DNA of 64,000 bases from an uncultured cyanobacterium (GCA_963744145.1 CAVUSO010000001.1:960001-1024000), one strand, 5' to 3'. Positions 1 through 64,000 are shown, counted from the stretch's first letter. Numbers and translations are program-made. The notes: a model not told the origin generated them from the sequence alone.

Positions 1-250
1 CCGTTCCCACTAAAACTGCTAAATTTTTAGGTAAATCTCTAGCTAATTGTTGGAGAGTAACTTCCATTGCTTCAATAAAACTGGGTTGGAGCAATAAATC
101 TCTTGGTGGATAACCACATAAAGAGAGTTCAGGAGTAAGGAGAAGTCTAAATCCGAGAGCAGATGCTTGATTTGCTGCGGTCAGAATTAAAGCAGCATTA
201 CCAGTCAAATCACCAATAGTTGGATTGAGTTGGGCGATCGCTATTTTCAT
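1..250 (-). CDS. nadE: Glutamine-dependent NAD+ synthetase, N-terminal nitrilase/glutaminase domain (partial, runs off window start)
   Basis: Not in the ORF track. Manual translation from ATG at 250 gives MKIAIAQLNPTIGDLTGNAALIL...LLLTPELSLCGYPPRDLLLQPSF, the typical NadE N-terminus. Lies downstream of pncB-nadD-nrtR. Confidence 0.92.
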   Translation of the reverse strand, partial: MKIAIAQLNPTIGDLTGNAALILTAANQASALGFRLLLTPELSLCGYPPRDLLLQPSFIEAMEVTLQQLARDLPKNLAVLVGT

Positions 251-318
251 ATTTCTATCTGGATTGCTAATGGTTAATCGAGCAATAATTTTTCTGATTC
301 AGACCGAAACAAAGACAG

Positions 319-1071
319 CTAAATAAACACTAAAGGTTTATCTTTCAAGGGTGCAAAAGCAGCAGCATCAAATCGATAAAGACTAGCAGGTCTACCAGCA
401 CCGCGTGATACTTTCACCCCTGTATCATGGAGAAATCCTAATTTCAGCAAGCGAGAACGAAAGTTAGAATAATCAGAAAAATTTTCTCCTAATACAGTAG
501 TATAAAGCTGGTAAAGATCGCTGAGGGTAAATAATTCCGGCAAAACTTCAAAAGCAACCGGACTATATTCCAATTTATTTCGCAGTCGTCGATGACCATA
601 TTGTAAAATTTGGTTATGATCGAAAGCTAAGGTCGGTACTTCTTCCAGCGGATACCAAGCAATCCCCCGGACTCCACTGGTAATTAATTCTGCTTCATCA
701 AAACGAACTAAAGCAAAATAACTGACTGCTAAATAACGCACACCATAACTATCAGGAGATTCCCGGGGATCACGTCCTGGACCACCAAAGGTATACAATT
801 GTTCTAAATAGAGATTTTGCACCAGAATTTTCTCAGCCAAAATCCGATAAGCTGCATCTTCAAGGGATTCTCCGTGACGAACTAAAGTACCAGGAAAACT
901 CCATGAACCTAAAAAAGGTTCTTCTTGTCGCATTACCAACAACACTAGCAGTCGATTTTGTGCCATATCGACAGAAAAAATTACATTATCAACACCAACT
1001 TTAAAATCTGCTAAAGGTTGTTGATTGACTGGAGATCCAACTTTTTTTATCTTGGTGTCGCGTCCTGACAT
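319..1071 (-). CDS. nrtR: NrtR-family transcriptional regulator (Nudix domain plus winged HTH)
   Basis: Nudix-like box (PGTLVRHGESLEDAAYRILAEK), LEQLYTFG..RDPR, LAFDH, and C-terminal FTLSDL...NFR...GRPASLY winged-helix motif; located in an NAD operon. Confidence 0.88.
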   Translation of the reverse strand: MSGRDTKIKKVGSPVNQQPLADFKVGVDNVIFSVDMAQNRLLVLLVMRQEEPFLGSWSFPGTLVRHGESLEDAAYRILAEKILVQNLYLEQLYTFGGPGRDPRESPDSYGVRYLAVSYFALVRFDEAELITSGVRGIAWYPLEEVPTLAFDHNQILQYGHRRLRNKLEYSPVAFEVLPELFTLSDLYQLYTTVLGENFSDYSNFRSRLLKLGFLHDTGVKVSRGAGRPASLYRFDAAAFAPLKDKPLVFI

Positions 1072-1631
1072 GCGTACAATTGCTCGCGATGGATATAAGC
1101 TTTCACATTAGGAGTCAAAGCTTCTGGGTCTTTTTGTTGACGGTAAGCAGTCGAAGAGACAGCAGGTGCAGATAGATCCGCGATCGCGAATGTCGCGCCT
1201 AATTGTCTCAGGTTCTCTAAACTGGTATCTTCTATAGGATATCCAGGTCTAGGCACTACCAGAATCTCTACTTGCTCAAATAGTTCTCGAATCCGATACC
1301 ACCGAGGTAACTGGGGAACTAAATCAGACCCGATGACGAGGGAAAATACCGCTTTACTCCATCTCATTCTGGCTAAATTAATTGTCTCTAAAGTTCTGGG
1401 ACGACTCAGCTCAGGATAAAGACCAATATTAGATCGGGGTAAATCAAGATCCGCAATTAATAGCTGGAGCATCGCAAAACGATGAGGAAGGGGACTTTGA
1501 TGGGTCTTGAGGGGATTATCCGCAGCCCAAACGACTACCAAGTCAAAATGTTGTGACAACCAACTCAGGATCGCTTGATGTCCCGCAGTGGGGGGATCGG
1601 CACTTGTCCCAAACAGAGCAATTTTTTTCAT
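1047..1631 (-). CDS. nadD: Nicotinate-nucleotide adenylyltransferase
   Basis: GTSADPPTAGH (HxGH-like), IGSD and VSST motifs; operon context. Confidence 0.92.
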   Translation of the reverse strand: MKKIALFGTSADPPTAGHQAILSWLSQHFDLVVVWAADNPLKTHQSPLPHRFAMLQLLIADLDLPRSNIGLYPELSRPRTLETINLARMRWSKAVFSLVIGSDLVPQLPRWYRIRELFEQVEILVVPRPGYPIEDTSLENLRQLGATFAIADLSAPAVSSTAYRQQKDPEALTPNVKAYIHREQLYACQDATPR

Positions 1632-1633
1632 GG

Positions 1634-3055
1634 TTAATGCTTTTTGGTTTGCTGAGTTAGTTCTAACAGTTGGGGAGACATTTCGACTCGCAGGGGTTGA
1701 GGATTAGTTAAATGTCGAGTTGCTAGAGGTAGACTAGCAACTGAAGCCGCAGTACGTTGGGCGATCGCTGTTAAGCTTTCTGGTGTCTGTAACCTTTTTC
1801 CTTCTGCAAATACTAACTGCATCAACGGGATCTGAGTTGAGGAATTTGGCTCTTGATTAATTAATCCCAAGCAATCCCCTTGAACCTGTCCCGATCGTAA
1901 CTCCCGAAATATTTGCTTGCGACCTGGATAAGTAATTTTACCCGTTGACTCTTTCATCACGGGCATACCATCAATTTCTACCAGTTTATATACTCCATTC
2001 ACTGGTGAACCACTGACTAAGCGAGTACCGAGTCCATAACCATCAAGACAAGCACCTGCATCTTTAAGTTTAGCAATTTCCCATTCATCTAAATCGCCAC
2101 TAGCAAAAATCGGAACACCTGGAAGAATTGAGCGGATCTGTTGGGATAAAGTAACTAAATCTCCAGAGTCTAAACGCACACCAGTTAATTTAATTTCGCC
2201 TTGTTTGATCTGTACTGCTAACATTTGGGCAGCAGCGATCGAGTCATAGGTATCGATTAATAACGGGGCACCAGGAAAATATTCTTGAAATATGCTAAAT
2301 GCTTTGGCTTCGCTGCCTGCTATGGTCGTCAAAGCCATTACTAAAGAATGAGCCATGGTTCCGACAGGTTGGTGACCTAATTTTAAAGCTGCTAATACAT
2401 TAGAAGTCGCATTTAATCCACCTGCAAGAGCAGCTCTAGCAGCCCACAGGGCACCTTGGGGACTAAAAGCTCGACGGGTCCCAAATTCCATCAGGTTGGT
2501 TTCTGGTCCGACGAGATCACGAATTCTGGCAGCTCTAGTCGCAATTAAGGTTTGATAATTAAGGGTATTAAGTAGATAAGTTTCCACTAACTGAGCTTGC
2601 CATAAAGGTGCTTCAATCCGGAGTAAGGGTTCATTGGCAAAAATAGCTGTACCTTCTGGGACAGCCCACACTTGCCCAGTGAAACGAGTATTTGCTAATA
2701 ATGACCAAAATTCCTGCGGTGCATTGTGAAAAATTCCCGTTGCTTGCAAAGCTTGGATTTGGGCTGGATTAAACCGGAATCTTTCTAGATATTCCAATGC
2801 TTGGGCTAGTCCCATCGCAATCAAATAGCCAAAATCTGTTGGTAATCGACGCACAAATAGCTCAAAGCTGGCTGGTGTTTGCGCCAAACCCTCTCCTGTG
2901 TAGCAAGCTGCCATTGTCAATTCATAAAGATCGGTCAAGAGACTGTAATCTTCTGGGTAGATGTTCAGTTCTTGGGTAGTTGCCGCTTGGCCAATTTTTT
3001 GCGGTTTTTCTAGAAATTCTTGGTCGATTTGGTCCCAATCAGTACAGGTTTTCAT
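1634..3055 (-). CDS. pncB: Nicotinate phosphoribosyltransferase
   Basis: LLTDLYELTM, EFGTRR, GTMAHS, LIDTYD, GVRLDSGD and GVYKLV motifs. Confidence 0.95.
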   Translation of the reverse strand: MKTCTDWDQIDQEFLEKPQKIGQAATTQELNIYPEDYSLLTDLYELTMAACYTGEGLAQTPASFELFVRRLPTDFGYLIAMGLAQALEYLERFRFNPAQIQALQATGIFHNAPQEFWSLLANTRFTGQVWAVPEGTAIFANEPLLRIEAPLWQAQLVETYLLNTLNYQTLIATRAARIRDLVGPETNLMEFGTRRAFSPQGALWAARAALAGGLNATSNVLAALKLGHQPVGTMAHSLVMALTTIAGSEAKAFSIFQEYFPGAPLLIDTYDSIAAAQMLAVQIKQGEIKLTGVRLDSGDLVTLSQQIRSILPGVPIFASGDLDEWEIAKLKDAGACLDGYGLGTRLVSGSPVNGVYKLVEIDGMPVMKESTGKITYPGRKQIFRELRSGQVQGDCLGLINQEPNSSTQIPLMQLVFAEGKRLQTPESLTAIAQRTAASVASLPLATRHLTNPQPLRVEMSPQLLELTQQTKKH

Positions 3056-3083
3056 CGTTAAGTCCCATTCTTGATTAACTTAA

Positions 3084-3104
3084 TTATAGTATGATTTACC
3101 AAAA
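3084..3104. promoter_or_regulatory. Putative NrtR operator
   Basis: TTATAGT-ATGATTT-ACCAAAA: a 21-bp imperfect palindrome with the GT-N7-AC core typical of NrtR boxes, about 30 bp upstream of pncB, the first gene of the operon that contains nrtR. Confidence 0.75.
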
Positions 3105-3188
3105 CTGACTAGAGGTAATTTGATATTTTTTATAAAAAATTTGGTTTGAGCCATTGAGGTTCAGTTGGGCCTTGATTTGGGTAGATGA

Positions 3189-3264
3189 ACCACCAAGACA
3201 CCAAGGACACCAAGGTGAGGAAATTTGGTCTGATCACTTCTTCGTGTCTTCGTGTCTTGGTGGT
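3189..3264. repeat. Inverted repeat built from short tandem units (small dispersed repeat, possible terminator)
   Basis: ACCACCAAGACACCAAGGACACCAAGG pairs imperfectly with CTTCGTGTCTTCGTGTCTTGGTGGT, just downstream of the GGDEF gene. Confidence 0.7.
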
Positions 3265-3299
3265 AAAAATCCTATAACTCACTTCGCTAGAAAATCTAT

Positions 3300-4670
3300 T
3301 TAACAATGGATACTCCAGCGATCGCGACCCTGTTGTTTAGCAACATACAAAGCTTTATCCGTATTAGCAATCAGTTGATCTGGTGCAATTTCCAGTTGGG
3401 GAATGAGTGAAGAAATACCCAAACTAACTGTGATAAAATTATTGACTTCTGACCGAGGATGGGACAGGGCAAGATGATGAATTTCTTGCTGAATTTTTTC
3501 GGTAATCTTAATGGCTTTTTCTAGATCTGTATTCGGTAGAATTACCACAAATTCTTCTCCACCATAACGCGCTACTAAATCAGTAGGATCAGGAACTACT
3601 GTTTGTAATATTTCCGCAATTTTCACTAAACAATCGTCACCAGCAAGATGACCATAGTAATCATTATAGGCTTTAAAACAGTCAATATCCAACAAAATTA
3701 AGGAAAGTGGTTGCTGTGCTTGTGCTAAATGTTGCCATTGGTTTTGAAGATACTCATTAAAACAGCGACGATTAGCTACATGAGTTAATCCATCGAGATT
3801 TGCTAATACTTCTAGTTTATGATTAGCTGCTTGGAGTTCTAGTTCAATTTGTTTACGTTCAGTAATATCACGGATCGTAATCGCAAAACCATCACCAAGT
3901 TTAACCGCGACAAAATGATACCAACAAGATTCTCCTGATGGATAATAAAAATCTCGTTTGAGAGGAACTCCTGTTTCCACCACATTAATGAAGCAATTAA
4001 ATAGTTCTGGCTCCACATTACTCAAAAACTTTTTTAGGATCAATCTCCCGATAATCTCATCACGGGTACGTTGAAAAACTCTAGCAATCACTGGATTGAC
4101 AGCTAAACAACGAAAATCATCAATATCTCCGGTGACCGGATTACGGACACATTGCATTGCAGCAATTCCATCTAGAGAACTATTCAAAATGCTAGAAAGC
4201 AAAGCTCTTGACTGATATAGTACCTCTTCAGTTTCACGACGCTTAATATTTTCTTCTTCGAGCATTCGCTGCTGACGTTGAATGATTAACTGATTTTCCA
4301 ATCGAGCGACTACTTCTTCAATCTGAAATGGTTTGGTGATATAGTCTATTCCTCCGGATTCAAAAGCAGTTACTTTGTCAAATACATCATCTAAAGCACT
4401 AATAAAAATCACTGGAATGCTGCGTAAATCTTCATTTGCTTTCAGAGCTTTACAGACTTGATAGCCATCCATTCCTGGCATTTTAATATCTAAAAGAATC
4501 ACATCAGGTCGTTTGACCATTACTGTTTTTAAAGCCATTTTACCACTGGTAACACTGCGAACTGTATAGCCAAGTTTGAGCAGTGCATCACTTAATAATT
4601 GTAAGTTTTCGAGAATATCGTCTACAACTAGAATGTTACCTTTGGTTTTGCTGTCAAAATTAAGATTCAT
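3300..4670 (-). CDS. Diguanylate cyclase response regulator (REC-PAS-GGDEF)
   Basis: ILVVDD...LLDIKMPGMDG...YITKPF receiver domain; RDITERK PAS terminus; DGLTHVANRR and ARYGGEEF motifs. Confidence 0.93.
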   Translation of the reverse strand: MNLNFDSKTKGNILVVDDILENLQLLSDALLKLGYTVRSVTSGKMALKTVMVKRPDVILLDIKMPGMDGYQVCKALKANEDLRSIPVIFISALDDVFDKVTAFESGGIDYITKPFQIEEVVARLENQLIIQRQQRMLEEENIKRRETEEVLYQSRALLSSILNSSLDGIAAMQCVRNPVTGDIDDFRCLAVNPVIARVFQRTRDEIIGRLILKKFLSNVEPELFNCFINVVETGVPLKRDFYYPSGESCWYHFVAVKLGDGFAITIRDITERKQIELELQAANHKLEVLANLDGLTHVANRRCFNEYLQNQWQHLAQAQQPLSLILLDIDCFKAYNDYYGHLAGDDCLVKIAEILQTVVPDPTDLVARYGGEEFVVILPNTDLEKAIKITEKIQQEIHHLALSHPRSEVNNFITVSLGISSLIPQLEIAPDQLIANTDKALYVAKQQGRDRWSIHC

Positions 4671-4928
4671 TAGTGATTAGGATGGCAATTATATTAACAA
4701 GTGTTTAGGGGAAACTCACCTAAATTTAGATCAGCGATCGAATTAAATAAGGTTAAGTTGGGGGAATTACCGCTAGCAATTATAACATAAGGTTGGGATT
4801 AATTTCGGGAATAAACGGCGATCGCCGTCTGGCCATCTCTTTCTCTATTGGAGCTGAGTCCGATCGCTTGTCCAATTTGAGCGGTTTTCCTCTTAGTGAG
4901 GGATCATACTCACATCAATATGGAAATT

Positions 4929-7763
4929 TTAGCTGTTAGTATTCTGCAACAAAGGTTCAACCAATTCAATTATCTGTTCAAAGTCAAATTGCTGTGCCAT
5001 TTTCGTCAAACATTTGCTTAGATCAACCTCACTTGTTGGAATCTCTTTCACCAACTTTAAAACCAAACTATGATTAGCTTCTAGAGCGGCTTGATACAAT
5101 TGATTGAGCCACTCTAATGACATTTGAGTAAAACTAGCAGAAGATAATTTAATCTCTGGGAGATTGGCCAAATGCACTATAGGGTTCTCAACATAAATAT
5201 ATTTTACACCCAAATGTTTCGCCAGAGTTTCAAAAATGGTATGTTCTGCAAAAGGTTTTCGCACAAAGTCATCACAACCAGCAGAAAGTATAATTGCTTT
5301 TTCCTCTTCTAACACACTAGCAGTTAGGGCAATAATTGCGGTAGCATTACCTTTAGTGGTAGATTTAATGTATTTGGTCGCTTCATAACCATCCATCACG
5401 GGCATTCTCATATCCATCCAAATCAGATGGGGTTCCCATTCTGACCAAATCTCGATCGCTTCTTGACCATTAATGGCTTCTTTGACTTCAAATCCCAAGG
5501 GACTAAGTAACTTAATTAATAATTGTCGATTAATCGCTTTATCATCCACTATCAGAATTTTGTAGATAGGTTGGTTAGGAGCAAGTGCTAAGATTTTTGG
5601 ATCTGCTTCGATACTTTTTTTAACAGTTATTTGACCTAATTTTGCTTGAATATAAAATTGGCAAGTTGTGCCTTTACCTAATTCACTTTCGAGTCGAATA
5701 TCTCCACCCATTAATTGCACAAATTTCCGACTAATGGCTAAACCTAAACCCGTTCCTTCTTGACTTTCTTTTCCCGCTTGACCTTGACTAAAAGCATCAA
5801 AAATTTTGGGAAGTTCTGTTGGAGCAATCCCTACTCCAGTATCACATACCCGAAAATGGAGATCAATTATATCTGTGGTTTTTGCTTCTTCCTGAAAAAC
5901 TTCAAGAGTAACTTGTCCAGCGACAGTAAATTTAATCGCATTACTGAGTAAATTAATTAAAACTTGCCGAAGTTTGACTTCATCGGTCTGAATATAGCGA
6001 GGGAGATTTTCACTGCGATGAAATATTAAATTTAACCCAGCATTATCAGCTCGTAAATGTAACATATCCTCCAAATCATCTAACAAGATATGCAGATCAA
6101 AGTCTTTCGGATTAAGAGTGGCTTTACCTGCTTCAATTTTAGATAGATCAAGAATATTATTAATTAGTGTCAGTAAATATTCGCCACTACGATAGATTAT
6201 TTCTGCATTTTCATAGAGATTAGGTGGAATGTTTTTAGTGCAGATCATCAATTGGGAAAAGCCCATAATTGCATTCAGTGGCGATCGCAATTCATGACTC
6301 ATATTAGCAATAAATGTACTTTTTGCTTGATTGGCAACTTCCGCTTTTTCTTTAGCAATTTCTAACTCCGTTGTTCGCTGTTGGACTCGTTGTTCTAAAG
6401 TTTCAAAAGATGTTTGTAACTGATTTACCATCTGATTAAATGAATCCGCTAGAGTTCCGACTTCTGTAATATTTTGATATTCTATTGACCCGATAATCTT
6501 TTTTATCCCTAATTTTTGCCATTGCTCCAAAGCTAATTCCTGACTAGCTCGATTTAATCGTAAAAGCGGAATGGTAATCAAACGAGCAGTAACAATTCCG
6601 ATGGCGATCGCGATCAATAAAGTCATCCCACAGAGGAAAATTGTCCAGTTAATATTGCGCTGAATTTCGGTCATAAAATCAGCTTCAGGAATTACTACAA
6701 TTGTCAACCAATCTAAATCTTTTTCACCTTGTAATGGGACAATTTGGACGAAGTAAGTTTGTTGATCGACAAAAATCCGAAGTTGCTTGATTTCCTGGAT
6801 TTCCTTAAGATCGGGCCAAGACTTATTTAAGTAATTGCCAACTTTTTTAGTGAGTAAATTACTACTTTTTAGAATACTTAATCGTCGCTGGGATGAATCA
6901 AGATTTTTAGTGTTTTTTTCCCATGATGTATAATTTTCTGGAGCTAATGCACCCTGAATAAAAGGAGTTTCTCCGGTAGAAGTAGCAATTAATAGACCCT
7001 GACGATCTATAATAAGAGCTTGACCAGTTTTGCCGATTTTCAAACTTTGCAAAAAATTCCCCAATCGAGATAGAGATACGGCTGCTACTAGCACCCCATT
7101 AAATTTGTTTTTCTGATCATAAAATGGTTGACACTTAAGAGTAAACAACGTCGGTTGATTAACCTGAAATCTGGCAACAACTAACCGCCAAATTGGATGA
7201 TTTTCTCTTTTTGTTTGTTCGTACCAGGGATTATTAGGGGGATCTTTATGGGGATCATATATTTTTGAACGTCGGACTAATTTGATTGGATTTCCTTGAT
7301 CATCAGCAATATAATTGTCAAAATAATAATTAGTAGATTTGTCCCGGAGACGAATTGCCTTTGTGCCATCATCATTTTTTTGAATAATTAAAATCTCTTT
7401 TTTTTCATTAGCAATAGCTACAGAAGCGAGACTATCAAAATTTTTTAATTGTCGCCAAAAATATTGCTTAATTATTCTTAAATCTTGCCAATTAAGTATA
7501 CCTAAGTTAATCAGATCGGCATTATGTTGATTAATTTCTGTAGGTTTATGGAGATAATTAGTGAGATTTTGATTAATGCGATCGCCAATTTCTGCAATCA
7601 AATATCTTGCCAGATCAGCTACTGCTTTTTGTCCACTCTGATAGGAAAGATAACCGACTAAACCCACCGCAATGACAACTTGCAACACGAAGGGGACGAT
7701 TAGCAATAATCTCAGGGATATGGGTCGAGCTTTAGTGGGGGGATTGACAGACTCCGGGATCAT
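4929..7763 (-). CDS. Hybrid sensor histidine kinase (TM-Cache-TM-HAMP-HisKA-HATPase-REC)
   Basis: Two TM segments flanking a large periplasmic domain; [10 protein letters not shown]-box; [28 protein letters not shown] receiver. Confidence 0.93.
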
Positions 7764-7894
7764 TATTGCTGAAAGTAGGATTTTCTGTATAGATATACTT
7801 TACACCCAGATATTTAGCTACAATATCAAAAATTATAGGTTCTGTAAAGGATTTGCGCCCAAGGTCATTACAACCAATTGAAAAATTATTAATC

Positions 7895-9367
7895 TTACCA
7901 TCGGAGTAATTTTAACAAAAACCAAACACTCAAACTAGCGATCGCACCGGTCATGATACTGGTATAAAAAACTGGTGTCAGTACAAAAAAAGTATTCTCT
8001 GGTGGTGGTTGATTTACAATCATTACGTGAGTCGTAATACTACTAGCAGCTAATCCAGCTCCAACACAACCGATGGTAATAGTTAAATTGCGATCGCTTC
8101 TAGTTTGCTCAATTGTAATTATTCCACCAATCATACTAATTACATTTTCCAATAACTTCAAACCAGGAGCTAGATTATTTCGCTCTGACTCCAGTTGTTC
8201 GCGATATTTTTTATCGACGAAAATACTAAAATTTTTTAATAAACTTAAATCACTACCAGTTTCTTCCTCCAACTTTTCCACCCGTTGCTGATAATTTTCT
8301 AAATTTATCTTCATCGTTTGTAATTGAGCATCTAAATCATTTAAAGCGATCGTATAGTCGGCTAAAGTCGGCAAATATTTGATTAACATTAACTCTAACT
8401 TATTTAAACTTATTCTCTCCCTAGTTAGAGCCGACTGAGACAATTGACTAGAACGGGTGAAATTTTTGAGATTTTTTGACAATCCAATCCCTTGCTCAAT
8501 CAAGGTTTTAATACCTGTATAAATTTGTTCTAATTCCGATTTTTGATAACGACTTTGCCAATAAGCAAATAATATCTTATGTCGATCGCAAAATAACCGA
8601 ATTAAATCAAAATTAATCTCCCTCACCTTCTTAGTAATCTTCGCGATCGATTCACCTGGTGGAAACAGCAAAATAATCAAATGATAATTCTCTAATCGGA
8701 CTTGATACCATTCTTGATGCCAATTAGTAGGAAGATGCCAATATTCAAATATAGTCCCACCTAAAAATTTTCCATGTTCCTTAAAATTCGGATTCCATTC
8801 CGCATTTGGTGTTAATTTATTGTAACAATCTCTTGCTAATTGATTTACATCCACATTCCCATTAGCTATTTGTCCCCAAACCAACCAAGTTTGTCCAATC
8901 GTACCTTGTTTATCTGCTTCAATTTCCGTCTTCACATCATGATGATTTAGGGCACAAACAATATGATGTTTGAGAGTGTGTAAAGAATTAATATTTTGCT
9001 TTTCATTCAGACCAGAACAATTCACCTGAAGTGCATAAGTATCACCGAGCTGCACCGGAAAATAATGACCATCTTGAGGAGCTTGAAACTGTTTTGGTTC
9101 AAGTAAAGCATAATCAGCTTCGGGATTTTCTAAATCAGTTAATTCCTTCAGCCTTTGATCATACCAAATTTGGTCAAATACTACCTTCTGCTGAGAACTC
9201 TTTTTAAAATAAATACTATTGATCTGGGCATCAATTTTACTCCAAAACTGTTCTCGGTTACGACTTATTTCTGCGGCATCATCATTTAATCCGTTCCGCA
9301 GATCATAAAGAAATAAATCAACTGTAGGATAGATTAAATCAGTTTGTTCTTTCATGCAATAGGCCAC
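7895..9367 (-). CDS. Hypothetical protein with coiled coil and two C-terminal hydrophobic helices
   Basis: 490-aa ORF starting 28 bp after the TPR-CHAT gene; long helical region followed by ITIGCVGAGLAASSI and FYTSIMTGAIASLSVWFLL. Confidence 0.75.
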   Translation of the reverse strand: MAYCMKEQTDLIYPTVDLFLYDLRNGLNDDAAEISRNREQFWSKIDAQINSIYFKKSSQQKVVFDQIWYDQRLKELTDLENPEADYALLEPKQFQAPQDGHYFPVQLGDTYALQVNCSGLNEKQNINSLHTLKHHIVCALNHHDVKTEIEADKQGTIGQTWLVWGQIANGNVDVNQLARDCYNKLTPNAEWNPNFKEHGKFLGGTIFEYWHLPTNWHQEWYQVRLENYHLIILLFPPGESIAKITKKVREINFDLIRLFCDRHKILFAYWQSRYQKSELEQIYTGIKTLIEQGIGLSKNLKNFTRSSQLSQSALTRERISLNKLELMLIKYLPTLADYTIALNDLDAQLQTMKINLENYQQRVEKLEEETGSDLSLLKNFSIFVDKKYREQLESERNNLAPGLKLLENVISMIGGIITIEQTRSDRNLTITIGCVGAGLAASSITTHVMIVNQPPPENTFFVLTPVFYTSIMTGAIASLSVWFLLKLLRW

Positions 9368-9395
9368 CTAGATCAACTAGATTGCTACTTCATCA

Positions 9396-12302
9396 CTAGG
9401 AAATTTTTCCAGCGATCGTAAATCCTGCCCAATAATAGGGATGAGCATAAGGTTTTTCAGTTCCTTCTATTTGATTGATACCTCTTAATTGGGTCTTAAT
9501 AAAAAGACGAATAATTTCTTCATCTTCCGGAAGCTTAGTCAAAATCTCTTCACACCATTCTATCAATTGTCGAGCTGTGATATCCCGTAACCACCTTACG
9601 GTCTGATTTAACACTAACTCCTCAGATTTATTTTGCCATAACTGAAAAAATTGCATCATCACCAAAGCACTGATATCAGAGGGTACTGTCCACAAACTAC
9701 TGATCACATGGGAGACACCACTCTTTAAAAAAGCACTGACTAACCCAAAATATTCAGTCTTAATAATTTGGTTTTTAGTAATTGCATTTTCTCCAATAGA
9801 AAGATAAACTAGCTGATAGCTCTTGAGATTCATTTTGACAATTTTTTCAACTCTTAGATGTTCTTTTGCTGATAATACTAAAGCTGATTGACTGGGTTGA
9901 TTGAAGTTATATTCAGTCATGCCAATAAAACTAAAAATATTGTATCCTCCTAATAATGCTTGCACTACTGTTTCCTCAGTTACCTGGTCTCCTGTCATCC
10001 GTTTTGCATCAGCAAAAAGATAGCTCAGATATTCAGATTGCACTGTCGTACCAGAGAGTTCTGTTAGTGGTTGATCATCAGTTTTTCTGTTATTATTATT
10101 AGAGTCAATATTGAGAATATTTGGCATGATATTTCCTTCCTGGTGCAGACTTAGCCCCATTTCTAGACTAGGTAAATAACTAACAGTAAATTTATCTGTA
10201 AATAAAGCATTGAGAGGAAAGCGATGCAAATCCCGATGGGGAATTAGAATTAGGTAATTAATATCCTTCAGAACAGATTCAATCCTAGCAATATCGAGAA
10301 TTTCACCCAGACGCGATATCAATTCTGGTAAATTATTATACCAATTAGATTTTGTTTCTTCCACTTGATTTTCAGATTGGCCATATTCCTGATATTGTTG
10401 ATCCCAATCGTTGATCCAATTCTCAAATTGGATCAACCGTCGGACAGATTCAGGTATTTCTGTTTCTGATATTGCAGTCAGCACTAGCGGTACGATCGCA
10501 TCATCCTTAAAAATAAAAGTCTGCAAAGCTACTGGACTGATGTGCCAGTAAACGATCGCCAGATCAGGTTTCAATAATTGTTTAATTTCTTCTGAGCTAG
10601 GTTGAGGAATATCTTCACCCCAATTAGAGAGTAACCAAGTTAAACAGGAATTTTTACCTTTCTCGGCAGTTTGCCAAGCTTGCTCAATTGCACCAGACTG
10701 GATATATAAATCAACCTGAAGCTGTTGAAAACCTACAAATTTTAGTGCTAATTGTTTTTGACTAGCGGTGGAACGATTAGATTCACCCAGCAAACGGTCT
10801 AATAAATCTGAACCAGGTTGTGCTAATTCTTGAGCTTCTGCTATTCTTCCCAAACTTAATAATGTCCGAATTAGATTTTGCAATAACTCTAAATGTAATT
10901 CAGGTGTTTCAATTTCTGTGAGGGTTTGTTGGGCGAAATGGTAACTTTCGATCGCTTTTTGCCAATATTGATCAGGATCTGAATCTAATCGTCCTTTTTC
11001 ATAGTAAACATTGCCAATCATCAAATGCAATCTGCCCCAACCTACTGGATTAGTATCGAGAAGACAATACTTTAAACCTTCTTCATAATTGGCTAAACTT
11101 CCCTCATTTCCAATTTGATTTAAGTTCGGATTTTGTTCAGTTAACGGACTTGGAGCATCTAAAAAAACATCCTGATTGGTTAAACTACCAACTGTAATCC
11201 CTCGGTTAATCCAAGCTAAAGCCAGATTGGGGTTAATTTCTAAAGCACGATTATAGGAAGCGATCGCTTCTGCTAAACGTTCTAATCTTCTCAGCGCATT
11301 ACCACGAGTATTCCAGACCGCATCTAAATTGGGATTAATTTCTAAAGCTTGGTCATAGGAAGCGATCGCTTCTTCCCAACGTTCTAATTTACTCAACGCA
11401 ACTCCCCGATTAAACCAAGCTATATCATAGGCATGAATAATTGCTACAGCACGATCAAAACAGACGATCGCTTCTTCTAAATTTTCTAAATCACTCAGCG
11501 CACTACCTCGGTTATTCCAAGCTGCTTCATAATCAGGTTTCAGCTCGATCGCACGGTCATAACATGCGATCGCTTCTGCCAAATTTCCTAATTTCTGTTG
11601 CTGAAAACCTTGATTAAACCATCCTTGGGCCTGATCTGGTTCAACCTCTGTTGACTGAGTTTCCCCCGCCGCACTAAGATTAAATTGATTCACCAGAGTT
11701 TGCATAATTAATTGGGGATCAGTTGAATCAAGTCCCATTTGTTGAGCTACGATCTGACGTAAGTTAGGATCTTGTTCCAATCTGACCAATAATTCATCCA
11801 AAGTAATTGCTTCGGGTGGTGGTAATTCCTGGTAGGGTGGTGGATTAATCGCATTAGCATCCGGACCATTATACTCCCAAACTACTCCTGGAGCAGTTTG
11901 TTGAGTTAACACTTGAACTCCAATCTCATAAGCGACCTGTCCCATAGTCCGCAAAGCAGGAGTTCCTTGGATTAATTCACCTAATTGCACCAGTCGAGCT
12001 GCTAATTCATTATTAGGTGTTGTTCCTCCTAACAATCTTTCCCCAAAACTCTGCAACCACTCCACCCATTGTGCTGGGCTAATTCGATGTTGCAAATCTA
12101 AAATATATTTTACTGCCCAGGTATCACCTTTACCGCGATGCACACCTTCGAGCAATTGCATGAATAGATATTCATAATCTGTAGAAGTCAGAGGTGGTGG
12201 AGCGTCCGGCTGAATGTTTTGGGTTCTGCTATTGGAGTTGTTTACCACTGCAAATAAACGTTGCCACAATTTCACCAACCATTGCCAAATTCGCCGAAAC
12301 AT
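9396..12302 (-). CDS. TPR-repeat and CHAT (caspase-like) domain protein, predicted catalytically inactive
   Basis: 34-aa TPRs (EAIASYDQALEINPNLDAVWNTRG); CHAT motifs LILIPHRDLHRFPL, SLWTV, HPYYWAGF; expected His and Cys are substituted. Confidence 0.9.
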   Translation of the reverse strand: MFRRIWQWLVKLWQRLFAVVNNSNSRTQNIQPDAPPPLTSTDYEYLFMQLLEGVHRGKGDTWAVKYILDLQHRISPAQWVEWLQSFGERLLGGTTPNNELAARLVQLGELIQGTPALRTMGQVAYEIGVQVLTQQTAPGVVWEYNGPDANAINPPPYQELPPPEAITLDELLVRLEQDPNLRQIVAQQMGLDSTDPQLIMQTLVNQFNLSAAGETQSTEVEPDQAQGWFNQGFQQQKLGNLAEAIACYDRAIELKPDYEAAWNNRGSALSDLENLEEAIVCFDRAVAIIHAYDIAWFNRGVALSKLERWEEAIASYDQALEINPNLDAVWNTRGNALRRLERLAEAIASYNRALEINPNLALAWINRGITVGSLTNQDVFLDAPSPLTEQNPNLNQIGNEGSLANYEEGLKYCLLDTNPVGWGRLHLMIGNVYYEKGRLDSDPDQYWQKAIESYHFAQQTLTEIETPELHLELLQNLIRTLLSLGRIAEAQELAQPGSDLLDRLLGESNRSTASQKQLALKFVGFQQLQVDLYIQSGAIEQAWQTAEKGKNSCLTWLLSNWGEDIPQPSSEEIKQLLKPDLAIVYWHISPVALQTFIFKDDAIVPLVLTAISETEIPESVRRLIQFENWINDWDQQYQEYGQSENQVEETKSNWYNNLPELISRLGEILDIARIESVLKDINYLILIPHRDLHRFPLNALFTDKFTVSYLPSLEMGLSLHQEGNIMPNILNIDSNNNNRKTDDQPLTELSGTTVQSEYLSYLFADAKRMTGDQVTEETVVQALLGGYNIFSFIGMTEYNFNQPSQSALVLSAKEHLRVEKIVKMNLKSYQLVYLSIGENAITKNQIIKTEYFGLVSAFLKSGVSHVISSLWTVPSDISALVMMQFFQLWQNKSEELVLNQTVRWLRDITARQLIEWCEEILTKLPEDEEIIRLFIKTQLRGINQIEGTEKPYAHPYYWAGFTIAGKIS

Positions 12303-12427
12303 CGATTCTCTCCCTCAGGTTTTACTATCTTAAATCTTAATGTGATCAGCTCATCAGCATTTAATTCGGAAATTGAGGAAATTTAGGACTATGGCTCTTA
12401 AATTTTGATCAGATATTTTTTAGCCAT

Positions 12428-12450
12428 AAAAAAGGTGGGCATTGCCCACC
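12428..12450 (-). terminator. REP-like hairpin, probable terminator of the RNase II gene
   Basis: GGTGGGCA-T-TGCCCACC followed by a T-run on the minus strand, immediately after the stop codon at 12455. Confidence 0.6.
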
Positions 12451-12454
12451 CAAT

Positions 12455-14473
12455 TTAAGTTGCAGCTGATTGTGCTGCTTCAATCATTTCTCGAAATTCG
12501 ATCCGGTCTTGACGTGGATCAGCATAACTAACTCTCACATCTAAGCGATCGCCCAGAGCAACTGTCCGATGAAATCGCATGGCTAATTCTAGTCCTAACT
12601 CTTCTAACAAAATTAAGCCTAGATTTTCATCTTCGCGCAACCAACGTAACATTAAGGCTTGCCAGATTTCATCCCCGTGACGTCGGAGATATTCTAATCC
12701 CCAATAGCGATTGGTTTGTCGTTCTACCCAGGAAGCTTCTTGAGCTGCGGTGGTCACACTTAACATGAGTTCCTTGATCGTGTCAGCCGAAAAAGGTAAT
12801 TGATCGCCACGCAAATGGGCTTTAATCTGGAAATGGGCTAGTAAATCCGTATAGCGCCGAATTGGTGAAGTTACTTGAATATAATTATCTAATCCCAAAC
12901 TAGCATGACGACCAGGATTAATACTGATTTCCGATCGGGGCATACAACGACGCATCGCACAGGAACGGACCGGTCCTGCGGGTAACAACATTAATTCTTG
13001 GGCTGGAGGCAATTCTGGTTGGGATTGGGTCCGATAGGGCAGGGGCAGATTTTGGGCTTGACCATAGCGGGCCGCTACTTCTCCCGTTAAAATCATCATT
13101 TCTGCTACTAATTGCCGCGATCGCGAATCTTCAAGCAGATGAATATCAATCTCATCTCCTTTGACCTTAATCACTGCTTCGGGCATAGAGATACTAATTG
13201 CCCCTTGGGACTGACGCCATTCTAAGCGACGTCTCGCCCAAGCTGAAATTGCTTCGATTTCTGATTCTGCCCTTACCCCCAATTCCAGCATTTCATCGAC
13301 ATCTTCATAGGTAAGTCGATAGGTGGGTTTAATCTTGCTGGCCTTGATGGCATACTCATTTATTGCTCCAGTTTCATCTAAAATCATACTGAAACTCAGA
13401 GCGCAGCAGATTTGACCTTGAACTAAACTCATTGGACCTGTTGCCAATTCGGGCGGAAACATGGGCACCATTCCCGTGGGCATATACAGGGTGGTAGTGC
13501 GTTTTCTCGCTTCTAAATCTAGTTCATCTCCAGGAGATAACAAACGGGTAGGATCAGCGATGTGAACCCATATTCTTTGTCTACCATCTGCTAGATATTC
13601 TAAACTTAAGCCATCATCAATCTCTTGGGTGCTTTCATCATCAATGGTATAAACCTTCAGATGAGTTAAATCAAGACGATGATCATGATCGAGGTCCGGA
13701 GGCGGAGTATTTAAACATAATTGGGCCACTTCCAATACCTTGGCAGAGAAAGTTGTGGGAATTTGACTGCGCCGCATAAATAAGTTTTCATGCGGACTCC
13801 ATAAACCTAAATCTACCAAAAGTTGAAACGCGGCTTGGGATGTATCCGAGTATCCTAAGGCAATTAGGGTTTCTTGGGCGGCGGCACGACCGATGGCTTC
13901 TTCGCCTAAAGCTGCAAATCTTTCTACTGCATCTAAACGAGGGCGATCGCTCTGAGTCCACTCTACCTCTTTTCCCAGTTTCCGGTTTTGCACACGACTC
14001 AGAAATCCTGCTAATTCCTGTTGTCGCTGCTGTTCTACTTCTTGCTGATGCTTGATTTCTGCGACTTGAGCAACCGAACGGGGTTCATAGCGATCGCCTT
14101 TTTGCTTGAAATAAAGTTTATCTTCAAATAGCAAACTGTGTGCAGCATAACACTGCGGTGGACTAGCTTCGGAAAATAATAGGATTGCCATTTGAGCAGG
14201 ATCTACCCCTGCTCCATCTTCCACCAGTAGTTCCCAAGCCACTTCTAAACTTGAAGGGTCTATATAAGGATCTACTGTTTGCAGAAAGCGAGGAATGTCT
14301 GAATATTTGTAAGTTTGATCCTTAACCTCATAGGTAATTTGGCCCGGATCGATGGTATGAGGTTGTCCCCTTTCATCGATCACCACCCATTTTTTCTTAC
14401 CTTCTGGACGTTCGACCACAGCGAGACGCCGTTCTCTGTGCAGCCGAAATTCTATTAACGTTCCTTTCTGCAC
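12455..14473 (-). CDS. Ribonuclease II/R family exoribonuclease (RNB domain)
   Basis: TIDDESTQEIDDGLS catalytic motif, VHIAD, TSPIRRYTDL. Confidence 0.93.
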   Translation of the reverse strand: MQKGTLIEFRLHRERRLAVVERPEGKKKWVVIDERGQPHTIDPGQITYEVKDQTYKYSDIPRFLQTVDPYIDPSSLEVAWELLVEDGAGVDPAQMAILLFSEASPPQCYAAHSLLFEDKLYFKQKGDRYEPRSVAQVAEIKHQQEVEQQRQQELAGFLSRVQNRKLGKEVEWTQSDRPRLDAVERFAALGEEAIGRAAAQETLIALGYSDTSQAAFQLLVDLGLWSPHENLFMRRSQIPTTFSAKVLEVAQLCLNTPPPDLDHDHRLDLTHLKVYTIDDESTQEIDDGLSLEYLADGRQRIWVHIADPTRLLSPGDELDLEARKRTTTLYMPTGMVPMFPPELATGPMSLVQGQICCALSFSMILDETGAINEYAIKASKIKPTYRLTYEDVDEMLELGVRAESEIEAISAWARRRLEWRQSQGAISISMPEAVIKVKGDEIDIHLLEDSRSRQLVAEMMILTGEVAARYGQAQNLPLPYRTQSQPELPPAQELMLLPAGPVRSCAMRRCMPRSEISINPGRHASLGLDNYIQVTSPIRRYTDLLAHFQIKAHLRGDQLPFSADTIKELMLSVTTAAQEASWVERQTNRYWGLEYLRRHGDEIWQALMLRWLREDENLGLILLEELGLELAMRFHRTVALGDRLDVRVSYADPRQDRIEFREMIEAAQSAAT

Positions 14474-14708
14474 AAATTCTGATCCTCATAAAGATTTAAG
14501 TAGCCCAAAATAAGAGTAAATCAGAATACATCGAAGTAAATTGGTCGCGTTACCTAATCCGCCAATTTTAGATTTGTATTTTTCAACCCAAAAATTTTTC
14601 AACCCTGGTTTAGATTATTTGCAAGAGTTACTACCTGGGAGATTTTTCACCAATTTAGTCAAATCTGCCCTAGGGGTAAAAATCTTGCATTTAATCTCTA
14701 AAAATACC

Positions 14709-14924
14709 TTATCCTTCTTGGTTAATAAAGGGCAATAAGGCTAATAATCGGGCGCGTTTAATTGCGGTGGTCAAGTCTCGCTGTTGTTTGGCGGTTAAGC
14801 CTGTGATCCGACGGGGCAGAATTTTGCCGCGCTCGGTGATAAACTTGCGTAATAGATCGACATCTTTGTAGTCGATCGGTTCTTCTGGTTTAATCGGGGA
14901 AAGACGTTTGCGATAATAACTCAT
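14709..14924 (-). CDS. rpsR: 30S ribosomal protein S18
   Basis: [26 protein letters not shown]. Confidence 0.98.
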
Positions 14925-14976
14925 GGGTATATACTAATTGGTCACTTGAACATTGGTAATTAGTAACATACTTCCC

Positions 14977-15165
14977 TTATTTAATTTCTTTGTGGACAGT
15001 ATGTTTGTTGCAGTGGGTACAGAACTTTTTCAGCTCTAACCGCGCGGTGGTATTGCGACGGTTTTTGGTAGTTGTATACCGGGATACACCTGGTGATCTT
15101 TTATTGGTGTTAGTACGACACTCGGTACATTCCAAGGTCACGATAATCCGGACGCCCTTAGCCAT
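14977..15165 (-). CDS. rpmG: 50S ribosomal protein L33
   Basis: LECTEC...[27 protein letters not shown]. Confidence 0.98.
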
Positions 15166-15216
15166 AATTTTCCAAAATCAACAATTTGAGGGACAAACAA
15201 AATTAGACACAGCATT

Positions 15217-15745
15217 CTATCTTCTCATATAATTGCTGACTCGATCAAGTAATTTTTTAACTTTTAAATCGAGGGAGTAACCCCGACGGGTAGGGATAAC
15301 GATCGTCCCACTAACGCGATCGTGGAAAGCTTGACGATAGTCCTCATCCACAAAAGCGGTACTACAGTCAGCGATGAGGGGCACAATCAAAATTAAGGGA
15401 GACCCATTTCCTGGTCCAATATTGAGCAAACCGACTAGGGCTAAGTAAGCACAAGTACCTAAAATTAATTCTCGTTTAGCTAGATATTTGAATTTCTGGG
15501 GTTTTCCCAAATCTAGGATCGACTAATTTTAGGTCTAAACTCCAACGTCCCAAGCTTTGTCCCCGATTTTTAAAGACCAAAATTACGCGCAATAGTAGCC
15601 AGATCAGCATAAATCCTAGGATCTGGAGCAAACCGGTCAGGGATGAGATGATTAACCATGTACCCAAGAGATCGATGGCAGTGGCCACGCCCCGCCGCCA
15701 AATTGGTACTCTGAGGAAGCGGATTTTGGGTCTTTCTGTGAGCAT
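15217..15745 (-). pseudogene. RDD-family membrane protein split by an apparent +1 frameshift near 15490 (may be a sequencing error)
   Basis: VPIWRRGVATAIDL...GQSLGRW in one frame and LAKRE...QAFHDRVSGTIV in the other; removing one A restores a single ORF. Confidence 0.8.
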
Positions 15746-15777
15746 GGTAAGTTGATGAATTACGACTAGCTACTTTT

Positions 15778-16827
15778 CTAGTTTGAACGATCTCCTAAAC
15801 GACGTTGGATTTGCTTTAAGGATTGATAGATTTCGGGGAGACGATTATAAATAGCAGCAGTTTTCAGAAAAAGTTTGTGGGGGATAGCTGGTAATCCGGT
15901 GACAATAGCACCTGGAGCAACATCACTGTGAATTCCAGCTTTAGCTGTAGCGATCGCACCATCCCCAATTTTGACTTGATTAGCAATGCCGACGTTCCCG
16001 GCTAAAATGACATTCTTGCCTAATTTTACGCCACCTGACAATCCCACTAATCCTGAGATGGCACAATTTTTGCCAATTTTACAACCGTGACCAATTTGGA
16101 CTAAGTTGTCGATTTTGGTATTTTCACCAATCCGAGTTTCTCCGGTTGCTGGTCTGTCAATGGTGCTGTTACAACCAACTTCTACTCGATCTTCTAAGAC
16201 TACATAACCTGATTGTTCCATTTTTGACCAACCGGTTGGGGTCGGGACAAAACCAAATCCTTCCGCACCGATGACTACTCCACTATGAATGACACAATCC
16301 GCGCCAATTTGAGTCCGTTCATCAATGGTGCAATTAGCGTGTAAGATCGTGCGATCGCCAATCTCCACTTCTGGGTAAATCACCACATTGGGATGAATTA
16401 CCACATTTTTACCAATTTTGACTTTAGCTTGAATTACGACATGGGCACCGATATAGACATTTTCGCCTACTTCTGCTAAAGGATCAATCACAGCCGTGGG
16501 GTGAATTCCTGGAGCTGGTTGAAAAGGTTGATAAAAAAGTGCGATCGCTTGAGCAAATAAAAAACGGGGATCGTTACTCCCAATCCAAGCAATCCCGCGC
16601 TGGGTAGCCTTCTGTTGTAAAATTTCATCCTGGGGCAAAATTAAGGCGCTAGCATTAGTTGTGTTTACATAAACAGAAAATTTTCCCCCTTCGATATAAC
16701 TCAGTGTTCCGCTCGATGCTTCATCAATTGGTGCAACACCACTAATTTCTGGATCAATGTGGGTACATATTTGGGTAGTACCTGTACAGGTGGAGCTGAG
16801 TTTTTGACCAATTTCACTAAATTTCAT
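15778..16827 (-). CDS. lpxD: UDP-3-O-(3-hydroxymyristoyl)glucosamine N-acyltransferase
   Basis: Hexapeptide repeats; IGAEGFGF, TIDR and KIDNLVQIGH motifs. Confidence 0.96.
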   Translation of the reverse strand: MKFSEIGQKLSSTCTGTTQICTHIDPEISGVAPIDEASSGTLSYIEGGKFSVYVNTTNASALILPQDEILQQKATQRGIAWIGSNDPRFLFAQAIALFYQPFQPAPGIHPTAVIDPLAEVGENVYIGAHVVIQAKVKIGKNVVIHPNVVIYPEVEIGDRTILHANCTIDERTQIGADCVIHSGVVIGAEGFGFVPTPTGWSKMEQSGYVVLEDRVEVGCNSTIDRPATGETRIGENTKIDNLVQIGHGCKIGKNCAISGLVGLSGGVKLGKNVILAGNVGIANQVKIGDGAIATAKAGIHSDVAPGAIVTGLPAIPHKLFLKTAAIYNRLPEIYQSLKQIQRRLGDRSN

Positions 16828-16988
16828 TGCTGAGTAAAGTAATATCTAATTGTTAATGGCATCTTACTCCAAAAGGATTTTGTGGCATATTGAATCTGGT
16901 CAATTACACCTGGGTCAGAGTAGGGACTTTAGCCCCCACTCATAGATTTGCTGATGAATTAATTATCATTACCCTATTTTTTTATTTT

Positions 16989-17135
16989 TTAAGGTATTTC
17001 TGGTTCCTGATTATTAGTTTGCAAATAGATTGGCTTTAACCTACTAGCTAAAAACAGCGCTACTATTAAGGCTTGAGCAAATTCACGCTGCTCGATCATC
17101 TGAGCCGTTGCGATCCAGGAAAGGCGAAATTCCAT
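16989..17135 (-). CDS. Possible 48-aa small protein
   Basis: Manual translation: MEFRLSWIATAQMIEQREFAQALIVALFLASRLKPIYLQTNNQEPEIP. The segment is GC-richer than its very AT-rich spacer and is co-oriented with its neighbours. Confidence 0.35.
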   Translation of the reverse strand: MEFRLSWIATAQMIEQREFAQALIVALFLASRLKPIYLQTNNQEPEIP

Positions 17136-17433
17136 AATTTTAGAATCTTATATCTGAGTACCTATTCAAAGTTCCCCTCATGCTCATCAATATAACTTTT
17201 TGTTGTCTTTCTACATAATTTCTTTACCTATAATTTATCAAAAACACATAATTAGCAATTAAACGTGGCATTTGACCTAATTTAAATAGAAAAACAACTA
17301 AAAAGTTGTTTATATGGAGAAAATTTCAATTCTGATTTTAATAAGTAATAGGTTTGATAAGTTATTATAATATTGAATTTTTTATGGGTAGTCTAGTGGA
17401 TAGAGAGATGCTGGTGATGGCCATATTTTTAGA

Positions 17434-18216
17434 TTAACTAGAAGCACTGGTATAGAAGCGTAAAGCAAAACGCCAGAATCGGGTAGAAATAAAAAATAAA
17501 GCGATCGCTAAAATCCCTGCACCAATGACAGAAACTAGATTACCCCGACCTAAAATCATTTCAGCGGGAACATTAGTGAGAAAAGCGACGGGGACGATAA
17601 AGGTAAAAAAGAAACGATAAGCGACAGGATAAGCTACCATAGGATAGCGACCAGCTTCTAATAAACCTCTCAGGATTTCGGTGACATTATAAACTTTGAC
17701 GAACCAAATACTAGTAGCACCCAGGATAAACCAGAGACTGTAAAGAATGATTAATCCAAACAATAGGGGAAGCGCTCCCATGAGATAATTAATAAGGGTT
17801 AAGCCAAGTTTATTACTAGCATAAAAAAGTAATATCATTCCCGTCACTAAATCGGGTATTCCCCAGAGGGAAAAGCTACGAGTTGAAAGCCAAAATTGAC
17901 TACTAATCGGTTTTAATAACACAAAATCTAAAGTTCCTTGTTGAACTTGTTGGACAATTTTGTTTAAATTCGGTGCTAAAAATGTACTGGAAAAACCTTC
18001 CATTATGGTAAAAATACTTAAGACTACTAAAGACTCTTCCCATTGCCAACCATTGAAAGTGTAACCAGTCCGGTAAAATAAAAATAAGCTAAATAAACCA
18101 CCACCCATCCCACCAAGACTACTGAGTGTTGCTACTAAAAAGTTAATGCGATATTCCATTTCAGCTGCGATCGCTGCAATCCAGAAGATTTTTAAAACCG
18201 TTAAATATTTGCCCAT
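17434..18216 (-). CDS. ABC-2 family transporter permease
   Basis: MEYRINF, GTLDFVLLKPISSQF, GRYP; multiple TM helices. Confidence 0.88.
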   Translation of the reverse strand: MGKYLTVLKIFWIAAIAAEMEYRINFLVATLSSLGGMGGGLFSLFLFYRTGYTFNGWQWEESLVVLSIFTIMEGFSSTFLAPNLNKIVQQVQQGTLDFVLLKPISSQFWLSTRSFSLWGIPDLVTGMILLFYASNKLGLTLINYLMGALPLLFGLIILYSLWFILGATSIWFVKVYNVTEILRGLLEAGRYPMVAYPVAYRFFFTFIVPVAFLTNVPAEMILGRGNLVSVIGAGILAIALFFISTRFWRFALRFYTSASS

Positions 18217-18228
18217 CGATCAATTCCC

Positions 18229-19017
18229 TTAAGCTCCCATTCCAGAATAGCGCTGTAACCCTTTTCTCCACAACCATCGGTTAACAATAAAAAAGATAAT
18301 TCCCCAAATTAACATCACTAATAATCCTTGTCCTAGATTAACTGGAAAATCTATTAATAGAGCTGCTGGAAAATAGACAAAATAGGGAAAAGGAGTCCAG
18401 AGGACAATCTGGTGGATTAACTCTGGAAAAACTTCTATTGGTGCAATTAACCCGGAAAGAAATAGATAAAATAAATACCATAATTGTTCAATTGCTGTAG
18501 CTCGCTCAATCCAAAAAGTTAATAAAGCGAAGGTATACTGGATTAAAAACCGGAGCAAAAATGCCAGGATTGAGATCATGAGAAATAATAAAAAACTACC
18601 TAAACTGGGAATCCAAAAACCTTGGGGATAAAGCAGAAAAAATAATCCGATTAATAAGATAATAAATGGTAATCGAGAAAGTCTTTCTGCGATATGAGTT
18701 GCTAGATGGTGCCAAACTGGGTCTAAAGGTTGTAATAAGCGTGAAGATAACTTACCTTCTATTAATTCCCTTTCAAAATCCCAAATTACCCAAACCACAT
18801 TCATTTGTCTAGCGAGAAAAGCAGCTAAGAAATAATGAATAAAATCTATTTGAGTTAATCCAAAATTTCCGACCTTTGCAGCTTTTATCCATGTTCCCAT
18901 TAAGATAAATGGTAAGGAATTGGATAGAGCCCACGCAATTGTTTCGAGTTGGTACTCTAACATATAAGCATAGTAAGTTGCAAGGAGATTTTGGCTAATT
19001 TTAATGATCCGATTCAT
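18229..19017 (-). CDS. ABC-2 family transporter permease
   Basis: EGKLSSRLLQPLDP, FLSGLIAPIEVFP, TPFPY; multiple TM helices. Confidence 0.88.
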   Translation of the reverse strand: MNRIIKISQNLLATYYAYMLEYQLETIAWALSNSLPFILMGTWIKAAKVGNFGLTQIDFIHYFLAAFLARQMNVVWVIWDFERELIEGKLSSRLLQPLDPVWHHLATHIAERLSRLPFIILLIGLFFLLYPQGFWIPSLGSFLLFLMISILAFLLRFLIQYTFALLTFWIERATAIEQLWYLFYLFLSGLIAPIEVFPELIHQIVLWTPFPYFVYFPAALLIDFPVNLGQGLLVMLIWGIIFFIVNRWLWRKGLQRYSGMGA

Positions 19018-19990
19018 GCAATTTTCCCTGTCTGAAATACGCGACCAATTACTTCTTCTATCGGTGGATCAGTAATGGTTAAATCTATTACATCTAAATC
19101 TGCCAAGATTTTAGCTACTGTAGCTGTCAAATTTTCCTGTTTCACTAAAAAACGGACTTCACGTCCTAATTGGGATTCTAATTCACCATAGATAGCTAAC
19201 TTTTCCTGAGCTACAGGTTGACTAAGTTCTATTTTTACTTCTCGGTAGGGAGCAAAATGCTCGAATAAAGCATCTAAACTACCGTCATAAATTAACCGAC
19301 CTGCATAAATTACAATTACCCGCTGACATAGAGCCGTAATATCTGCCATATAATGGCTAGTTAAAATTATGGTTGCACCTGTACGTTGGTTATATTCTCG
19401 TAAGAAATCACGTACTGCTACTTGAGCATTAATATCTAAACCTAAAGTCGGTTCATCTAAAAAAAGAACTTGAGGTTTATGAATCAGTGCTGCTAGTAAT
19501 TCAGCTTTCATTCTTTCACCTAGAGAAAGTTTCCTTACTGGTAACTTGAGTTGATCTTCTAAGGAAAGCATGACACTAAGTTCATTTAAGTATGAGTGAA
19601 ATTGTTGATCAGAAATTCCATAAATAGCAGCATTAATTTTGAGGGAGTCTAGGGGTGGTAAGTCCCAAATTAATTGCTGTTTTTGTCCCATGACTAAGGT
19701 AATCTTTTGCAGAAAAGATTTTGTTCGACGATAGGGAATTTGATCTGCTACTAGAATTTTACCACTAGAGGGATAAATTAAACCAGTGAGCATTTTTAGG
19801 GTCGTGGTTTTTCCGGCCCATTTGGGCCTAAAAAGCCCACAATTTCACCTGGCTCAATCTTAAAACTTACCTCTTTTACTGCTTCTACCATCCGATAGGT
19901 CCGATGGAAAAAATGGCGTAATGTTCCTTTTAATCCTGGTGTTTTGATTGCAACAGGATAAAGCTTGCTGACGTTTTCAGCCAGAATCAT
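19014..19990 (-). pseudogene. ABC exporter ATP-binding subunit with an apparent 1-bp deletion in Walker A (may be a sequencing error)
   Basis: GFLGPNG then shifts frame; adding one G to the GGG run near 19818 restores GPNGAGKTTTLKML. LSLGERMK and FLDEPT follow downstream. Confidence 0.88.
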
Positions 19991-20269
19991 TAGACTTGTC
20001 CGAAATATAATTTATGGTCAAAAAAAAAGTAGGGTAGAACGGTAATTGTAAACACTACTGTTAACCTACCATATTTATACAATATGTTCCATTATTGCTA
20101 TTGGCGTACTTTGGAGTGTATTTGACCTACCTAACCGATCGCGCTCTTTACAGGTAATGAAATCCTCTTGTTAGCGCGAATTTGCGGACCAAATCAATTT
20201 CTTGCAAAATCTTGATGATCGCTACACAGAACAATTAGAATTAAAAACAACCAAAAATGAAATGAGCTA

Positions 20270-20956
20270 ATGGGATCTACTACTGGAATTTCTCTGCCTT
20301 TAACAATTCCTCCTTTAGAAAACGGCGATAAGCTTACCCGTTCTGAATTTAAGCGTCGCTGTCATGCCATGCCAAATTTGAAAAAAGCCGAATTAATTGA
20401 AGGAGTAGTTTATATGGCAGCGGCGTTGCGATACAAAAGTCACGGAGAACCTCATGCTTATATTATGAGTTGGCTGGGAGTTTACAAAGCCGCGACTCCT
20501 GGTGTCGGAATAGCTGACAATACTACAGTTTGCCTTGATGCTGATAATGAACCTCAACCTGATGCACTAATGAGAATTGAAAGGGGGGGACGATCGGGGA
20601 TTACTGAAGATGATTATCTCGAAGGTGCGCCGGAATTAATTGTCGAAATTGCCGCTTCTACTGCTTCTTATGATTTACATGAAAAACTAAAAGTTTATCG
20701 GCGAAATGGTGTACAAGAATATTTAGTATGGCGAGTTTATGATGGCGAATTTGATTGGTTTAGGTTAAATGCCGGAGAATATATTAAATTAGAGCCTGAT
20801 GGTAATGGTATAATTTATTCGCAGGTTTTCCCCGGGTTATGGTTAGATAAAGCAGCTTTGTTAGGGGGAAATTTAGCCAAAGTTTTAGAGGTTGTCCAGC
20901 AGGGATTGGTCAGTGAGGTACATCAAGATTTTGTGCAACAATTGGCTAAGGACTAG
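20270..20956 (+). CDS. Uma2-family putative endonuclease
   Basis: LENGDKL, AELIEGVVYM, EPQPD, APELIVEIA, KLKVYRRNGVQEYLVW. Confidence 0.92.
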   Translation: MGSTTGISLPLTIPPLENGDKLTRSEFKRRCHAMPNLKKAELIEGVVYMAAALRYKSHGEPHAYIMSWLGVYKAATPGVGIADNTTVCLDADNEPQPDALMRIERGGRSGITEDDYLEGAPELIVEIAASTASYDLHEKLKVYRRNGVQEYLVWRVYDGEFDWFRLNAGEYIKLEPDGNGIIYSQVFPGLWLDKAALLGGNLAKVLEVVQQGLVSEVHQDFVQQLAKD

Positions 20957-21032
20957 GTAGGGATTTCCAACGGGACCCTACCCGATCGCTACTGAGATGG
21001 ATTTTGCTAACTTGACAAACTTATCAAATTAA

Positions 21033-22673
21033 TTATTCGATTTTACACCGATCGTGGCAACGTGCATCTAAGCTACAACATAAAGAACAGATTGGACCAT
21101 CGTAAACCGGACAATAGGTCATATCTTCTTGAGCGTATTTATATTCGCAAATACAACAGTTAATGAGACTGGTCTTACTGAAATTACTGAATTGGATGGG
21201 GGGTCTAGCTAGGTAGTATTTACTTTTGGTGATGATGGCAATGATTGGTACTAAAATAAAGGCTAAACTTAAAGCGATAAATGGTGAAAATGCTTGAGCA
21301 ACTTCTCCCATGAAACCAAAAAATGCTAATAGTGATACGCTAAAGGCAATTAGCATTGACCCAAAACCAACTGGGTTGACTTGATAGAGATGACCTCTTT
21401 TAAATTCGATATAGGGGGGACTTAATCCTAAAGGTTTGTTAATGACTAAATCTGCTACTAATGCTCCAATCCATGCGATCGCTCCATTCGCATAAAATGC
21501 TAAAACTTTTGCGAGAGTTTCAAATAATCCAAATTCCATTAATAACAGAGCAATTCCGATATTAAATACTAACCAAATTACTCGTCCCGGATGAGCATGA
21601 GTTAAGCGAGAAAAGAAATTAGACCAAGCTAGTGAACCAGCATAAGCATTGGTGACATTAATTTTAATCTGGGAGATAATGACAAAAAAGGTGGCGATCG
21701 CTAAAACTACACTAGGATCTACAAACATTGCTTGAAATCCAGATAAGTACATCTGGATCGGTTCATTTGCTTTGGTGATATTAATTCCCTGACTAACAAC
21801 TAGAGCTGCTAAAAATGAACCTCCTAACTGTTTAGCTGCACCTAAAATAATCCAACCTGGTCCTGCAATAATTACAGCACTCCACCATTGAAATCGATTT
21901 TTTTCAGTTTGATTGGGCATAAAACGGAGATAATCTACCTGTTCTCCGATTTGAGCAATTAGAGAAAATGATACACTTGCTGCACTGCCAAATAATAGGG
22001 GATCAAAAGCTGCTCCACTGGGAGAATTCCCGGCAAAATTTAGCCAATTAGACCAAGATTCTGGCTCTTTAGATAGGACAAAAATGTAGGGGAGGATCAT
22101 CAAAGTTATCCAGATCGGTTGAGTCCATAATTGTAATTGAGCAATCAGGGTGATCCCAAAAACAACGAGGGGAATAATGATGATTGAGCAAATTATATAG
22201 CCGATCGCTAAAGGTAAATGAAAATACAATTCTAAAGCTTGCGACATAATTGCTGCTTCTAGCGCAAAGAAGATAAATGTAAAAGAAGCATAAATTAAAG
22301 AAGTAATAGTAGAGCCAATATAGCCGAAACCTGCTCCTCTAGTGAGTAAATCCATGTCGATATTATATTTGGCTGCGTAATAGGAAATGGGGATACCAGT
22401 TAAGAAAATTATCACCCCAGCTACTAAAATTCCTCCAATTGCATTCGCTGACCCATAGTTAATTTCTAAGGAACCACCGATCGCTTCTAATGCTAAAAAA
22501 GATATCCCTCCAATTGCCGTATTCGCTACAATAAATGGTGACCACTTTCTGAATGATGGTGGTGCATAGCGTAGAGCATAATCTTCCAGTGTTTCATTGG
22601 CAACCCAAGCATTATAGTCTCTTCTTGAGCGAGTAATCCTTCCCACTTTAGAGCTAATTTCGATTTGCTTCAT
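21033..22673 (-). CDS. Stand-alone purine/cytosine-permease-like (NCS1/SLC5-like) membrane protein with Cys-rich C-terminal tail
   Basis: About 12 hydrophobic segments; RRDYNAWVANETLEDYALRY, IGEQVDYLRF, QIKINVTNAYAGSLAWSNFF; tail CCIC...CP...CSLCCSLDARCHDRC. Confidence 0.8.
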   Translation of the reverse strand: MKQIEISSKVGRITRSRRDYNAWVANETLEDYALRYAPPSFRKWSPFIVANTAIGGISFLALEAIGGSLEINYGSANAIGGILVAGVIIFLTGIPISYYAAKYNIDMDLLTRGAGFGYIGSTITSLIYASFTFIFFALEAAIMSQALELYFHLPLAIGYIICSIIIIPLVVFGITLIAQLQLWTQPIWITLMILPYIFVLSKEPESWSNWLNFAGNSPSGAAFDPLLFGSAASVSFSLIAQIGEQVDYLRFMPNQTEKNRFQWWSAVIIAGPGWIILGAAKQLGGSFLAALVVSQGINITKANEPIQMYLSGFQAMFVDPSVVLAIATFFVIISQIKINVTNAYAGSLAWSNFFSRLTHAHPGRVIWLVFNIGIALLLMEFGLFETLAKVLAFYANGAIAWIGALVADLVINKPLGLSPPYIEFKRGHLYQVNPVGFGSMLIAFSVSLLAFFGFMGEVAQAFSPFIALSLAFILVPIIAIITKSKYYLARPPIQFSNFSKTSLINCCICEYKYAQEDMTYCPVYDGPICSLCCSLDARCHDRCKIE

Positions 22674-22840
22674 AAATTATCACTACCTTCACGATTATTT
22701 CTCTAACACCAAATAAGTAAATTTGGTGATGCTTATTTTTTTTGACATAATAATCTAGATTAATTATTACGGCTCCTTGGTGAAATTACCTAAAAGGATA
22801 GGATTATATTTCTGTACTATACAAAATATCTTAGTAGACT

Positions 22841-22910
22841 AGGATAAAGTTAATCTAGTTTATATTTTGTAGTTTTAGCTACAAAATTAAAAAAAATATT
22901 CATGTATAGT
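22841..22910. promoter_or_regulatory. NtcA box with correctly spaced -10 elements on both strands
   Basis: GTA-GTTTTAGC-TAC at 22869-22882 within TTTTGTAG...CTACAAAA. TATAGT at 22905-22910 (+ strand) and TATCCT at 22846-22841 (- strand) are each 22 nt from the box. Confidence 0.8.
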
Positions 22911-23104
22911 AGTTTAGATGTAAATAATTTGTTTATTTTTACTATTAAAATTATTATGAATTTGAAGCAGAAAAATTTTCTAAATCAGAAAGTTGGTAGC
23001 ATTCCAAGTTGATCAGAAACATTCAAATTGGTGCTATAAAGGAAACTTGGTAAAATTAACCAAGGTTTTTAAACAACTTGAGGAAAAATTAGGAAATCAG
23101 AAAA

Positions 23105-25027
23105 ATGTTGAAGCAAAATATGTCCCATCAAGTAGGTTCACAAGTTGTAATTAGAAAGTTTTTAACTATTTTTTTATTTTTAGCAATTTTGGCAGCAATT
23201 ATTGTCGGGTTATTTTACTATCAAAGTATCAATAGTGCGATCGCTAATTTGATGGTAAAAGAAACTATCTATCCTGTCCAAGAGGTAACTCCCACGGTAG
23301 TCAAACTTAACCAAAATTGGAAAATTGTCTGGCAAATTTCACCAGAACTTTTGCAGACTACATCTGAGAGAATATTAAAACAATTTTTACAAATATATGC
23401 AGGTTTGATCGTCTTCATCGGAATAGGTACTTGGTGGGTTGCATTGTCCGAAATGAGTCGTCAATTATCGGACGTAGAAATCGAACAATCAGCAGCAGAA
23501 ATTCAAGCATTAGGACAACAAGAGAATTTATTTAAACGTCGTTTATCGAGTCAAATTCGTAACTCCCTGGAATTAGATGTAATTCTCCATACCGCAGTAG
23601 CAGAAATTCGGCATTTATTAGAAATAGATTGCTGCAAATTTCTGGAATATAAAACTGATCTTGAAACACCGGAATTTGAATTAAATTATGAAGCTAGTAA
23701 CCAGAGGATACCTAATGCTTGTCCAATCGATTTAATCACAACCACTAAAATCTTAGGACAAGCAATATTAGAATTTAATTTATTACCGAGAAACTCAATT
23801 GATGAAAAAACCTGTAATTTAATTCGGATTAATAATGTTACCACCACTCAGAAAATTAATGATCAAGTTAGGGAACTGCTGACTTCCTTGGGAATTTTAT
23901 CCTTATTAGCAGTATCAATTCGCACCAATTCAGGACGAATGGGTGTAATTGTTTGTGAACAGATCAAAGGATTTCATTATTGGAGCGATGATGAAGTAGA
24001 ATTATTACAAGCGATCGCCGATCAAGTAGCGATCGCGATTGAGCAAGCTGAATTATACCATAAAAGTCGCGTTGCAGCAAGTATTGCTACAGCTCAAGCT
24101 GAACAACTAAGTAAAGCGCTAAGAGAATTACAGCAAACTCAAGCACAGCTAATCCAAACCGAAAAAATGTCAAGTTTAGGACAGTTAGTAGCAGGAGTTG
24201 CCCATGAGATTAATAATCCAGTAAACTTCATTTATGGTAACATTGCCCATGCTAGTAGCTATACCCAAGATTTATTAAACTTAGTGCTGCTATATCAAAA
24301 ATACTATCCCGATCCAGTGGGAGAAATTTCAGATTGGGGTGAGCAGATTGATCTGGAATTTTTGATGGAAGATTTGCCAAAAATGCTCAACTCAATGAAA
24401 GTTGGTGCTGACCGGATTCGTCAAATAGTTTTAACCTTGCGGAACTTCTCCCGACTCGACGAATCAGAAATGAAACCAGTCAGTATTCATGAGGGGATTG
24501 ATAGCACTCTATTAATTTTACAGCATCGACTGAAAAATAAACCAGAGCAAGGTGGGATTAAAATCGTTAAACAATATGGAGATTTACCACAAGTAGAATG
24601 CTATGCTGGACAACTAAACCAGGTATTTATGAATATTATCGCTAATGCGATCGACGCCTTAGAAGAATATAACTCCAAGCGATCGCCATTAGAAATTCAG
24701 CAAAATCCTAGCCAGATTACAATTCAGACCGAAACCATACATTCTACCCATGTCATCATTAAAATCATCGACAATGGACCAGGAATGTCAGCCGCAGTCA
24801 AATCACGGTTATTTGATCCTTTCTTTACCACCAAACCAGTAGGAACAGGAACAGGATTAGGATTATCAATCTGTTATCAAATAGTAGTAGAAAAACACGG
24901 GGGATCGCTCTGGTGTGTATCTGAACCCGAACAAGGTACAGAATTTTGGATAGAAATTCCGGTGAAACAAAATAATCACTATTTGCTCAAAGAAAAGACT
25001 AATCAAGTCGAATTAGTATCTTATTAA
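23105..25027 (+). CDS. Membrane-bound GAF sensor histidine kinase
   Basis: Two TM helices; GAF domain (IRNSLELDVIL...WSDDEVELLQAIADQVAIAIEQAELY); GVAHEINNP H-box; LNQVFMNIIANAIDA; FFTTKPVGTGTGLGL. Confidence 0.92.
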   Translation: MLKQNMSHQVGSQVVIRKFLTIFLFLAILAAIIVGLFYYQSINSAIANLMVKETIYPVQEVTPTVVKLNQNWKIVWQISPELLQTTSERILKQFLQIYAGLIVFIGIGTWWVALSEMSRQLSDVEIEQSAAEIQALGQQENLFKRRLSSQIRNSLELDVILHTAVAEIRHLLEIDCCKFLEYKTDLETPEFELNYEASNQRIPNACPIDLITTTKILGQAILEFNLLPRNSIDEKTCNLIRINNVTTTQKINDQVRELLTSLGILSLLAVSIRTNSGRMGVIVCEQIKGFHYWSDDEVELLQAIADQVAIAIEQAELYHKSRVAASIATAQAEQLSKALRELQQTQAQLIQTEKMSSLGQLVAGVAHEINNPVNFIYGNIAHASSYTQDLLNLVLLYQKYYPDPVGEISDWGEQIDLEFLMEDLPKMLNSMKVGADRIRQIVLTLRNFSRLDESEMKPVSIHEGIDSTLLILQHRLKNKPEQGGIKIVKQYGDLPQVECYAGQLNQVFMNIIANAIDALEEYNSKRSPLEIQQNPSQITIQTETIHSTHVIIKIIDNGPGMSAAVKSRLFDPFFTTKPVGTGTGLGLSICYQIVVEKHGGSLWCVSEPEQGTEFWIEIPVKQNNHYLLKEKTNQVELVSY

Positions 25028-25248
25028 ATCAGTTAATTTTCCATCTGGTTGATTGCACCCCTGCTGCCAGTTTAACAGCGATCGCGTTAGTTGTAAACGG
25101 CAAGTACACCCTTTAGTATTACGGTTGTTACCACTAGATTAGCCAGAGCAAATCGGGATAGAGTAATTTTATCTAACCTAAATAAAAAATTATCTTCGGG
25201 TGATCCTGATCAGCCCAAATTTAAACACCTCTCAAGAGATGAAACTCC

Positions 25249-27738
25249 ATGTTTGAACACTTTACAGACAAAGCGATTAAAGCAATCATGCTCGCTCAGG
25301 AAGAAGTTCGTCGTCTAGGTCATAACCTAGTTGGTAGTGAGTTTCTGCTCCTGGGACTAATCTCAGTAGGAACCGGTATCACCACCGAAGTGTTGACAAA
25401 AATGGGTGTGACTCTCAAACAAGCAAGAGTGGAAGTCGAAAAAATTGTTGGTCGAGGTCCAGGAAATATCCCATCCCATATTCCTTTTACCCCCAAAGTT
25501 AAGCGCGTATTTGAGCTAGCTTATGGACAAGCTCGTCAATTTGGGTCGAAACAAATTGCTCCGGAACATCTTCTATTAGGGTTAACTAGCGATGGAGAAG
25601 GTATTGCAGTTAAAGTGCTAGAAAATTTAGGAGTTGATTTAGCACAAGTTCGGACCCAAATTCTTGACCTAATTCAAGATCAGGGTAAAGTTGGGGTTAG
25701 TCTTCAGGGAGACTTGTTTACGAGTGAAGGTTCGACCGCTCAGACAGAGACATTAGCAGAATTTAGCATCAATTGGACGAAAATGGCAGCCGCAGGTAAA
25801 CTCGATCCAGTGGTTGGTCGTCAACCAGAGATTGAAAGAGTAATCCAGATTTTAGGACGTCGGACTAAAAGTAATCCTGTATTGATTGGAGAACCAGGAG
25901 TTGGAAAAACAGCGATCGCTGAAGGTTTAGCCCAACGGATTATTAACCAAGATGTACCAGAGCTACTAATTGATAAACAAGTAATAGCACTAGATTTGGG
26001 ATTACTGATTGCCGGAACTCGTTACCGAGGAGAATTTGAAGAACGTCTGAAAACAATCATCAATGAAGTTCGCAATGCTGGTAATATTATCCTGGTTATT
26101 GATGAACTTCATACTCTCATTGGTAGTGGTTCACTTCAAGGTGGTTTAGATGCGGCTAATCTGCTCAAACCAGCTTTAGCAAGAGGGGAATTGCAGTGTA
26201 TTGGTGCAACTACCCTAGATGAATACCGCAAATATATTGAACGTGATGCAGCTTTAGAACGACGTTTTCAACCAGTGATGATTGGTGAACCGACAGTAAC
26301 CGAGACAATTGAGATTTTGTCTATTTTGCGGGAACGTTATGAACAACATCACCAAGTGATCTTCTCTATTGAAGCACTAGAAGCAGCAGCGAAACTGTCC
26401 GATCGTTATATTTCCGATCGCTATCTACCAGATAAAGCAATTGATTTAATGGATGAAGCAGGTTCGCGGGTAAGTTTGCGTAATCCTACTCCCATTGGTG
26501 ATCAATCACTCAAACGAGAATTGCGTCAGATCACTAGAGCAAAAGAAGATGCAATTAAAGCTCAGGATTTTGCCCAAGCTAGAAAATTACGCGATCGCGA
26601 ACTCCAAATTGCTGCGGATTTGTATGCGAACACAGGGGATCAAAATTTAACACCTGAGCATTTCCCTAAGTCTCCAATTGTCAATGAAGAAGACATTGCT
26701 CAAATTTTGGCTAGTTGGACAGGAGTACCTGTTCATAAAATTACTGAATCAGAATCAGAAATGCTGTTGCATTTAGAAGATACTTTACATCAGCGTTTAA
26801 TTGGTCAAGATGAAGCAGTCACAGCAGTTGCTCGGGCAATTCGTCGGGCAAGAGTAGGATTAAAAAGTCCTCATCGTCCGATCGCTAGTTTAATTTTTTC
26901 TGGACCGACAGGTGTGGGAAAAACAGAATTAGCCAAAGCATTAGCTTCCTATTTCTTTGGTTCAGAAGATACCATGATTCGACTCGATATGTCGGAATAT
27001 ATGGAAAGTCATACTATATCTAAGTTAATTGGTTCTCCTCCTGGTTATATTGGCTATGATGAAGGTGGTCAACTGACTGAATCTGTCCGTCGCAAACCTT
27101 ATAGTGTGGTGCTATTTGACGAAATTGAAAAAGCTCACCCTGATATCTTTAATTTGTTACTCCAAATTTTAGATGATGGTCGTTTGACTGATGCTCACGG
27201 TCGGACAATTGATTTTAAAAATACCTTGTTGATTATGACCTCTAACATTGGTTCTCAAGTAATTGCTCAAGGTGGTAGTAGACTGGGATTTGAGGATTTG
27301 GATCAATCTGATTCTCGTTATCATCACATCCAGCAACAAGTCAATGATGAACTAAAACAACATTTCCGACCCGAATTTCTGAATCGTCTAGATGAGATAA
27401 TTGTCTTTCGTCCATTAACGAAGGATGAGATTAAGCAAATTGCTGATCTGATGATTCATGAAGTTGCTCATCGGTTAACGGAGCAGGGAATTCAACTAGA
27501 GGTAACCGCAAGATTTAAGGAACGAGTAGCGATGGTCGGTTACAATCATCGATATGGAGCGCGATCGCTACGTCGGACTATTACCCGACTCTTAGAAGAT
27601 AGTTTATCTGAAGCTATTCTATCTGGTCAGATTCATAATGGACATACTGCAATAATTGATGTTGATGATGATGGTGAGATCAAAATATTGTCAAATCATC
27701 TGCAAGATTTAATGTTACCATCCCTGATATCAAGTTGA
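25249..27738 (+). CDS. clpC: ATP-dependent Clp protease ATP-binding subunit, ClpC-type (likely a second paralog)
   Basis: Clp N-terminal repeats; Walker A GEPGVGKT and [11 protein letters not shown]-like middle domain; LGFE loop; [11 protein letters not shown]. Confidence 0.9.
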
Positions 27739-27790
27739 TGATTAAGCTCGGAAAAGAGTAGATTCTATTTCCTACTTTTTCATCTCGGTG

Positions 27791-27889
27791 CAGAAGAAGG
27801 GTTTACCCTGAGCGTAGTCGAAGGGTGAAGTTTAATTTTTCAATTATCGCTAAACATGCTTCACCCCTACACTTAACTGAACCGGATTG
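27791..27889. repeat. Partial MITE-like / small dispersed repeat
   Basis: Shares CAGAAGAAGGG and CGCTAAACATGCTT.ACCCCTACACTTAACTGAACCG.ATTG with the element at 40030-40165. Contains CCCTGAGCGTAGTCGAAGGG, which has an imperfect inverted copy near 35372. Confidence 0.7.
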
Positions 27890-27924
27890 AATTAAAGCAT
27901 TAAATTAGATTCAGAACGATCGCC

Positions 27925-29478
27925 TTAATAATGTTTGAGTAAACTAGCTAACAAAAATCCAATGATCACTCCAGAACCATGTCCGATCGCACTGACATTG
28001 GGAGTAATTAGATCAAAAAATACTTGTAAAATAATAATCGATAAAATTACCTGAAACCGCTGGGAAGCAATCCGAGATTTTTCCCTTCTCCACCCACGTA
28101 ATAATATTGCTCCCATCGCTCCAATAATTCCCATAATCGCTCCCGATGCACCGACGACAAAATCTGCTTGAGAATAACCAGCTACCGTCATTATAGCTAC
28201 TACCAACATCGAGCCAATTCCTGTCGTCAAATAGAGCAAAATATATTGCGGTCTTCTTAAAGCAAACTCGACAAAAGGACCTAAATAATAAAGAGCTAAC
28301 ATATTCATCAACAGATGGAGCCAGCCAAAATGTAAAAAAGTAGCAGTAATTAATCTCCACCAAGCACCATGAATAGTTTCTTCAGGAATTAAGGCACCCA
28401 ACTGATATAAACTATCAGGATTTTCTGCACCTCCACAGGCAATTTCTAAACCAAATACTAGGCAATTTAAACCAATAATTCCATAAGTAATGATTGGGTT
28501 TTTTTGTTGGAAATCTAGTCTTACACTGTAGCGAGCTTCCTGTTCCAATTCATTGATTAATCTCCCTAAAATCTGACGAGATGATTCAGTGAGCATCAGA
28601 TCTGGATTAATTTGGGCTTGGGATAAACGTCTAGCGATCGCTTGACGTAACCGAAAATCACCGCGATCGCGCATCATTAAGAGTTGTTCTCTTGCTCGAG
28701 TGGAATTACCCGCAGCAATTTCGGCTGTTGCTAACCAAAAATCCCGGACATCCTGGGGATAAATTGATAATGGACCATGCAAAAGTTTAGCAACTGGTTC
28801 TGGTTGTCCGCAAAATGCAAAAACAAATAAACGGATTAAATTCCACAAATTGAGGTTAGTTTCCAGCACTTTAGTGGAGCGATCGCACATTTGGAGTAAA
28901 CTATTAAAATCACCTGTTTCTCCTAGCGATCGCAAGTAATAACAGAGCAAATGTGCATCTTTGAGTAATATCGCTTCGGTAATATTTAATCGCATCCACT
29001 CCAACAACTCTTCCCAACGAGCATCGAGCTGATATAATGTGATTGTGGCTTCTCGTCCAATCCATGTATTGGCAGTTTTATAGCGGTTTAAAATTGTTGT
29101 CGCTGCTACTAGATCTCCGCGCTGTCCTAATTCCAATGCTCTCAACAATTCCGGTTGTTCACGCCAACCATCAGCAGGGTGTATCCATTTTAGCAACATT
29201 GCTAGTCTGCGGGCTTGACCATATTTTTGTCTGGCAATCAATTGGTTAACTTGTTTGAACCCAAACAAAGGGACTAAAATCAGTATCCCCCATAGACATC
29301 CCCCAATTAAACCACTTATGGTTGGTGCCAACAAATAGATAATTCCGGTGATGATCAAAATTAATCCTGAGATTGTCATCCAACCACCACTTTGATGGAT
29401 TGGCAAACGCCGTCCATAAATTATGATAGAAATACATGATACAGCAACCATCCAGAGTAAAAAATGATTTAGATCCAT
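27925..29478 (-). CDS. Rhomboid-family intramembrane serine protease with N-terminal extension
   Basis: WWRLITATFLHFGWLHLLMNM, VGASGAIMG (catalytic Ser), SAIGHGSG (catalytic His). Confidence 0.92.
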   Translation of the reverse strand: MDLNHFLLWMVAVSCISIIIYGRRLPIHQSGGWMTISGLILIITGIIYLLAPTISGLIGGCLWGILILVPLFGFKQVNQLIARQKYGQARRLAMLLKWIHPADGWREQPELLRALELGQRGDLVAATTILNRYKTANTWIGREATITLYQLDARWEELLEWMRLNITEAILLKDAHLLCYYLRSLGETGDFNSLLQMCDRSTKVLETNLNLWNLIRLFVFAFCGQPEPVAKLLHGPLSIYPQDVRDFWLATAEIAAGNSTRAREQLLMMRDRGDFRLRQAIARRLSQAQINPDLMLTESSRQILGRLINELEQEARYSVRLDFQQKNPIITYGIIGLNCLVFGLEIACGGAENPDSLYQLGALIPEETIHGAWWRLITATFLHFGWLHLLMNMLALYYLGPFVEFALRRPQYILLYLTTGIGSMLVVAIMTVAGYSQADFVVGASGAIMGIIGAMGAILLRGWRREKSRIASQRFQVILSIIILQVFFDLITPNVSAIGHGSGVIIGFLLASLLKHY

Positions 29479-29528
29479 AATTTAATGAGCAATATCTGCA
29501 CTAGACTTAGGGAAATAATCGGGAAAAC

Positions 29529-30797
29529 TTGATGTCTAACCAAAACTCTAATTTTAAACCCAAACACATTGTTTTAACCTCCCATCCCTCTAATTTTGGC
29601 CCGAAACCAATTCCTATTCATTGGGGAGAAAAAGATCCCATCAAACGCGGACCAATTATCGCTACTCACACGAATCCTGCTCAACGTAATGTGATTGGTA
29701 CTCACTCTGGATCTTACGCTATTTATCGGGCTTTAGCTATAGCGAGGGGAAAATTACAAGCAAATCATCGTGCGGATCTAACCAATACTGCTCCAGCAGA
29801 ACATATTGGTCCTCACCCCAGTTGGTTTGACCCGAAAAAAATTATTGCCCTTGACCCATTTGGAGCATTAGTAGGGGAAATTTATCAGGAATTTTATACC
29901 CAAGGATATGATATTCGCCCGACAATTGCAATTACTAAAGCACATATTAATATGCCCGAATTGCAACAAGCGGTGAGTGAAGGTAGGTTGCAAATTGATG
30001 GCAAAATCATGAAAGATGGTGGCGATTTAGTTGTGACTAAGGCTGCAATTGAACCAGTTTGGTATTTACCAGGAATCGCGCAACGTTTTGAAGTAGTAGA
30101 AAGTGATTTACGTCGGACTTTATTTGAAGAAACCGGAGGAATGTTTCCCGAATTAGTCACCCGTTCAGATTTAGAAGTTTTTTTACCACCGATTGGAGGT
30201 TTAACTGTATATATTTTTGGCGATATTAGCGCGATTACTGACCCAGATAAACCAGTAGCTGTCCGTGTACATGATGAGTGTAATGGTTCGGATGTATTTG
30301 GTTCAGATATTTGTACTTGTCGTCCCTATTTAGTGCATGGAATTGAAGTTTGTGTGCAAACAGCACAAGCTGGAGGTGCAGGGGTAATTGTTTATTTTCG
30401 GAAAGAAGGAAGAGCTTTAGGAGAGGTGACGAAGTTTTTAGTTTATAATGCTCGCAAGCGTCAAGAAGGTGGCGATCGCGCTGACTCCTATTTTAATCGC
30501 ACCGAATGTGTTGCAGGAGTTCAAGATATGCGCTTTCAAGAATTAATGCCAGATGTGCTACATTGGCTAGGAATTAGCAAAATTGACTATCTAGTTTCCA
30601 TGAGCAATATGAAATATAATGCGATCGTGGAATCTGGAATAGAAGTCGGACAAAGAGTAGCAATTCCTGAGGAATTAATTCCTCCTGATGCTCAAGTGGA
30701 AATTATGGCAAAAAAAGCAGCAGGTTACTATAATGAAGGAGAGCTACCAGATGCAATCCTGTTGGCTCAAACTCAGGGAAGAGGGTTAGTAGATTAG
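29529..30797 (+). CDS. GTP cyclohydrolase II-like protein, URC1/Urg1 type
   Basis: N-terminal extension RNVIGTHSGSYAIYRALA; RVHDECNGSDVFGSDICTCRPYL; RKEGRALG. Adjacent to URC4-like gene and upp. Confidence 0.9.
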   Translation: MMSNQNSNFKPKHIVLTSHPSNFGPKPIPIHWGEKDPIKRGPIIATHTNPAQRNVIGTHSGSYAIYRALAIARGKLQANHRADLTNTAPAEHIGPHPSWFDPKKIIALDPFGALVGEIYQEFYTQGYDIRPTIAITKAHINMPELQQAVSEGRLQIDGKIMKDGGDLVVTKAAIEPVWYLPGIAQRFEVVESDLRRTLFEETGGMFPELVTRSDLEVFLPPIGGLTVYIFGDISAITDPDKPVAVRVHDECNGSDVFGSDICTCRPYLVHGIEVCVQTAQAGGAGVIVYFRKEGRALGEVTKFLVYNARKRQEGGDRADSYFNRTECVAGVQDMRFQELMPDVLHWLGISKIDYLVSMSNMKYNAIVESGIEVGQRVAIPEELIPPDAQVEIMAKKAAGYYNEGELPDAILLAQTQGRGLVD

Positions 30798-30836
30798 CAA
30801 GAACCAATTAATCTTAATCAATCTAGGGGAGTAATT

Positions 30837-32073
30837 GTGGAACAGAAAGAATTGGAAATCATCAATTACTTGCGATCGCCCAGAGCAATTCGTGAACGTT
30901 GTCAACAAATATTTCTTTGGGGATGTGAAGATCAGTTGGCTCATTTTCAATGCGATTTGAGTCAATTAGAACCAGTTGCGGATTATGTGATTCAAGTCAT
31001 CAAAAATAATTATCCAGATTTAAACATTCCCATTCATTCCCGTTGGAGACATTTTGAAGTTGGCCATGTTCCCCGTTTAAATCAACTCAATCAAAATTTA
31101 CTCAGATTAAATACGATCGAAAGAGCCAAGATTAAGTTTGATCTGATCATCATTAGTGTATTATTAGATGCTGGTGCTGGTGCCTATTGGCAATATAATG
31201 AAATTGAAACCGGACAAGTTTATCGACGCTCCGAAGGTCTAGCTGTCGCAACTTTGCGAATGTTTTGTCATGGCACTTTTTCGAGTAATTCCAATCAGTT
31301 AATGCAAGTTGACTCTGGAGGACTGTTTAAGTTAACTGAAGCTCAACTAGCTCAAGGATTTCAAGTAAATCAATTAAATCATTTAGTTGGGTTGGGTGGT
31401 CGTTTACAACTATTACACCAATTAGGAAAAGCTTTAGAAAGCTATCCAGAGCTGTTTGGTACTGAAAATCAGCGTCCTGGAAATCTCGTCAATTATTTTT
31501 TAGGTCAAGCCAAAGGTGGTAAATTACCAGCTAGCGCAATTTTAGAGACAATTCTCTCCAGTTTAGCGGAAATTTGGCCGGGAAGATTCTAAAATTGGAG
31601 AAGTAAATCTAGGCGATGTTTGGTCCTATCCAGCTTTACAAACAGAGGATTTTGGTTCGGAATACATTCCTTTTCATAAACTTTCCCAATGGTTGACCTA
31701 TTCATTGTTAGAGCCATTAACAGAACTGGGTGTAGAAATTATTGAATTAGAAGCACTCACCGCTTTACCAGAATATCGCAATGGTGGATTATGCTTAGAT
31801 TTAGGTTTAATCAAAGTCAAAAATCCCGCACTCTTAAATAAATCCTATTTACCAGGAGCTGAAATTATCGTTGAATGGCGATCGCTGACAGTAATTTTAT
31901 TAGATCGAATTGCCACAGTAATTCGGGAAAAATTAGGAATGAGTGAGCAAGAATTACCGTTAGTGAAAATCTTACAAGGAGGAACATGGGCAGCAGGTAG
32001 AAAAATTGCCGCAGAATTGAGAAAAGGAGGTATTCCCCCCATCCATATTGAAAGTGATGGTACAGTATTTTAA
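30837..32073 (+). pseudogene. URC4/Urg3 (DUF1688) family protein split by an apparent +1 frameshift near 31590 (may be a sequencing error)
   Basis: IPIHSRWRHF, SVLLDAGAG and RSEGLA in the first frame; NLGDVW, PFHKLSQWLTYSL, LPEYRNGGL and SDGTVF continue in the second. Confidence 0.88.
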
Positions 32074-32100
32074 ATTTATTTATTTTAGAGTTAAATTCAG

Positions 32101-32736
32101 ATGCACCCAGCTGTAACAATCATTGATCATCCCTTAATTCAACATAAACTCACCTTAATGAGGAAAACCGAAACTAGCACAGCTAAATTTCGGACTTTAT
32201 TGAAAGAAATTGGGATGCTATTAGCTTACGAAGTAACAAGAGATTTACCACTTAAATATGAGCTAATTAACACACCAATGACAGTAATGAATGCACCAGT
32301 GTTAGCTTCAGAAAAGAAAATGGTAATTATTTCCATTATGAGAGCTGGACAGGGAATTGTCGATGGAATATTAGAACTGATACCTTCAGCACGAGTAGGA
32401 CATATTGGGTTATATCGAGATCCAAAAACTTTAGTACCAGTGGAATATTATTTTAAAGTTCCCCATGATGTAGAAGATCGAGATTTATTAGTAGTTGATC
32501 CGATGATGGCAACAGGTAACTCAGCTATTGCTGCTGTTTATCGACTGAAAGAAACTCGTCCCAAATCAATAAAATTCGTGTGTTTATTAGCAGCACCAGA
32601 GGGAATTAAGCATTTTCACGAGATTCATCCCGATGTACCAGTTTATACTACTGCAATTGACGATCGCCTAGATGAACATGGGTATATTATCCCAGGTTTA
32701 GGTGATGCAGGCGATCGCTTATATGGAACAAAATAA
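32101..32736 (+). CDS. upp: Uracil phosphoribosyltransferase
   Basis: [38 protein letters not shown]. Confidence 0.96.
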
Positions 32737-32971
32737 AGCCTGTTGGTTAGATAATAATATAGCGGATTCCACGTTAATGAAGTACAGTCAGTTATCTCGT
32801 TTGGTTGGGCAGGTTTATAAGTGGGACAGGCATCTTGCCTGTCCGTGATTGGTTTGGAGCAGAATTGATTGGTGAACCTGCCCCTACAAATCCTGGTTGA
32901 TTGTGATCATCAATTCATCGACTTTTTGGTAAATAATCCAATATCCTAATTGATCACCTGTAGGGTTACCG

Positions 32972-33689
32972 ATGAATTTACCACACACAAATAACCTTAA
33001 TAAACCCGCCCTGCTCAAAGGAGTGAAAGTCGTCATTCTTCCCCAAATCCGTTATGCCAGTGCCTTGCCCGGAATTTTGCTGAATCTCTACGGAAGTAAG
33101 GAGGTAGCAGGTGATGTCACCTGGGCTGAATTTGCCGAAGATATAGGAAACATAGAACCCGACGTACCAATTGGCCAACCCATCCTCAATGCCGAGATTT
33201 ATATCTTGGATGAAAATTTGCAGCCAGTTCTTCCATGCGAAGTAGGCGAACTCTGGGTAGGAGGTATTGTGCTAGCACGCGGATACCATAAAAAGCCAGA
33301 AGAAACTAAAGCACGATTCATCCCCAACCCGTTTTCTGGCAATGGTATTCTCTTCAAAACAGCTAGTGGCGTTTGTTGTTCCTTCTACAGTTAATGTGGA
33401 TACAATGAAACAGTATGCCCTCTTCAACCTACCTCATTACATGGTGCCAGCGAGAATCGTCGCCGTAGATGAACTGCCCTTGACTCCCAATGGTAAACTT
33501 GATCGTCAAGCCTTATCTGGCATGAGTGGGTGGAGATTTAGAGTTATCGACTCTGAAAATCTCCTTCAAACCGAAACAGAAAAGTTACTAGCAGACATTT
33601 GGCAGCAGATGTTTCTTTTGTTTCCTATTAGCAGAGATGATGATTTCTTTCCATTGATCCATACAAGAAAAAATAATGACTCGAATTAG
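32972..33689 (+). pseudogene. Internally deleted NRPS adenylation-thiolation relic
   Basis: NLYG, PIGQPI, GELWVGG..LARGY, RFIPNPF; then a jump from FKT to LVAFVV, LPHYMVP, LTPNGKLDR. The carrier domain ends at DDDFF, before the GGxS serine. Confidence 0.85.
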
Positions 33690-34119
33690 ACTAATGCACG
33701 CCAAGTTACATCGAGTGCGCGTAACAGATGCAAATGTTAATTATGTAGGCAGTGTCACTATTGATAGTGAATTGATTGATCAGGTGGGAATCCTGCCTTT
33801 GCAGGAGGTGGAGATTTGGAATATTAGCAATGGCAATCGCTTGTCAACCTATGTGTTGCCCGGAGATCCTGGCAGTGGTGTTATTTGTCTCAATGGTGCA
33901 GCAGCTTATTTGTGCGCTCCCGGAGATTTTGTGATTATTGCTGCCTATGAAGAACGCGATCGCACTGAGGTATTCCGCACCGGACATGAGGCGCGGGTGG
34001 TGATTGCCGATGAACACAATCGCTGTAAACAGTTTTTCTACCAGACTTTAGCTCCCTGTCAGGGCAAACTCATATTTCACACCGAGACTAGCGAAGCACC
34101 AGCAACTACCAATAGCTAA
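33676..34119 (+). CDS. panD: Aspartate 1-decarboxylase (pyruvoyl-dependent)
   Basis: [20 protein letters not shown] (Gly-Ser cleavage site), [15 protein letters not shown]. Confidence 0.92.
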
Positions 34120-34122
34120 ATT

Positions 34123-34323
34123 ATGCCGTTTAAACCTAACTCCCTATGCTTGAGTATAATCCTTGGTGTACTGGCTGCACTACTACCGCTATCAATAGAT
34201 ATGGGACTACCAGCATTTCCTGCCATTGGTACTTCACTAAATGCCTCTCCTGCTGCTGTAGGACTAACACTCAGTTTATTTATGGCTAGTCAATACTCTA
34301 TTAAAAGAAGAGTCTGCTACTAA
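34123..34323 (+). pseudogene. N-terminal fragment of a Bcr/CflA-type MFS exporter
   Basis: LGVLAALLPLSIDMGLPAFPAI...LTLSLFM matches TM1-TM2 of Bcr/CflA, then ends abruptly. Confidence 0.78.
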
Positions 34324-34391
34324 ACTAAATCAAGCTTACTCAATACTTTCCTCACTAGAATTGACTGAAACCGATCATACTCAACCGGATG

Positions 34392-34555
34392 GCGATCGCA
34401 ACTCTTAGAGAATTGGGGATCGAGCCAGGTTCAGGTTATGTGATATAATATTCTTAATTGAAAGTGCCAATTCACCAGGGAAAGGTGCAATTATGACCCA
34501 AGAATTAATAGATTTAAGAACCAGTATCCTTGAGGGTCGGTATCAAGATGCTTTG
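34392..34555 (+). repeat. 164-bp direct repeat, copy 1 (copy 2 at 40463-40626)
   Basis: Begins at HIP1 GCGATCGC and covers the upstream region plus the first 21 codons of the DUF29-like gene; five mismatches by eye. Confidence 0.92.
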
Positions 34556-35038
34556 CAGATCGTCGATGAATTAGATTGGATGAGTAAGAAAGGAACATTA
34601 CGCACCATTAAATCCTATTTAATGCGGTTGCTAATTCATTTGATTAAAAATCACCTTGAACAACGATTAACTAATTCTTGGGCAGCTTCGATTAGAGGTT
34701 CGGTTGTAGAAATTCTTGACTATAATCTTAAAGATAATACAACTTCTTATTACGTTAACCCGAATGAATGGGAAACCATAATTGAAGAAATTTTTGATTT
34801 GGCTGTTGGTGAAGCTAGTGCAGAAGTGATGGCAGGTGAATATACTCCTTTTGAACTCTTAGAGATCATGGATCAAAGCCAAATAATTGCCACTACAAAA
34901 GTTTTTTTAGCTTTGACCTACAATTACTCGTTAAAAGATTTACCCGCAGCGGTAGATCGGAATTTAACTGAATTGCCTGGTGGAGAAGAGTGGAAAACTG
35001 GAAAAAGCAAGAAAAATAGTACCTTCAGGTTGGGGTAA
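34493..35038 (+). CDS. DUF29-like protein
   Basis: MTQELIDLR...VDELDWMSK...SYLMRLLIHLIK...SWAASIR; paralog of the gene at 40564. Confidence 0.78.
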   Translation: MTQELIDLRTSILEGRYQDALQIVDELDWMSKKGTLRTIKSYLMRLLIHLIKNHLEQRLTNSWAASIRGSVVEILDYNLKDNTTSYYVNPNEWETIIEEIFDLAVGEASAEVMAGEYTPFELLEIMDQSQIIATTKVFLALTYNYSLKDLPAAVDRNLTELPGGEEWKTGKSKKNSTFRLG

Positions 35039-35109
35039 TGCTAAATCTCGATGCTTAACTGAACCGTATGGCGATAAAATCTACTGATATTTGAGGTAAT
35101 TTTATGACC

Positions 35110-35285
35110 CCTACTCTTACTCAGTCAAAGAATTATTCTCAGTCGTTGATGAGAGTTTAGCCGCATTGCCCGGAGGTGAAGAGTGGACTATGGGCAGAAG
35201 GAAGAAAAAATAGGTCGTTCAGATTTGGGTTAGGGATGAAGAAAGACGATCAAAATTAATACCGTGGAAAACTATTAGAATTGTT
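35110..35285 (+). repeat. 176-bp direct repeat (copy at 43184-43359): orphan 3' end of the second DUF29-like gene
   Basis: CCTACTCTTACTCAGT...GGAAAACTA.TAGAATTGTT; three mismatches by eye. Confidence 0.92.
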
Positions 35286-35443
35286 TAATAACTTAGAAGA
35301 ACAGAAAACTCCCGGTAGTCCCTGCTTTCATGGTGCGTGCGATCGCCCACAGAAAGGAAATATCAACAGAACCCTTCGACAGGCTCAGGGCAAGTTTTGT
35401 CCAGATTTGTAGGGGCAAAGCATTTCGGCAGATCAATAATTGC

Positions 35444-36843
35444 TTATCCCTATGATTGTCACTCTAGATAAAGTATAATAGGGACAATAAGCTAAAAGTC
35501 TCATCTGATATATGGTAGAACCAAAATCAAGCCCTCAAACGATCAGCTTCATCGATGACTATTGTCAATATTATCAAAAGCTGTTTCCAGAAGTGCGAAG
35601 CTTTACAGCTTTTAAATATTTGCACATTGGGTTACTTTCGGAATTAAAACGGAAATCCTGACCAGAAATTGCGAAACTGGTTGGGTTAAAAAATTCCCAA
35701 TCATTACATCATTTTTTACAAAGCTCACCCTAGTCAGCAGAGCAATTAAAATTAGCGCGATTGCAATTAATCTTAAAAATTTTAAATGGCAGAGAAATTA
35801 CGGCGATCGTTGATGAAACAGGAGACCCAAAAAAAGGAAAAACTACAGATTATGTGAAGCGGCAATATATTAGGAACTTGGGTAAGCTAGAAAACGGAAT
35901 TGTAGCGGTAACGGTATATGGTTTAATTGATCACCTAACTATGCCTCTGACCTTTGAAGTTTATCAACCGCAAGAGCGACTAAAACCAGGAGATAAATAT
36001 AAAAGTAAACCACAACTAGCTGGTGAAATGTTAAAAGAACGACCGAAGATGGGATTTAATTTTAAATTAGTTTTAGCAGATAGTTTATCTGGTGAAAGTG
36101 CCAGTAATTTTATTAGTTTATTAGATGAATTACAGCTTAACTTTGTGATGTCAATTCGGAGTAACCACAAAGTGCTGATGGCAAAAGGCCAAAAAGTTCC
36201 CAGAAATAGATGGCGGAAATTTGAGCGAGTTTTTACCAATGGAAAAACCCAAGAACGATAGATAAGAGAAATAATTTTTGGTCAACGTCGTGGTTATCAA
36301 TATTGGCAAATTACTACAGACAAAGAGGAATTACCTCAGAATGAAACTTGGTATGTAATCACCAAATTTCCGGGGATTAAGTATGAGCAAGTTGGTCAAT
36401 TCTATGGATTAAGAACATGGGTAGAATATGGGTTAAAGCCAAGTAAAAACTCCTTGGGATGGGCAGATTTTCGGCTCACGGATGATCAGGAAATTGAAAA
36501 ATGGTGGGAATTAGTGTGTAGTGCTTATTTATTGGTGAGTCTTTATTCATCATCCTTACGATCACCGAGTGCGATGAATGAAACTAAATTTTCTGCTCAT
36601 TCCCACTGGTGTCCGCCTAATAACTGGAATAATTTGCTAAATAATTTACGTTTAATTATTCAGCCTTTTATCGGTTTTAATCTGATTAAACTTTGGTTAG
36701 ATGTTTTTCCAATTCCACAATTATCCTGGGGGTTTCCGAGACTAATTGCCCTGATGAATGAGTTTCCTAGTTGCTTAGATTTTAATGCTTTTGAGCTTGA
36801 CTTATATTTTTCCTCTGCTAGCGAGTGACAATCATAGGGATAA
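35444..36843 (+). mobile_element. IS701-family insertion sequence, inactive
   Basis: Perfect 21-bp inverted ends TTATCCCTATGATTGTCACTC (35444-35464) and GAGTGACAATCATAGGGATAA (36823-36843), enclosing a DDE transposase. Confidence 0.88.
35512..36828 (+). pseudogene. IS701-family transposase with three in-frame stop codons
   Basis: MVEPK...FIDDYC..., IVDETGDPKKGKTTDYVKRQY, VLADSL, LGWADFR. Stops at 35659 (TGA), 35731 (TAG) and 36259 (TAG). Confidence 0.88.
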
Positions 36844-37033
36844 CACACTGGACCAAATACTAGAACGCGATGATTGGACGGCTGAGGACATCGAGGACAT
36901 CAGTTATGAAGAGTTGTTCGCGAAGGTCAGCCAGATAATGGCAAAGCCCCTTTATTCGGAAAATAAAGAGGCTTATACGCTTGAGGAGTTGGACGCTCGA
37001 CAAGCTTTAGGATTTGACTGGTAGAAACGAATG

Positions 37034-37060
37034 GGGGTTGAAGCTGGTAACTTCAGCCCC
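37034..37060. terminator. Hairpin between convergent frames in the foreign segment
   Basis: GGGGTTGAAG-N7-CTTCAGCCCC. Confidence 0.5.
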
Positions 37061-37119
37061 GCCCAAATTTATATAAAAGCTAAGGATGTCTGTTGCGTGT
37101 CTTGATTGCGACTTCCCGA

Positions 37120-38100
37120 CTACTTGATTGCAAAGTAACCTGGCCCGTTGAGGTCGGTAAGCAGGCCCGGCCCAGTTGGTTCCCAATCCAGTTGCTCACG
37201 CGTGCGAACGCTCGAAGACGGATTGTCGGTTGCGACGAAGGCCCCGAACCAACTAAAGGCCTTGGCCGCTTCTTCAGCCGATATGGACTCAACCGGAATG
37301 CTCAATTGACGGCCAATGATCTCGGCGATGGCACGGAAAGGGATGCCCTCATCGGCAACACCGTGATAGCGAGTTCCCGCAACACCTTTTTCGAGTGCAA
37401 GCCGGAACAGCCGCGCCACATCCCGCCGATGCACGGCTGGCCAGCGATTTTGCCCGTCGCCGATATAAGCAAAGCGGCCTCGTTTACGCGCGATGCCAAT
37501 CAGTTGGGGCACCAACCCCGTATCCCCTTCGCCGTGCACCGTCGGCGCAAGCCGAATCATCGTTGCCCGTACCCCTAACGATGCCAGCGCCTCGACATTT
37601 TCCTCCGCCTTCGCGCGTGCAAATCCAGACGAGAGGGGATCGGGTTCATCCTCTTCGGTTGCCGCCTTCACGGCACGAAATCCAACGTGAGACAGGCCCA
37701 TGGTGCCGAAGGTCGTAACCAGAGGCCGTCCCGAGCCTTTCAGGGCTGCACCAAAGGTATCAATTGCGCGCCGATCAGCTGCCGCTGCGACCGCCATGAA
37801 GCGACCGGCAATGCCAGAGGGCAATCCACCGAAGATAACACCCATGCGCTGCAAAAACGGAATCTGCGATGGGCCGTGCATGAAGGCTAGGTGGATTACC
37901 CCGTCAGCCGCTGCCGCTGCATTGAGCAGGCTCTCCATATTATCGAGGCCGCCAAGAATAGGCTGAATTCCCTTGGCAGACAATTTCTTTGCTGCCTCCT
38001 CCGTTCGCGCCAGCGCCGTCACAGTATGTCCAGCCGCCATCAGTTCTTCCGCGACTGCTGATCCAATAAAACCCGTTGCTCCCGTAACAAAGACTCGCAT
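37120..38100 (-). CDS. Extended SDR / NAD-dependent epimerase-dehydratase family oxidoreductase, GC-rich and foreign-looking
   Basis: MRVFVTGATGFIG Rossmann motif, GVIHLAF, RWPAVH; AAGGAGGAG ribosome-binding site; GC near 60% in sampled lines. Confidence 0.9.
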   Translation of the reverse strand: MRVFVTGATGFIGSAVAEELMAAGHTVTALARTEEAAKKLSAKGIQPILGGLDNMESLLNAAAAADGVIHLAFMHGPSQIPFLQRMGVIFGGLPSGIAGRFMAVAAAADRRAIDTFGAALKGSGRPLVTTFGTMGLSHVGFRAVKAATEEDEPDPLSSGFARAKAEENVEALASLGVRATMIRLAPTVHGEGDTGLVPQLIGIARKRGRFAYIGDGQNRWPAVHRRDVARLFRLALEKGVAGTRYHGVADEGIPFRAIAEIIGRQLSIPVESISAEEAAKAFSWFGAFVATDNPSSSVRTREQLDWEPTGPGLLTDLNGPGYFAIK

Positions 38101-38242
38101 GTGACTCCTCCTTATTCTTTGCCCGACCGATTCTGGTCCGTCGCCCGACGGGCTGTTTCCTGGGCAACTGAATCCAACTCTAGACGCAGAATGCAGGACG
38201 GTCTATAATCGATAATCCGTTTTCCTTTATCGCGAGTCCAGA

Positions 38243-38290
38243 ATGGATCCGTTATCTCAAATTCTTGATCCTCTTAAAGCCGCAAGCCCC
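38243..38290 (+). pseudogene. Possible truncated start of an AraC-family regulator
   Basis: MDPLSQILDPLK resembles the MDPLS-type N-terminus of cupin-AraC regulators often divergent from such SDR genes; only about 16 codons support it. Confidence 0.4.
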
Positions 38291-38770
38291 AGTTCCGACT
38301 CGTCAACTAGAAAATCATCAGGGATAGTTTTGCGTCTGTCCCAAATTTGGTCGAGACCGCAATTGTAACAATCGAATCGTACAGCCATATTCAAATCAAT
38401 AGCCGAATAAGCATATAAGTCAATATAGTACAGTTACCCCAAATATCAAAACCGCAAGGCAAGAAGGTATCGGAACCAACCAAAAGTTTTACCAGTGCCA
38501 CGGAAACAATCTTTTTACCTTGGTACTCGACTGTTCTACCTGTTCAAAGAATGGGAATAGTTTATGAAAAATTTGGTATTATTGGGGATAGTAGAGGTAA
38601 AGAAAATCGTTTGCGTATTTTTCTAAAACAGAGATATGATCATCAACAAGAATCTCAATCTTTTTTCAAGACTCATTCTTTTAGTAAAAATTTAAACAAT
38701 GAAAATAAAAGTGTCAGTCAATTAAAAGACCGAATAAAAGAATTATTTAAAACGCTTAATCAAAAGATTT

Positions 38771-39993
38771 CAGAAACTCAAAAAAGACGCAGAGTCCTAT
38801 CTCAATACCACAATCCGGGATGCAGTAATTACAGTTCCAGCTTATTTTGATGATCGAAAAAGAATGGCGACTAAGACCGCAGGAGAACTGGCAGGACTAA
38901 ATGTACTTCAAATTATTAACGAGCCTACTGCCGCAGCGATAGAGTTTACTGCTAGCCATACAGTAGAAAACAAAACTATACTTGTTTATGATTTAGGATG
39001 TGCTACATTTGATGTCACTATTATGAAAGTTAATGGTAAAAAAATCGATGTAATTGCTACTTGTGGTGACCATCAACTCGGTGGGAAAGATATTGATGAT
39101 CGTATCATAGCTTACTTTCAGGAGGAATTTCAAAAAACAACTGGATTCGATCCTTTAAATTCTCGGGCTGGTCAAGAAAGACTCCGTAATGAAGCAGAAG
39201 CAAGTAAAAAAAGACTATCTTCCTCTACCAATACAAGGATTAGTCTTGATGTAGAAGGTCGTCAAGCAAACTTTAAAATTAATCAAACCAAATTTGATGA
39301 CCTAATTGATGACTTGATTGTGCGTACTGAAATGAATATTGAGTTAGTTTTAGAGAATGCTAATTTAACTATTCAAAAAATTGATGATGTTCTTTTAGTA
39401 GGAGGTTCAAGTCGAATCCCAGCCGTGAGCAAGCTGTTAAAAAAATATTCGGTAAAGAACCACTAAAAACGGTTAATCCTGACGAAGTAGTAGCCCAGGG
39501 TGCAGCGATCTTAGCACAAAGTTTAGCAATTGAATCTGGTCAAGCAATTCCTGCTCCCAATACAACTTTACCGAAATTTTCTGATGTTTGTTCTCACAGT
39601 TTGGGAGTTGTGAGCCTAAATGAATATGGTGTACCTGAAAACTCAGTAATTATCGCCAAAAATAGTAAGATTCCCTGCACCTATTCACAAAGCTATGGTA
39701 CTGTTCGAGATAATCAGAATACAGTTAATATTCAAATTTTGCAAGGAGATGCTAAAGATCCAGAAGATTGTGGACAGTTAGGAAATGCCCTGATAGAAAA
39801 TATTCCTCCTTCACCACAAGGTTCAGAAGTGGAAATTACTTTTGCCTATGATGCAAATGGTATTCTTAATGTGACTGAAATCTTTGTCCCTACTGGTCAG
39901 AAAATAGTTACAACAATTCAAGTTCAAGAAACCATGTCTCCTGAAGCTACTCAAAAAAGTAAAAAAGATATTAATGATATCAATATTGAGTAG
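38771..39993 (+). pseudogene. Hsp70/DnaK-like gene relic (N-terminus missing, one frameshift)
   Basis: KLKKDAESYL...DAVITVPAYF, IINEPTAAA, YDLGCATFD, LVGGSSRIP; after the shift NPDEVVAQGAAI, IEITF-like VEITFAYDANGILNV. No GIDLGTT motif found upstream. Confidence 0.85.
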
Positions 39994-40029
39994 TCTAACA
40001 ATAGAGCATAAATTTAGCATGATATAATC

Positions 40030-40165
40030 CAACACGGTTCAGTTAAGAATATTTTTGAAGATTCTCAGCAGAAGAAGGGTAAAGCATTCGGATCTAATAT
40101 TACTGGTTTGAGCGCTCAATTGTCGCTAAACATGCTTTACCCCTACACTTAACTGAACCGTATTG
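40030..40165. mobile_element. 136-bp MITE-like element
   Basis: Terminal inverted repeats CAACACGGTTCAGTTAAG and CTTAACTGAACCGTATTG (17/18 match). Lone ends of the same type occur at 27872-27889 and 35054-35071. Confidence 0.78.
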
Positions 40166-40896
40166 TACTACAAGCTAGTTATTTAATTTCGATTTCTTCC
40201 ACGGATTGCCAGTTCACTTTTACCTCGTGCGGCTGTAATTAGCACACCCCAATTAAGCAAAGCTACCATAAGAAATAACATATTTTGACAAAATTGGATT
40301 TAATTCAAACAAAATTTGCTCTGCTGATATTTTTTCATTAAATAACGCTGATGCCAGGATTGTAACCCATTAATTAAATCCATAGATGATAGAGATAAAC
40401 ACTGAGATTAGACGGGTATTTTGATTTGTTAATTATTGGGATAGGGTTTGTAGTTCTGCGGTGCGATCGCAACTCTTAGAGAATTGGGGATCGAGCCAGG
40501 TTCACCTTATGTGATATTATATTCTTAATTGAAAGTGCCAATTCACCAGGGAAAGGTACAATTATGACCCAAGAATTAATAGATTTAAGAACCAGTATCC
40601 TTGATGGTCGGTATCAAGATGCTTTGGTAATTATAGATGAGTTAGAAGGAATGAGTAAACAAGCTATCCTCCGTAACATCCAATCTTTTTTACTCAGAAT
40701 TCTGATTCATTTAATTAAAAATCAAGGAGAACAACGCTTAACTAATTCTTGGGTTGCCTCAATTCGAGATTCTATTCGTCAAATTAAAAAACTCAACCTT
40801 CAAGATCATAAAACTTCCTATTACGTTCAATCGGACGAATGGCAATCACTCCTTGATGATGAATTTGATGAAGCTATTTATCAAGCTAGTTTAGAA

Positions 40897-43086
40897 CCCA
40901 TATTCCGCACTTCAAAATGTAGTATAAAAGTTACATAAAGGCCAAGAGCATTAATGAGTATAATTACTTAAATAACCACAGGGCAAAAAAATGAGATGAT
41001 CAGAAAGTCAGCCAAAATCTAAAAACTTCAAAAAAATGATTACTTCATCAGAAATACAAATCAAAAATCTAGACCACTTAGGAATAGTGGCAGGGATAAT
41101 TGATGAAATAGGAATAGTCGAAATAATCAATGATAAATTAGGAATGGATAGCCGCTCAAATATCGATAATGGTCAAGTAGTAAAAGCGATGCTCTTGAAT
41201 GGACTAGGGATGGTATCAAAACCCTTATATTTATTTAGTCAATTCTTTGCAGATAAAGCGATAGAAAAATTGCTAGGACCAAATATTAAAAGTGAATATT
41301 TAAACGACGATAAACTTGGTAGAGTGATGGATAAACTCTATAAATACGGATTAACTAGGCTATTTGTAGAAATCGTATTAGTAACTATAAACAAGTTTAA
41401 AATTGAATCAAAGTATGCCCATTTAGATGCGACATCATTTCATTTACATGGGGAATATAATTATGAAAAAGTCAACCAAGAAAATGAAGATATCATCAAA
41501 GAAAGACCGATATTTATAACTAAAGGATATTCTCGTGATCATCGTTCAGACTTGAAGCAATGTATATTAGACTTGGTGGTAAGTAGCGATGGGGATATCC
41601 CATTATTTATCCGAATCGCCGATGGCAATGAAGCAGATAAGGCTGTCTTTGGCCAGGTTTTTAGCTCATTTAAAAATCAACTAAATTTAGACAGTATTTT
41701 GGTAGCTGATAGTGCTTTATATAGTGAGGAAAATCTAAAAATAATGAAGGATTTTAACTGGATAACTAGAGTCCCAAGCACTATTTCCCAAGCCAAAAAT
41801 TTAATCCAAGTTAAAGAGATAGAACCGGAAAAATATGAGAATTTAGAAAAATTACCTCAACCCGAAAAAGACTTGATTAAAGGTTTACAAGCCAAAGGAT
41901 ATAAGTGGCAAGAAAAAACAGTAAATTACGGAGATATAGAGCAAAGATGGTTAATAGTAGAAAGTGAAAAAAGAAAAAAAAGTGATCGAGAAAAGTTCGA
42001 GAAACAACTCCAGCAATCACAACAGAAAGCCGAAAAAATTCTCAAAAAACTCCAAAATGAAAAATTTGAAAGTATCGCTCAAGCTCGAACTAAACTAACG
42101 GAAATAAATCAATCACTAAAATTTTTTGAGCTCCAGGAAATCAATGTGATTATAACTGGATATAAATCATTAAAAAGCTGGCAGATAGCTGGAAAAGTCG
42201 TGCCAAAACTATCAGAAATAGACCCGAAAAAATCAGAAGCAGGTCGATTTATTTTAGCGACAAATGTTCTGGAACCAGAAAAAATTAAATCTCCAGAAAT
42301 TCTCAGAAGTTATAAAAATCAACAGGGATGTGAGCGGGGATTTGGTTTTCTCAAAGACCCCTTATTTTTTGCCGATAGTTTTTTTGTCAAAAAACCACAA
42401 AGAGTTGAGACAATTTTATTTTTAATGTCTATGTGTTTATTAGTTTATAATCTTGGTCAAAGAGAACTAAGAAAGAATTTACTTAGAACTCAGACTGGAG
42501 TAAAAAATCAAGTCGGTAAATTAACAAGCCGACCGACATTAAGATGGATATTTCAATGTTTTCAAGGAATTCATTTTGTGATTCTAAATGGAGTTGAAAG
42601 AATTATTAACTTGACCGAAGAACGTAATTTTATGTTAGAATTTTTACCCACTTCTTGTCAAAGATATTATCAATAATTCCCTAGTTTTCTGGGCAAAATC
42701 GCTGAGATAATGAAGCACTTCATTATGGGGAGAAATAAATTTTCTTCCTTGACTTTTTGATGGCTATATTCACTAATTTTCATCAAAAAAATACCTTGAT
42801 TGACTTTTTTACTTGCTCTTTCAGATTTTTTTAATAATTCTTCTTTTTATCTTTGTATTCTTGTGTTTTACATAATGAAGGATCAATCTGACCAGCTAGC
42901 AATGCCAAAAGCAACACTTGGTAAGGCAATATCTGTCACTTTAATCAGCATAAGTACTTATTATTTCTAGGATGATTTCCGACCAATTAGTGCTGTGGTG
43001 AGCGGAAAATTTCGGTCATTCATGAGTATAAATGCTCAGATAAATATGTTACAAAGTATATTACAAATTGACGTGCGGAATGTGGG
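40897..43086 (+). mobile_element. IS1634-family insertion sequence, intact
   Basis: Inverted repeats CCCATATTCCGCACTTCAA (40897-40915) and TTGACGTGCGGAATGTGGG (43068-43086), 17/19 match; 6-bp target duplication TTAGAA at 40891-40896 and 43087-43092. Confidence 0.95.
41036..42676 (+). CDS. IS1634-family DDE transposase
   Basis: NLDHLGIVAGIIDEIG, LNDDKLGR, HLDATSF, GYSRDHR.DLKQ, VADSALY, ERGFGFLKDP. Confidence 0.95.
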   Translation: MITSSEIQIKNLDHLGIVAGIIDEIGIVEIINDKLGMDSRSNIDNGQVVKAMLLNGLGMVSKPLYLFSQFFADKAIEKLLGPNIKSEYLNDDKLGRVMDKLYKYGLTRLFVEIVLVTINKFKIESKYAHLDATSFHLHGEYNYEKVNQENEDIIKERPIFITKGYSRDHRSDLKQCILDLVVSSDGDIPLFIRIADGNEADKAVFGQVFSSFKNQLNLDSILVADSALYSEENLKIMKDFNWITRVPSTISQAKNLIQVKEIEPEKYENLEKLPQPEKDLIKGLQAKGYKWQEKTVNYGDIEQRWLIVESEKRKKSDREKFEKQLQQSQQKAEKILKKLQNEKFESIAQARTKLTEINQSLKFFELQEINVIITGYKSLKSWQIAGKVVPKLSEIDPKKSEAGRFILATNVLEPEKIKSPEILRSYKNQQGCERGFGFLKDPLFFADSFFVKKPQRVETILFLMSMCLLVYNLGQRELRKNLLRTQTGVKNQVGKLTSRPTLRWIFQCFQGIHFVILNGVERIINLTEERNFMLEFLPTSCQRYYQ

Positions 43087-43359
43087 TTAGAAGTGATGAA
43101 TGGTGAATATGAAGATTTTGAATTGGCAGACTTAGTTAATAAAAATCAGATCATAATCGATGCTTATAAACTGCTAAATTTAACCTACTCTTACTCAGTT
43201 AAAGAATTATTCTCAGTCGTTGATGAGAGTTTAGCCGCATTGCCCGGAGGTGAAGAGTGGGCTATGGGCAGAAGGAAGAAAAAATAGGTCGTTCAGATTT
43301 GGGTTAGGGATGAAGAAAGACGATCAAAATTAATACCGTGGAAAACTAGTAGAATTGTT

Positions 43360-43494
43360 GGTGTTGCTGATTTACGGTATGAATAAATTTGTAGGGGCAT
43401 AAGGCCCTATGCCCGACCGTATTGCCGCATCCATATAGAGGGCGTATTGTCATACGTCCCTACAGGATTTTCATGTCCCTGATTAAGCAACGCC
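43360..43494. repeat. MITE-like element containing REP-like hairpins
   Basis: Ends GGTGTTGCTGATT...ATGAA and TTCAT...ATTAAGCAACGCC; internal GTAGGGGC... and ...CCCTAC motifs. Confidence 0.65.
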
Positions 43495-43504
43495 AAAAAA
43501 TTAA

Positions 43505-43906
43505 CTATTCAACTGGTACAGGTTCCCAAATTTCGCCATATTTTTCCCGGAGTGAATACCAAGCTTCTACCTGTCCATCTGCATATTCACCTGGTTTATT
43601 CCATTGTAAAAATAAACTTAAAGCCGTTTCTTCTTTTTCATCTAAAAACCGAATTGCATATGTAGTAAAATTGCCTCTTTTCGAGTCACCAAGCTCAAAT
43701 TTAACTTTAATAATCCTATCCATATTTAAGTGAAACTCAAACGCTTCATTGTGCATATTTGCATACTTACCTTTCGGTAATTCTGCATAAAAAAGTTTTT
43801 CAATTGTTCCTTGAGCTTCTAAAACTGCGGCACTACTAGTCACAATTAAACGCAATCTTCCTAAAGTATGACATATTTCTAAAAATTCTTTCAGTGTAGT
43901 AGACAT
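43505..43906 (-). CDS. ChuX/HutX-like heme-binding carrier protein
   Basis: LGRLRLIVTSSAAVLE...YANMH...FEFHLN...YAIRF, recognised as the cyanobacterial ChuX/HutX-like family. Confidence 0.7.
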   Translation of the reverse strand: MSTTLKEFLEICHTLGRLRLIVTSSAAVLEAQGTIEKLFYAELPKGKYANMHNEAFEFHLNMDRIIKVKFELGDSKRGNFTTYAIRFLDEKEETALSLFLQWNKPGEYADGQVEAWYSLREKYGEIWEPVPVE

Positions 43907-43911
43907 AATGA

Positions 43912-44866
43912 TTATTTTTCCGATTCTTCGTAAGCTGCAACAATTCTTTGGACTAAAGGATGACGGACTACATCAGCTTGGGAAAGACGACAAAAGGCAA
44001 TCCCTTCTACCTGTGCTAAAATTTTCTGAGCTACTACTAAACCTGATGGTTGATTAGTGGGTAAATCAGTCTGAGTAATATCCCCTGTAATTACCATCCG
44101 CGATCGCATCCCCAAACGAGTTAAAATCATTTTCATTTGCGCGGGAGTGGTATTTTGAGCTTCATCTAATATGACAAAAGCATGATTAAGAGTGCGACCT
44201 CGCATATAAGCAAGAGGAGCGACTTCAATAATCCCCCGTTCCATCAGATTAGCCATTTTTTCCGGTTCAATTATCTCATATAAAGCATCATAAAGAGGAC
44301 GAAGATAGGGATTAACTTTTTGTTGTAAATCTCCTGGTAAAAAACCGAGTTTTTCCCCTGCTTCAACTGCGGGACGAGTCAAAATTAGCCTTTCATATTG
44401 ATTATCTAACAGAGCTTGAATCGCAATAATCGCAGCTAAGAAAGTCTTACCTGTCCCAGCTGGACCAATCCCAAAAATCATGTCATAGGTGCGAATTGCT
44501 TCAATATACTGACGTTGACGAAAAGTTTTCGCCCGAATTTCTTGTCCACGTCGGGTTTTCGCTAAAACATCTCGCTGTAAATCCTTTAATTCTTCTTGAC
44601 GATTGGTATCGATCGCATGACGAGCGGTCAGAATATCTACTCCAGTAATCACTTTTCCATGCTTCCAGAAATCTGATAGCGATCGCACCAACATCGAACA
44701 TAATTCGATTTGATTAGCAGTTCCAGAAATCACCAGTTCTGTTCCACGTAGAACCAATTGAGTCTCCAGTTTGCTTCGCTAGAGTTTTCAGATTTTCTTC
44801 CAAATCACCAGAAATCGCGATCGCACTTTCCCTACTGGGTAGATGAATTATTGCGGGTTCACTCAT
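43912..44866 (-). pseudogene. phoH: PhoH-family ATPase with an apparent +1 frameshift near 44763 (may be a sequencing error)
   Basis: GPAGTGKT, RPAVEAGEKLGFLPGD, LAYMRGRTL, LDEAQN. The true N-terminus MSEPAIIHLPSRESAIAISG...LAKQTG starts at 44866 in another frame. Confidence 0.9.
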
Positions 44867-44988
44867 GCAAAAATCATTCCCTTTATTGGCACCAAAAACT
44901 TCTTCTCCTAGTAGCTACTAACAAGTCAAAATAGCAACTTGCATCCCCACCCTAACATGGATGGGGAATCCACCAAGTTAGATCATTC

Positions 44989-45408
44989 TTACTGAGAGCG
45001 GAGCCGGGGGGAATTGCTAGGACGTGGTGGTGATGGTAAAGTACGGGATTTTGGTGCTGGTGCTTGAGGTGGTGGCAAACTTTCTCGACTGCTCGGTTGG
45101 CCACCATAGATATCCAAGCTCACCAATTGCCCAACAGTTTGAGCTGTAGCTTCTAAGACCGACCGGATCGCTTGAATATTGCGTCCACCCCGACCAAATA
45201 CTCGCCCTTTGTCTGCTCCTTCAAAAGCCAGTCGAATCCAAACTAGCCGATTAGTAGGTAATACTTCGCAATCCACTTTCAAAGAAGCAGGCTCTTCGAG
45301 AAATGGTTCCATCAGAAAACGTACTAGCCCATAATAATCTGGGCTAAGAGATGAGACTCGATTGACTGGACTACTGGTAGAATCAGGTACCGACTTGCTG
45401 GAATACAT
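44989..45408 (-). CDS. khpA: KH-domain RNA-binding protein
   Basis: [17 protein letters not shown]; conserved position after rpsP. Confidence 0.88.
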
Positions 45409-45631
45409 TGTTCTTTTCTAGAATACGCCGCACCGTATCAGTTGGTTGAGCTCCTTGTTTAAGGCGGGTAACTATGCCTGGGATATCAAGAGTAACTTCA
45501 TCAGTTCTAGGATTATAGAAACCGAGTTCTGCCAGGGGACGACCATCACGACGAGTACTACTATTCATGACCACAATGCGGTAACTGGCTTCCCGCTTTT
45601 TGCCGTATCGTTTCAAACGCAATTTGATCAT
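45383..45631 (-). CDS. rpsP: 30S ribosomal protein S16
   Basis: [10 protein letters not shown]...YRIVV...RRDGR...LGFYNP...GAQPTDTV. Confidence 0.98.
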
Positions 45632-45777
45632 GAGTGATAATTTGGCTGTTGGAGTAAATTTTGAGCGATTAACAATTAAATGTTTAAGACAGAGTCAACT
45701 ATTATAGCACTTAATAGAAGAGATCAGGCATCTCACTAAAAATGCTTTTACCCAGAGTTGTTTCATTCTACCAGAAC

Positions 45778-45867
45778 ACCTCTCCCCCAACCCCTCTCCT
45801 AAGAGGAAAGGGGAGCAGAATAAATTCTCCCCCTGCCCTGCTAGGGAAGGGGGTTGGGGGGTTAGGT
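45778..45867. repeat. C/G-rich small dispersed inverted repeat
   Basis: ACCTCTCCCCCAACCCC pairs imperfectly with GGGGTTGGGGGGTTAGGT, with internal hairpins; lies between ffh and rpsP. Confidence 0.7.
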
Positions 45868-45874
45868 CAGTATT

Positions 45875-47338
45875 TTAGAAACTGCCAAAGCCTTTCTTCT
45901 TTTTTTCCTTTTTCTTTTTCTTCTGCTGGACATTACCACCAGTATAACCGCGCCAACCTGGTTGATTGGGAGTTTTCGTTGGTGCGCCAAAAGGTCCGGG
46001 CATTCCGGGCATTCCGGGCATTCCGGGCATTCCGGGGATACTAGCACCTTGCCCCATTTGCTGCATCATATTACGCATTTTTTGGAAATCGCTCACCAAT
46101 TTCGATACATCTGACTCCCGATAACCAGAACCACGGGCAATGCGACGACGACGACTAGGAAAACTAGCCAATAATTCTGGGTTTTGCCGTTCATCGGGGG
46201 TCATCGAATTAATCATTGCTTCAGTCCGTTTTAGCTGGACCTCTCCCTGTTGCAGTTGTTCATCAGTAATTTTCATTCCTGGAATCAACTTCAACAAACC
46301 ACCGAGAGAACCCATGTTCTTCAGCATCCGCATTTGCTTGATGAAGTCAGTAAAATCAAACTTAGCTGAGAGAATTTTTTGCTGCATTTTCTCAGCATCA
46401 GCAAGATCAAATTCCTCCTGGGCTTTTTCGACCAGAGTCAGAACATCACCCATCCCCAGAATCCGAGAAGCTAATCGATCTGGATAAAAAGGTTGGAGAG
46501 CTTCAACTTTTTCTCCTGTCCCCACAAACTTAATCGGTGCCCCGGAGATTTGGCGGACTGAAAGAGCTGCACCACCACGACTATCTCCATCCATTTTGGT
46601 GAGGATCGCACCAGTAATCCCAATTTGGGTATGGAAAGTTCGGGTCAGATTGGCCGCTTCTTGGCCAGTCATCGCATCTACTACTAGCAGAGTTTCATGA
46701 GGTTCAACCGTGGCTTTAATCTGAGCCAACTCTGCCATCATATCTTGGTCAATTTGCAGACGACCGGCAGTGTCAATAATAACAGTATCGACACCAGTTG
46801 CCCGCGCCTGAGCGACTCCTTGACGAGCAATTTCTACTGGATCGACATCAGTACCAAGTTCAAAGACTGGTACTTGAATTTGTTGACCCAGAGTTACCAG
46901 TTGAGCGATCGCTGCTGGTCGGTAGATATCAGTTGCAACTAGAAGTGCAGAGAGATTTTGCTTGCGTAAATGTAGAGCCAGTTTAGCTGCTGCGGTAGTT
47001 TTACCAGTACCTTGCAAACCAGCCATGATTATAATCGTCGGGGGAGAATCTGCTGTTACCAGAGGAACATTAGTTTCTCCCATCACCACAACTAGTTCAT
47101 CGTAAACAATCTTAATAAATTGTTGAGCTGGTTTAACACCTGCAATTACCTCTGCACCTAGAGCCTTAGTTTCCACTTGGGCAATAAAGTTTTTGACCAC
47201 CTGGAGATTAACATCGGCTTCGAGCAGCGCCCGACGCACTTCACGCAAGGCTTCTTGGATATTGGATTCACGAATTTTATCCTGGCCCCGCAATTTAGTC
47301 CAGGCAGACTCTAAGCGTTCAGCAAGGGCGTCAAACAT
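45875..47338 (-). CDS. ffh: Signal recognition particle protein
   Basis: GLQGTGKTT, DTAGR, TKMDGDSRGGAALS and a Met-rich M domain. Confidence 0.97.
   Translation of the reverse strand: MFDALAERLESAWTKLRGQDKIRESNIQEALREVRRALLEADVNLQVVKNFIAQVETKALGAEVIAGVKPAQQFIKIVYDELVVVMGETNVPLVTADSPPTIIIMAGLQGTGKTTAAAKLALHLRKQNLSALLVATDIYRPAAIAQLVTLGQQIQVPVFELGTDVDPVEIARQGVAQARATGVDTVIIDTAGRLQIDQDMMAELAQIKATVEPHETLLVVDAMTGQEAANLTRTFHTQIGITGAILTKMDGDSRGGAALSVRQISGAPIKFVGTGEKVEALQPFYPDRLASRILGMGDVLTLVEKAQEEFDLADAEKMQQKILSAKFDFTDFIKQMRMLKNMGSLGGLLKLIPGMKITDEQLQQGEVQLKRTEAMINSMTPDERQNPELLASFPSRRRRIARGSGYRESDVSKLVSDFQKMRNMMQQMGQGASIPGMPGMPGMPGMPGPFGAPTKTPNQPGWRGYTGGNVQQKKKKKEKKKKGFGSF
45995..46039. repeat. 9-bp coding tandem repeat (TCCGGGCAT x4 plus one variant) in ffh
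   Basis: Encodes IPG-MPG-MPG-MPG-MPG in the C-terminal tail. Confidence 0.9.
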
Positions 47339-47511
47339 AGAATTAAGTTAATTTGTATCTAGGGGTGCAAAACAACAAGCGATCGAACCAGTTAGGGCGT
47401 TGCCTTTTGGTTGAGAAAGCATAACTGCTTCTTTACTAGCTTAGTAGATGGCCGTCATAACTGGTCGGTGAAATGGCTTGATGATTTTCAAAAAAATTAA
47501 AATCTTTCAGT

Positions 47512-49791
47512 TTGGTGCATCCTTATATGCAAAATGCCAAGTCCATATCTCCTCGAGAGAAAAAACTGAGTACCAGTGACAAAATCTCTGTTGAAGTCCC
47601 TCCATCAAGCTGTGACCAGGACATTAAACCCGATTTAGACTGGCTCAAAATTTTTCTCAGGTCTAGTCAACTCCTCATTGCTTTAGTCGATCCGGAAACT
47701 TTTACTGTCCAATATGCGAATGACTACTTTTGCCGTTTGACCGGAATAGTCATAGAAAACCATGGGTTCAAGGAACCGCTACTGAATGAACAGGGTAATG
47801 ATGGTGATTTTAGTCCTTTGAACATTCCGTTACTGGATCTATTTCCAGATTTAAAAGAAAAAGCAGCTAGTAATTTATACCGACACTATGTCTTGCATTT
47901 AGTATTGCGGGAATTTTATCAAATTGATTTACCTGGTCTACGTTTATTAGATGAGCCAGTGATCGTTTCCGTAAACAGTCCGATAGATCAACAACCACGT
48001 TTAATTGAATTTTGGGTCAGAGCTGACCGGATTCAAATCACTCGGATTGATCCCCAGCTTGATGAGTTTGACGATTGGCAATTGCTACCTATGCCATTAG
48101 AAACTTTAGCAGTTAAACTAATGGACCCAGACCAAATGCAAGCTTTAGTCCAAAAACTGTGCCTGGAAAATTATCATTTAGAAGGACAAGTGCTGTTAGA
48201 AGGGATAGATGTGACAGAACGAGAGACAATTCGGCATATTACCCGATTGTTGATCGATCGCAACTCGATTTTGCGACCAGAAAAATTTCGCCAAATTAAC
48301 CAACGCTTGCGATCGCTATTTCGGGCTACTAATAGTCTAATTCTTAGTGTCGAAGGTGAACAAGCTCGGTTATTTATCGGCAGCGATCGCAAAGAATTAA
48401 GAGCGACAGTGTACTCTATGGCATCATTACAAGGTTCTCATTTTTTGCGAGCAGCAGAAGCCAATCGGGTCTGGAACTTACCAGATTTAAGCTTAGATTC
48501 TCATACCGAATGCGAGCGATCGCTGCTTAAACAAGGATTTCGGTCTTTACTACTGATTCCCCTACTGGTGAAAGGCATAAAATCACCAAAAGTCCAACAA
48601 TTAGCGGGAGTAGTAGCATTAGGGAGCGATCGCCCCTTTAACTTCGATGGAGTAGATGCTAAATATGCAGAAGAATTAATTCCAGCATTTGCTGCTGCTC
48701 TACGTCAAGCAATTCAACAACGTTTTACCAGCATCCATCCCGCAGTGGAATGGCGATTTTTACAGGAAGCGGAAAGACGGAGCTGGGGATTACCACCAGA
48801 ACCGATCGCCTTTAACGCAGTTTATCCTCTGTATGGAATCTCTGATATTCGTGGTTCATCAGAGGAACGTAATCGCTCAATTCAAGCTGACTTACTCGAA
48901 CAATTTCGTTTAGCTTTAGCAGTAATCAATGCAGTTTGTGATTTCCAAAAAACTTCTTTGGGGGAACAATTGCGTTTGGACTTACTCGATTATATCGAAA
49001 GTCTCAAAGGTCAAATTACTGTCGATGCAGAAGTCACAGCTCTTAAATATCTCAGTGAAAAAGTAGAAATCTACTTTGACTACTTTGCTCAATGTGGACC
49101 AGAAGCTCTGACCGGGGTAGAAGCTTATCGGACTAGCTGTGAGAATGATCATGAGTCAGTCTATATAGCTCGCGCCCATTATGATCAGATGATTAATCAA
49201 ATTAATACTAAGCTAAAAGAAACTTGGGAACAATGGCAATTACGGATGCAGCAAATTATTCCCCACTATGCTGATTTAGAGTCCACGGATGGGATTAATC
49301 ACATGATTTACGTGGGGGAATCGATCGACCCAAAATTTACAGCTTTTCATCTGCGAAGTCTACGTTATGAACAATTAAAAGCGGTGTGTGACTGTGCCCG
49401 TACTGCTCTGAGTCTTCAAACTGAGTACCATACTAAAATGGAAGTCACCCACTTAATCTTAGTCCAAGACCTAACTGTCGATATTTTTCACGATAACAAT
49501 ACAGAAAGACTCTTTGAGGTGCGAGGTACTCGCGACATCCGCTACGAAATCGTGAAAAAGCGGATTGATAAAGCTGTTGATGAGCAAACCCAAACTCGGA
49601 TTACCCAACCAGGAATGCTCACCTTAGTTTACTCAACCGAAGAAGAGTGGGGTGAATACCAGGAATATCTACGCTATTTAAGTCGTGAAGGCTGGGTAGA
49701 CAATCAGATTGAATCTGGTACAGTTGAACCATTGCAAGGAATTACTGGTCTGAAATTTGCCCGTGTCAAGGTTTTACCAGTTTCTAGTTAG
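47512..49791 (+). CDS. PAS-like/GAF domain protein with an uncharacterised C-terminal domain
   Basis: VQYANDYFCRLTG (PAS-like); GFRSLLLIPL...GVVALGS...F (GAF); C-terminal IHPAVEWRF, YPLYGISDIRGSS, YEIVKKRIDKA. Confidence 0.75.
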   Translation: MVHPYMQNAKSISPREKKLSTSDKISVEVPPSSCDQDIKPDLDWLKIFLRSSQLLIALVDPETFTVQYANDYFCRLTGIVIENHGFKEPLLNEQGNDGDFSPLNIPLLDLFPDLKEKAASNLYRHYVLHLVLREFYQIDLPGLRLLDEPVIVSVNSPIDQQPRLIEFWVRADRIQITRIDPQLDEFDDWQLLPMPLETLAVKLMDPDQMQALVQKLCLENYHLEGQVLLEGIDVTERETIRHITRLLIDRNSILRPEKFRQINQRLRSLFRATNSLILSVEGEQARLFIGSDRKELRATVYSMASLQGSHFLRAAEANRVWNLPDLSLDSHTECERSLLKQGFRSLLLIPLLVKGIKSPKVQQLAGVVALGSDRPFNFDGVDAKYAEELIPAFAAALRQAIQQRFTSIHPAVEWRFLQEAERRSWGLPPEPIAFNAVYPLYGISDIRGSSEERNRSIQADLLEQFRLALAVINAVCDFQKTSLGEQLRLDLLDYIESLKGQITVDAEVTALKYLSEKVEIYFDYFAQCGPEALTGVEAYRTSCENDHESVYIARAHYDQMINQINTKLKETWEQWQLRMQQIIPHYADLESTDGINHMIYVGESIDPKFTAFHLRSLRYEQLKAVCDCARTALSLQTEYHTKMEVTHLILVQDLTVDIFHDNNTERLFEVRGTRDIRYEIVKKRIDKAVDEQTQTRITQPGMLTLVYSTEEEWGEYQEYLRYLSREGWVDNQIESGTVEPLQGITGLKFARVKVLPVSS

Positions 49792-49825
49792 GTCGAAATC
49801 TGTCATCGATGGATACAATTATATT

Positions 49826-49853
49826 GTAGGGGCGTATAGCAATACGCCCCTAC
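49826..49853. repeat. REP-like perfect hairpin between convergent genes
   Basis: GTAGGGGCGTAT-AGCA-ATACGCCCCTAC. Confidence 0.8.
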
Positions 49854-49876
49854 CAGAATGACCCAACGAAAAAACT

Positions 49877-50266
49877 CTAACGAGCTACAAATGTGGTCAT
49901 GACTGACTCTTGACGACAACCTTTTAGTCCTAAATTTGGCTGTTGACGGTATTCTTGCTGGGGAATCCAAACACTGACTGTAGAATCTAAGCCAATAGAG
50001 TATAAGTATTCTACGTTTGGATCATAAGTGACCCCTACTCTTAGATTGGAGTAATCATCTTCGCAAATTTCAAACCCGAACCGAACCACAATCTGGGCAA
50101 CTAAGCATCCAGGTGTGTTATCGTGTTCCCCACAAGTTTCTCTTTCTTGCCAAAATTTTTCGAGAAAACGGTTTAAAATCGGCAGAACCTTGGAGGGTGT
50201 TCCATTTCTGCTAGCGTAGATGATGGCTGGATTCTCAGCAACGATAATGTGACAAGGTGTCGGCAT
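49877..50266 (-). CDS. Hypothetical protein
   Basis: 129-aa ORF filling the intergenic gap; no recognised motif. Confidence 0.65.
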   Translation of the reverse strand: MPTPCHIIVAENPAIIYASRNGTPSKVLPILNRFLEKFWQERETCGEHDNTPGCLVAQIVVRFGFEICEDDYSNLRVGVTYDPNVEYLYSIGLDSTVSVWIPQQEYRQQPNLGLKGCRQESVMTTFVAR

Positions 50267-50345
50267 AGATTTTAACTTCTTTAAAATTATGTCAAGCTGT
50301 TCTATTCATGCTAACCATTAAAGAGCGTGATCAGGAGTGTAAGGA

Positions 50346-50765
50346 GTGAACGCAGCTGAACAGGTCATCAACTTTGAAGTCGCGAACAAGATTGCTAGTA
50401 TTGTTAATTTATTTAAGTCAGAGTTTCCTGACATTCGCGCTGATTTAAACCCTTGGAGCAATGACCCGGATACGCGGGAGTTAGTTGATCCCGATTCCAT
50501 TGATATTGGGTTTCATTTTCCTGGTCGCAGTCGCTCATTCCAAAGTCGTAGTCTGTTAGTTCAGATTCGCTTTTACGAAGATCCGATCGATGGTCAGCGA
50601 CGGGCGATCGGTGTGGAAGTTTTAGGATATGATCATCAAGGTCAACAGTGGCGTTTCTCGACAGTGGAAAATTGGCGCTTTGGTGGAGTGACTGAGCCAA
50701 ACCAAATTGTAGCAGAACAACTTAAGCAGCTCTGCCGACATATATTTGAGTTATTTAATGGTTAA
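50346..50765 (+). CDS. Hypothetical protein
   Basis: 139-aa ORF with a GTG start preceded by AAGGA; contains a HIP1 site; no functional motif recognised. Confidence 0.72.
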   Translation: MNAAEQVINFEVANKIASIVNLFKSEFPDIRADLNPWSNDPDTRELVDPDSIDIGFHFPGRSRSFQSRSLLVQIRFYEDPIDGQRRAIGVEVLGYDHQGQQWRFSTVENWRFGGVTEPNQIVAEQLKQLCRHIFELFNG

Positions 50766-50777
50766 TCTAGTTCTTAA

Positions 50778-51788
50778 TTAGTTCTGATAATAGCTCCGAT
50801 ACCATTCCACAAAACGGGGAATCCCAATTTCAATGGGAGTGCTAGGTTTAAATCCGACATCTGTTTCTAAGTCCTCGATCGCTGCGTAGGTTGCTGGGAC
50901 ATCTCCCGGTTGGAGTGGAAGTAGTTCTTTTGATGCTTTGCTCCCAAGACAATTTTCCAAGACTTCGATAAAGTGTAACAATTCCACTGGTTGATGGTTG
51001 CCAATATTATAAACTTTGTAAGGGGCGTAACTTGTCCCAGGATCGGGATTGGCACTTGACCAATGAGGATTGGGTGCAGAAATTAAATCTAGCGATCGCA
51101 CTACCCCATCAATAATATCATCAATATAGGTAAAATCCCGTTTCATTTTGCCGTGATTAAAAACTTGAATAGTTTCTCCAGCTAAGATCGCTTTGGTAAA
51201 CAAAAACAAAGCCATATCTGGTCTTCCCCATCGACCATAAACTGTAAAAAATCTTAATCCCGTCGTTGGTAAACCATAGAGATGACTATAGCTATGAGCC
51301 ATCAGTTCATTGGCTTTTTTCGTTGCGGCGTATAAACTAACTGGATGATCAACATTATCATGGATCGAAAAAGGCATTTTAGTATTAGCACCATAGACTG
51401 AGCTAGAAGATGCGTAAACTAAATGTTTAACTTTTCCATGACGACATCCTTCTAAGATATTAATAAATCCGACTAAGTTACTATCTATATAAGCATGAGG
51501 ATTTTGGAGAGAATAGCGGACTCCTGCTTGAGCGGCTAAATTAACTACTTTTTCGGGTTGATATTCAGCAAATAAATTGGCGATTCCTTCGCGATCGGCA
51601 AGATCTAACTGGCTGAATAAAAAATGCTGATGTTCTTTGAGTTGTCTGAGTCTTGCCAATTTTAAGTTAACATCATAATAAGGATTGAGATTATCAATCC
51701 CCAAGACAGTTTCACCTCGAGCTAGCAGATGTTGACAAAGATGAAACCCAATAAAACCTGCTGCCCCAGTCACTAATATATTTGCCAT
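50778..51788 (-). CDS. NAD-dependent nucleotide-sugar epimerase (UDP-glucuronate 4-epimerase-like)
   Basis: [32 protein letters not shown]. Likely start is MANILV at 51788 rather than 51842. Confidence 0.93.
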
Positions 51789-51927
51789 AATTTTTGTTTT
51801 TCTAAACTGTATAAATTGTGAATTTTGACAGATTAATCCCACATCTAGTCAGAAGATGTGGGTAGCGAGAAAACCCAATTAATCTGGTTGCCCCCAATAA
51901 CTAATATATTTGCCAGAGCTTTGGTAT

Positions 51928-53211
51928 TTATAAACTCCAGTAAATAATTTCTGGTGGTATAGCATGAGGCTCAAAAGCAGATTTAATATCCATGAAAATT
52001 CCACCCAATCGCAAACAGGTAAGTAATTTTGACAAGGGCTTTTCTAGATATTTCCGATGACTAACTGCTAAAACTAAAGCATCTAAATCATCGAATTCAT
52101 GCCATTTGACCAAATTAATCCCATATTCCTCCTTGACTTCTTCAGCATTAGCAATTGGGTCATGAATTAAAGGTTTAATCCCAAAATGATGAAGTTCGTT
52201 AATGATATCTGGAACCCGACTATTACGAATATCTGACACATTTTCTTTGAAGGTAATCCCTAAAATGCCCACCCGTGCTTTTTTAATGGGGATATCTTGA
52301 TGAGTTGTCATTAGTTTAATCAGACGCTGACCTAAATATACTCCCATTCCATCATTAATTCTTCGTCCAGCTAGAATAACTTCCGGATGATATCCAAGTT
52401 CTTGAGCTTTAGCAGTGAGATAATAGGGGTCAACACCGATACAATGACCACCGACTAATCCCGGTTTGAACCCTAAAAAATTCCATTTGGTACTAGCAGC
52501 TGCTAAAACATCTTGAGTCCGGAGTTGCAAGCGATCGCAAATTAATGCTAATTCATTCATCAAAGCAATATTCAAATCCCGTTGAATATTTTCAATGACC
52601 TTAGCTGCTTCCGCAGTTTTGATCGAGGTACTTTGATAAACACCTGCATCAATAATCGCTTGATAGACATTAGTAACACGATTTAATGTATCCGGATCTT
52701 CAGCTGAGACAACTTTGATAATTTTTTCTAAAGTATGTTCTGGATCACCGGGATTAATGCGCTCTGGTGAGTAACCTAATTTAAAATCTTTCCCTTGCTG
52801 TAAACCTGATACTGAAGCAATAATCGGACCACAAATTTCTTCGGTAACACCGGGATAGACTGTAGATTCATAGACAACTACAGCACCAGGTTGAATAAAC
52901 TTACCGATAGTTTCAGAAGCACTAATTAAAGGTTTCAGATTAGGAAAATTATGGGAGTCGATCGGTGTAGGTACAGCAACCACAAAAAAAGTAGCTGAAC
53001 TTAAATTAGTTGGGTTGCTGGTAATTTGGAGTGTTGAAGATTGTAATTCTGCGGGAGCAACTTGATTAGTAGTATCAAGTCCTTGTTGCAGTGATTCCAC
53101 CTTTTTTTGATTAAGATCAAAGCCAATTGTATCGGAAAATTTTTTTGCAAAAGCTAAAGCCAAGGGTAACCCAACATAACCCAAACCAATGACGGCAATA
53201 CGTTCTTTCAT
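51928..53211 (-). CDS. UDP-N-acetylhexosamine 6-dehydrogenase (TviB/WbpO-like)
   Basis: GLGYVG, ESTVYPG, YSPERINPGD, GGHCIGVDPYYL. Confidence 0.92.
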   Translation of the reverse strand: MKERIAVIGLGYVGLPLALAFAKKFSDTIGFDLNQKKVESLQQGLDTTNQVAPAELQSSTLQITSNPTNLSSATFFVVAVPTPIDSHNFPNLKPLISASETIGKFIQPGAVVVYESTVYPGVTEEICGPIIASVSGLQQGKDFKLGYSPERINPGDPEHTLEKIIKVVSAEDPDTLNRVTNVYQAIIDAGVYQSTSIKTAEAAKVIENIQRDLNIALMNELALICDRLQLRTQDVLAAASTKWNFLGFKPGLVGGHCIGVDPYYLTAKAQELGYHPEVILAGRRINDGMGVYLGQRLIKLMTTHQDIPIKKARVGILGITFKENVSDIRNSRVPDIINELHHFGIKPLIHDPIANAEEVKEEYGINLVKWHEFDDLDALVLAVSHRKYLEKPLSKLLTCLRLGGIFMDIKSAFEPHAIPPEIIYWSL

Positions 53212-53542
53212 TTGCAGTATCTCTTGTGAAAAGATCAGAATTAGACTGGTAATTAGTCAGATATATTCCTTCTTTCTAAAATTTTCAGACGTAGCCGGAA
53301 AAGAAATGTTTCCTAAATATTTTTTTTGATTTTTTGCTTAAAAATTAGCTGTTCAGATTCCGGATGGTAACTAAAAATTTTGTGATCTTAGACTAGATAG
53401 GCAAGATCCAGCAGGGTTGCGTATCAGCAATTATACCAAGTTGAATTGAGCAATTCAATTGTCAGCCTGAGGTGGCAACTATTTCATTAATTATTACCTG
53501 ATCATTCAATTTGGGATTAGTTTACCTGCTCCAAAAAAAATC

Positions 53543-54734
53543 ATGCTAAATACAAAGCTTAAAAAGATCAACAAAAAAATCCTTCTTGTTGCTAACACCA
53601 GTTGGTATCTTTACAATTTTCGTCTCCCTTTAGCTCGATATCTCCGTTCTCATGGGTTTCAAGTTGTGTTTGTTTCTCCTGGAGATGCTTATGTAGAAAG
53701 ATTGCGAGCTGAAGGTTTTCGCTGGGTTAACCTCAAATTAAGTCGGCGTAGTGTTAATCCTTTGAGAGAATTTTTGACGATCGCAGCTTTAACACTTATT
53801 TATTTACAGGAACAACCAGCAGCAGTGCATCACTTCACAATTAAATGTGTTCTCTATGGAACTATTGCTGCTAAACTCAGTCAAGTAAAGGCTGTAGTAA
53901 ATGCTGTAACTGGGTTAGGGCACATTTTTATTGGTACGGGATGGAAAGCAGATATTTTGCGGTTGGTGGTCAGACCACTATACAAACTTATTCTTGGGGC
54001 TAGAAGAAGTAGGGTGGTATTTCAAAATATGGATGATTTAAAAACTTTTGATGACTTGCATTTAATTATTCCCGATCGGACTGTATTGATTAGAAGTTCT
54101 GGAGTAGATTTAAACCGTTTTTCACCGCGTCCTAGTCATCCTGATGTACTACCAACACCGATCGTTCTTTTTGCTTCTCGGTTTATTGCTGAAAAAGGAA
54201 TTAATGAATATGTAGAAGCAGTGCGTATTCTGAAAGATCGAGGAGTTAAGGCTACATTTCAAATTGCCGGAAGCTCTTGATCCTGATAATCCTTCTTCTA
54301 TTTCTTTTGCTACTCTTGAGCAGTGGAAACAGGAAGGAGCAGTGGATGTTTTAGAATATGCTGATGAGATTGAAAAGCTGATTGATTTATCAACTATGGT
54401 TGTGCTTCCTTCCTATCGAGAAGGAACACCAAGAATTTTACTCGAAGCAGCAGCGATGGGAAAAGCGCTGGTAGCAACAGATGTTCCTGGTTGTCGAGAA
54501 GTGGTAGAACATGGTAAAAATGGGTTACTTGTACCGGCTAAAAATTCTCTAGCTTTAGCTGATGCGATGGAGACTCTTTTAAAAAATCCCACTCTTTGTC
54601 AGCAGATGGGTATGGCAGGAAGAGATAAAGTGGTGAGAGAGTTTGATGTGCGAGAAGTAGTTCAAAAAACTGCTCAAGTATATGAACGGATGGGCATATT
54701 ATCTCCTCGTCCAGGATTAGCGGTTCAATATTAA
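53543..54734 (+). pseudogene. GT4 glycosyltransferase with an apparent +1 frameshift near 54271 (may be a sequencing error)
   Basis: LYNFRLPL, VFQN, SRFIAEKG in the first frame; LDPDNP, LPSYREGTPRILLEAAA, TDVPGCRE in the second. Confidence 0.88.
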
Positions 54735-54747
54735 GTAGTTCCAGATG

Positions 54748-54778
54748 ATCGGAGTGGATGAAGATCCACTCCGATTTT
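54748..54778. terminator. Perfect 12-bp hairpin between convergent genes
   Basis: ATCGGAGTGGAT-GAAG-ATCCACTCCGAT followed by T residues. Confidence 0.7.
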
Positions 54779-54782
54779 GGTT

Positions 54783-56726
54783 TTATTGATGTTCTAACCA
54801 TGCTTGAAACATCAGGATATCCCAGAGATAATGTTGCCAATTGCGATCGCCTGCTAAATGTTCTTCCCACTTCTGACGGATGGGTTGAACGTTTAAAAAC
54901 CCTTCTTGTTTTAGTCGCTGTTCATCCAGCAATGTTTCTGCCCAATCGCGTAAGTAACCGCGCAACCAGTGATGTAACGGAATAGCAAAGCCCATTTTCG
55001 GTCTTTCCATTAGATGTGGAGGTACATATTGAGCTAAAACTTGACGCAATAACCACTTACTTTGATTTTGACAAATTTTTAGGTTTAAAGGCAATTGCCA
55101 TGCCAATTCAACTACGCGATGATCTAAAAATGGTACACGAGATTCTAAACTTACCCCCATGCTGGCTCGATCTAATTTAACCAGAATATCATCGGGAAGA
55201 TAAGTAATAGTATCTAAATAAAGCATTTGCTGGGTAGAATCGGCAAATTCTCCCCATTGTTCAAGGCTATTCAAAATGGTTTTTGGTTCAGTTCCAGCTA
55301 ATACTAAAGAGTCTAAATCATTATAGTTGGAAACTAGTCGTCTATATAATGCTTTTGGACTGGAAATTGATAAAATATTTGACAGTTTGTGGACTTTATC
55401 ACCGGGATGACTTTGTTTGATTTTTGCTGGAATTAAGGCATCAAAATTATTAAAAAGAGTATCCCAGATTTGAGGAGATATGCTAGTTAATGTATCGGCT
55501 GCTATTTGTCGTAAAGGCTGAGGTATCCAGCCTATTTTTTGCCAAAAATTTCGTCCCCATAAATGTCGATTATATCCAGCAAAAAGTTCGTCTCCACCGT
55601 CACCGGAAAGACTAACGGTTACTTGTTGTCTGGCTAATTGAGATACTAAAAAAGTTGGAATCTGGGAAGAATCGGCAAAAGGTTCATCATATAAGGTGGG
55701 TAGTTTAGGGATAATCGCGATCGCATCTTTATCAGTTAGATAAAGTTCTGTATGATCTGTCCCTAGATGGTTCGCTATTGCTTGAGCATGGTTCGCTTCG
55801 TTATAACTATCTTCATAAAAACCAATCGTAAATGTTTTGATAGCTTGGGAGCTTTGAATTTGCATCAGCGCTACGATCGTTGAGGAGTCAATTCCTCCTG
55901 ATAAAAATGCACCTAAAGGGACATCTGCCATCATGCGTAAACTGACTGCATTTTGGAGAAGTGAATCTAGTTTAGCGATCGCTTCTGATGGAGAGCCAGT
56001 AAAGGGATGATTAATCCCATTTTCGGCGATCGACTGAACAGACCAATAGGGTATAGGTTCAGAACTATTTCCATTTGGTTCTACTGTTAAAACACAAGCT
56101 GGGGGCAGTTTATAGATACCTTTGTAAATAGAATAGGGTGCAGGAATATAGTTATAGCGGAGATAAAGAGCTAAAGCATCACGATTAATTTCTGCGGGAA
56201 AGTCCGGATAAGCTTTGATCGCTTTTAATTCTGAAGCAAACAGAAAAGTTTGATTTACCCAACCGTAATAAAGAGGTTTTTCACCTAAGCGATCGCGTCC
56301 TAAATGTAAAAGTCGTTCTTGTCTATCCCATAAAGCAAAAGCAAACATTCCATTAAACCGTTGAACCGATTTCTCTAAACCCCACTCGCTAAAAGCAGCT
56401 AACATTACTTCTGTATCAGAACCACCGCGAAAACTATGACCTAGTGGTTCTAATTCTCGACGTAATTCTAAAAAGTTATAAATTTCACCATTAAAAACTA
56501 TGACATAACGTCCATTCACAGATACCATTGGTTGATGTCCTTCTGGGGAGAGATCAACGATCGCTAGTCGTCGATGTCCTAAAGCAATTCCTGCTGTTTC
56601 ATCAATCCAGATTCCACCACTATCGGGTCCTCGATGTAACAAGGTATTATTCATTTGTTCTAGGGTGGAACGATAATTGATAGTAGTCGAGGAACTATTG
56701 TTAATCCATCCGCAAATACCGCACAT
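54783..56726 (-). CDS. asnB: Asparagine synthase (glutamine-hydrolysing)-like amidotransferase
   Basis: N-terminal MCGICG (Ntn Cys), HRGPD, FNGEIYN, LSGGIDSS, LSGDGGDELF. In a glycan cluster it is probably a sugar amidotransferase. Confidence 0.92.
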   Translation of the reverse strand: MCGICGWINNSSSTTINYRSTLEQMNNTLLHRGPDSGGIWIDETAGIALGHRRLAIVDLSPEGHQPMVSVNGRYVIVFNGEIYNFLELRRELEPLGHSFRGGSDTEVMLAAFSEWGLEKSVQRFNGMFAFALWDRQERLLHLGRDRLGEKPLYYGWVNQTFLFASELKAIKAYPDFPAEINRDALALYLRYNYIPAPYSIYKGIYKLPPACVLTVEPNGNSSEPIPYWSVQSIAENGINHPFTGSPSEAIAKLDSLLQNAVSLRMMADVPLGAFLSGGIDSSTIVALMQIQSSQAIKTFTIGFYEDSYNEANHAQAIANHLGTDHTELYLTDKDAIAIIPKLPTLYDEPFADSSQIPTFLVSQLARQQVTVSLSGDGGDELFAGYNRHLWGRNFWQKIGWIPQPLRQIAADTLTSISPQIWDTLFNNFDALIPAKIKQSHPGDKVHKLSNILSISSPKALYRRLVSNYNDLDSLVLAGTEPKTILNSLEQWGEFADSTQQMLYLDTITYLPDDILVKLDRASMGVSLESRVPFLDHRVVELAWQLPLNLKICQNQSKWLLRQVLAQYVPPHLMERPKMGFAIPLHHWLRGYLRDWAETLLDEQRLKQEGFLNVQPIRQKWEEHLAGDRNWQHYLWDILMFQAWLEHQ

Positions 56727-56867
56727 ATTTTATATTTCCCAAAAAGATAAATAGCGTTTGGAGTTGAGCATAAACTGCATTTAGTTTACAGTTAGGAATC
56801 CAAATGATTGTAAAGATTAAATGCTCTGCTAATTTAGCTTTCGGTAGAAAATGTTGAGATCAGGAAA

Positions 56868-58211
56868 TTAAGGACTTTTTCTGGGAGCTAATCTTTGATA
56901 ATTTTCTAAGTTTTTTTTACTATTGCGTTTAATTACTTTAGTTCCTTTGGCACGAATATAAAGTAGTAATATTAAAAATATGGGTAATATTTGTAACCTG
57001 TAACGGACTCCTGAACCCAAGTTTTGAGAAGAGATAAATCCATATATAGTTGACCAAACTAACACTAGCACAATTGCCCACATTACTATAGGTTCTCGCA
57101 AAGTTTGCCAACGAGATCGTTTTACTGCTTGTCCAAATAGGAAAAGGAGAAACAAATTTTCAAATCCAGCTAATAATCCAAAAGGGTTAAGAACTTCTCC
57201 AGGTAGAGGACGAAATAAAGCTGTAAATATACCCACAGGAGCAAATGCGATCATCTGATTAACACCTGTAAATTGTGGTAATGCTTGGTTAGAACCTCCC
57301 TGTTCCCAGGTTTTAGATATGGTATTCGTAGTAGTCAGAGCATCTTCGGCACTTTCTAGACGAAATTGATTAGTAAACTGATTGAAAGTAAATAAAAGTG
57401 CTGCTATTGCAAAGGTAAGAAACAACAACTTAGGTAAAATTCCTCTGACACTACCCCAAGCAAAAACTATCAATGGGAATGCTAAAATTGGCCCTAACCA
57501 GGTACGGATGAAGATCGCGATCGCGATTCCTAGTGCTAAGGGAATAATATAGCGCAACTGTTGCAGTCGGAACAATCCGACGACTCCATAAAAATAGAGA
57601 GCTATTCCTAAAATAATCAGTGGATCTTTTCCCAAAATAGAAGACCAAAATAAAATCGATGGGAAAAAACCTAAGATATACAATAACCGGGGGTTACTTT
57701 GCTGAAAAAATATTTCAGCAGCTCGATAAAAAATATAAATTGAGATCATTCCCACCATCGAGAAGCTTACTTTCAAAGCATGATAAGAAGCGGGAAAAAT
57801 CTGATTGTGCAGCCAAGCGATAAAAATAGTATTAGTAGTACCATTGCTGCCTACTGTTTCCATCGGAAAGTCATACTTAAGAGATTCGCTAAAATAAGAA
57901 TAGGAATCTAAACCATAGTTATCTTCATATAACAACATAAAAACTAAGGTAACTAAAGTTTTGCCTACCCACAACCATAACAGAATTTTTTTATCTCTTT
58001 GTGGTACTGACCAGAAGAAGATGCTGATGCCCAAAGTTATTGCCCAACCAAGGGCAGTCATATAATCAGTTCCGATATCTTTTTGAGGAATTCTATGTCC
58101 CCAAATCACGATTAAATCGGAAAATTTAGCCACAACTATCCCGAATAGAGTGGCGATTGAAATAAAAGCAGAAATCAGAAATTCTTGATTTTTGTACCAA
58201 GGTGTGTTCAT
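56868..58211 (-). CDS. Multi-pass membrane protein, putative Wzy-type polysaccharide polymerase
   Basis: About 10-11 hydrophobic segments; PSILFWSSILGKD and NLGSGVRYR motifs; glycan-cluster context. Confidence 0.6.
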   Translation of the reverse strand: MNTPWYKNQEFLISAFISIATLFGIVVAKFSDLIVIWGHRIPQKDIGTDYMTALGWAITLGISIFFWSVPQRDKKILLWLWVGKTLVTLVFMLLYEDNYGLDSYSYFSESLKYDFPMETVGSNGTTNTIFIAWLHNQIFPASYHALKVSFSMVGMISIYIFYRAAEIFFQQSNPRLLYILGFFPSILFWSSILGKDPLIILGIALYFYGVVGLFRLQQLRYIIPLALGIAIAIFIRTWLGPILAFPLIVFAWGSVRGILPKLLFLTFAIAALLFTFNQFTNQFRLESAEDALTTTNTISKTWEQGGSNQALPQFTGVNQMIAFAPVGIFTALFRPLPGEVLNPFGLLAGFENLFLLFLFGQAVKRSRWQTLREPIVMWAIVLVLVWSTIYGFISSQNLGSGVRYRLQILPIFLILLLYIRAKGTKVIKRNSKKNLENYQRLAPRKSP

Positions 58212-58261
58212 TTAATCTATCTTTTTAGTAAGATGTGAATAAATCATGGTGGACTGCGCTG

Positions 58262-59113
58262 TTAATTGGTTATTTGGAGTAACGAGACAAAGCGATCGCG
58301 CCGGGACGGGTGGATAAAGACATAGTTATCTTCCACAACTTCTTCCACTTGAGTAAGTCGAAGCCATTTCTGATCTGCTACTGTTTCATAGCGATACAGA
58401 CTGTAACCCAGCATAAAGAAAAATTGGGTGAGTTCTTCTAATCTAATACCGAAACCTTCTAGATACCAGGGATTAATTTCGCAGATCACTGACGGATAGT
58501 GCTGCTCAATAATTTTTTGACCACCTCGAAAAGCAAATAACTCAGCTCCTTCAATATCACATTTAATCAACGACAAATCTTTCAGGGGCGGTAAAAATTC
58601 ATCTAGTGCGATCGTTTCGCACCAAACTTCCTTAGTTTCCTTCCACCTAACTTGTGTCTCTTTACCATCACGATCATCATTCCGTTGAGCAATATGGGAT
58701 TGACCGGCAGAAATAGTTCCTGAAGATGCTATGGGCACCCTAAAAGCCATCTTTTCTGTGCGATCGCTACAACCTTTTGGCACGATTTCAACATTCTTAA
58801 ATTGCAAAATTTTAGCGATTATCCTTAATGTGGTATTAGTAAAGGGTACTGGCTCAAAAGCATAGACCCGTCCTAACTCTCCTACTGCTCGCGATAAATG
58901 ATAGCAATAAAGTCCATAATTTGCACCAATATCTAGAACTGATTCTCCTGGTTGAACAGCAAAAGCAATCAGGTCAATTTCGGGTTCAGAAAGGCTACCT
59001 GTCCGAATATCCCAAGCCATTGCCATAGCTTGAATTAGTTGATAATTTCTCTCGGTTAAAATCGGATGCAAAATCCGTTTGAAAAAGCGTCTCACTAAAG
59101 AATTAGCTGGCAT
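58262..59113 (-). CDS. FkbM-family methyltransferase
   Basis: LDIGANYG, VYAFEP, LIKCDIEGAE. Confidence 0.92.
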   Translation of the reverse strand: MPANSLVRRFFKRILHPILTERNYQLIQAMAMAWDIRTGSLSEPEIDLIAFAVQPGESVLDIGANYGLYCYHLSRAVGELGRVYAFEPVPFTNTTLRIIAKILQFKNVEIVPKGCSDRTEKMAFRVPIASSGTISAGQSHIAQRNDDRDGKETQVRWKETKEVWCETIALDEFLPPLKDLSLIKCDIEGAELFAFRGGQKIIEQHYPSVICEINPWYLEGFGIRLEELTQFFFMLGYSLYRYETVADQKWLRLTQVEEVVEDNYVFIHPSRRDRFVSLLQITN

Positions 59114-59171
59114 TGATTTTCCTGTTAGTATTGATTAATAAATGAATTATCTGGCGATCGCCAAAAGTAAC

Positions 59172-60164
59172 TTAAATCGATCCAGAATTACCGATCTTAC
59201 TGCGCTGGATCTTTAACGCATTTTCAACATCTTGTTTGGTAAAATTAGCATAAGGTACTCCATAATGACGATCAGATAGTTTGCCATCAATAGGATTACC
59301 ACACTGCAAATCTTTGAGAAGTTGCTGAATAGTTGACCGATTCTCTATAGTTTGGCTAGAATTGAGTTGTTGTTGGATCAACGGAGCCAACCCTTCATTA
59401 CTTGTTTGCTGAAGGATATGAAACAAACTGTATAAATAATCAACATTTGGTCCTAATTTAAACTCTTCCCGCTGTTTCATACCTTTAAAACCATCATTCG
59501 TGGGATAAAAATCGAAATATTCAACTATCTTAATATCGAGGGCTTTTGCTATTCCTAAATTTGTTGCTAACTGTCGAAATTTAGCCTCATTACCTTTAAA
59601 AATTGGTATCCGTTTCAGTCGATCTTTCCAGGTAGTTGGGTATTTGTTACTCCAGAGAGCTAAAGTAATTGTTAATGATGGTGGATAAAAAGGAACATGG
59701 GCTATATAAGAATCAACAAACGCAACATGGTGAAGTGCGTGGAGTTTATTTTCGATAACTTCCAGGTAAAATATCTCATTAGTAGCATCGACTATCTGCG
59801 GTTGCGTAAATGTCCAGTGTTCGTATCCATGTCCAAATATAGTTGCAGTTGAAAGTAACATATTACCGTGGTGATGAATTGCTTTAGTAGAAATATTTGT
59901 TTCACCACCCGGTAAAGGAATCCAACAGTTGGCTACAATATTGTAGAATTCATTATTTTCAATATTAAGACCCACCACTGGATAGTGTTTTTTGTTTAAT
60001 CCCCCAGGTGTTGCTAAATGTTTATTCAGAACAGCAGCAAGAAAATCTGGATCGGATGCTATATCCTCCATGACACTTTTACTTTGGAAGTGAGCATCAT
60101 GTTTGTTAACTGCTTGCTTAAATATCCTAGTCAGTTCTCCAAGATAGTCTTTGATCTTTTTCAT
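59172..60164 (-). CDS. Hypothetical protein, possible cupin-like metalloenzyme
   Basis: IHHHG followed downstream by YIAHVP. Start moved to 60164 (60176 also possible) to avoid overlap with the upstream gene. Confidence 0.65.
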   Translation of the reverse strand: MKKIKDYLGELTRIFKQAVNKHDAHFQSKSVMEDIASDPDFLAAVLNKHLATPGGLNKKHYPVVGLNIENNEFYNIVANCWIPLPGGETNISTKAIHHHGNMLLSTATIFGHGYEHWTFTQPQIVDATNEIFYLEVIENKLHALHHVAFVDSYIAHVPFYPPSLTITLALWSNKYPTTWKDRLKRIPIFKGNEAKFRQLATNLGIAKALDIKIVEYFDFYPTNDGFKGMKQREEFKLGPNVDYLYSLFHILQQTSNEGLAPLIQQQLNSSQTIENRSTIQQLLKDLQCGNPIDGKLSDRHYGVPYANFTKQDVENALKIQRSKIGNSGSI

Positions 60165-60190
60165 ATATTTCACCATTATCATCAAACTCG

Positions 60191-61099
60191 TTATTCTCGG
60201 ATCGCCCAGCAAATAATACCGTCTCCCATCCCGATTAACTTACCTAATGACTGCACCAGATCTAAACCGATATACTCAATTTTTCCTGAGATACCTTTTC
60301 CGGGAAATAAATTACCCAACCGATAAAGTTGAAGTGATAACGGTCGAAATCCAACCGAAGTTAGCAGTCGTCGTAGACTAGTTGGACAAAAACCTACAAC
60401 GTGAAAAGGAGGGAAAGTTGGGCTTAAATTTATAGCCCAATCTCTTCCTCTTAGCCGCATATAGGAATTGCCAACGATGGTACTTAAAGAACACTCGTTG
60501 GGAACATCTATAAATATTAATCCACCGGGTTGAAGAGCTGATCGAATCATTTTAAGGGTTTTTACTGGCTCATATAAATGTTCGAGAATAGCAGCCAAAA
60601 TTACCACATCGTAGACTTCTTTTAAGGAATTGCAAGTTTCTATAGGAGCAAATTCTACTTCTATATCTTTGAGATCCTGAGCAACAACTGCAAAGCTTTC
60701 AGTCATCTCTACACCGCGCACTTCCCAACCACGATTGACTGCACCTCGAAGTAAATCACCTCGACCACAACCTAGTTCTAACATTTTCCCCGGTTTGCCA
60801 AGGATATTTTCTGCAAAATTAGCTAGTTTTTCCCCGTATAAAATTTTTTCTTGAGATTGTTGAAAATAAAAATATTCTTCAGCGGAATACTCTGAGTATG
60901 GGTTAGACTCGGGCAATAACGTAGGCTGTTGATAGACAGCATGACAGTCTAGACAGCGAACGATCTTGGTTTCTACACCTTTGTTTTCGTGATGAGCGCG
61001 TCCACCTCTTACTCCCAGAACCTTTGCTTTTCTAGAATCACACAGGGGACAAGGAGAATCTTCAGCACGCCATTGTATTTTACTTAGTTCTGTCATCAT
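60191..61099 (-). CDS. Class I SAM-dependent methyltransferase with N-terminal Zn-binding motif
   Basis: CPLC...CLDC, MLELGCGRG, ILEHL, LQPGG; AGAGGA ribosome-binding site before the ATG at 61099. Confidence 0.88.
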   Translation of the reverse strand: MMTELSKIQWRAEDSPCPLCDSRKAKVLGVRGGRAHHENKGVETKIVRCLDCHAVYQQPTLLPESNPYSEYSAEEYFYFQQSQEKILYGEKLANFAENILGKPGKMLELGCGRGDLLRGAVNRGWEVRGVEMTESFAVVAQDLKDIEVEFAPIETCNSLKEVYDVVILAAILEHLYEPVKTLKMIRSALQPGGLIFIDVPNECSLSTIVGNSYMRLRGRDWAINLSPTFPPFHVVGFCPTSLRRLLTSVGFRPLSLQLYRLGNLFPGKGISGKIEYIGLDLVQSLGKLIGMGDGIICWAIRE

Positions 61100-61115
61100 G
61101 ATATCCTCTGTTAAT

Positions 61116-62189
61116 TTATGCAACTGCGGCTCTAAATGCCTCAATAACACGCTGAGTGTTAGCTTTTAAGCTATATTTTTCTTGGGCTACTCGCACACAG
61201 TTATATGACATTTTGATCCGGAGTGAATTATCTTTAATTAATAGCTGTAAGTAGTCAACCCATTCACTATGAGTATGAGCAAGAAATCCAGTAACTCCAT
61301 GTTCAATTACTTCCAAATTCGAGCCAAGCGGAGTGCATACAGAAGGAATACCTAAAGCCATATATTGAACTACTTTCATGTAAAACTTGCGCTTATTCCA
61401 CTCAGTTACTGGTAAAGGAACTAGACCGATCTGAATTTTTCGCAAATCTTCAATTTCTGTTTCTGCTTTCCAATTCTGTGCTGTGTATTTAACTCCAGGT
61501 AGATCAAACTCTGTACCACCGATCAACTGAATCTGGTGTTTCACTTTTTGCCCGAGTTCTTTTAAAACATCCGCAAGTAAAAGCATATTGTTAACAGTGG
61601 TGGGACTGCCACTCCAACCAATGCAGATTGAATCCGAGTTTGGTTGAGGTGGATAAAAAACATATTTTTCCGTATCGACAATACTGGGAATTTGCCACAC
61701 ATTTGAGTTGAATTGCGTAGCATATTCTTTGATTTGGGTGGAATTAACTATTACAACTCGACTCAGACGGCAAATTTCTGCTACTTTGCCAAAAAATTTA
61801 AGATAGGATAAGTAACCATTTGATTTGCTGCGATAGGGTACGTAAATTGGATCGTCAAATTGATAAATAATTGGTTTTCCTTGACGGGCAATCCATTTTT
61901 CTAGTAATGCTGGTCCAAATAATGCTGCTTCTCGATGAATAAAAACCGCGTCAAAAGCATCTAAGTTTTGGAGCAATTTGATCCGATTGGCAAAAGCTCC
62001 GATCATTTCCCAAGCTTTAACACTCAGGTGTCCTGTTTGCTGAAGCACATCATGCAAGCGTTCAGTTTCAAAGGGAACGAAGTGAAGATGAATACCAGCA
62101 TTTTTTAAGATTGGCTCCCACAGTTCAATGCTGGATCGCTGACTTGGTACGTAGCCATAAAGATAGGGAATGAGAACAAGAACATTCAT
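61116..62189 (-). CDS. Glycosyltransferase family 4
   Basis: IYQFDD, IGWSGS, IGLVPL...KVVQYMALGIP...HGVTGFL. Confidence 0.88.
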   Translation of the reverse strand: MNVLVLIPYLYGYVPSQRSSIELWEPILKNAGIHLHFVPFETERLHDVLQQTGHLSVKAWEMIGAFANRIKLLQNLDAFDAVFIHREAALFGPALLEKWIARQGKPIIYQFDDPIYVPYRSKSNGYLSYLKFFGKVAEICRLSRVVIVNSTQIKEYATQFNSNVWQIPSIVDTEKYVFYPPQPNSDSICIGWSGSPTTVNNMLLLADVLKELGQKVKHQIQLIGGTEFDLPGVKYTAQNWKAETEIEDLRKIQIGLVPLPVTEWNKRKFYMKVVQYMALGIPSVCTPLGSNLEVIEHGVTGFLAHTHSEWVDYLQLLIKDNSLRIKMSYNCVRVAQEKYSLKANTQRVIEAFRAAVA

Positions 62190-62207
62190 AGTTAATAAAT
62201 TCTGAAT

Positions 62208-63440
62208 TTATCTTGATTGGGCGAGAGATTGATAAATTCGGTGATAGGATTGCACACCATCTTCTAAAGAAAAATAACGGTGGGCAGCAGTCACACAGCG
62301 ATCGCTAATTCCCGTTTCCTCAACCAATTCCAAAAGCTCCTGTACCGCTTTTTTTTGTGCTGTTTCGGTGAACTCGCGCAAAACTACACCTACTTTTTCT
62401 CCTGCTAATATTTGTTCCATATCACCGACTCCAGCATTGCTCAGACAAGGAATTCCACAGCCTAAAAACTCACCCAGCTTGGTTGCTGCCGAGGATAGTT
62501 TGGAAAAAACTGGTTTAATGAAAAATATTCCTGCATCCATCCGACCCATTTCAACCGGAACCTGGGCAGGGGCTACAGTTTTAATCTCTACCCCATCCTC
62601 TATACTGTGAGCTGCCAGTCGTTCCCGGATAAAATTATGTTCGCCCCTATTTAGAATCAGCAGTTTGGCATTTGGTTTAAACTGCCGTAATATTTTAAAA
62701 CACTCTAATGTTGGATCAAATAAATACCATACACCCACCGTGCCTACATAGCCAAGGGTAAAAGGGCGATCGCTGGTTAAATCTGTCTTAGGTAGAGGAC
62801 GAAATCTTTCTAGGTTAGTGCAGGTGGAAATAATTTCAAAAGGCGGAAAATATTCTTTCAGATAGGGAAATTCCCGCATCGCAGCTACACCAGCATGAGT
62901 TAAAGAAACTACTAGATCTGAACGAGTAAGAAATTGGCGTTCAAACCATTTGGCAACTTTATACAATCGGGAATCTTTCCGCCATAAACCACCATCAATT
63001 CGCTCATCTGCCCAGAAACCACGCATATCAAAAATGAACCGAGTACCTAAGAGTTGTTTGAGACTCAGAGCAAGAACCGATGGTACATAGCTGCGAGCGT
63101 GAACAATCTGAATTTGGTGACGTAGGATTAAATAGGTACAGACAATAAATCCCACGGTTAAATCGTAAGAAGTTGCCAGTGTGGTAGGGTGTTTATGATA
63201 TCCCAGAGGTATCCAACGAATCCCAGCATCGCTAACTTCTTCAATCACAGCATTGCGGTTTTTAGTGTTAGCCCAGTCATCTGGTTTTTCATAACTTACC
63301 AAAGTAATTTGATGTTCTTTAGCCAGCAGACGCAGATATTGATAAATCTGAGATTGTCCTAGAGGTTCCATCAAACCATCATAGGAAATATAAAGAACAG
63401 ATATGCCAGATTTCTTATCCATACCGGGTTTTTCAATCAA
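62208..63440 (-). CDS. Glycosyltransferase family 4
   Basis: YISYDGLMEPLGQSQ, VHARSY, FDMRGFWADE, TKLGEFLGCGIP. Confidence 0.88.
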   Translation of the reverse strand: MIEKPGMDKKSGISVLYISYDGLMEPLGQSQIYQYLRLLAKEHQITLVSYEKPDDWANTKNRNAVIEEVSDAGIRWIPLGYHKHPTTLATSYDLTVGFIVCTYLILRHQIQIVHARSYVPSVLALSLKQLLGTRFIFDMRGFWADERIDGGLWRKDSRLYKVAKWFERQFLTRSDLVVSLTHAGVAAMREFPYLKEYFPPFEIISTCTNLERFRPLPKTDLTSDRPFTLGYVGTVGVWYLFDPTLECFKILRQFKPNAKLLILNRGEHNFIRERLAAHSIEDGVEIKTVAPAQVPVEMGRMDAGIFFIKPVFSKLSSAATKLGEFLGCGIPCLSNAGVGDMEQILAGEKVGVVLREFTETAQKKAVQELLELVEETGISDRCVTAAHRYFSLEDGVQSYHRIYQSLAQSR

Positions 63441-63451
63441 GACCGATTTAC

Positions 63452-64000
63452 TTATTTACCTTTCTGTCCAATTAGGTTAACTCCAGGATGATTAAGATGC
63501 TGAATATCGATTATTTCAGAATTGGATAGCCATTTTTCTACATCTGGCCGAGTTTGGGGTTGATCGTATTCAGGAGATAGCATATCAAAGGTATCTAAAA
63601 TTGCCCAATCATAACGCTGTTTTAAGGACAGGTCTACCTCATTGACATAATTAGCAATGGGAATGCTAAATCTAAATAATCTGCCAAAAACCGGAAGGCG
63701 GAACAAGACTTCCGTTAGCACAAATAATCCCGGCATAAGCAACTTCAGGCTGGCTAAAAATGCCTTTTTATTGAGCCTTTTTGTCAACGGTCTGATCAGA
63801 TATTTTCCGTTTAGTAATGTCCAAGGTTTTCGCTCATATATAGTCACGGCAATTTTGCCACCAATTTTTAAAACTTTTGGTAAACATTTAGTGGCTGCTT
63901 CTGGATGAGGAGTGTGTTGAATAACTCCTATACAGTAGCAACCATCAAAAACACCAGCACGAAAGGGAAGTTCGTAAATACTTGCTTGCACGAAGTGAAT
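63452..64000 (-). CDS. Class I SAM-dependent methyltransferase (partial, 5' end outside window)
   Basis: Frame is open to the window end; VQASIYELPF...FD..YCIGVIQHTP...LKIGG. Confidence 0.82.
   Translation of the reverse strand: MHFVQASIYELPFRAGVFDGCYCIGVIQHTPHPEAATKCLPKVLKIGGKIAVTIYERKPWTLLNGKYLIRPLTKRLNKKAFLASLKLLMPGLFVLTEVLFRLPVFGRLFRFSIPIANYVNEVDLSLKQRYDWAILDTFDMLSPEYDQPQTRPDVEKWLSNSEIIDIQHLNHPGVNLIGQKGK

Follow-up and report, generated by a model that had tools for sequence, protein, structure and literature searches.

A stand-alone permease-like protein encoded divergently from a sensorless histidine kinase: a possible two-gene version of permease-fused amide/urea sensor kinases

In Escherichia coli, UhpC is a transporter homolog that senses glucose-6-phosphate for UhpB, a multi-pass kinase without a periplasmic sensor domain; the interaction of the two is experimentally established, and UhpA is encoded alongside. 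The SLC5 domain of the kinase CbrA also has the LeuT fold, the fold predicted below for the protein described here. How a transporter-fold domain signals the presence of its ligand to a kinase is a question raised by CbrA, by Amt-kinase fusions, and by the unstudied amide/urea sensors. Three reports (PMC13022988, PMC7096432, PMC5764959) describe CbrA, an SLC5-fused kinase, and Ks-Amt5, an Amt-fused kinase, as "transceptors", and two others (PMC4280142, PMC5703999) describe DctA as a transporter that co-regulates the sensor kinase DcuS in a membrane complex. A non-exhaustive search of the literature on transporter-fused and co-sensing kinases found no unfused two-gene form beside a sensorless kinase, and such an unfused pair is what is new here.

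The pair lies in a 64-kb stretch of DNA from an uncultured cyanobacterium, the whole of which is called the window, in a genome of 7.7 Mb (G000). Its features are collected in Table 1; both ORFs were found just where the first-pass annotation had placed them. Our preferred reading, which we hold tentatively and at a little less than an even chance, is that the locus encodes in two genes what the permease-fused amide/urea sensor kinases combine in one, with the two proteins, we infer, physically coupled.

Table 1. Features of the permease-kinase locus, in coordinates of the window.
Feature	Position	Strand	Basis or remark
Uma2-family gene	20270-20956	+	next gene past the stop of the permease-like ORF
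Stand-alone permease-like protein, 546 aa	21033-22673	-	ORF; predicted 12-helix NCS1/LeuT-type fold (model) and C-terminal Cys-rich domain
Cys-rich tail, residues 506-543	21045-21158	-	alignment A2 of 33 stand-alone proteins
Divergent intergenic region, 431 bp	22674-23104		between the two ORFs
TATCCT, TAN3T hexamer	reverse complement of 22841-22846		permease-ward, 22 nt from box
TGTA-N8-TACA perfect palindrome, NtcA-type box	22868-22883	.	pattern match in intergenic region
TATAGT, TAN3T hexamer	22905-22910		kinase-ward, 22 nt from box
Orphan sensor histidine kinase, 640 aa	23105-25027	+	ORF: TM1, 54-aa loop, TM2, coiled coil, GAF, HisKA, HATPase_c
Two-helix membrane anchor, residues 19-114	23159-23446	+	BLASTP, profile and tblastn matches to fused permease-kinases
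GAF, residues 156-312	23570-24040	+	Pfam PF01590, E=1.7e-13
HATPase_c, residues 503-621	24611-24967	+	Pfam

The permease-like protein and its family

The 546-residue protein matches no Pfam family even at E<=10, no NCBIfam model, and no PDB sequence; it has no significant match to the curated NCS1 model (Pfam Transp_cyt_pur), and a profile of 33 members of its family finds no PDB sequence at E<=1. The term permease-like, given in the first-pass annotation, is supported by no sequence family model and stands by fold. An AlphaFold2 model (mean pLDDT 76, pTM 0.77) has CodB (7qoa) and Mhp1 (2jln, 4d1a, 2x79) as its top Foldseek matches, at probability 1.00 and with TM-scores of 0.61-0.72 when normalised by target, at a sequence identity of only 15-18%. 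Helix breaks in the model at residues 56-59 and 240-241 occupy the positions of the discontinuous TM1 and TM6 of LeuT-type proteins. At the level of the predicted structure, an NCS1/LeuT-type 12-helix fold is confirmed.

The protein ends, as had been noticed, right at a Cys-rich tail (C506-C507-I-C509 ... C521-P ... C529-S-L-C532-C533 ... C539-H ... C543), with the stop codon three residues past the last motif cysteine. Eight cysteines (C506, C509, C521, C529, C532, C533, C539 and C543) are invariant across the 33 stand-alone proteins of alignment A2, which come from five phyla and have a mean column identity of 62%; H540 is nearly invariant and C507 is variable. The AlphaFold2 model gives the tail short strands and two helices at pLDDT 55-70. 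From NCS1 topology the Cys-rich domain is predicted to be cytoplasmic, and we infer that its cysteines bind metal. No curated model exists for this eight-Cys-tail family, whose NCBI label is "cytosine permease".

The family is large, with more than 5,594 homologs, and mostly fused. Among the best 120 of these, 91, the kinase fusions, are at least 850 residues long, 7 are intermediate, and 22 have no more than 565 residues; among 66 representatives at 50% identity whose matches cover at least 500 query residues, 59 are long, against 7 with the length of a stand-alone protein. These counts agree with the earlier statement that the domain usually forms the N-terminal input of histidine kinases. 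The accompanying restriction to proteobacteria was too narrow, as fused forms are common in cyanobacteria, and one hybrid paralog (L002, G000:C1:3839797-3843381) occurs in the window's own genome.

All 59 stand-alone rows of the family tree fall on one side of a single branch, with support of 100 (FastTree) and 99 (IQ-TREE). That side spans five phyla, and the seven-row subclade that contains the window protein branches at its base, next to the fused sensors. The idea that a fusion was split here, taken as a recent event, is not supported, because the stand-alone proteins all lie beyond one old five-phylum branch. In its most direct form this idea would have a fused permease-kinase gene of G000 split and one half inverted, which we regard as very improbable. 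As such a fission would have it, the kinase anchor does match what comes after the Cys tail in fused forms. The trees contradict it, however, and the window protein, which is 57-80% identical over its full length to members of the stand-alone clade, is closer to its own subclade (76-80%) than to fused forms (66-74%). Moreover, the nearest relatives of the kinase are PF21623-GAF kinases rather than fused proteins, the fused forms lack GAF, and a separate intact fused paralog is still present in the genome. Since only 76 bp separate the permease-like stop codon from the Uma2-family gene, there is no kinase remnant downstream of the permease-like ORF.

Nine core alignment columns tell 52 main stand-alone proteins and 104 fused ones apart. 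At these the window's subclade has the fused state in six, the stand-alone state in two, and neither in one. Among the positions in the fused state, 59 and 62 come right behind the TM1 break, and 345 and 349 lie in the middle of TM8. Such fused-like core residues may be ancestral states kept in a basal branch.

The kinase, its anchor, and its missing sensor

The divergent gene encodes a TM-GAF-HisKA kinase as first described. Its hydrophobic helices, read directly from the sequence, lie at residues ~19-39 and 94-114, so that the loop, put earlier at "about 55" residues, has 54. HisKA is found by Pfam at residues 358-380, and no ligand-binding domain other than GAF can still be recognised in the protein. 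Its orthologs are those of L045 (924 aa, 58% identical) and P0122 (64% identical); histidine H367 of the H-box and the glycines of the ATP lid do not vary among orthologs (alignment A1).

The L045 kinase carries PF21623 (HK_sensor_dom_bact) at residues 100-307, a domain for which Pfam finds no match in the window kinase. The latter aligns to L045 residues 18-71 and resumes at residue 304; the in-frame gap, L045 residues ~72-303, removes about 230 residues of periplasmic sensor and leaves a deletion scar near kinase residue 54. The missing sensor is related to 2p7j and 3lid. The suggestion that the short loop is what remains of a sensor domain after loss of its middle is thus borne out by an alignment in which the PF21623 segment is gone, while the two-helix anchor, GAF, and HisKA/HATPase core typical of the PF21623-GAF family are present. 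The P0122 kinase lacks even more of the sensor region, and both it and the window kinase are full-length, with all catalytic motifs invariant.

By BLASTP, the kinase anchor proves homologous to the two helices that come after the Cys tail in fused permease-kinases (E=5e-11 and 2e-9). A profile built from 172 fused modules, none of them from the window's own genome, was run over the 21,615 six-frame ORFs of G000 and found the fused paralog at 5.8e-37, the window kinase, through both helices, at 1.8e-17, and nothing further better than 0.0022. A tblastn search of the same genome with kinase residues 1-140 returned only the kinase itself and the fused paralog. By both searches, therefore, the only unfused anchor-bearing kinase of this genome adjoins its only stand-alone permease-like gene. 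Sensor-deleted kinases match the fused-module profile as a single contiguous stretch (P0122 at E=2.1e-28).

The anchor is nevertheless a family-wide trait. It matches all 80 of 80 PF21623-GAF family members, about 75 of them from Nostoc, and none of 40 other GAF kinases tested. Orthologs of the kinase occur in genomes without a detected permease-like gene (G368 and G372, for example, in whose genus the count is 0/8 for the permease and 8/8 for a kinase fragment), and the anchor alone therefore does not imply docking. With its own sensor domain intact, the family also operates in the absence of a permease-like gene. The sensor domain is missing as well from a Nostoc variant, P0189, for which no permease link is known. 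Similarity in the kinase core is likewise not specific: the core is 48.5-63.9% identical to class-A fused kinases, but the 29 best non-self tblastn matches (HSPs) of the kinase in G000 are 52-68% identical.

Pairing, promoter region, and genomic context

Linkage of the two genes is found elsewhere too, as the first-pass reading would have it. L045 has the same divergent pair, with a permease 77% identical to that of the window, and members of the permease and kinase clusters share contigs of 694,925 and 54,535 bp (P0002/P0122 type) and of 56,235, 49,324 and 7,466 bp (L045 type). The linkage was read from sequence at two loci and elsewhere rests on contigs of matching size in bp. Pairing thus recurs in at least two lineages besides the window's. 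Because the paired L045 kinase retains its own sensor domain, loss of the sensor is not required for pairing; the periplasmic sensor has been lost in two of the three paired lineages.

NtcA-activated promoters follow the consensus GTA-N8-TAC, about 22 nt, TAN3T. A box of this type, correctly spaced from a hexamer on either side (Table 1), lies between the two genes, and TGTA-N8-TACA recurs in the orthologous region between the L045 genes at 5829-5844, where a perfect TATAAT follows after 22 nt. Each of these two regions has one box, and the internal sequences differ. The pattern TGTA-N8-TACA occurs twice in the 64 kb, where 0.86 occurrences are expected. At the level of such patterns, the earlier label "nitrogen-regulated" is upheld, and an NtcA-dependent divergent promoter region probably drives both genes when nitrogen is limiting.

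It might be objected that the genes are coincidental neighbours without functional connection, and that the deleted sensor shows the kinase to be decaying towards loss. The kinase is indeed an orphan, with no receiver-domain gene found within ~16 kb; its sensor is deleted, and broken genes and transposases surround it. Its ORF is intact, however, and no catalytic motif varies among orthologs that are 56-64% identical. Two diverged lineages have the sensorless state in common, the pair is seen again in L045 and on shared contigs of other assemblies, and the promoter element is conserved at motif level. We consider decay with chance adjacency improbable.

The genomic context of the family points to urea and amides. 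Among 39 stand-alone or paired genome loci, FmdA_AmdA was found at 23, CN_hydrolase at 13, an FmdB-type zinc ribbon at 13, and urease alpha at 6; among 36 stand-alone metagenome loci the counts were 17 for FmdA, 15 for CN-hydrolase, and 9 for UreC. A UrtA-like gene adjoins 16 of 32 fused metagenome loci. The proposed link to urea utilisation therefore holds for both forms. For the solute itself, which had been given as urea or a nucleobase, the urea/amide part has support from context and the nucleobase part has none. No formamidase, amidase, or urease gene was found in the window, nor at L045; G000 has no detected FmdA or FmdB, and its UreC is at 6.84 Mb, 5.8 Mb from the locus.

This context also suits a plainer account, a real possibility that we rate somewhat below our preferred reading, in which the 546-residue protein is a urea/short-amide transporter or facilitator. 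The kinase would receive no signal from it, would sense a cytoplasmic ligand through GAF, and would control the transporter gene through an unlinked response regulator or merely be co-regulated with it. Stand-alone relatives sit in formamidase, amidase, and urease operons as uptake genes do (at L070, fmdA, fmdB, and the permease gene follow one another on one strand); the modelled 12-helix NCS1-type fold is complete; the retained GAF could be the real input; and the kinase family functions without a permease-like gene in Nostoc-type genomes. Divergent pairs of a regulator and its target gene are, in addition, common. Left unexplained by a plain transporter are the identity of the neighbour as the genome's only unfused kinase with the fused-sensor anchor, the loss of the periplasmic sensor in most of the paired lineages, and the fused-sensor residues at six of nine discriminating positions in the subclade. 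No catabolic gene adjoins the permease here, and the genome has no formamidase.

Under the preferred two-gene reading, the permease-like protein would bind a small nitrogen-containing solute, be it urea, formamide, or another short amide of that kind, and act as the membrane input or co-sensor of the sensorless kinase, docking in trans on its two-helix anchor as the domain would in cis in fused proteins. The kinase would then phosphorylate an unlinked response regulator, and the Cys-rich tail would belong to the permease-like domain itself, as a cytoplasmic module that binds metal. A bolder version, which we think unlikely as a whole, places this split transceptor at the boundary where an NCS1-fold transporter and a two-helix anchor became the fused sensor kinases. 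The pair would be a surviving unfused form, in which the stand-alone protein, having already abandoned ion-coupled transport, is a pure ligand receptor docked in trans; the kinase could therefore drop its periplasmic domain, and the eight-Cys metal module would be part of the coupling interface.

If the two-gene reading is true, the locus is a natural system in which the kinase lacks every other extracytoplasmic input and has the same anchor as the fused proteins. Each partner could be expressed, mutated, and reconstituted on its own, making signalling from a LeuT fold to a kinase open to dissection. The analysis gives a first context-based functional handle on a highly conserved family without a curated model, and it divides that family into a catabolic-operon clade and a sensor clade whose nine discriminating residues are open to mutagenesis. 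Should the protein be a transporter only, a useful annotation would still follow, that of a urea/short-amide permease family missed by current models and labelled "cytosine permease".

Comparison with known systems

The closest relatives are the fused amide/urea sensor kinases, which share with this locus the permease-like domain (66-74% identical), the eight-Cys tail, a homologous anchor, and the family's genomic association with urea and amides. In the window the halves are separate, divergently transcribed genes, and two features of the kinase, its GAF domain and its periplasmic-sensor scar, are absent from the fused forms examined (P0008 and L002). Unlike the fused sensors, the locus has no receiver domain, adjacent response regulator, or urt or fmd genes.

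UhpC and UhpB resemble the pair in that a transporter-fold protein is encoded beside a membrane kinase without an extracytoplasmic sensor, with a division of labour that is proposed here. They differ in fold (MFS against NCS1/LeuT), in kinase family and anchor, and in having the UhpA gene alongside, whereas the window locus encodes no regulator. DctA and DcuS likewise combine a transporter-fold protein with a membrane kinase, and the co-sensing role of DctA is the one proposed here for the permease-like protein. In DcuS, however, the periplasmic PDC sensor is still functional; DctA has another fold and is a true transporter, and the two have no fusion counterpart (a "Rosetta stone") to link them. 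CbrA and Ks-Amt5 also use a complete transporter-fold domain as the input of a histidine kinase, but as covalent fusions of other transporter families and without a Cys-rich tail. The NCS1 transporters CodB and Mhp1 are the best structural matches and share the helices broken at the TM1 and TM6 positions; they are only 15-18% identical to the window protein, which has an additional eight-Cys domain and whose family has a genomic context of amides and urea rather than of nucleobases.

The divergent pair and a kinase that lost its sensor domain

Two divergently transcribed open reading frames, separated by a 431 bp intergenic region, encode a permease-like protein and a histidine kinase (see table). 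A convergent Uma2-family gene lies only 76 bp downstream of the permease-like gene, and there is therefore no truncated kinase 3' of it. The permease-like protein has no match in Pfam or NCBIfam, even at E<=10, and no sequence match in the PDB. From 33 aligned stand-alone relatives we obtained an AlphaFold2 model (mean pLDDT 76, pTM 0.77) with twelve long helices and breaks at residues 56-59 and 240-241. Foldseek ranks the NCS1 transporters CodB and Mhp1 highest (probability 1.00, at 15-18% identity) and other LeuT-fold carriers after them. Given a fold match with no Pfam or NCBIfam match, the term permease-like holds, as judged from this model, for the fold and not for any curated sequence family. 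In the C-terminal tail, eight cysteines (C506, C509, C521, C529, C532, C533, C539 and C543) are invariant in all 33 aligned proteins, and H540 is nearly so.

Features of the window and of the fused paralog in the same genome
Feature	Position	Strand	Remark
RNase II-like gene	12455-14473	-	
TGTA-N8-TACA	15073-15088		
Small ORF	15217-15510	-	
Uma2-family gene	20270-20956		convergent with permease-like gene
Permease-like ORF	21033-22673	-	546 aa
TGTA-N8-TACA	22868-22883		intergenic
Kinase ORF	23105-25027	+	640 aa
URC-type cluster	29529-32736		
URC1-like GTP cyclohydrolase II	29529-30797		with GTP_CH_N
DUF1688, first ORF	30837-31592		profile positions 1-245
DUF1688, second ORF	31693-32073		profile positions 284-420
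Uracil phosphoribosyltransferase	32101-32736		
Broken genes and mobile elements	32972-42676		
AMP-binding enzyme fragments	32972-33689		
DDE transposase	35761-36261		
Hsp70 fragment	38864-39466		
Hsp70 fragment	39601-39993		
DDE transposase	41036-42676		
Fused hybrid paralog (L002)	G000:C1:3839797-3843381		same genome as the window

The kinase has GAF, HisKA and HATPase_c domains, and hydrophobic helices at about residues 19-39 and 94-114. The first-pass annotation had described the gene pair, the Cys tail and the short kinase loop correctly in every particular; the loop measures 54 residues. The nearest relatives are P0122, a sensorless ortholog of 608 aa that is 64% identical across the full alignment, and the 924-aa kinase (58%) of L045, a locus with the orthologous divergent pair. 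They are followed by some 75 Nostoc proteins of about 866 aa, ordered as two-helix anchor, PF21623, GAF and kinase core. PF21623, which occupies residues 100-307 of the L045 kinase, has homologs (E about 3e-7) in the periplasmic sensor domains of 2p7j and 3lid. The alignment of the window kinase to the L045 kinase covers residues 18-71 of the latter and resumes at 304; the window kinase has therefore lost about 230 residues in frame, in agreement with the earlier proposal of a Cache-like domain with its middle removed.

P0122 has lost more of the sensor region, and P0189, a Nostoc record of 590 aa, lacks the sensor domain with gap boundaries similar to those of P0122. Loss of the PF21623 domain may be recurrent. 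Another Nostoc record of this kinase family, P0198, starts inside the sensor domain. The window kinase and P0122, both sensorless, are 64% identical to each other and retain all catalytic motifs, which favours long-standing function over decay. Within about 16 kb of the window kinase we found no response regulator gene. Kinases of about 930 aa (P0201-P0232) that are related to the GAF-kinase core of the window's protein, at 38-44% identity over the GAF region, carry a UrtA-like periplasmic binding domain (PF13433/PF13458) as sensor, a further hint of a kinase lineage wired to urea or amide sensing.

Stand-alone and fused forms of the permease-like family

We found more than 5,594 homologs of the permease-like protein in a large protein collection. 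The best 120 of these comprise 91 proteins of at least 850 aa with HATPase_c, 7 of intermediate length (several named 'partial') and 22 of at most 565 aa, bearing out the statement in the first-pass annotation that the domain is usually fused to kinases. Among cluster representatives (50% identity), 469 proteins reach E<=1e-30; the listed ones with a match over 500 or more query residues number 66, of which 59 are long and 7 of stand-alone length. Since the two architectures share more than 50% identity, clustering at this level gives too low a count of stand-alone forms. Our literature search found no published paper on this permease-like, Cys-tail family.

The genome that contains the window also encodes L002, a fused protein in which a permease-like domain, 69% identical to that encoded in the window, is followed in turn by the Cys tail, two helices, HisKA, HATPase_c and a receiver. 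Fused and two-gene forms therefore coexist in this organism. Sixteen of 401 genomes sampled evenly across the phylum have a family match, all of them, except the window's copy, long frames or frames cut by contig ends. We classified 80 loci in species-representative genomes as stand-alone (26), stand-alone and fused side by side (13) or fused or cut by contig ends (41), and 80 metagenome loci as stand-alone (36), paired (4), fused (32) or unclear (8). The two copies lie within a few kb of each other at 17 loci (L020, L028-L030, L033-L037, L039, L070, L080, L083, L112, L114, L117 and L120), usually with formamidase or amidase genes. They fall on opposite sides of the family tree, a placement that identifies them, by phylogeny, as an old sensor/transporter paralog pair. 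At L003 and L047, which have the same sequence, a fused permease-kinase frame ends after 723 aa, and a 273-aa frame with the rest of the kinase core follows 3 bp further on the same strand; the cause is a frameshift or an assembly error, or else the kinase half is split in nature.

In a FastTree phylogeny of 167 permease domains, all 59 clearly stand-alone rows lie on one side of a single branch with support 100, a split reproduced by IQ-TREE on 64 rows with support 99. These trees contradict a recent fission as the origin of the window's permease-like gene, and with it the earlier proposal that the fusion is split here, if read as a recent event. The 59 rows come from Cyanobacteriota, Pseudomonadota, Actinomycetota, Bacillota and Verrucomicrobiota; the family stands as first described, and its assignment to proteobacteria was too narrow. 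P0031 and P0106 (a record named 'partial') have stand-alone length and group within fused clades; we excluded both from residue comparison as probably truncated records. The window's protein, L045 and P0002-P0006 form a seven-row subclade (support 91 and 83) that is sister to all other stand-alone proteins, which places it, on the unrooted tree, closer to the fused sensors than any other stand-alone lineage. Distant family members gave no root, leaving the tree unrooted as to fusion versus fission: four distant stand-alone proteins attach inside the stand-alone side and one distant fused protein inside the fused side, all on very long branches. A metagenome scan for the subclade found nothing closer than 74% identity.

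Nine alignment columns are at least 85% conserved within the 52 other stand-alone proteins and within 104 fused proteins, with different residues in each. In the window's subclade, six of the nine carry the residue of the fused proteins, two that of the stand-alone proteins and one neither. Four of the six fused-type positions map in the model just after the TM1 break (59 and 62) or to the middle of the eighth helix (345 and 349), elements that form the substrate and cation sites of LeuT-fold carriers. An acidic residue is shifted rather than lost, D62 of the operon-linked clade corresponding to E63 of the fused forms and the window's subclade. These core residues would fit a sensor-like core and, equally well, ancestral states retained on a basal branch.

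Genomic neighbours and the intergenic region

Neighbouring ORFs of the genome loci were clustered, and one representative per cluster was annotated with Pfam. Acetamidase/formamidase (FmdA_AmdA) occurs at 24 genome loci (13 stand-alone, 10 paired, 1 fused), a CN-hydrolase amidase at 15, an FmdB-type zinc ribbon at 14, DUF3318 at 12, in cyanobacteria, and the urease alpha subunit at 6; regulators with a UrtA-like periplasmic-binding domain are also present. The 36 stand-alone metagenome loci include FmdA at 17, CN-hydrolase at 15 and UreC at 9, and a UrtA-like gene stands beside 16 of the 32 fused ones. The link to urea utilisation drawn in the first-pass annotation therefore holds, and extends to formamide and short amides; a nucleobase, its other candidate solute, is unsupported by the evidence gathered. 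In two Mycobacterium smegmatis transcriptome papers, msmeg_3402, a possible family member annotated as 'cytosine permease', is listed beside the 'formamidase' msmeg_3403, and both are induced by nitrogen limitation.

A search near the window's permease-like gene found no urea or amide genes; formamidase and FmdB are absent from the whole genome, and the urease gene lies far from the pair. A URC-type uracil-catabolism cluster, presumably linked to the yeast URC pathway, which releases urea, lies 4.5-7.7 kb downstream, with DUF1688 in two ORFs that may be one frameshifted or interrupted gene. We set the cluster aside as a substrate hint because it is absent from L045. Two DUF29 genes lie in the adjoining region of broken genes and mobile elements.

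The intergenic region contains one perfect TGTA-N8-TACA palindrome, with TAN3T hexamers 22 nt away on both sides. L045 likewise has one copy in its orthologous intergenic region, each region being about 400 bp, with different internal sequence and with a perfect TATAAT exactly 22 nt downstream, toward the permease gene. The full palindrome occurs twice in the 64 kb (0.86 expected) and once in L045 (0.11 expected); the shorter core GTA-N8-TAC occurs in the window about as often as chance predicts (10 sites, 8.0 expected). The only other full palindrome in the window falls between an RNase II-like gene and a small ORF. The palindrome with such a hexamer 22 nt away matches the consensus of NtcA-activated cyanobacterial promoters, and we predict the intergenic copy to be such an element.

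A membrane anchor shared with the fused sensors

Between the core of the window kinase and those of many fused proteins, identity is 48.5-63.9%. We rejected this similarity as a sign of a split, since it is uninformative: the 29 best non-self tblastn HSPs in the window's genome are 52-68% identical. The N-terminal region behaves differently. In BLASTP, kinase residues 1-134 align (E=5e-11 and 2e-9) with the two-helix module located after the Cys tail of fused proteins, and tblastn of residues 1-140 against the whole genome finds only the kinase itself and this module of the fused paralog (E=1.4e-6). We built an anchor profile from 172 distinct post-tail modules of fused proteins, leaving out the window's own genome, and searched it against that genome's 21,615 six-frame ORFs of at least 60 aa. 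It finds the fused paralog (5.8e-37) and the window kinase (1.8e-17, both helices covered), and nothing further better than 0.0022. The profile matches 80 of 80 PF21623-GAF kinases and none of 40 other GAF kinases, and matches sensor-deleted kinases as one contiguous stretch (P0122, E=2.1e-28). By these profile and BLASTP matches, the kinase halves of fused sensors and the PF21623-GAF family, the window's kinase included, share an anchor of common origin. The two genes are thus specifically related to the two halves of fused sensors, as the earlier annotation implied.

The sole unfused anchor-bearing kinase of the 7.7-Mb genome adjoins its sole stand-alone permease-like gene, and L045 has the same divergent arrangement. 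Within the subclade, linkage was read from DNA in these two cases and elsewhere from contigs shared by the clusters of both proteins: 694,925, 56,235, 54,535 (Microcoleus sp. FACHB-831, with WP_242021871.1 and WP_190485383.1), 49,324 and 7,466 bp, the last leaving room for a distance of no more than about 3 kb between the genes. A separate anchor-bearing kinase is absent from every other stand-alone locus of the genome and metagenome collections.

On our preferred, tentative reading, the permease-like protein would supply input to a kinase that has discarded its own periplasmic sensor. Several observations count against this: the anchor is a trait of the whole PF21623-GAF family; sensor-intact kinase orthologs occur in genomes where no permease-like gene was found (one genus, g22, has the kinase fragment in 8 of 8 and the permease in 0 of 8); the paired L045 kinase keeps its sensor; the GAF domain could be the real input; and, with formamidase and FmdB absent from the genome and the urease gene distant, no ligand is indicated. 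A complex model of the permease-like protein with kinase residues 1-150 scored 0.01 against a mark of 0.32 in a run without controls, and speaks neither for binding nor against it. The main rival reading, in which the protein is a plain transporter and its gene is controlled by a GAF-sensing kinase or co-regulated with it, deserves serious consideration, though we would not expect it to prove right. Explanations not listed here retain slight weight.

Input from the permease-like protein to the sensorless kinase is the reading that we tentatively put forward, at a little short of even confidence. What is new here is the unfused pair, the shared anchor, the sensor deletion, and an intermediate tree position with fused-type core residues; on the tentative reading, the locus would be the two-gene counterpart of the fused sensors.
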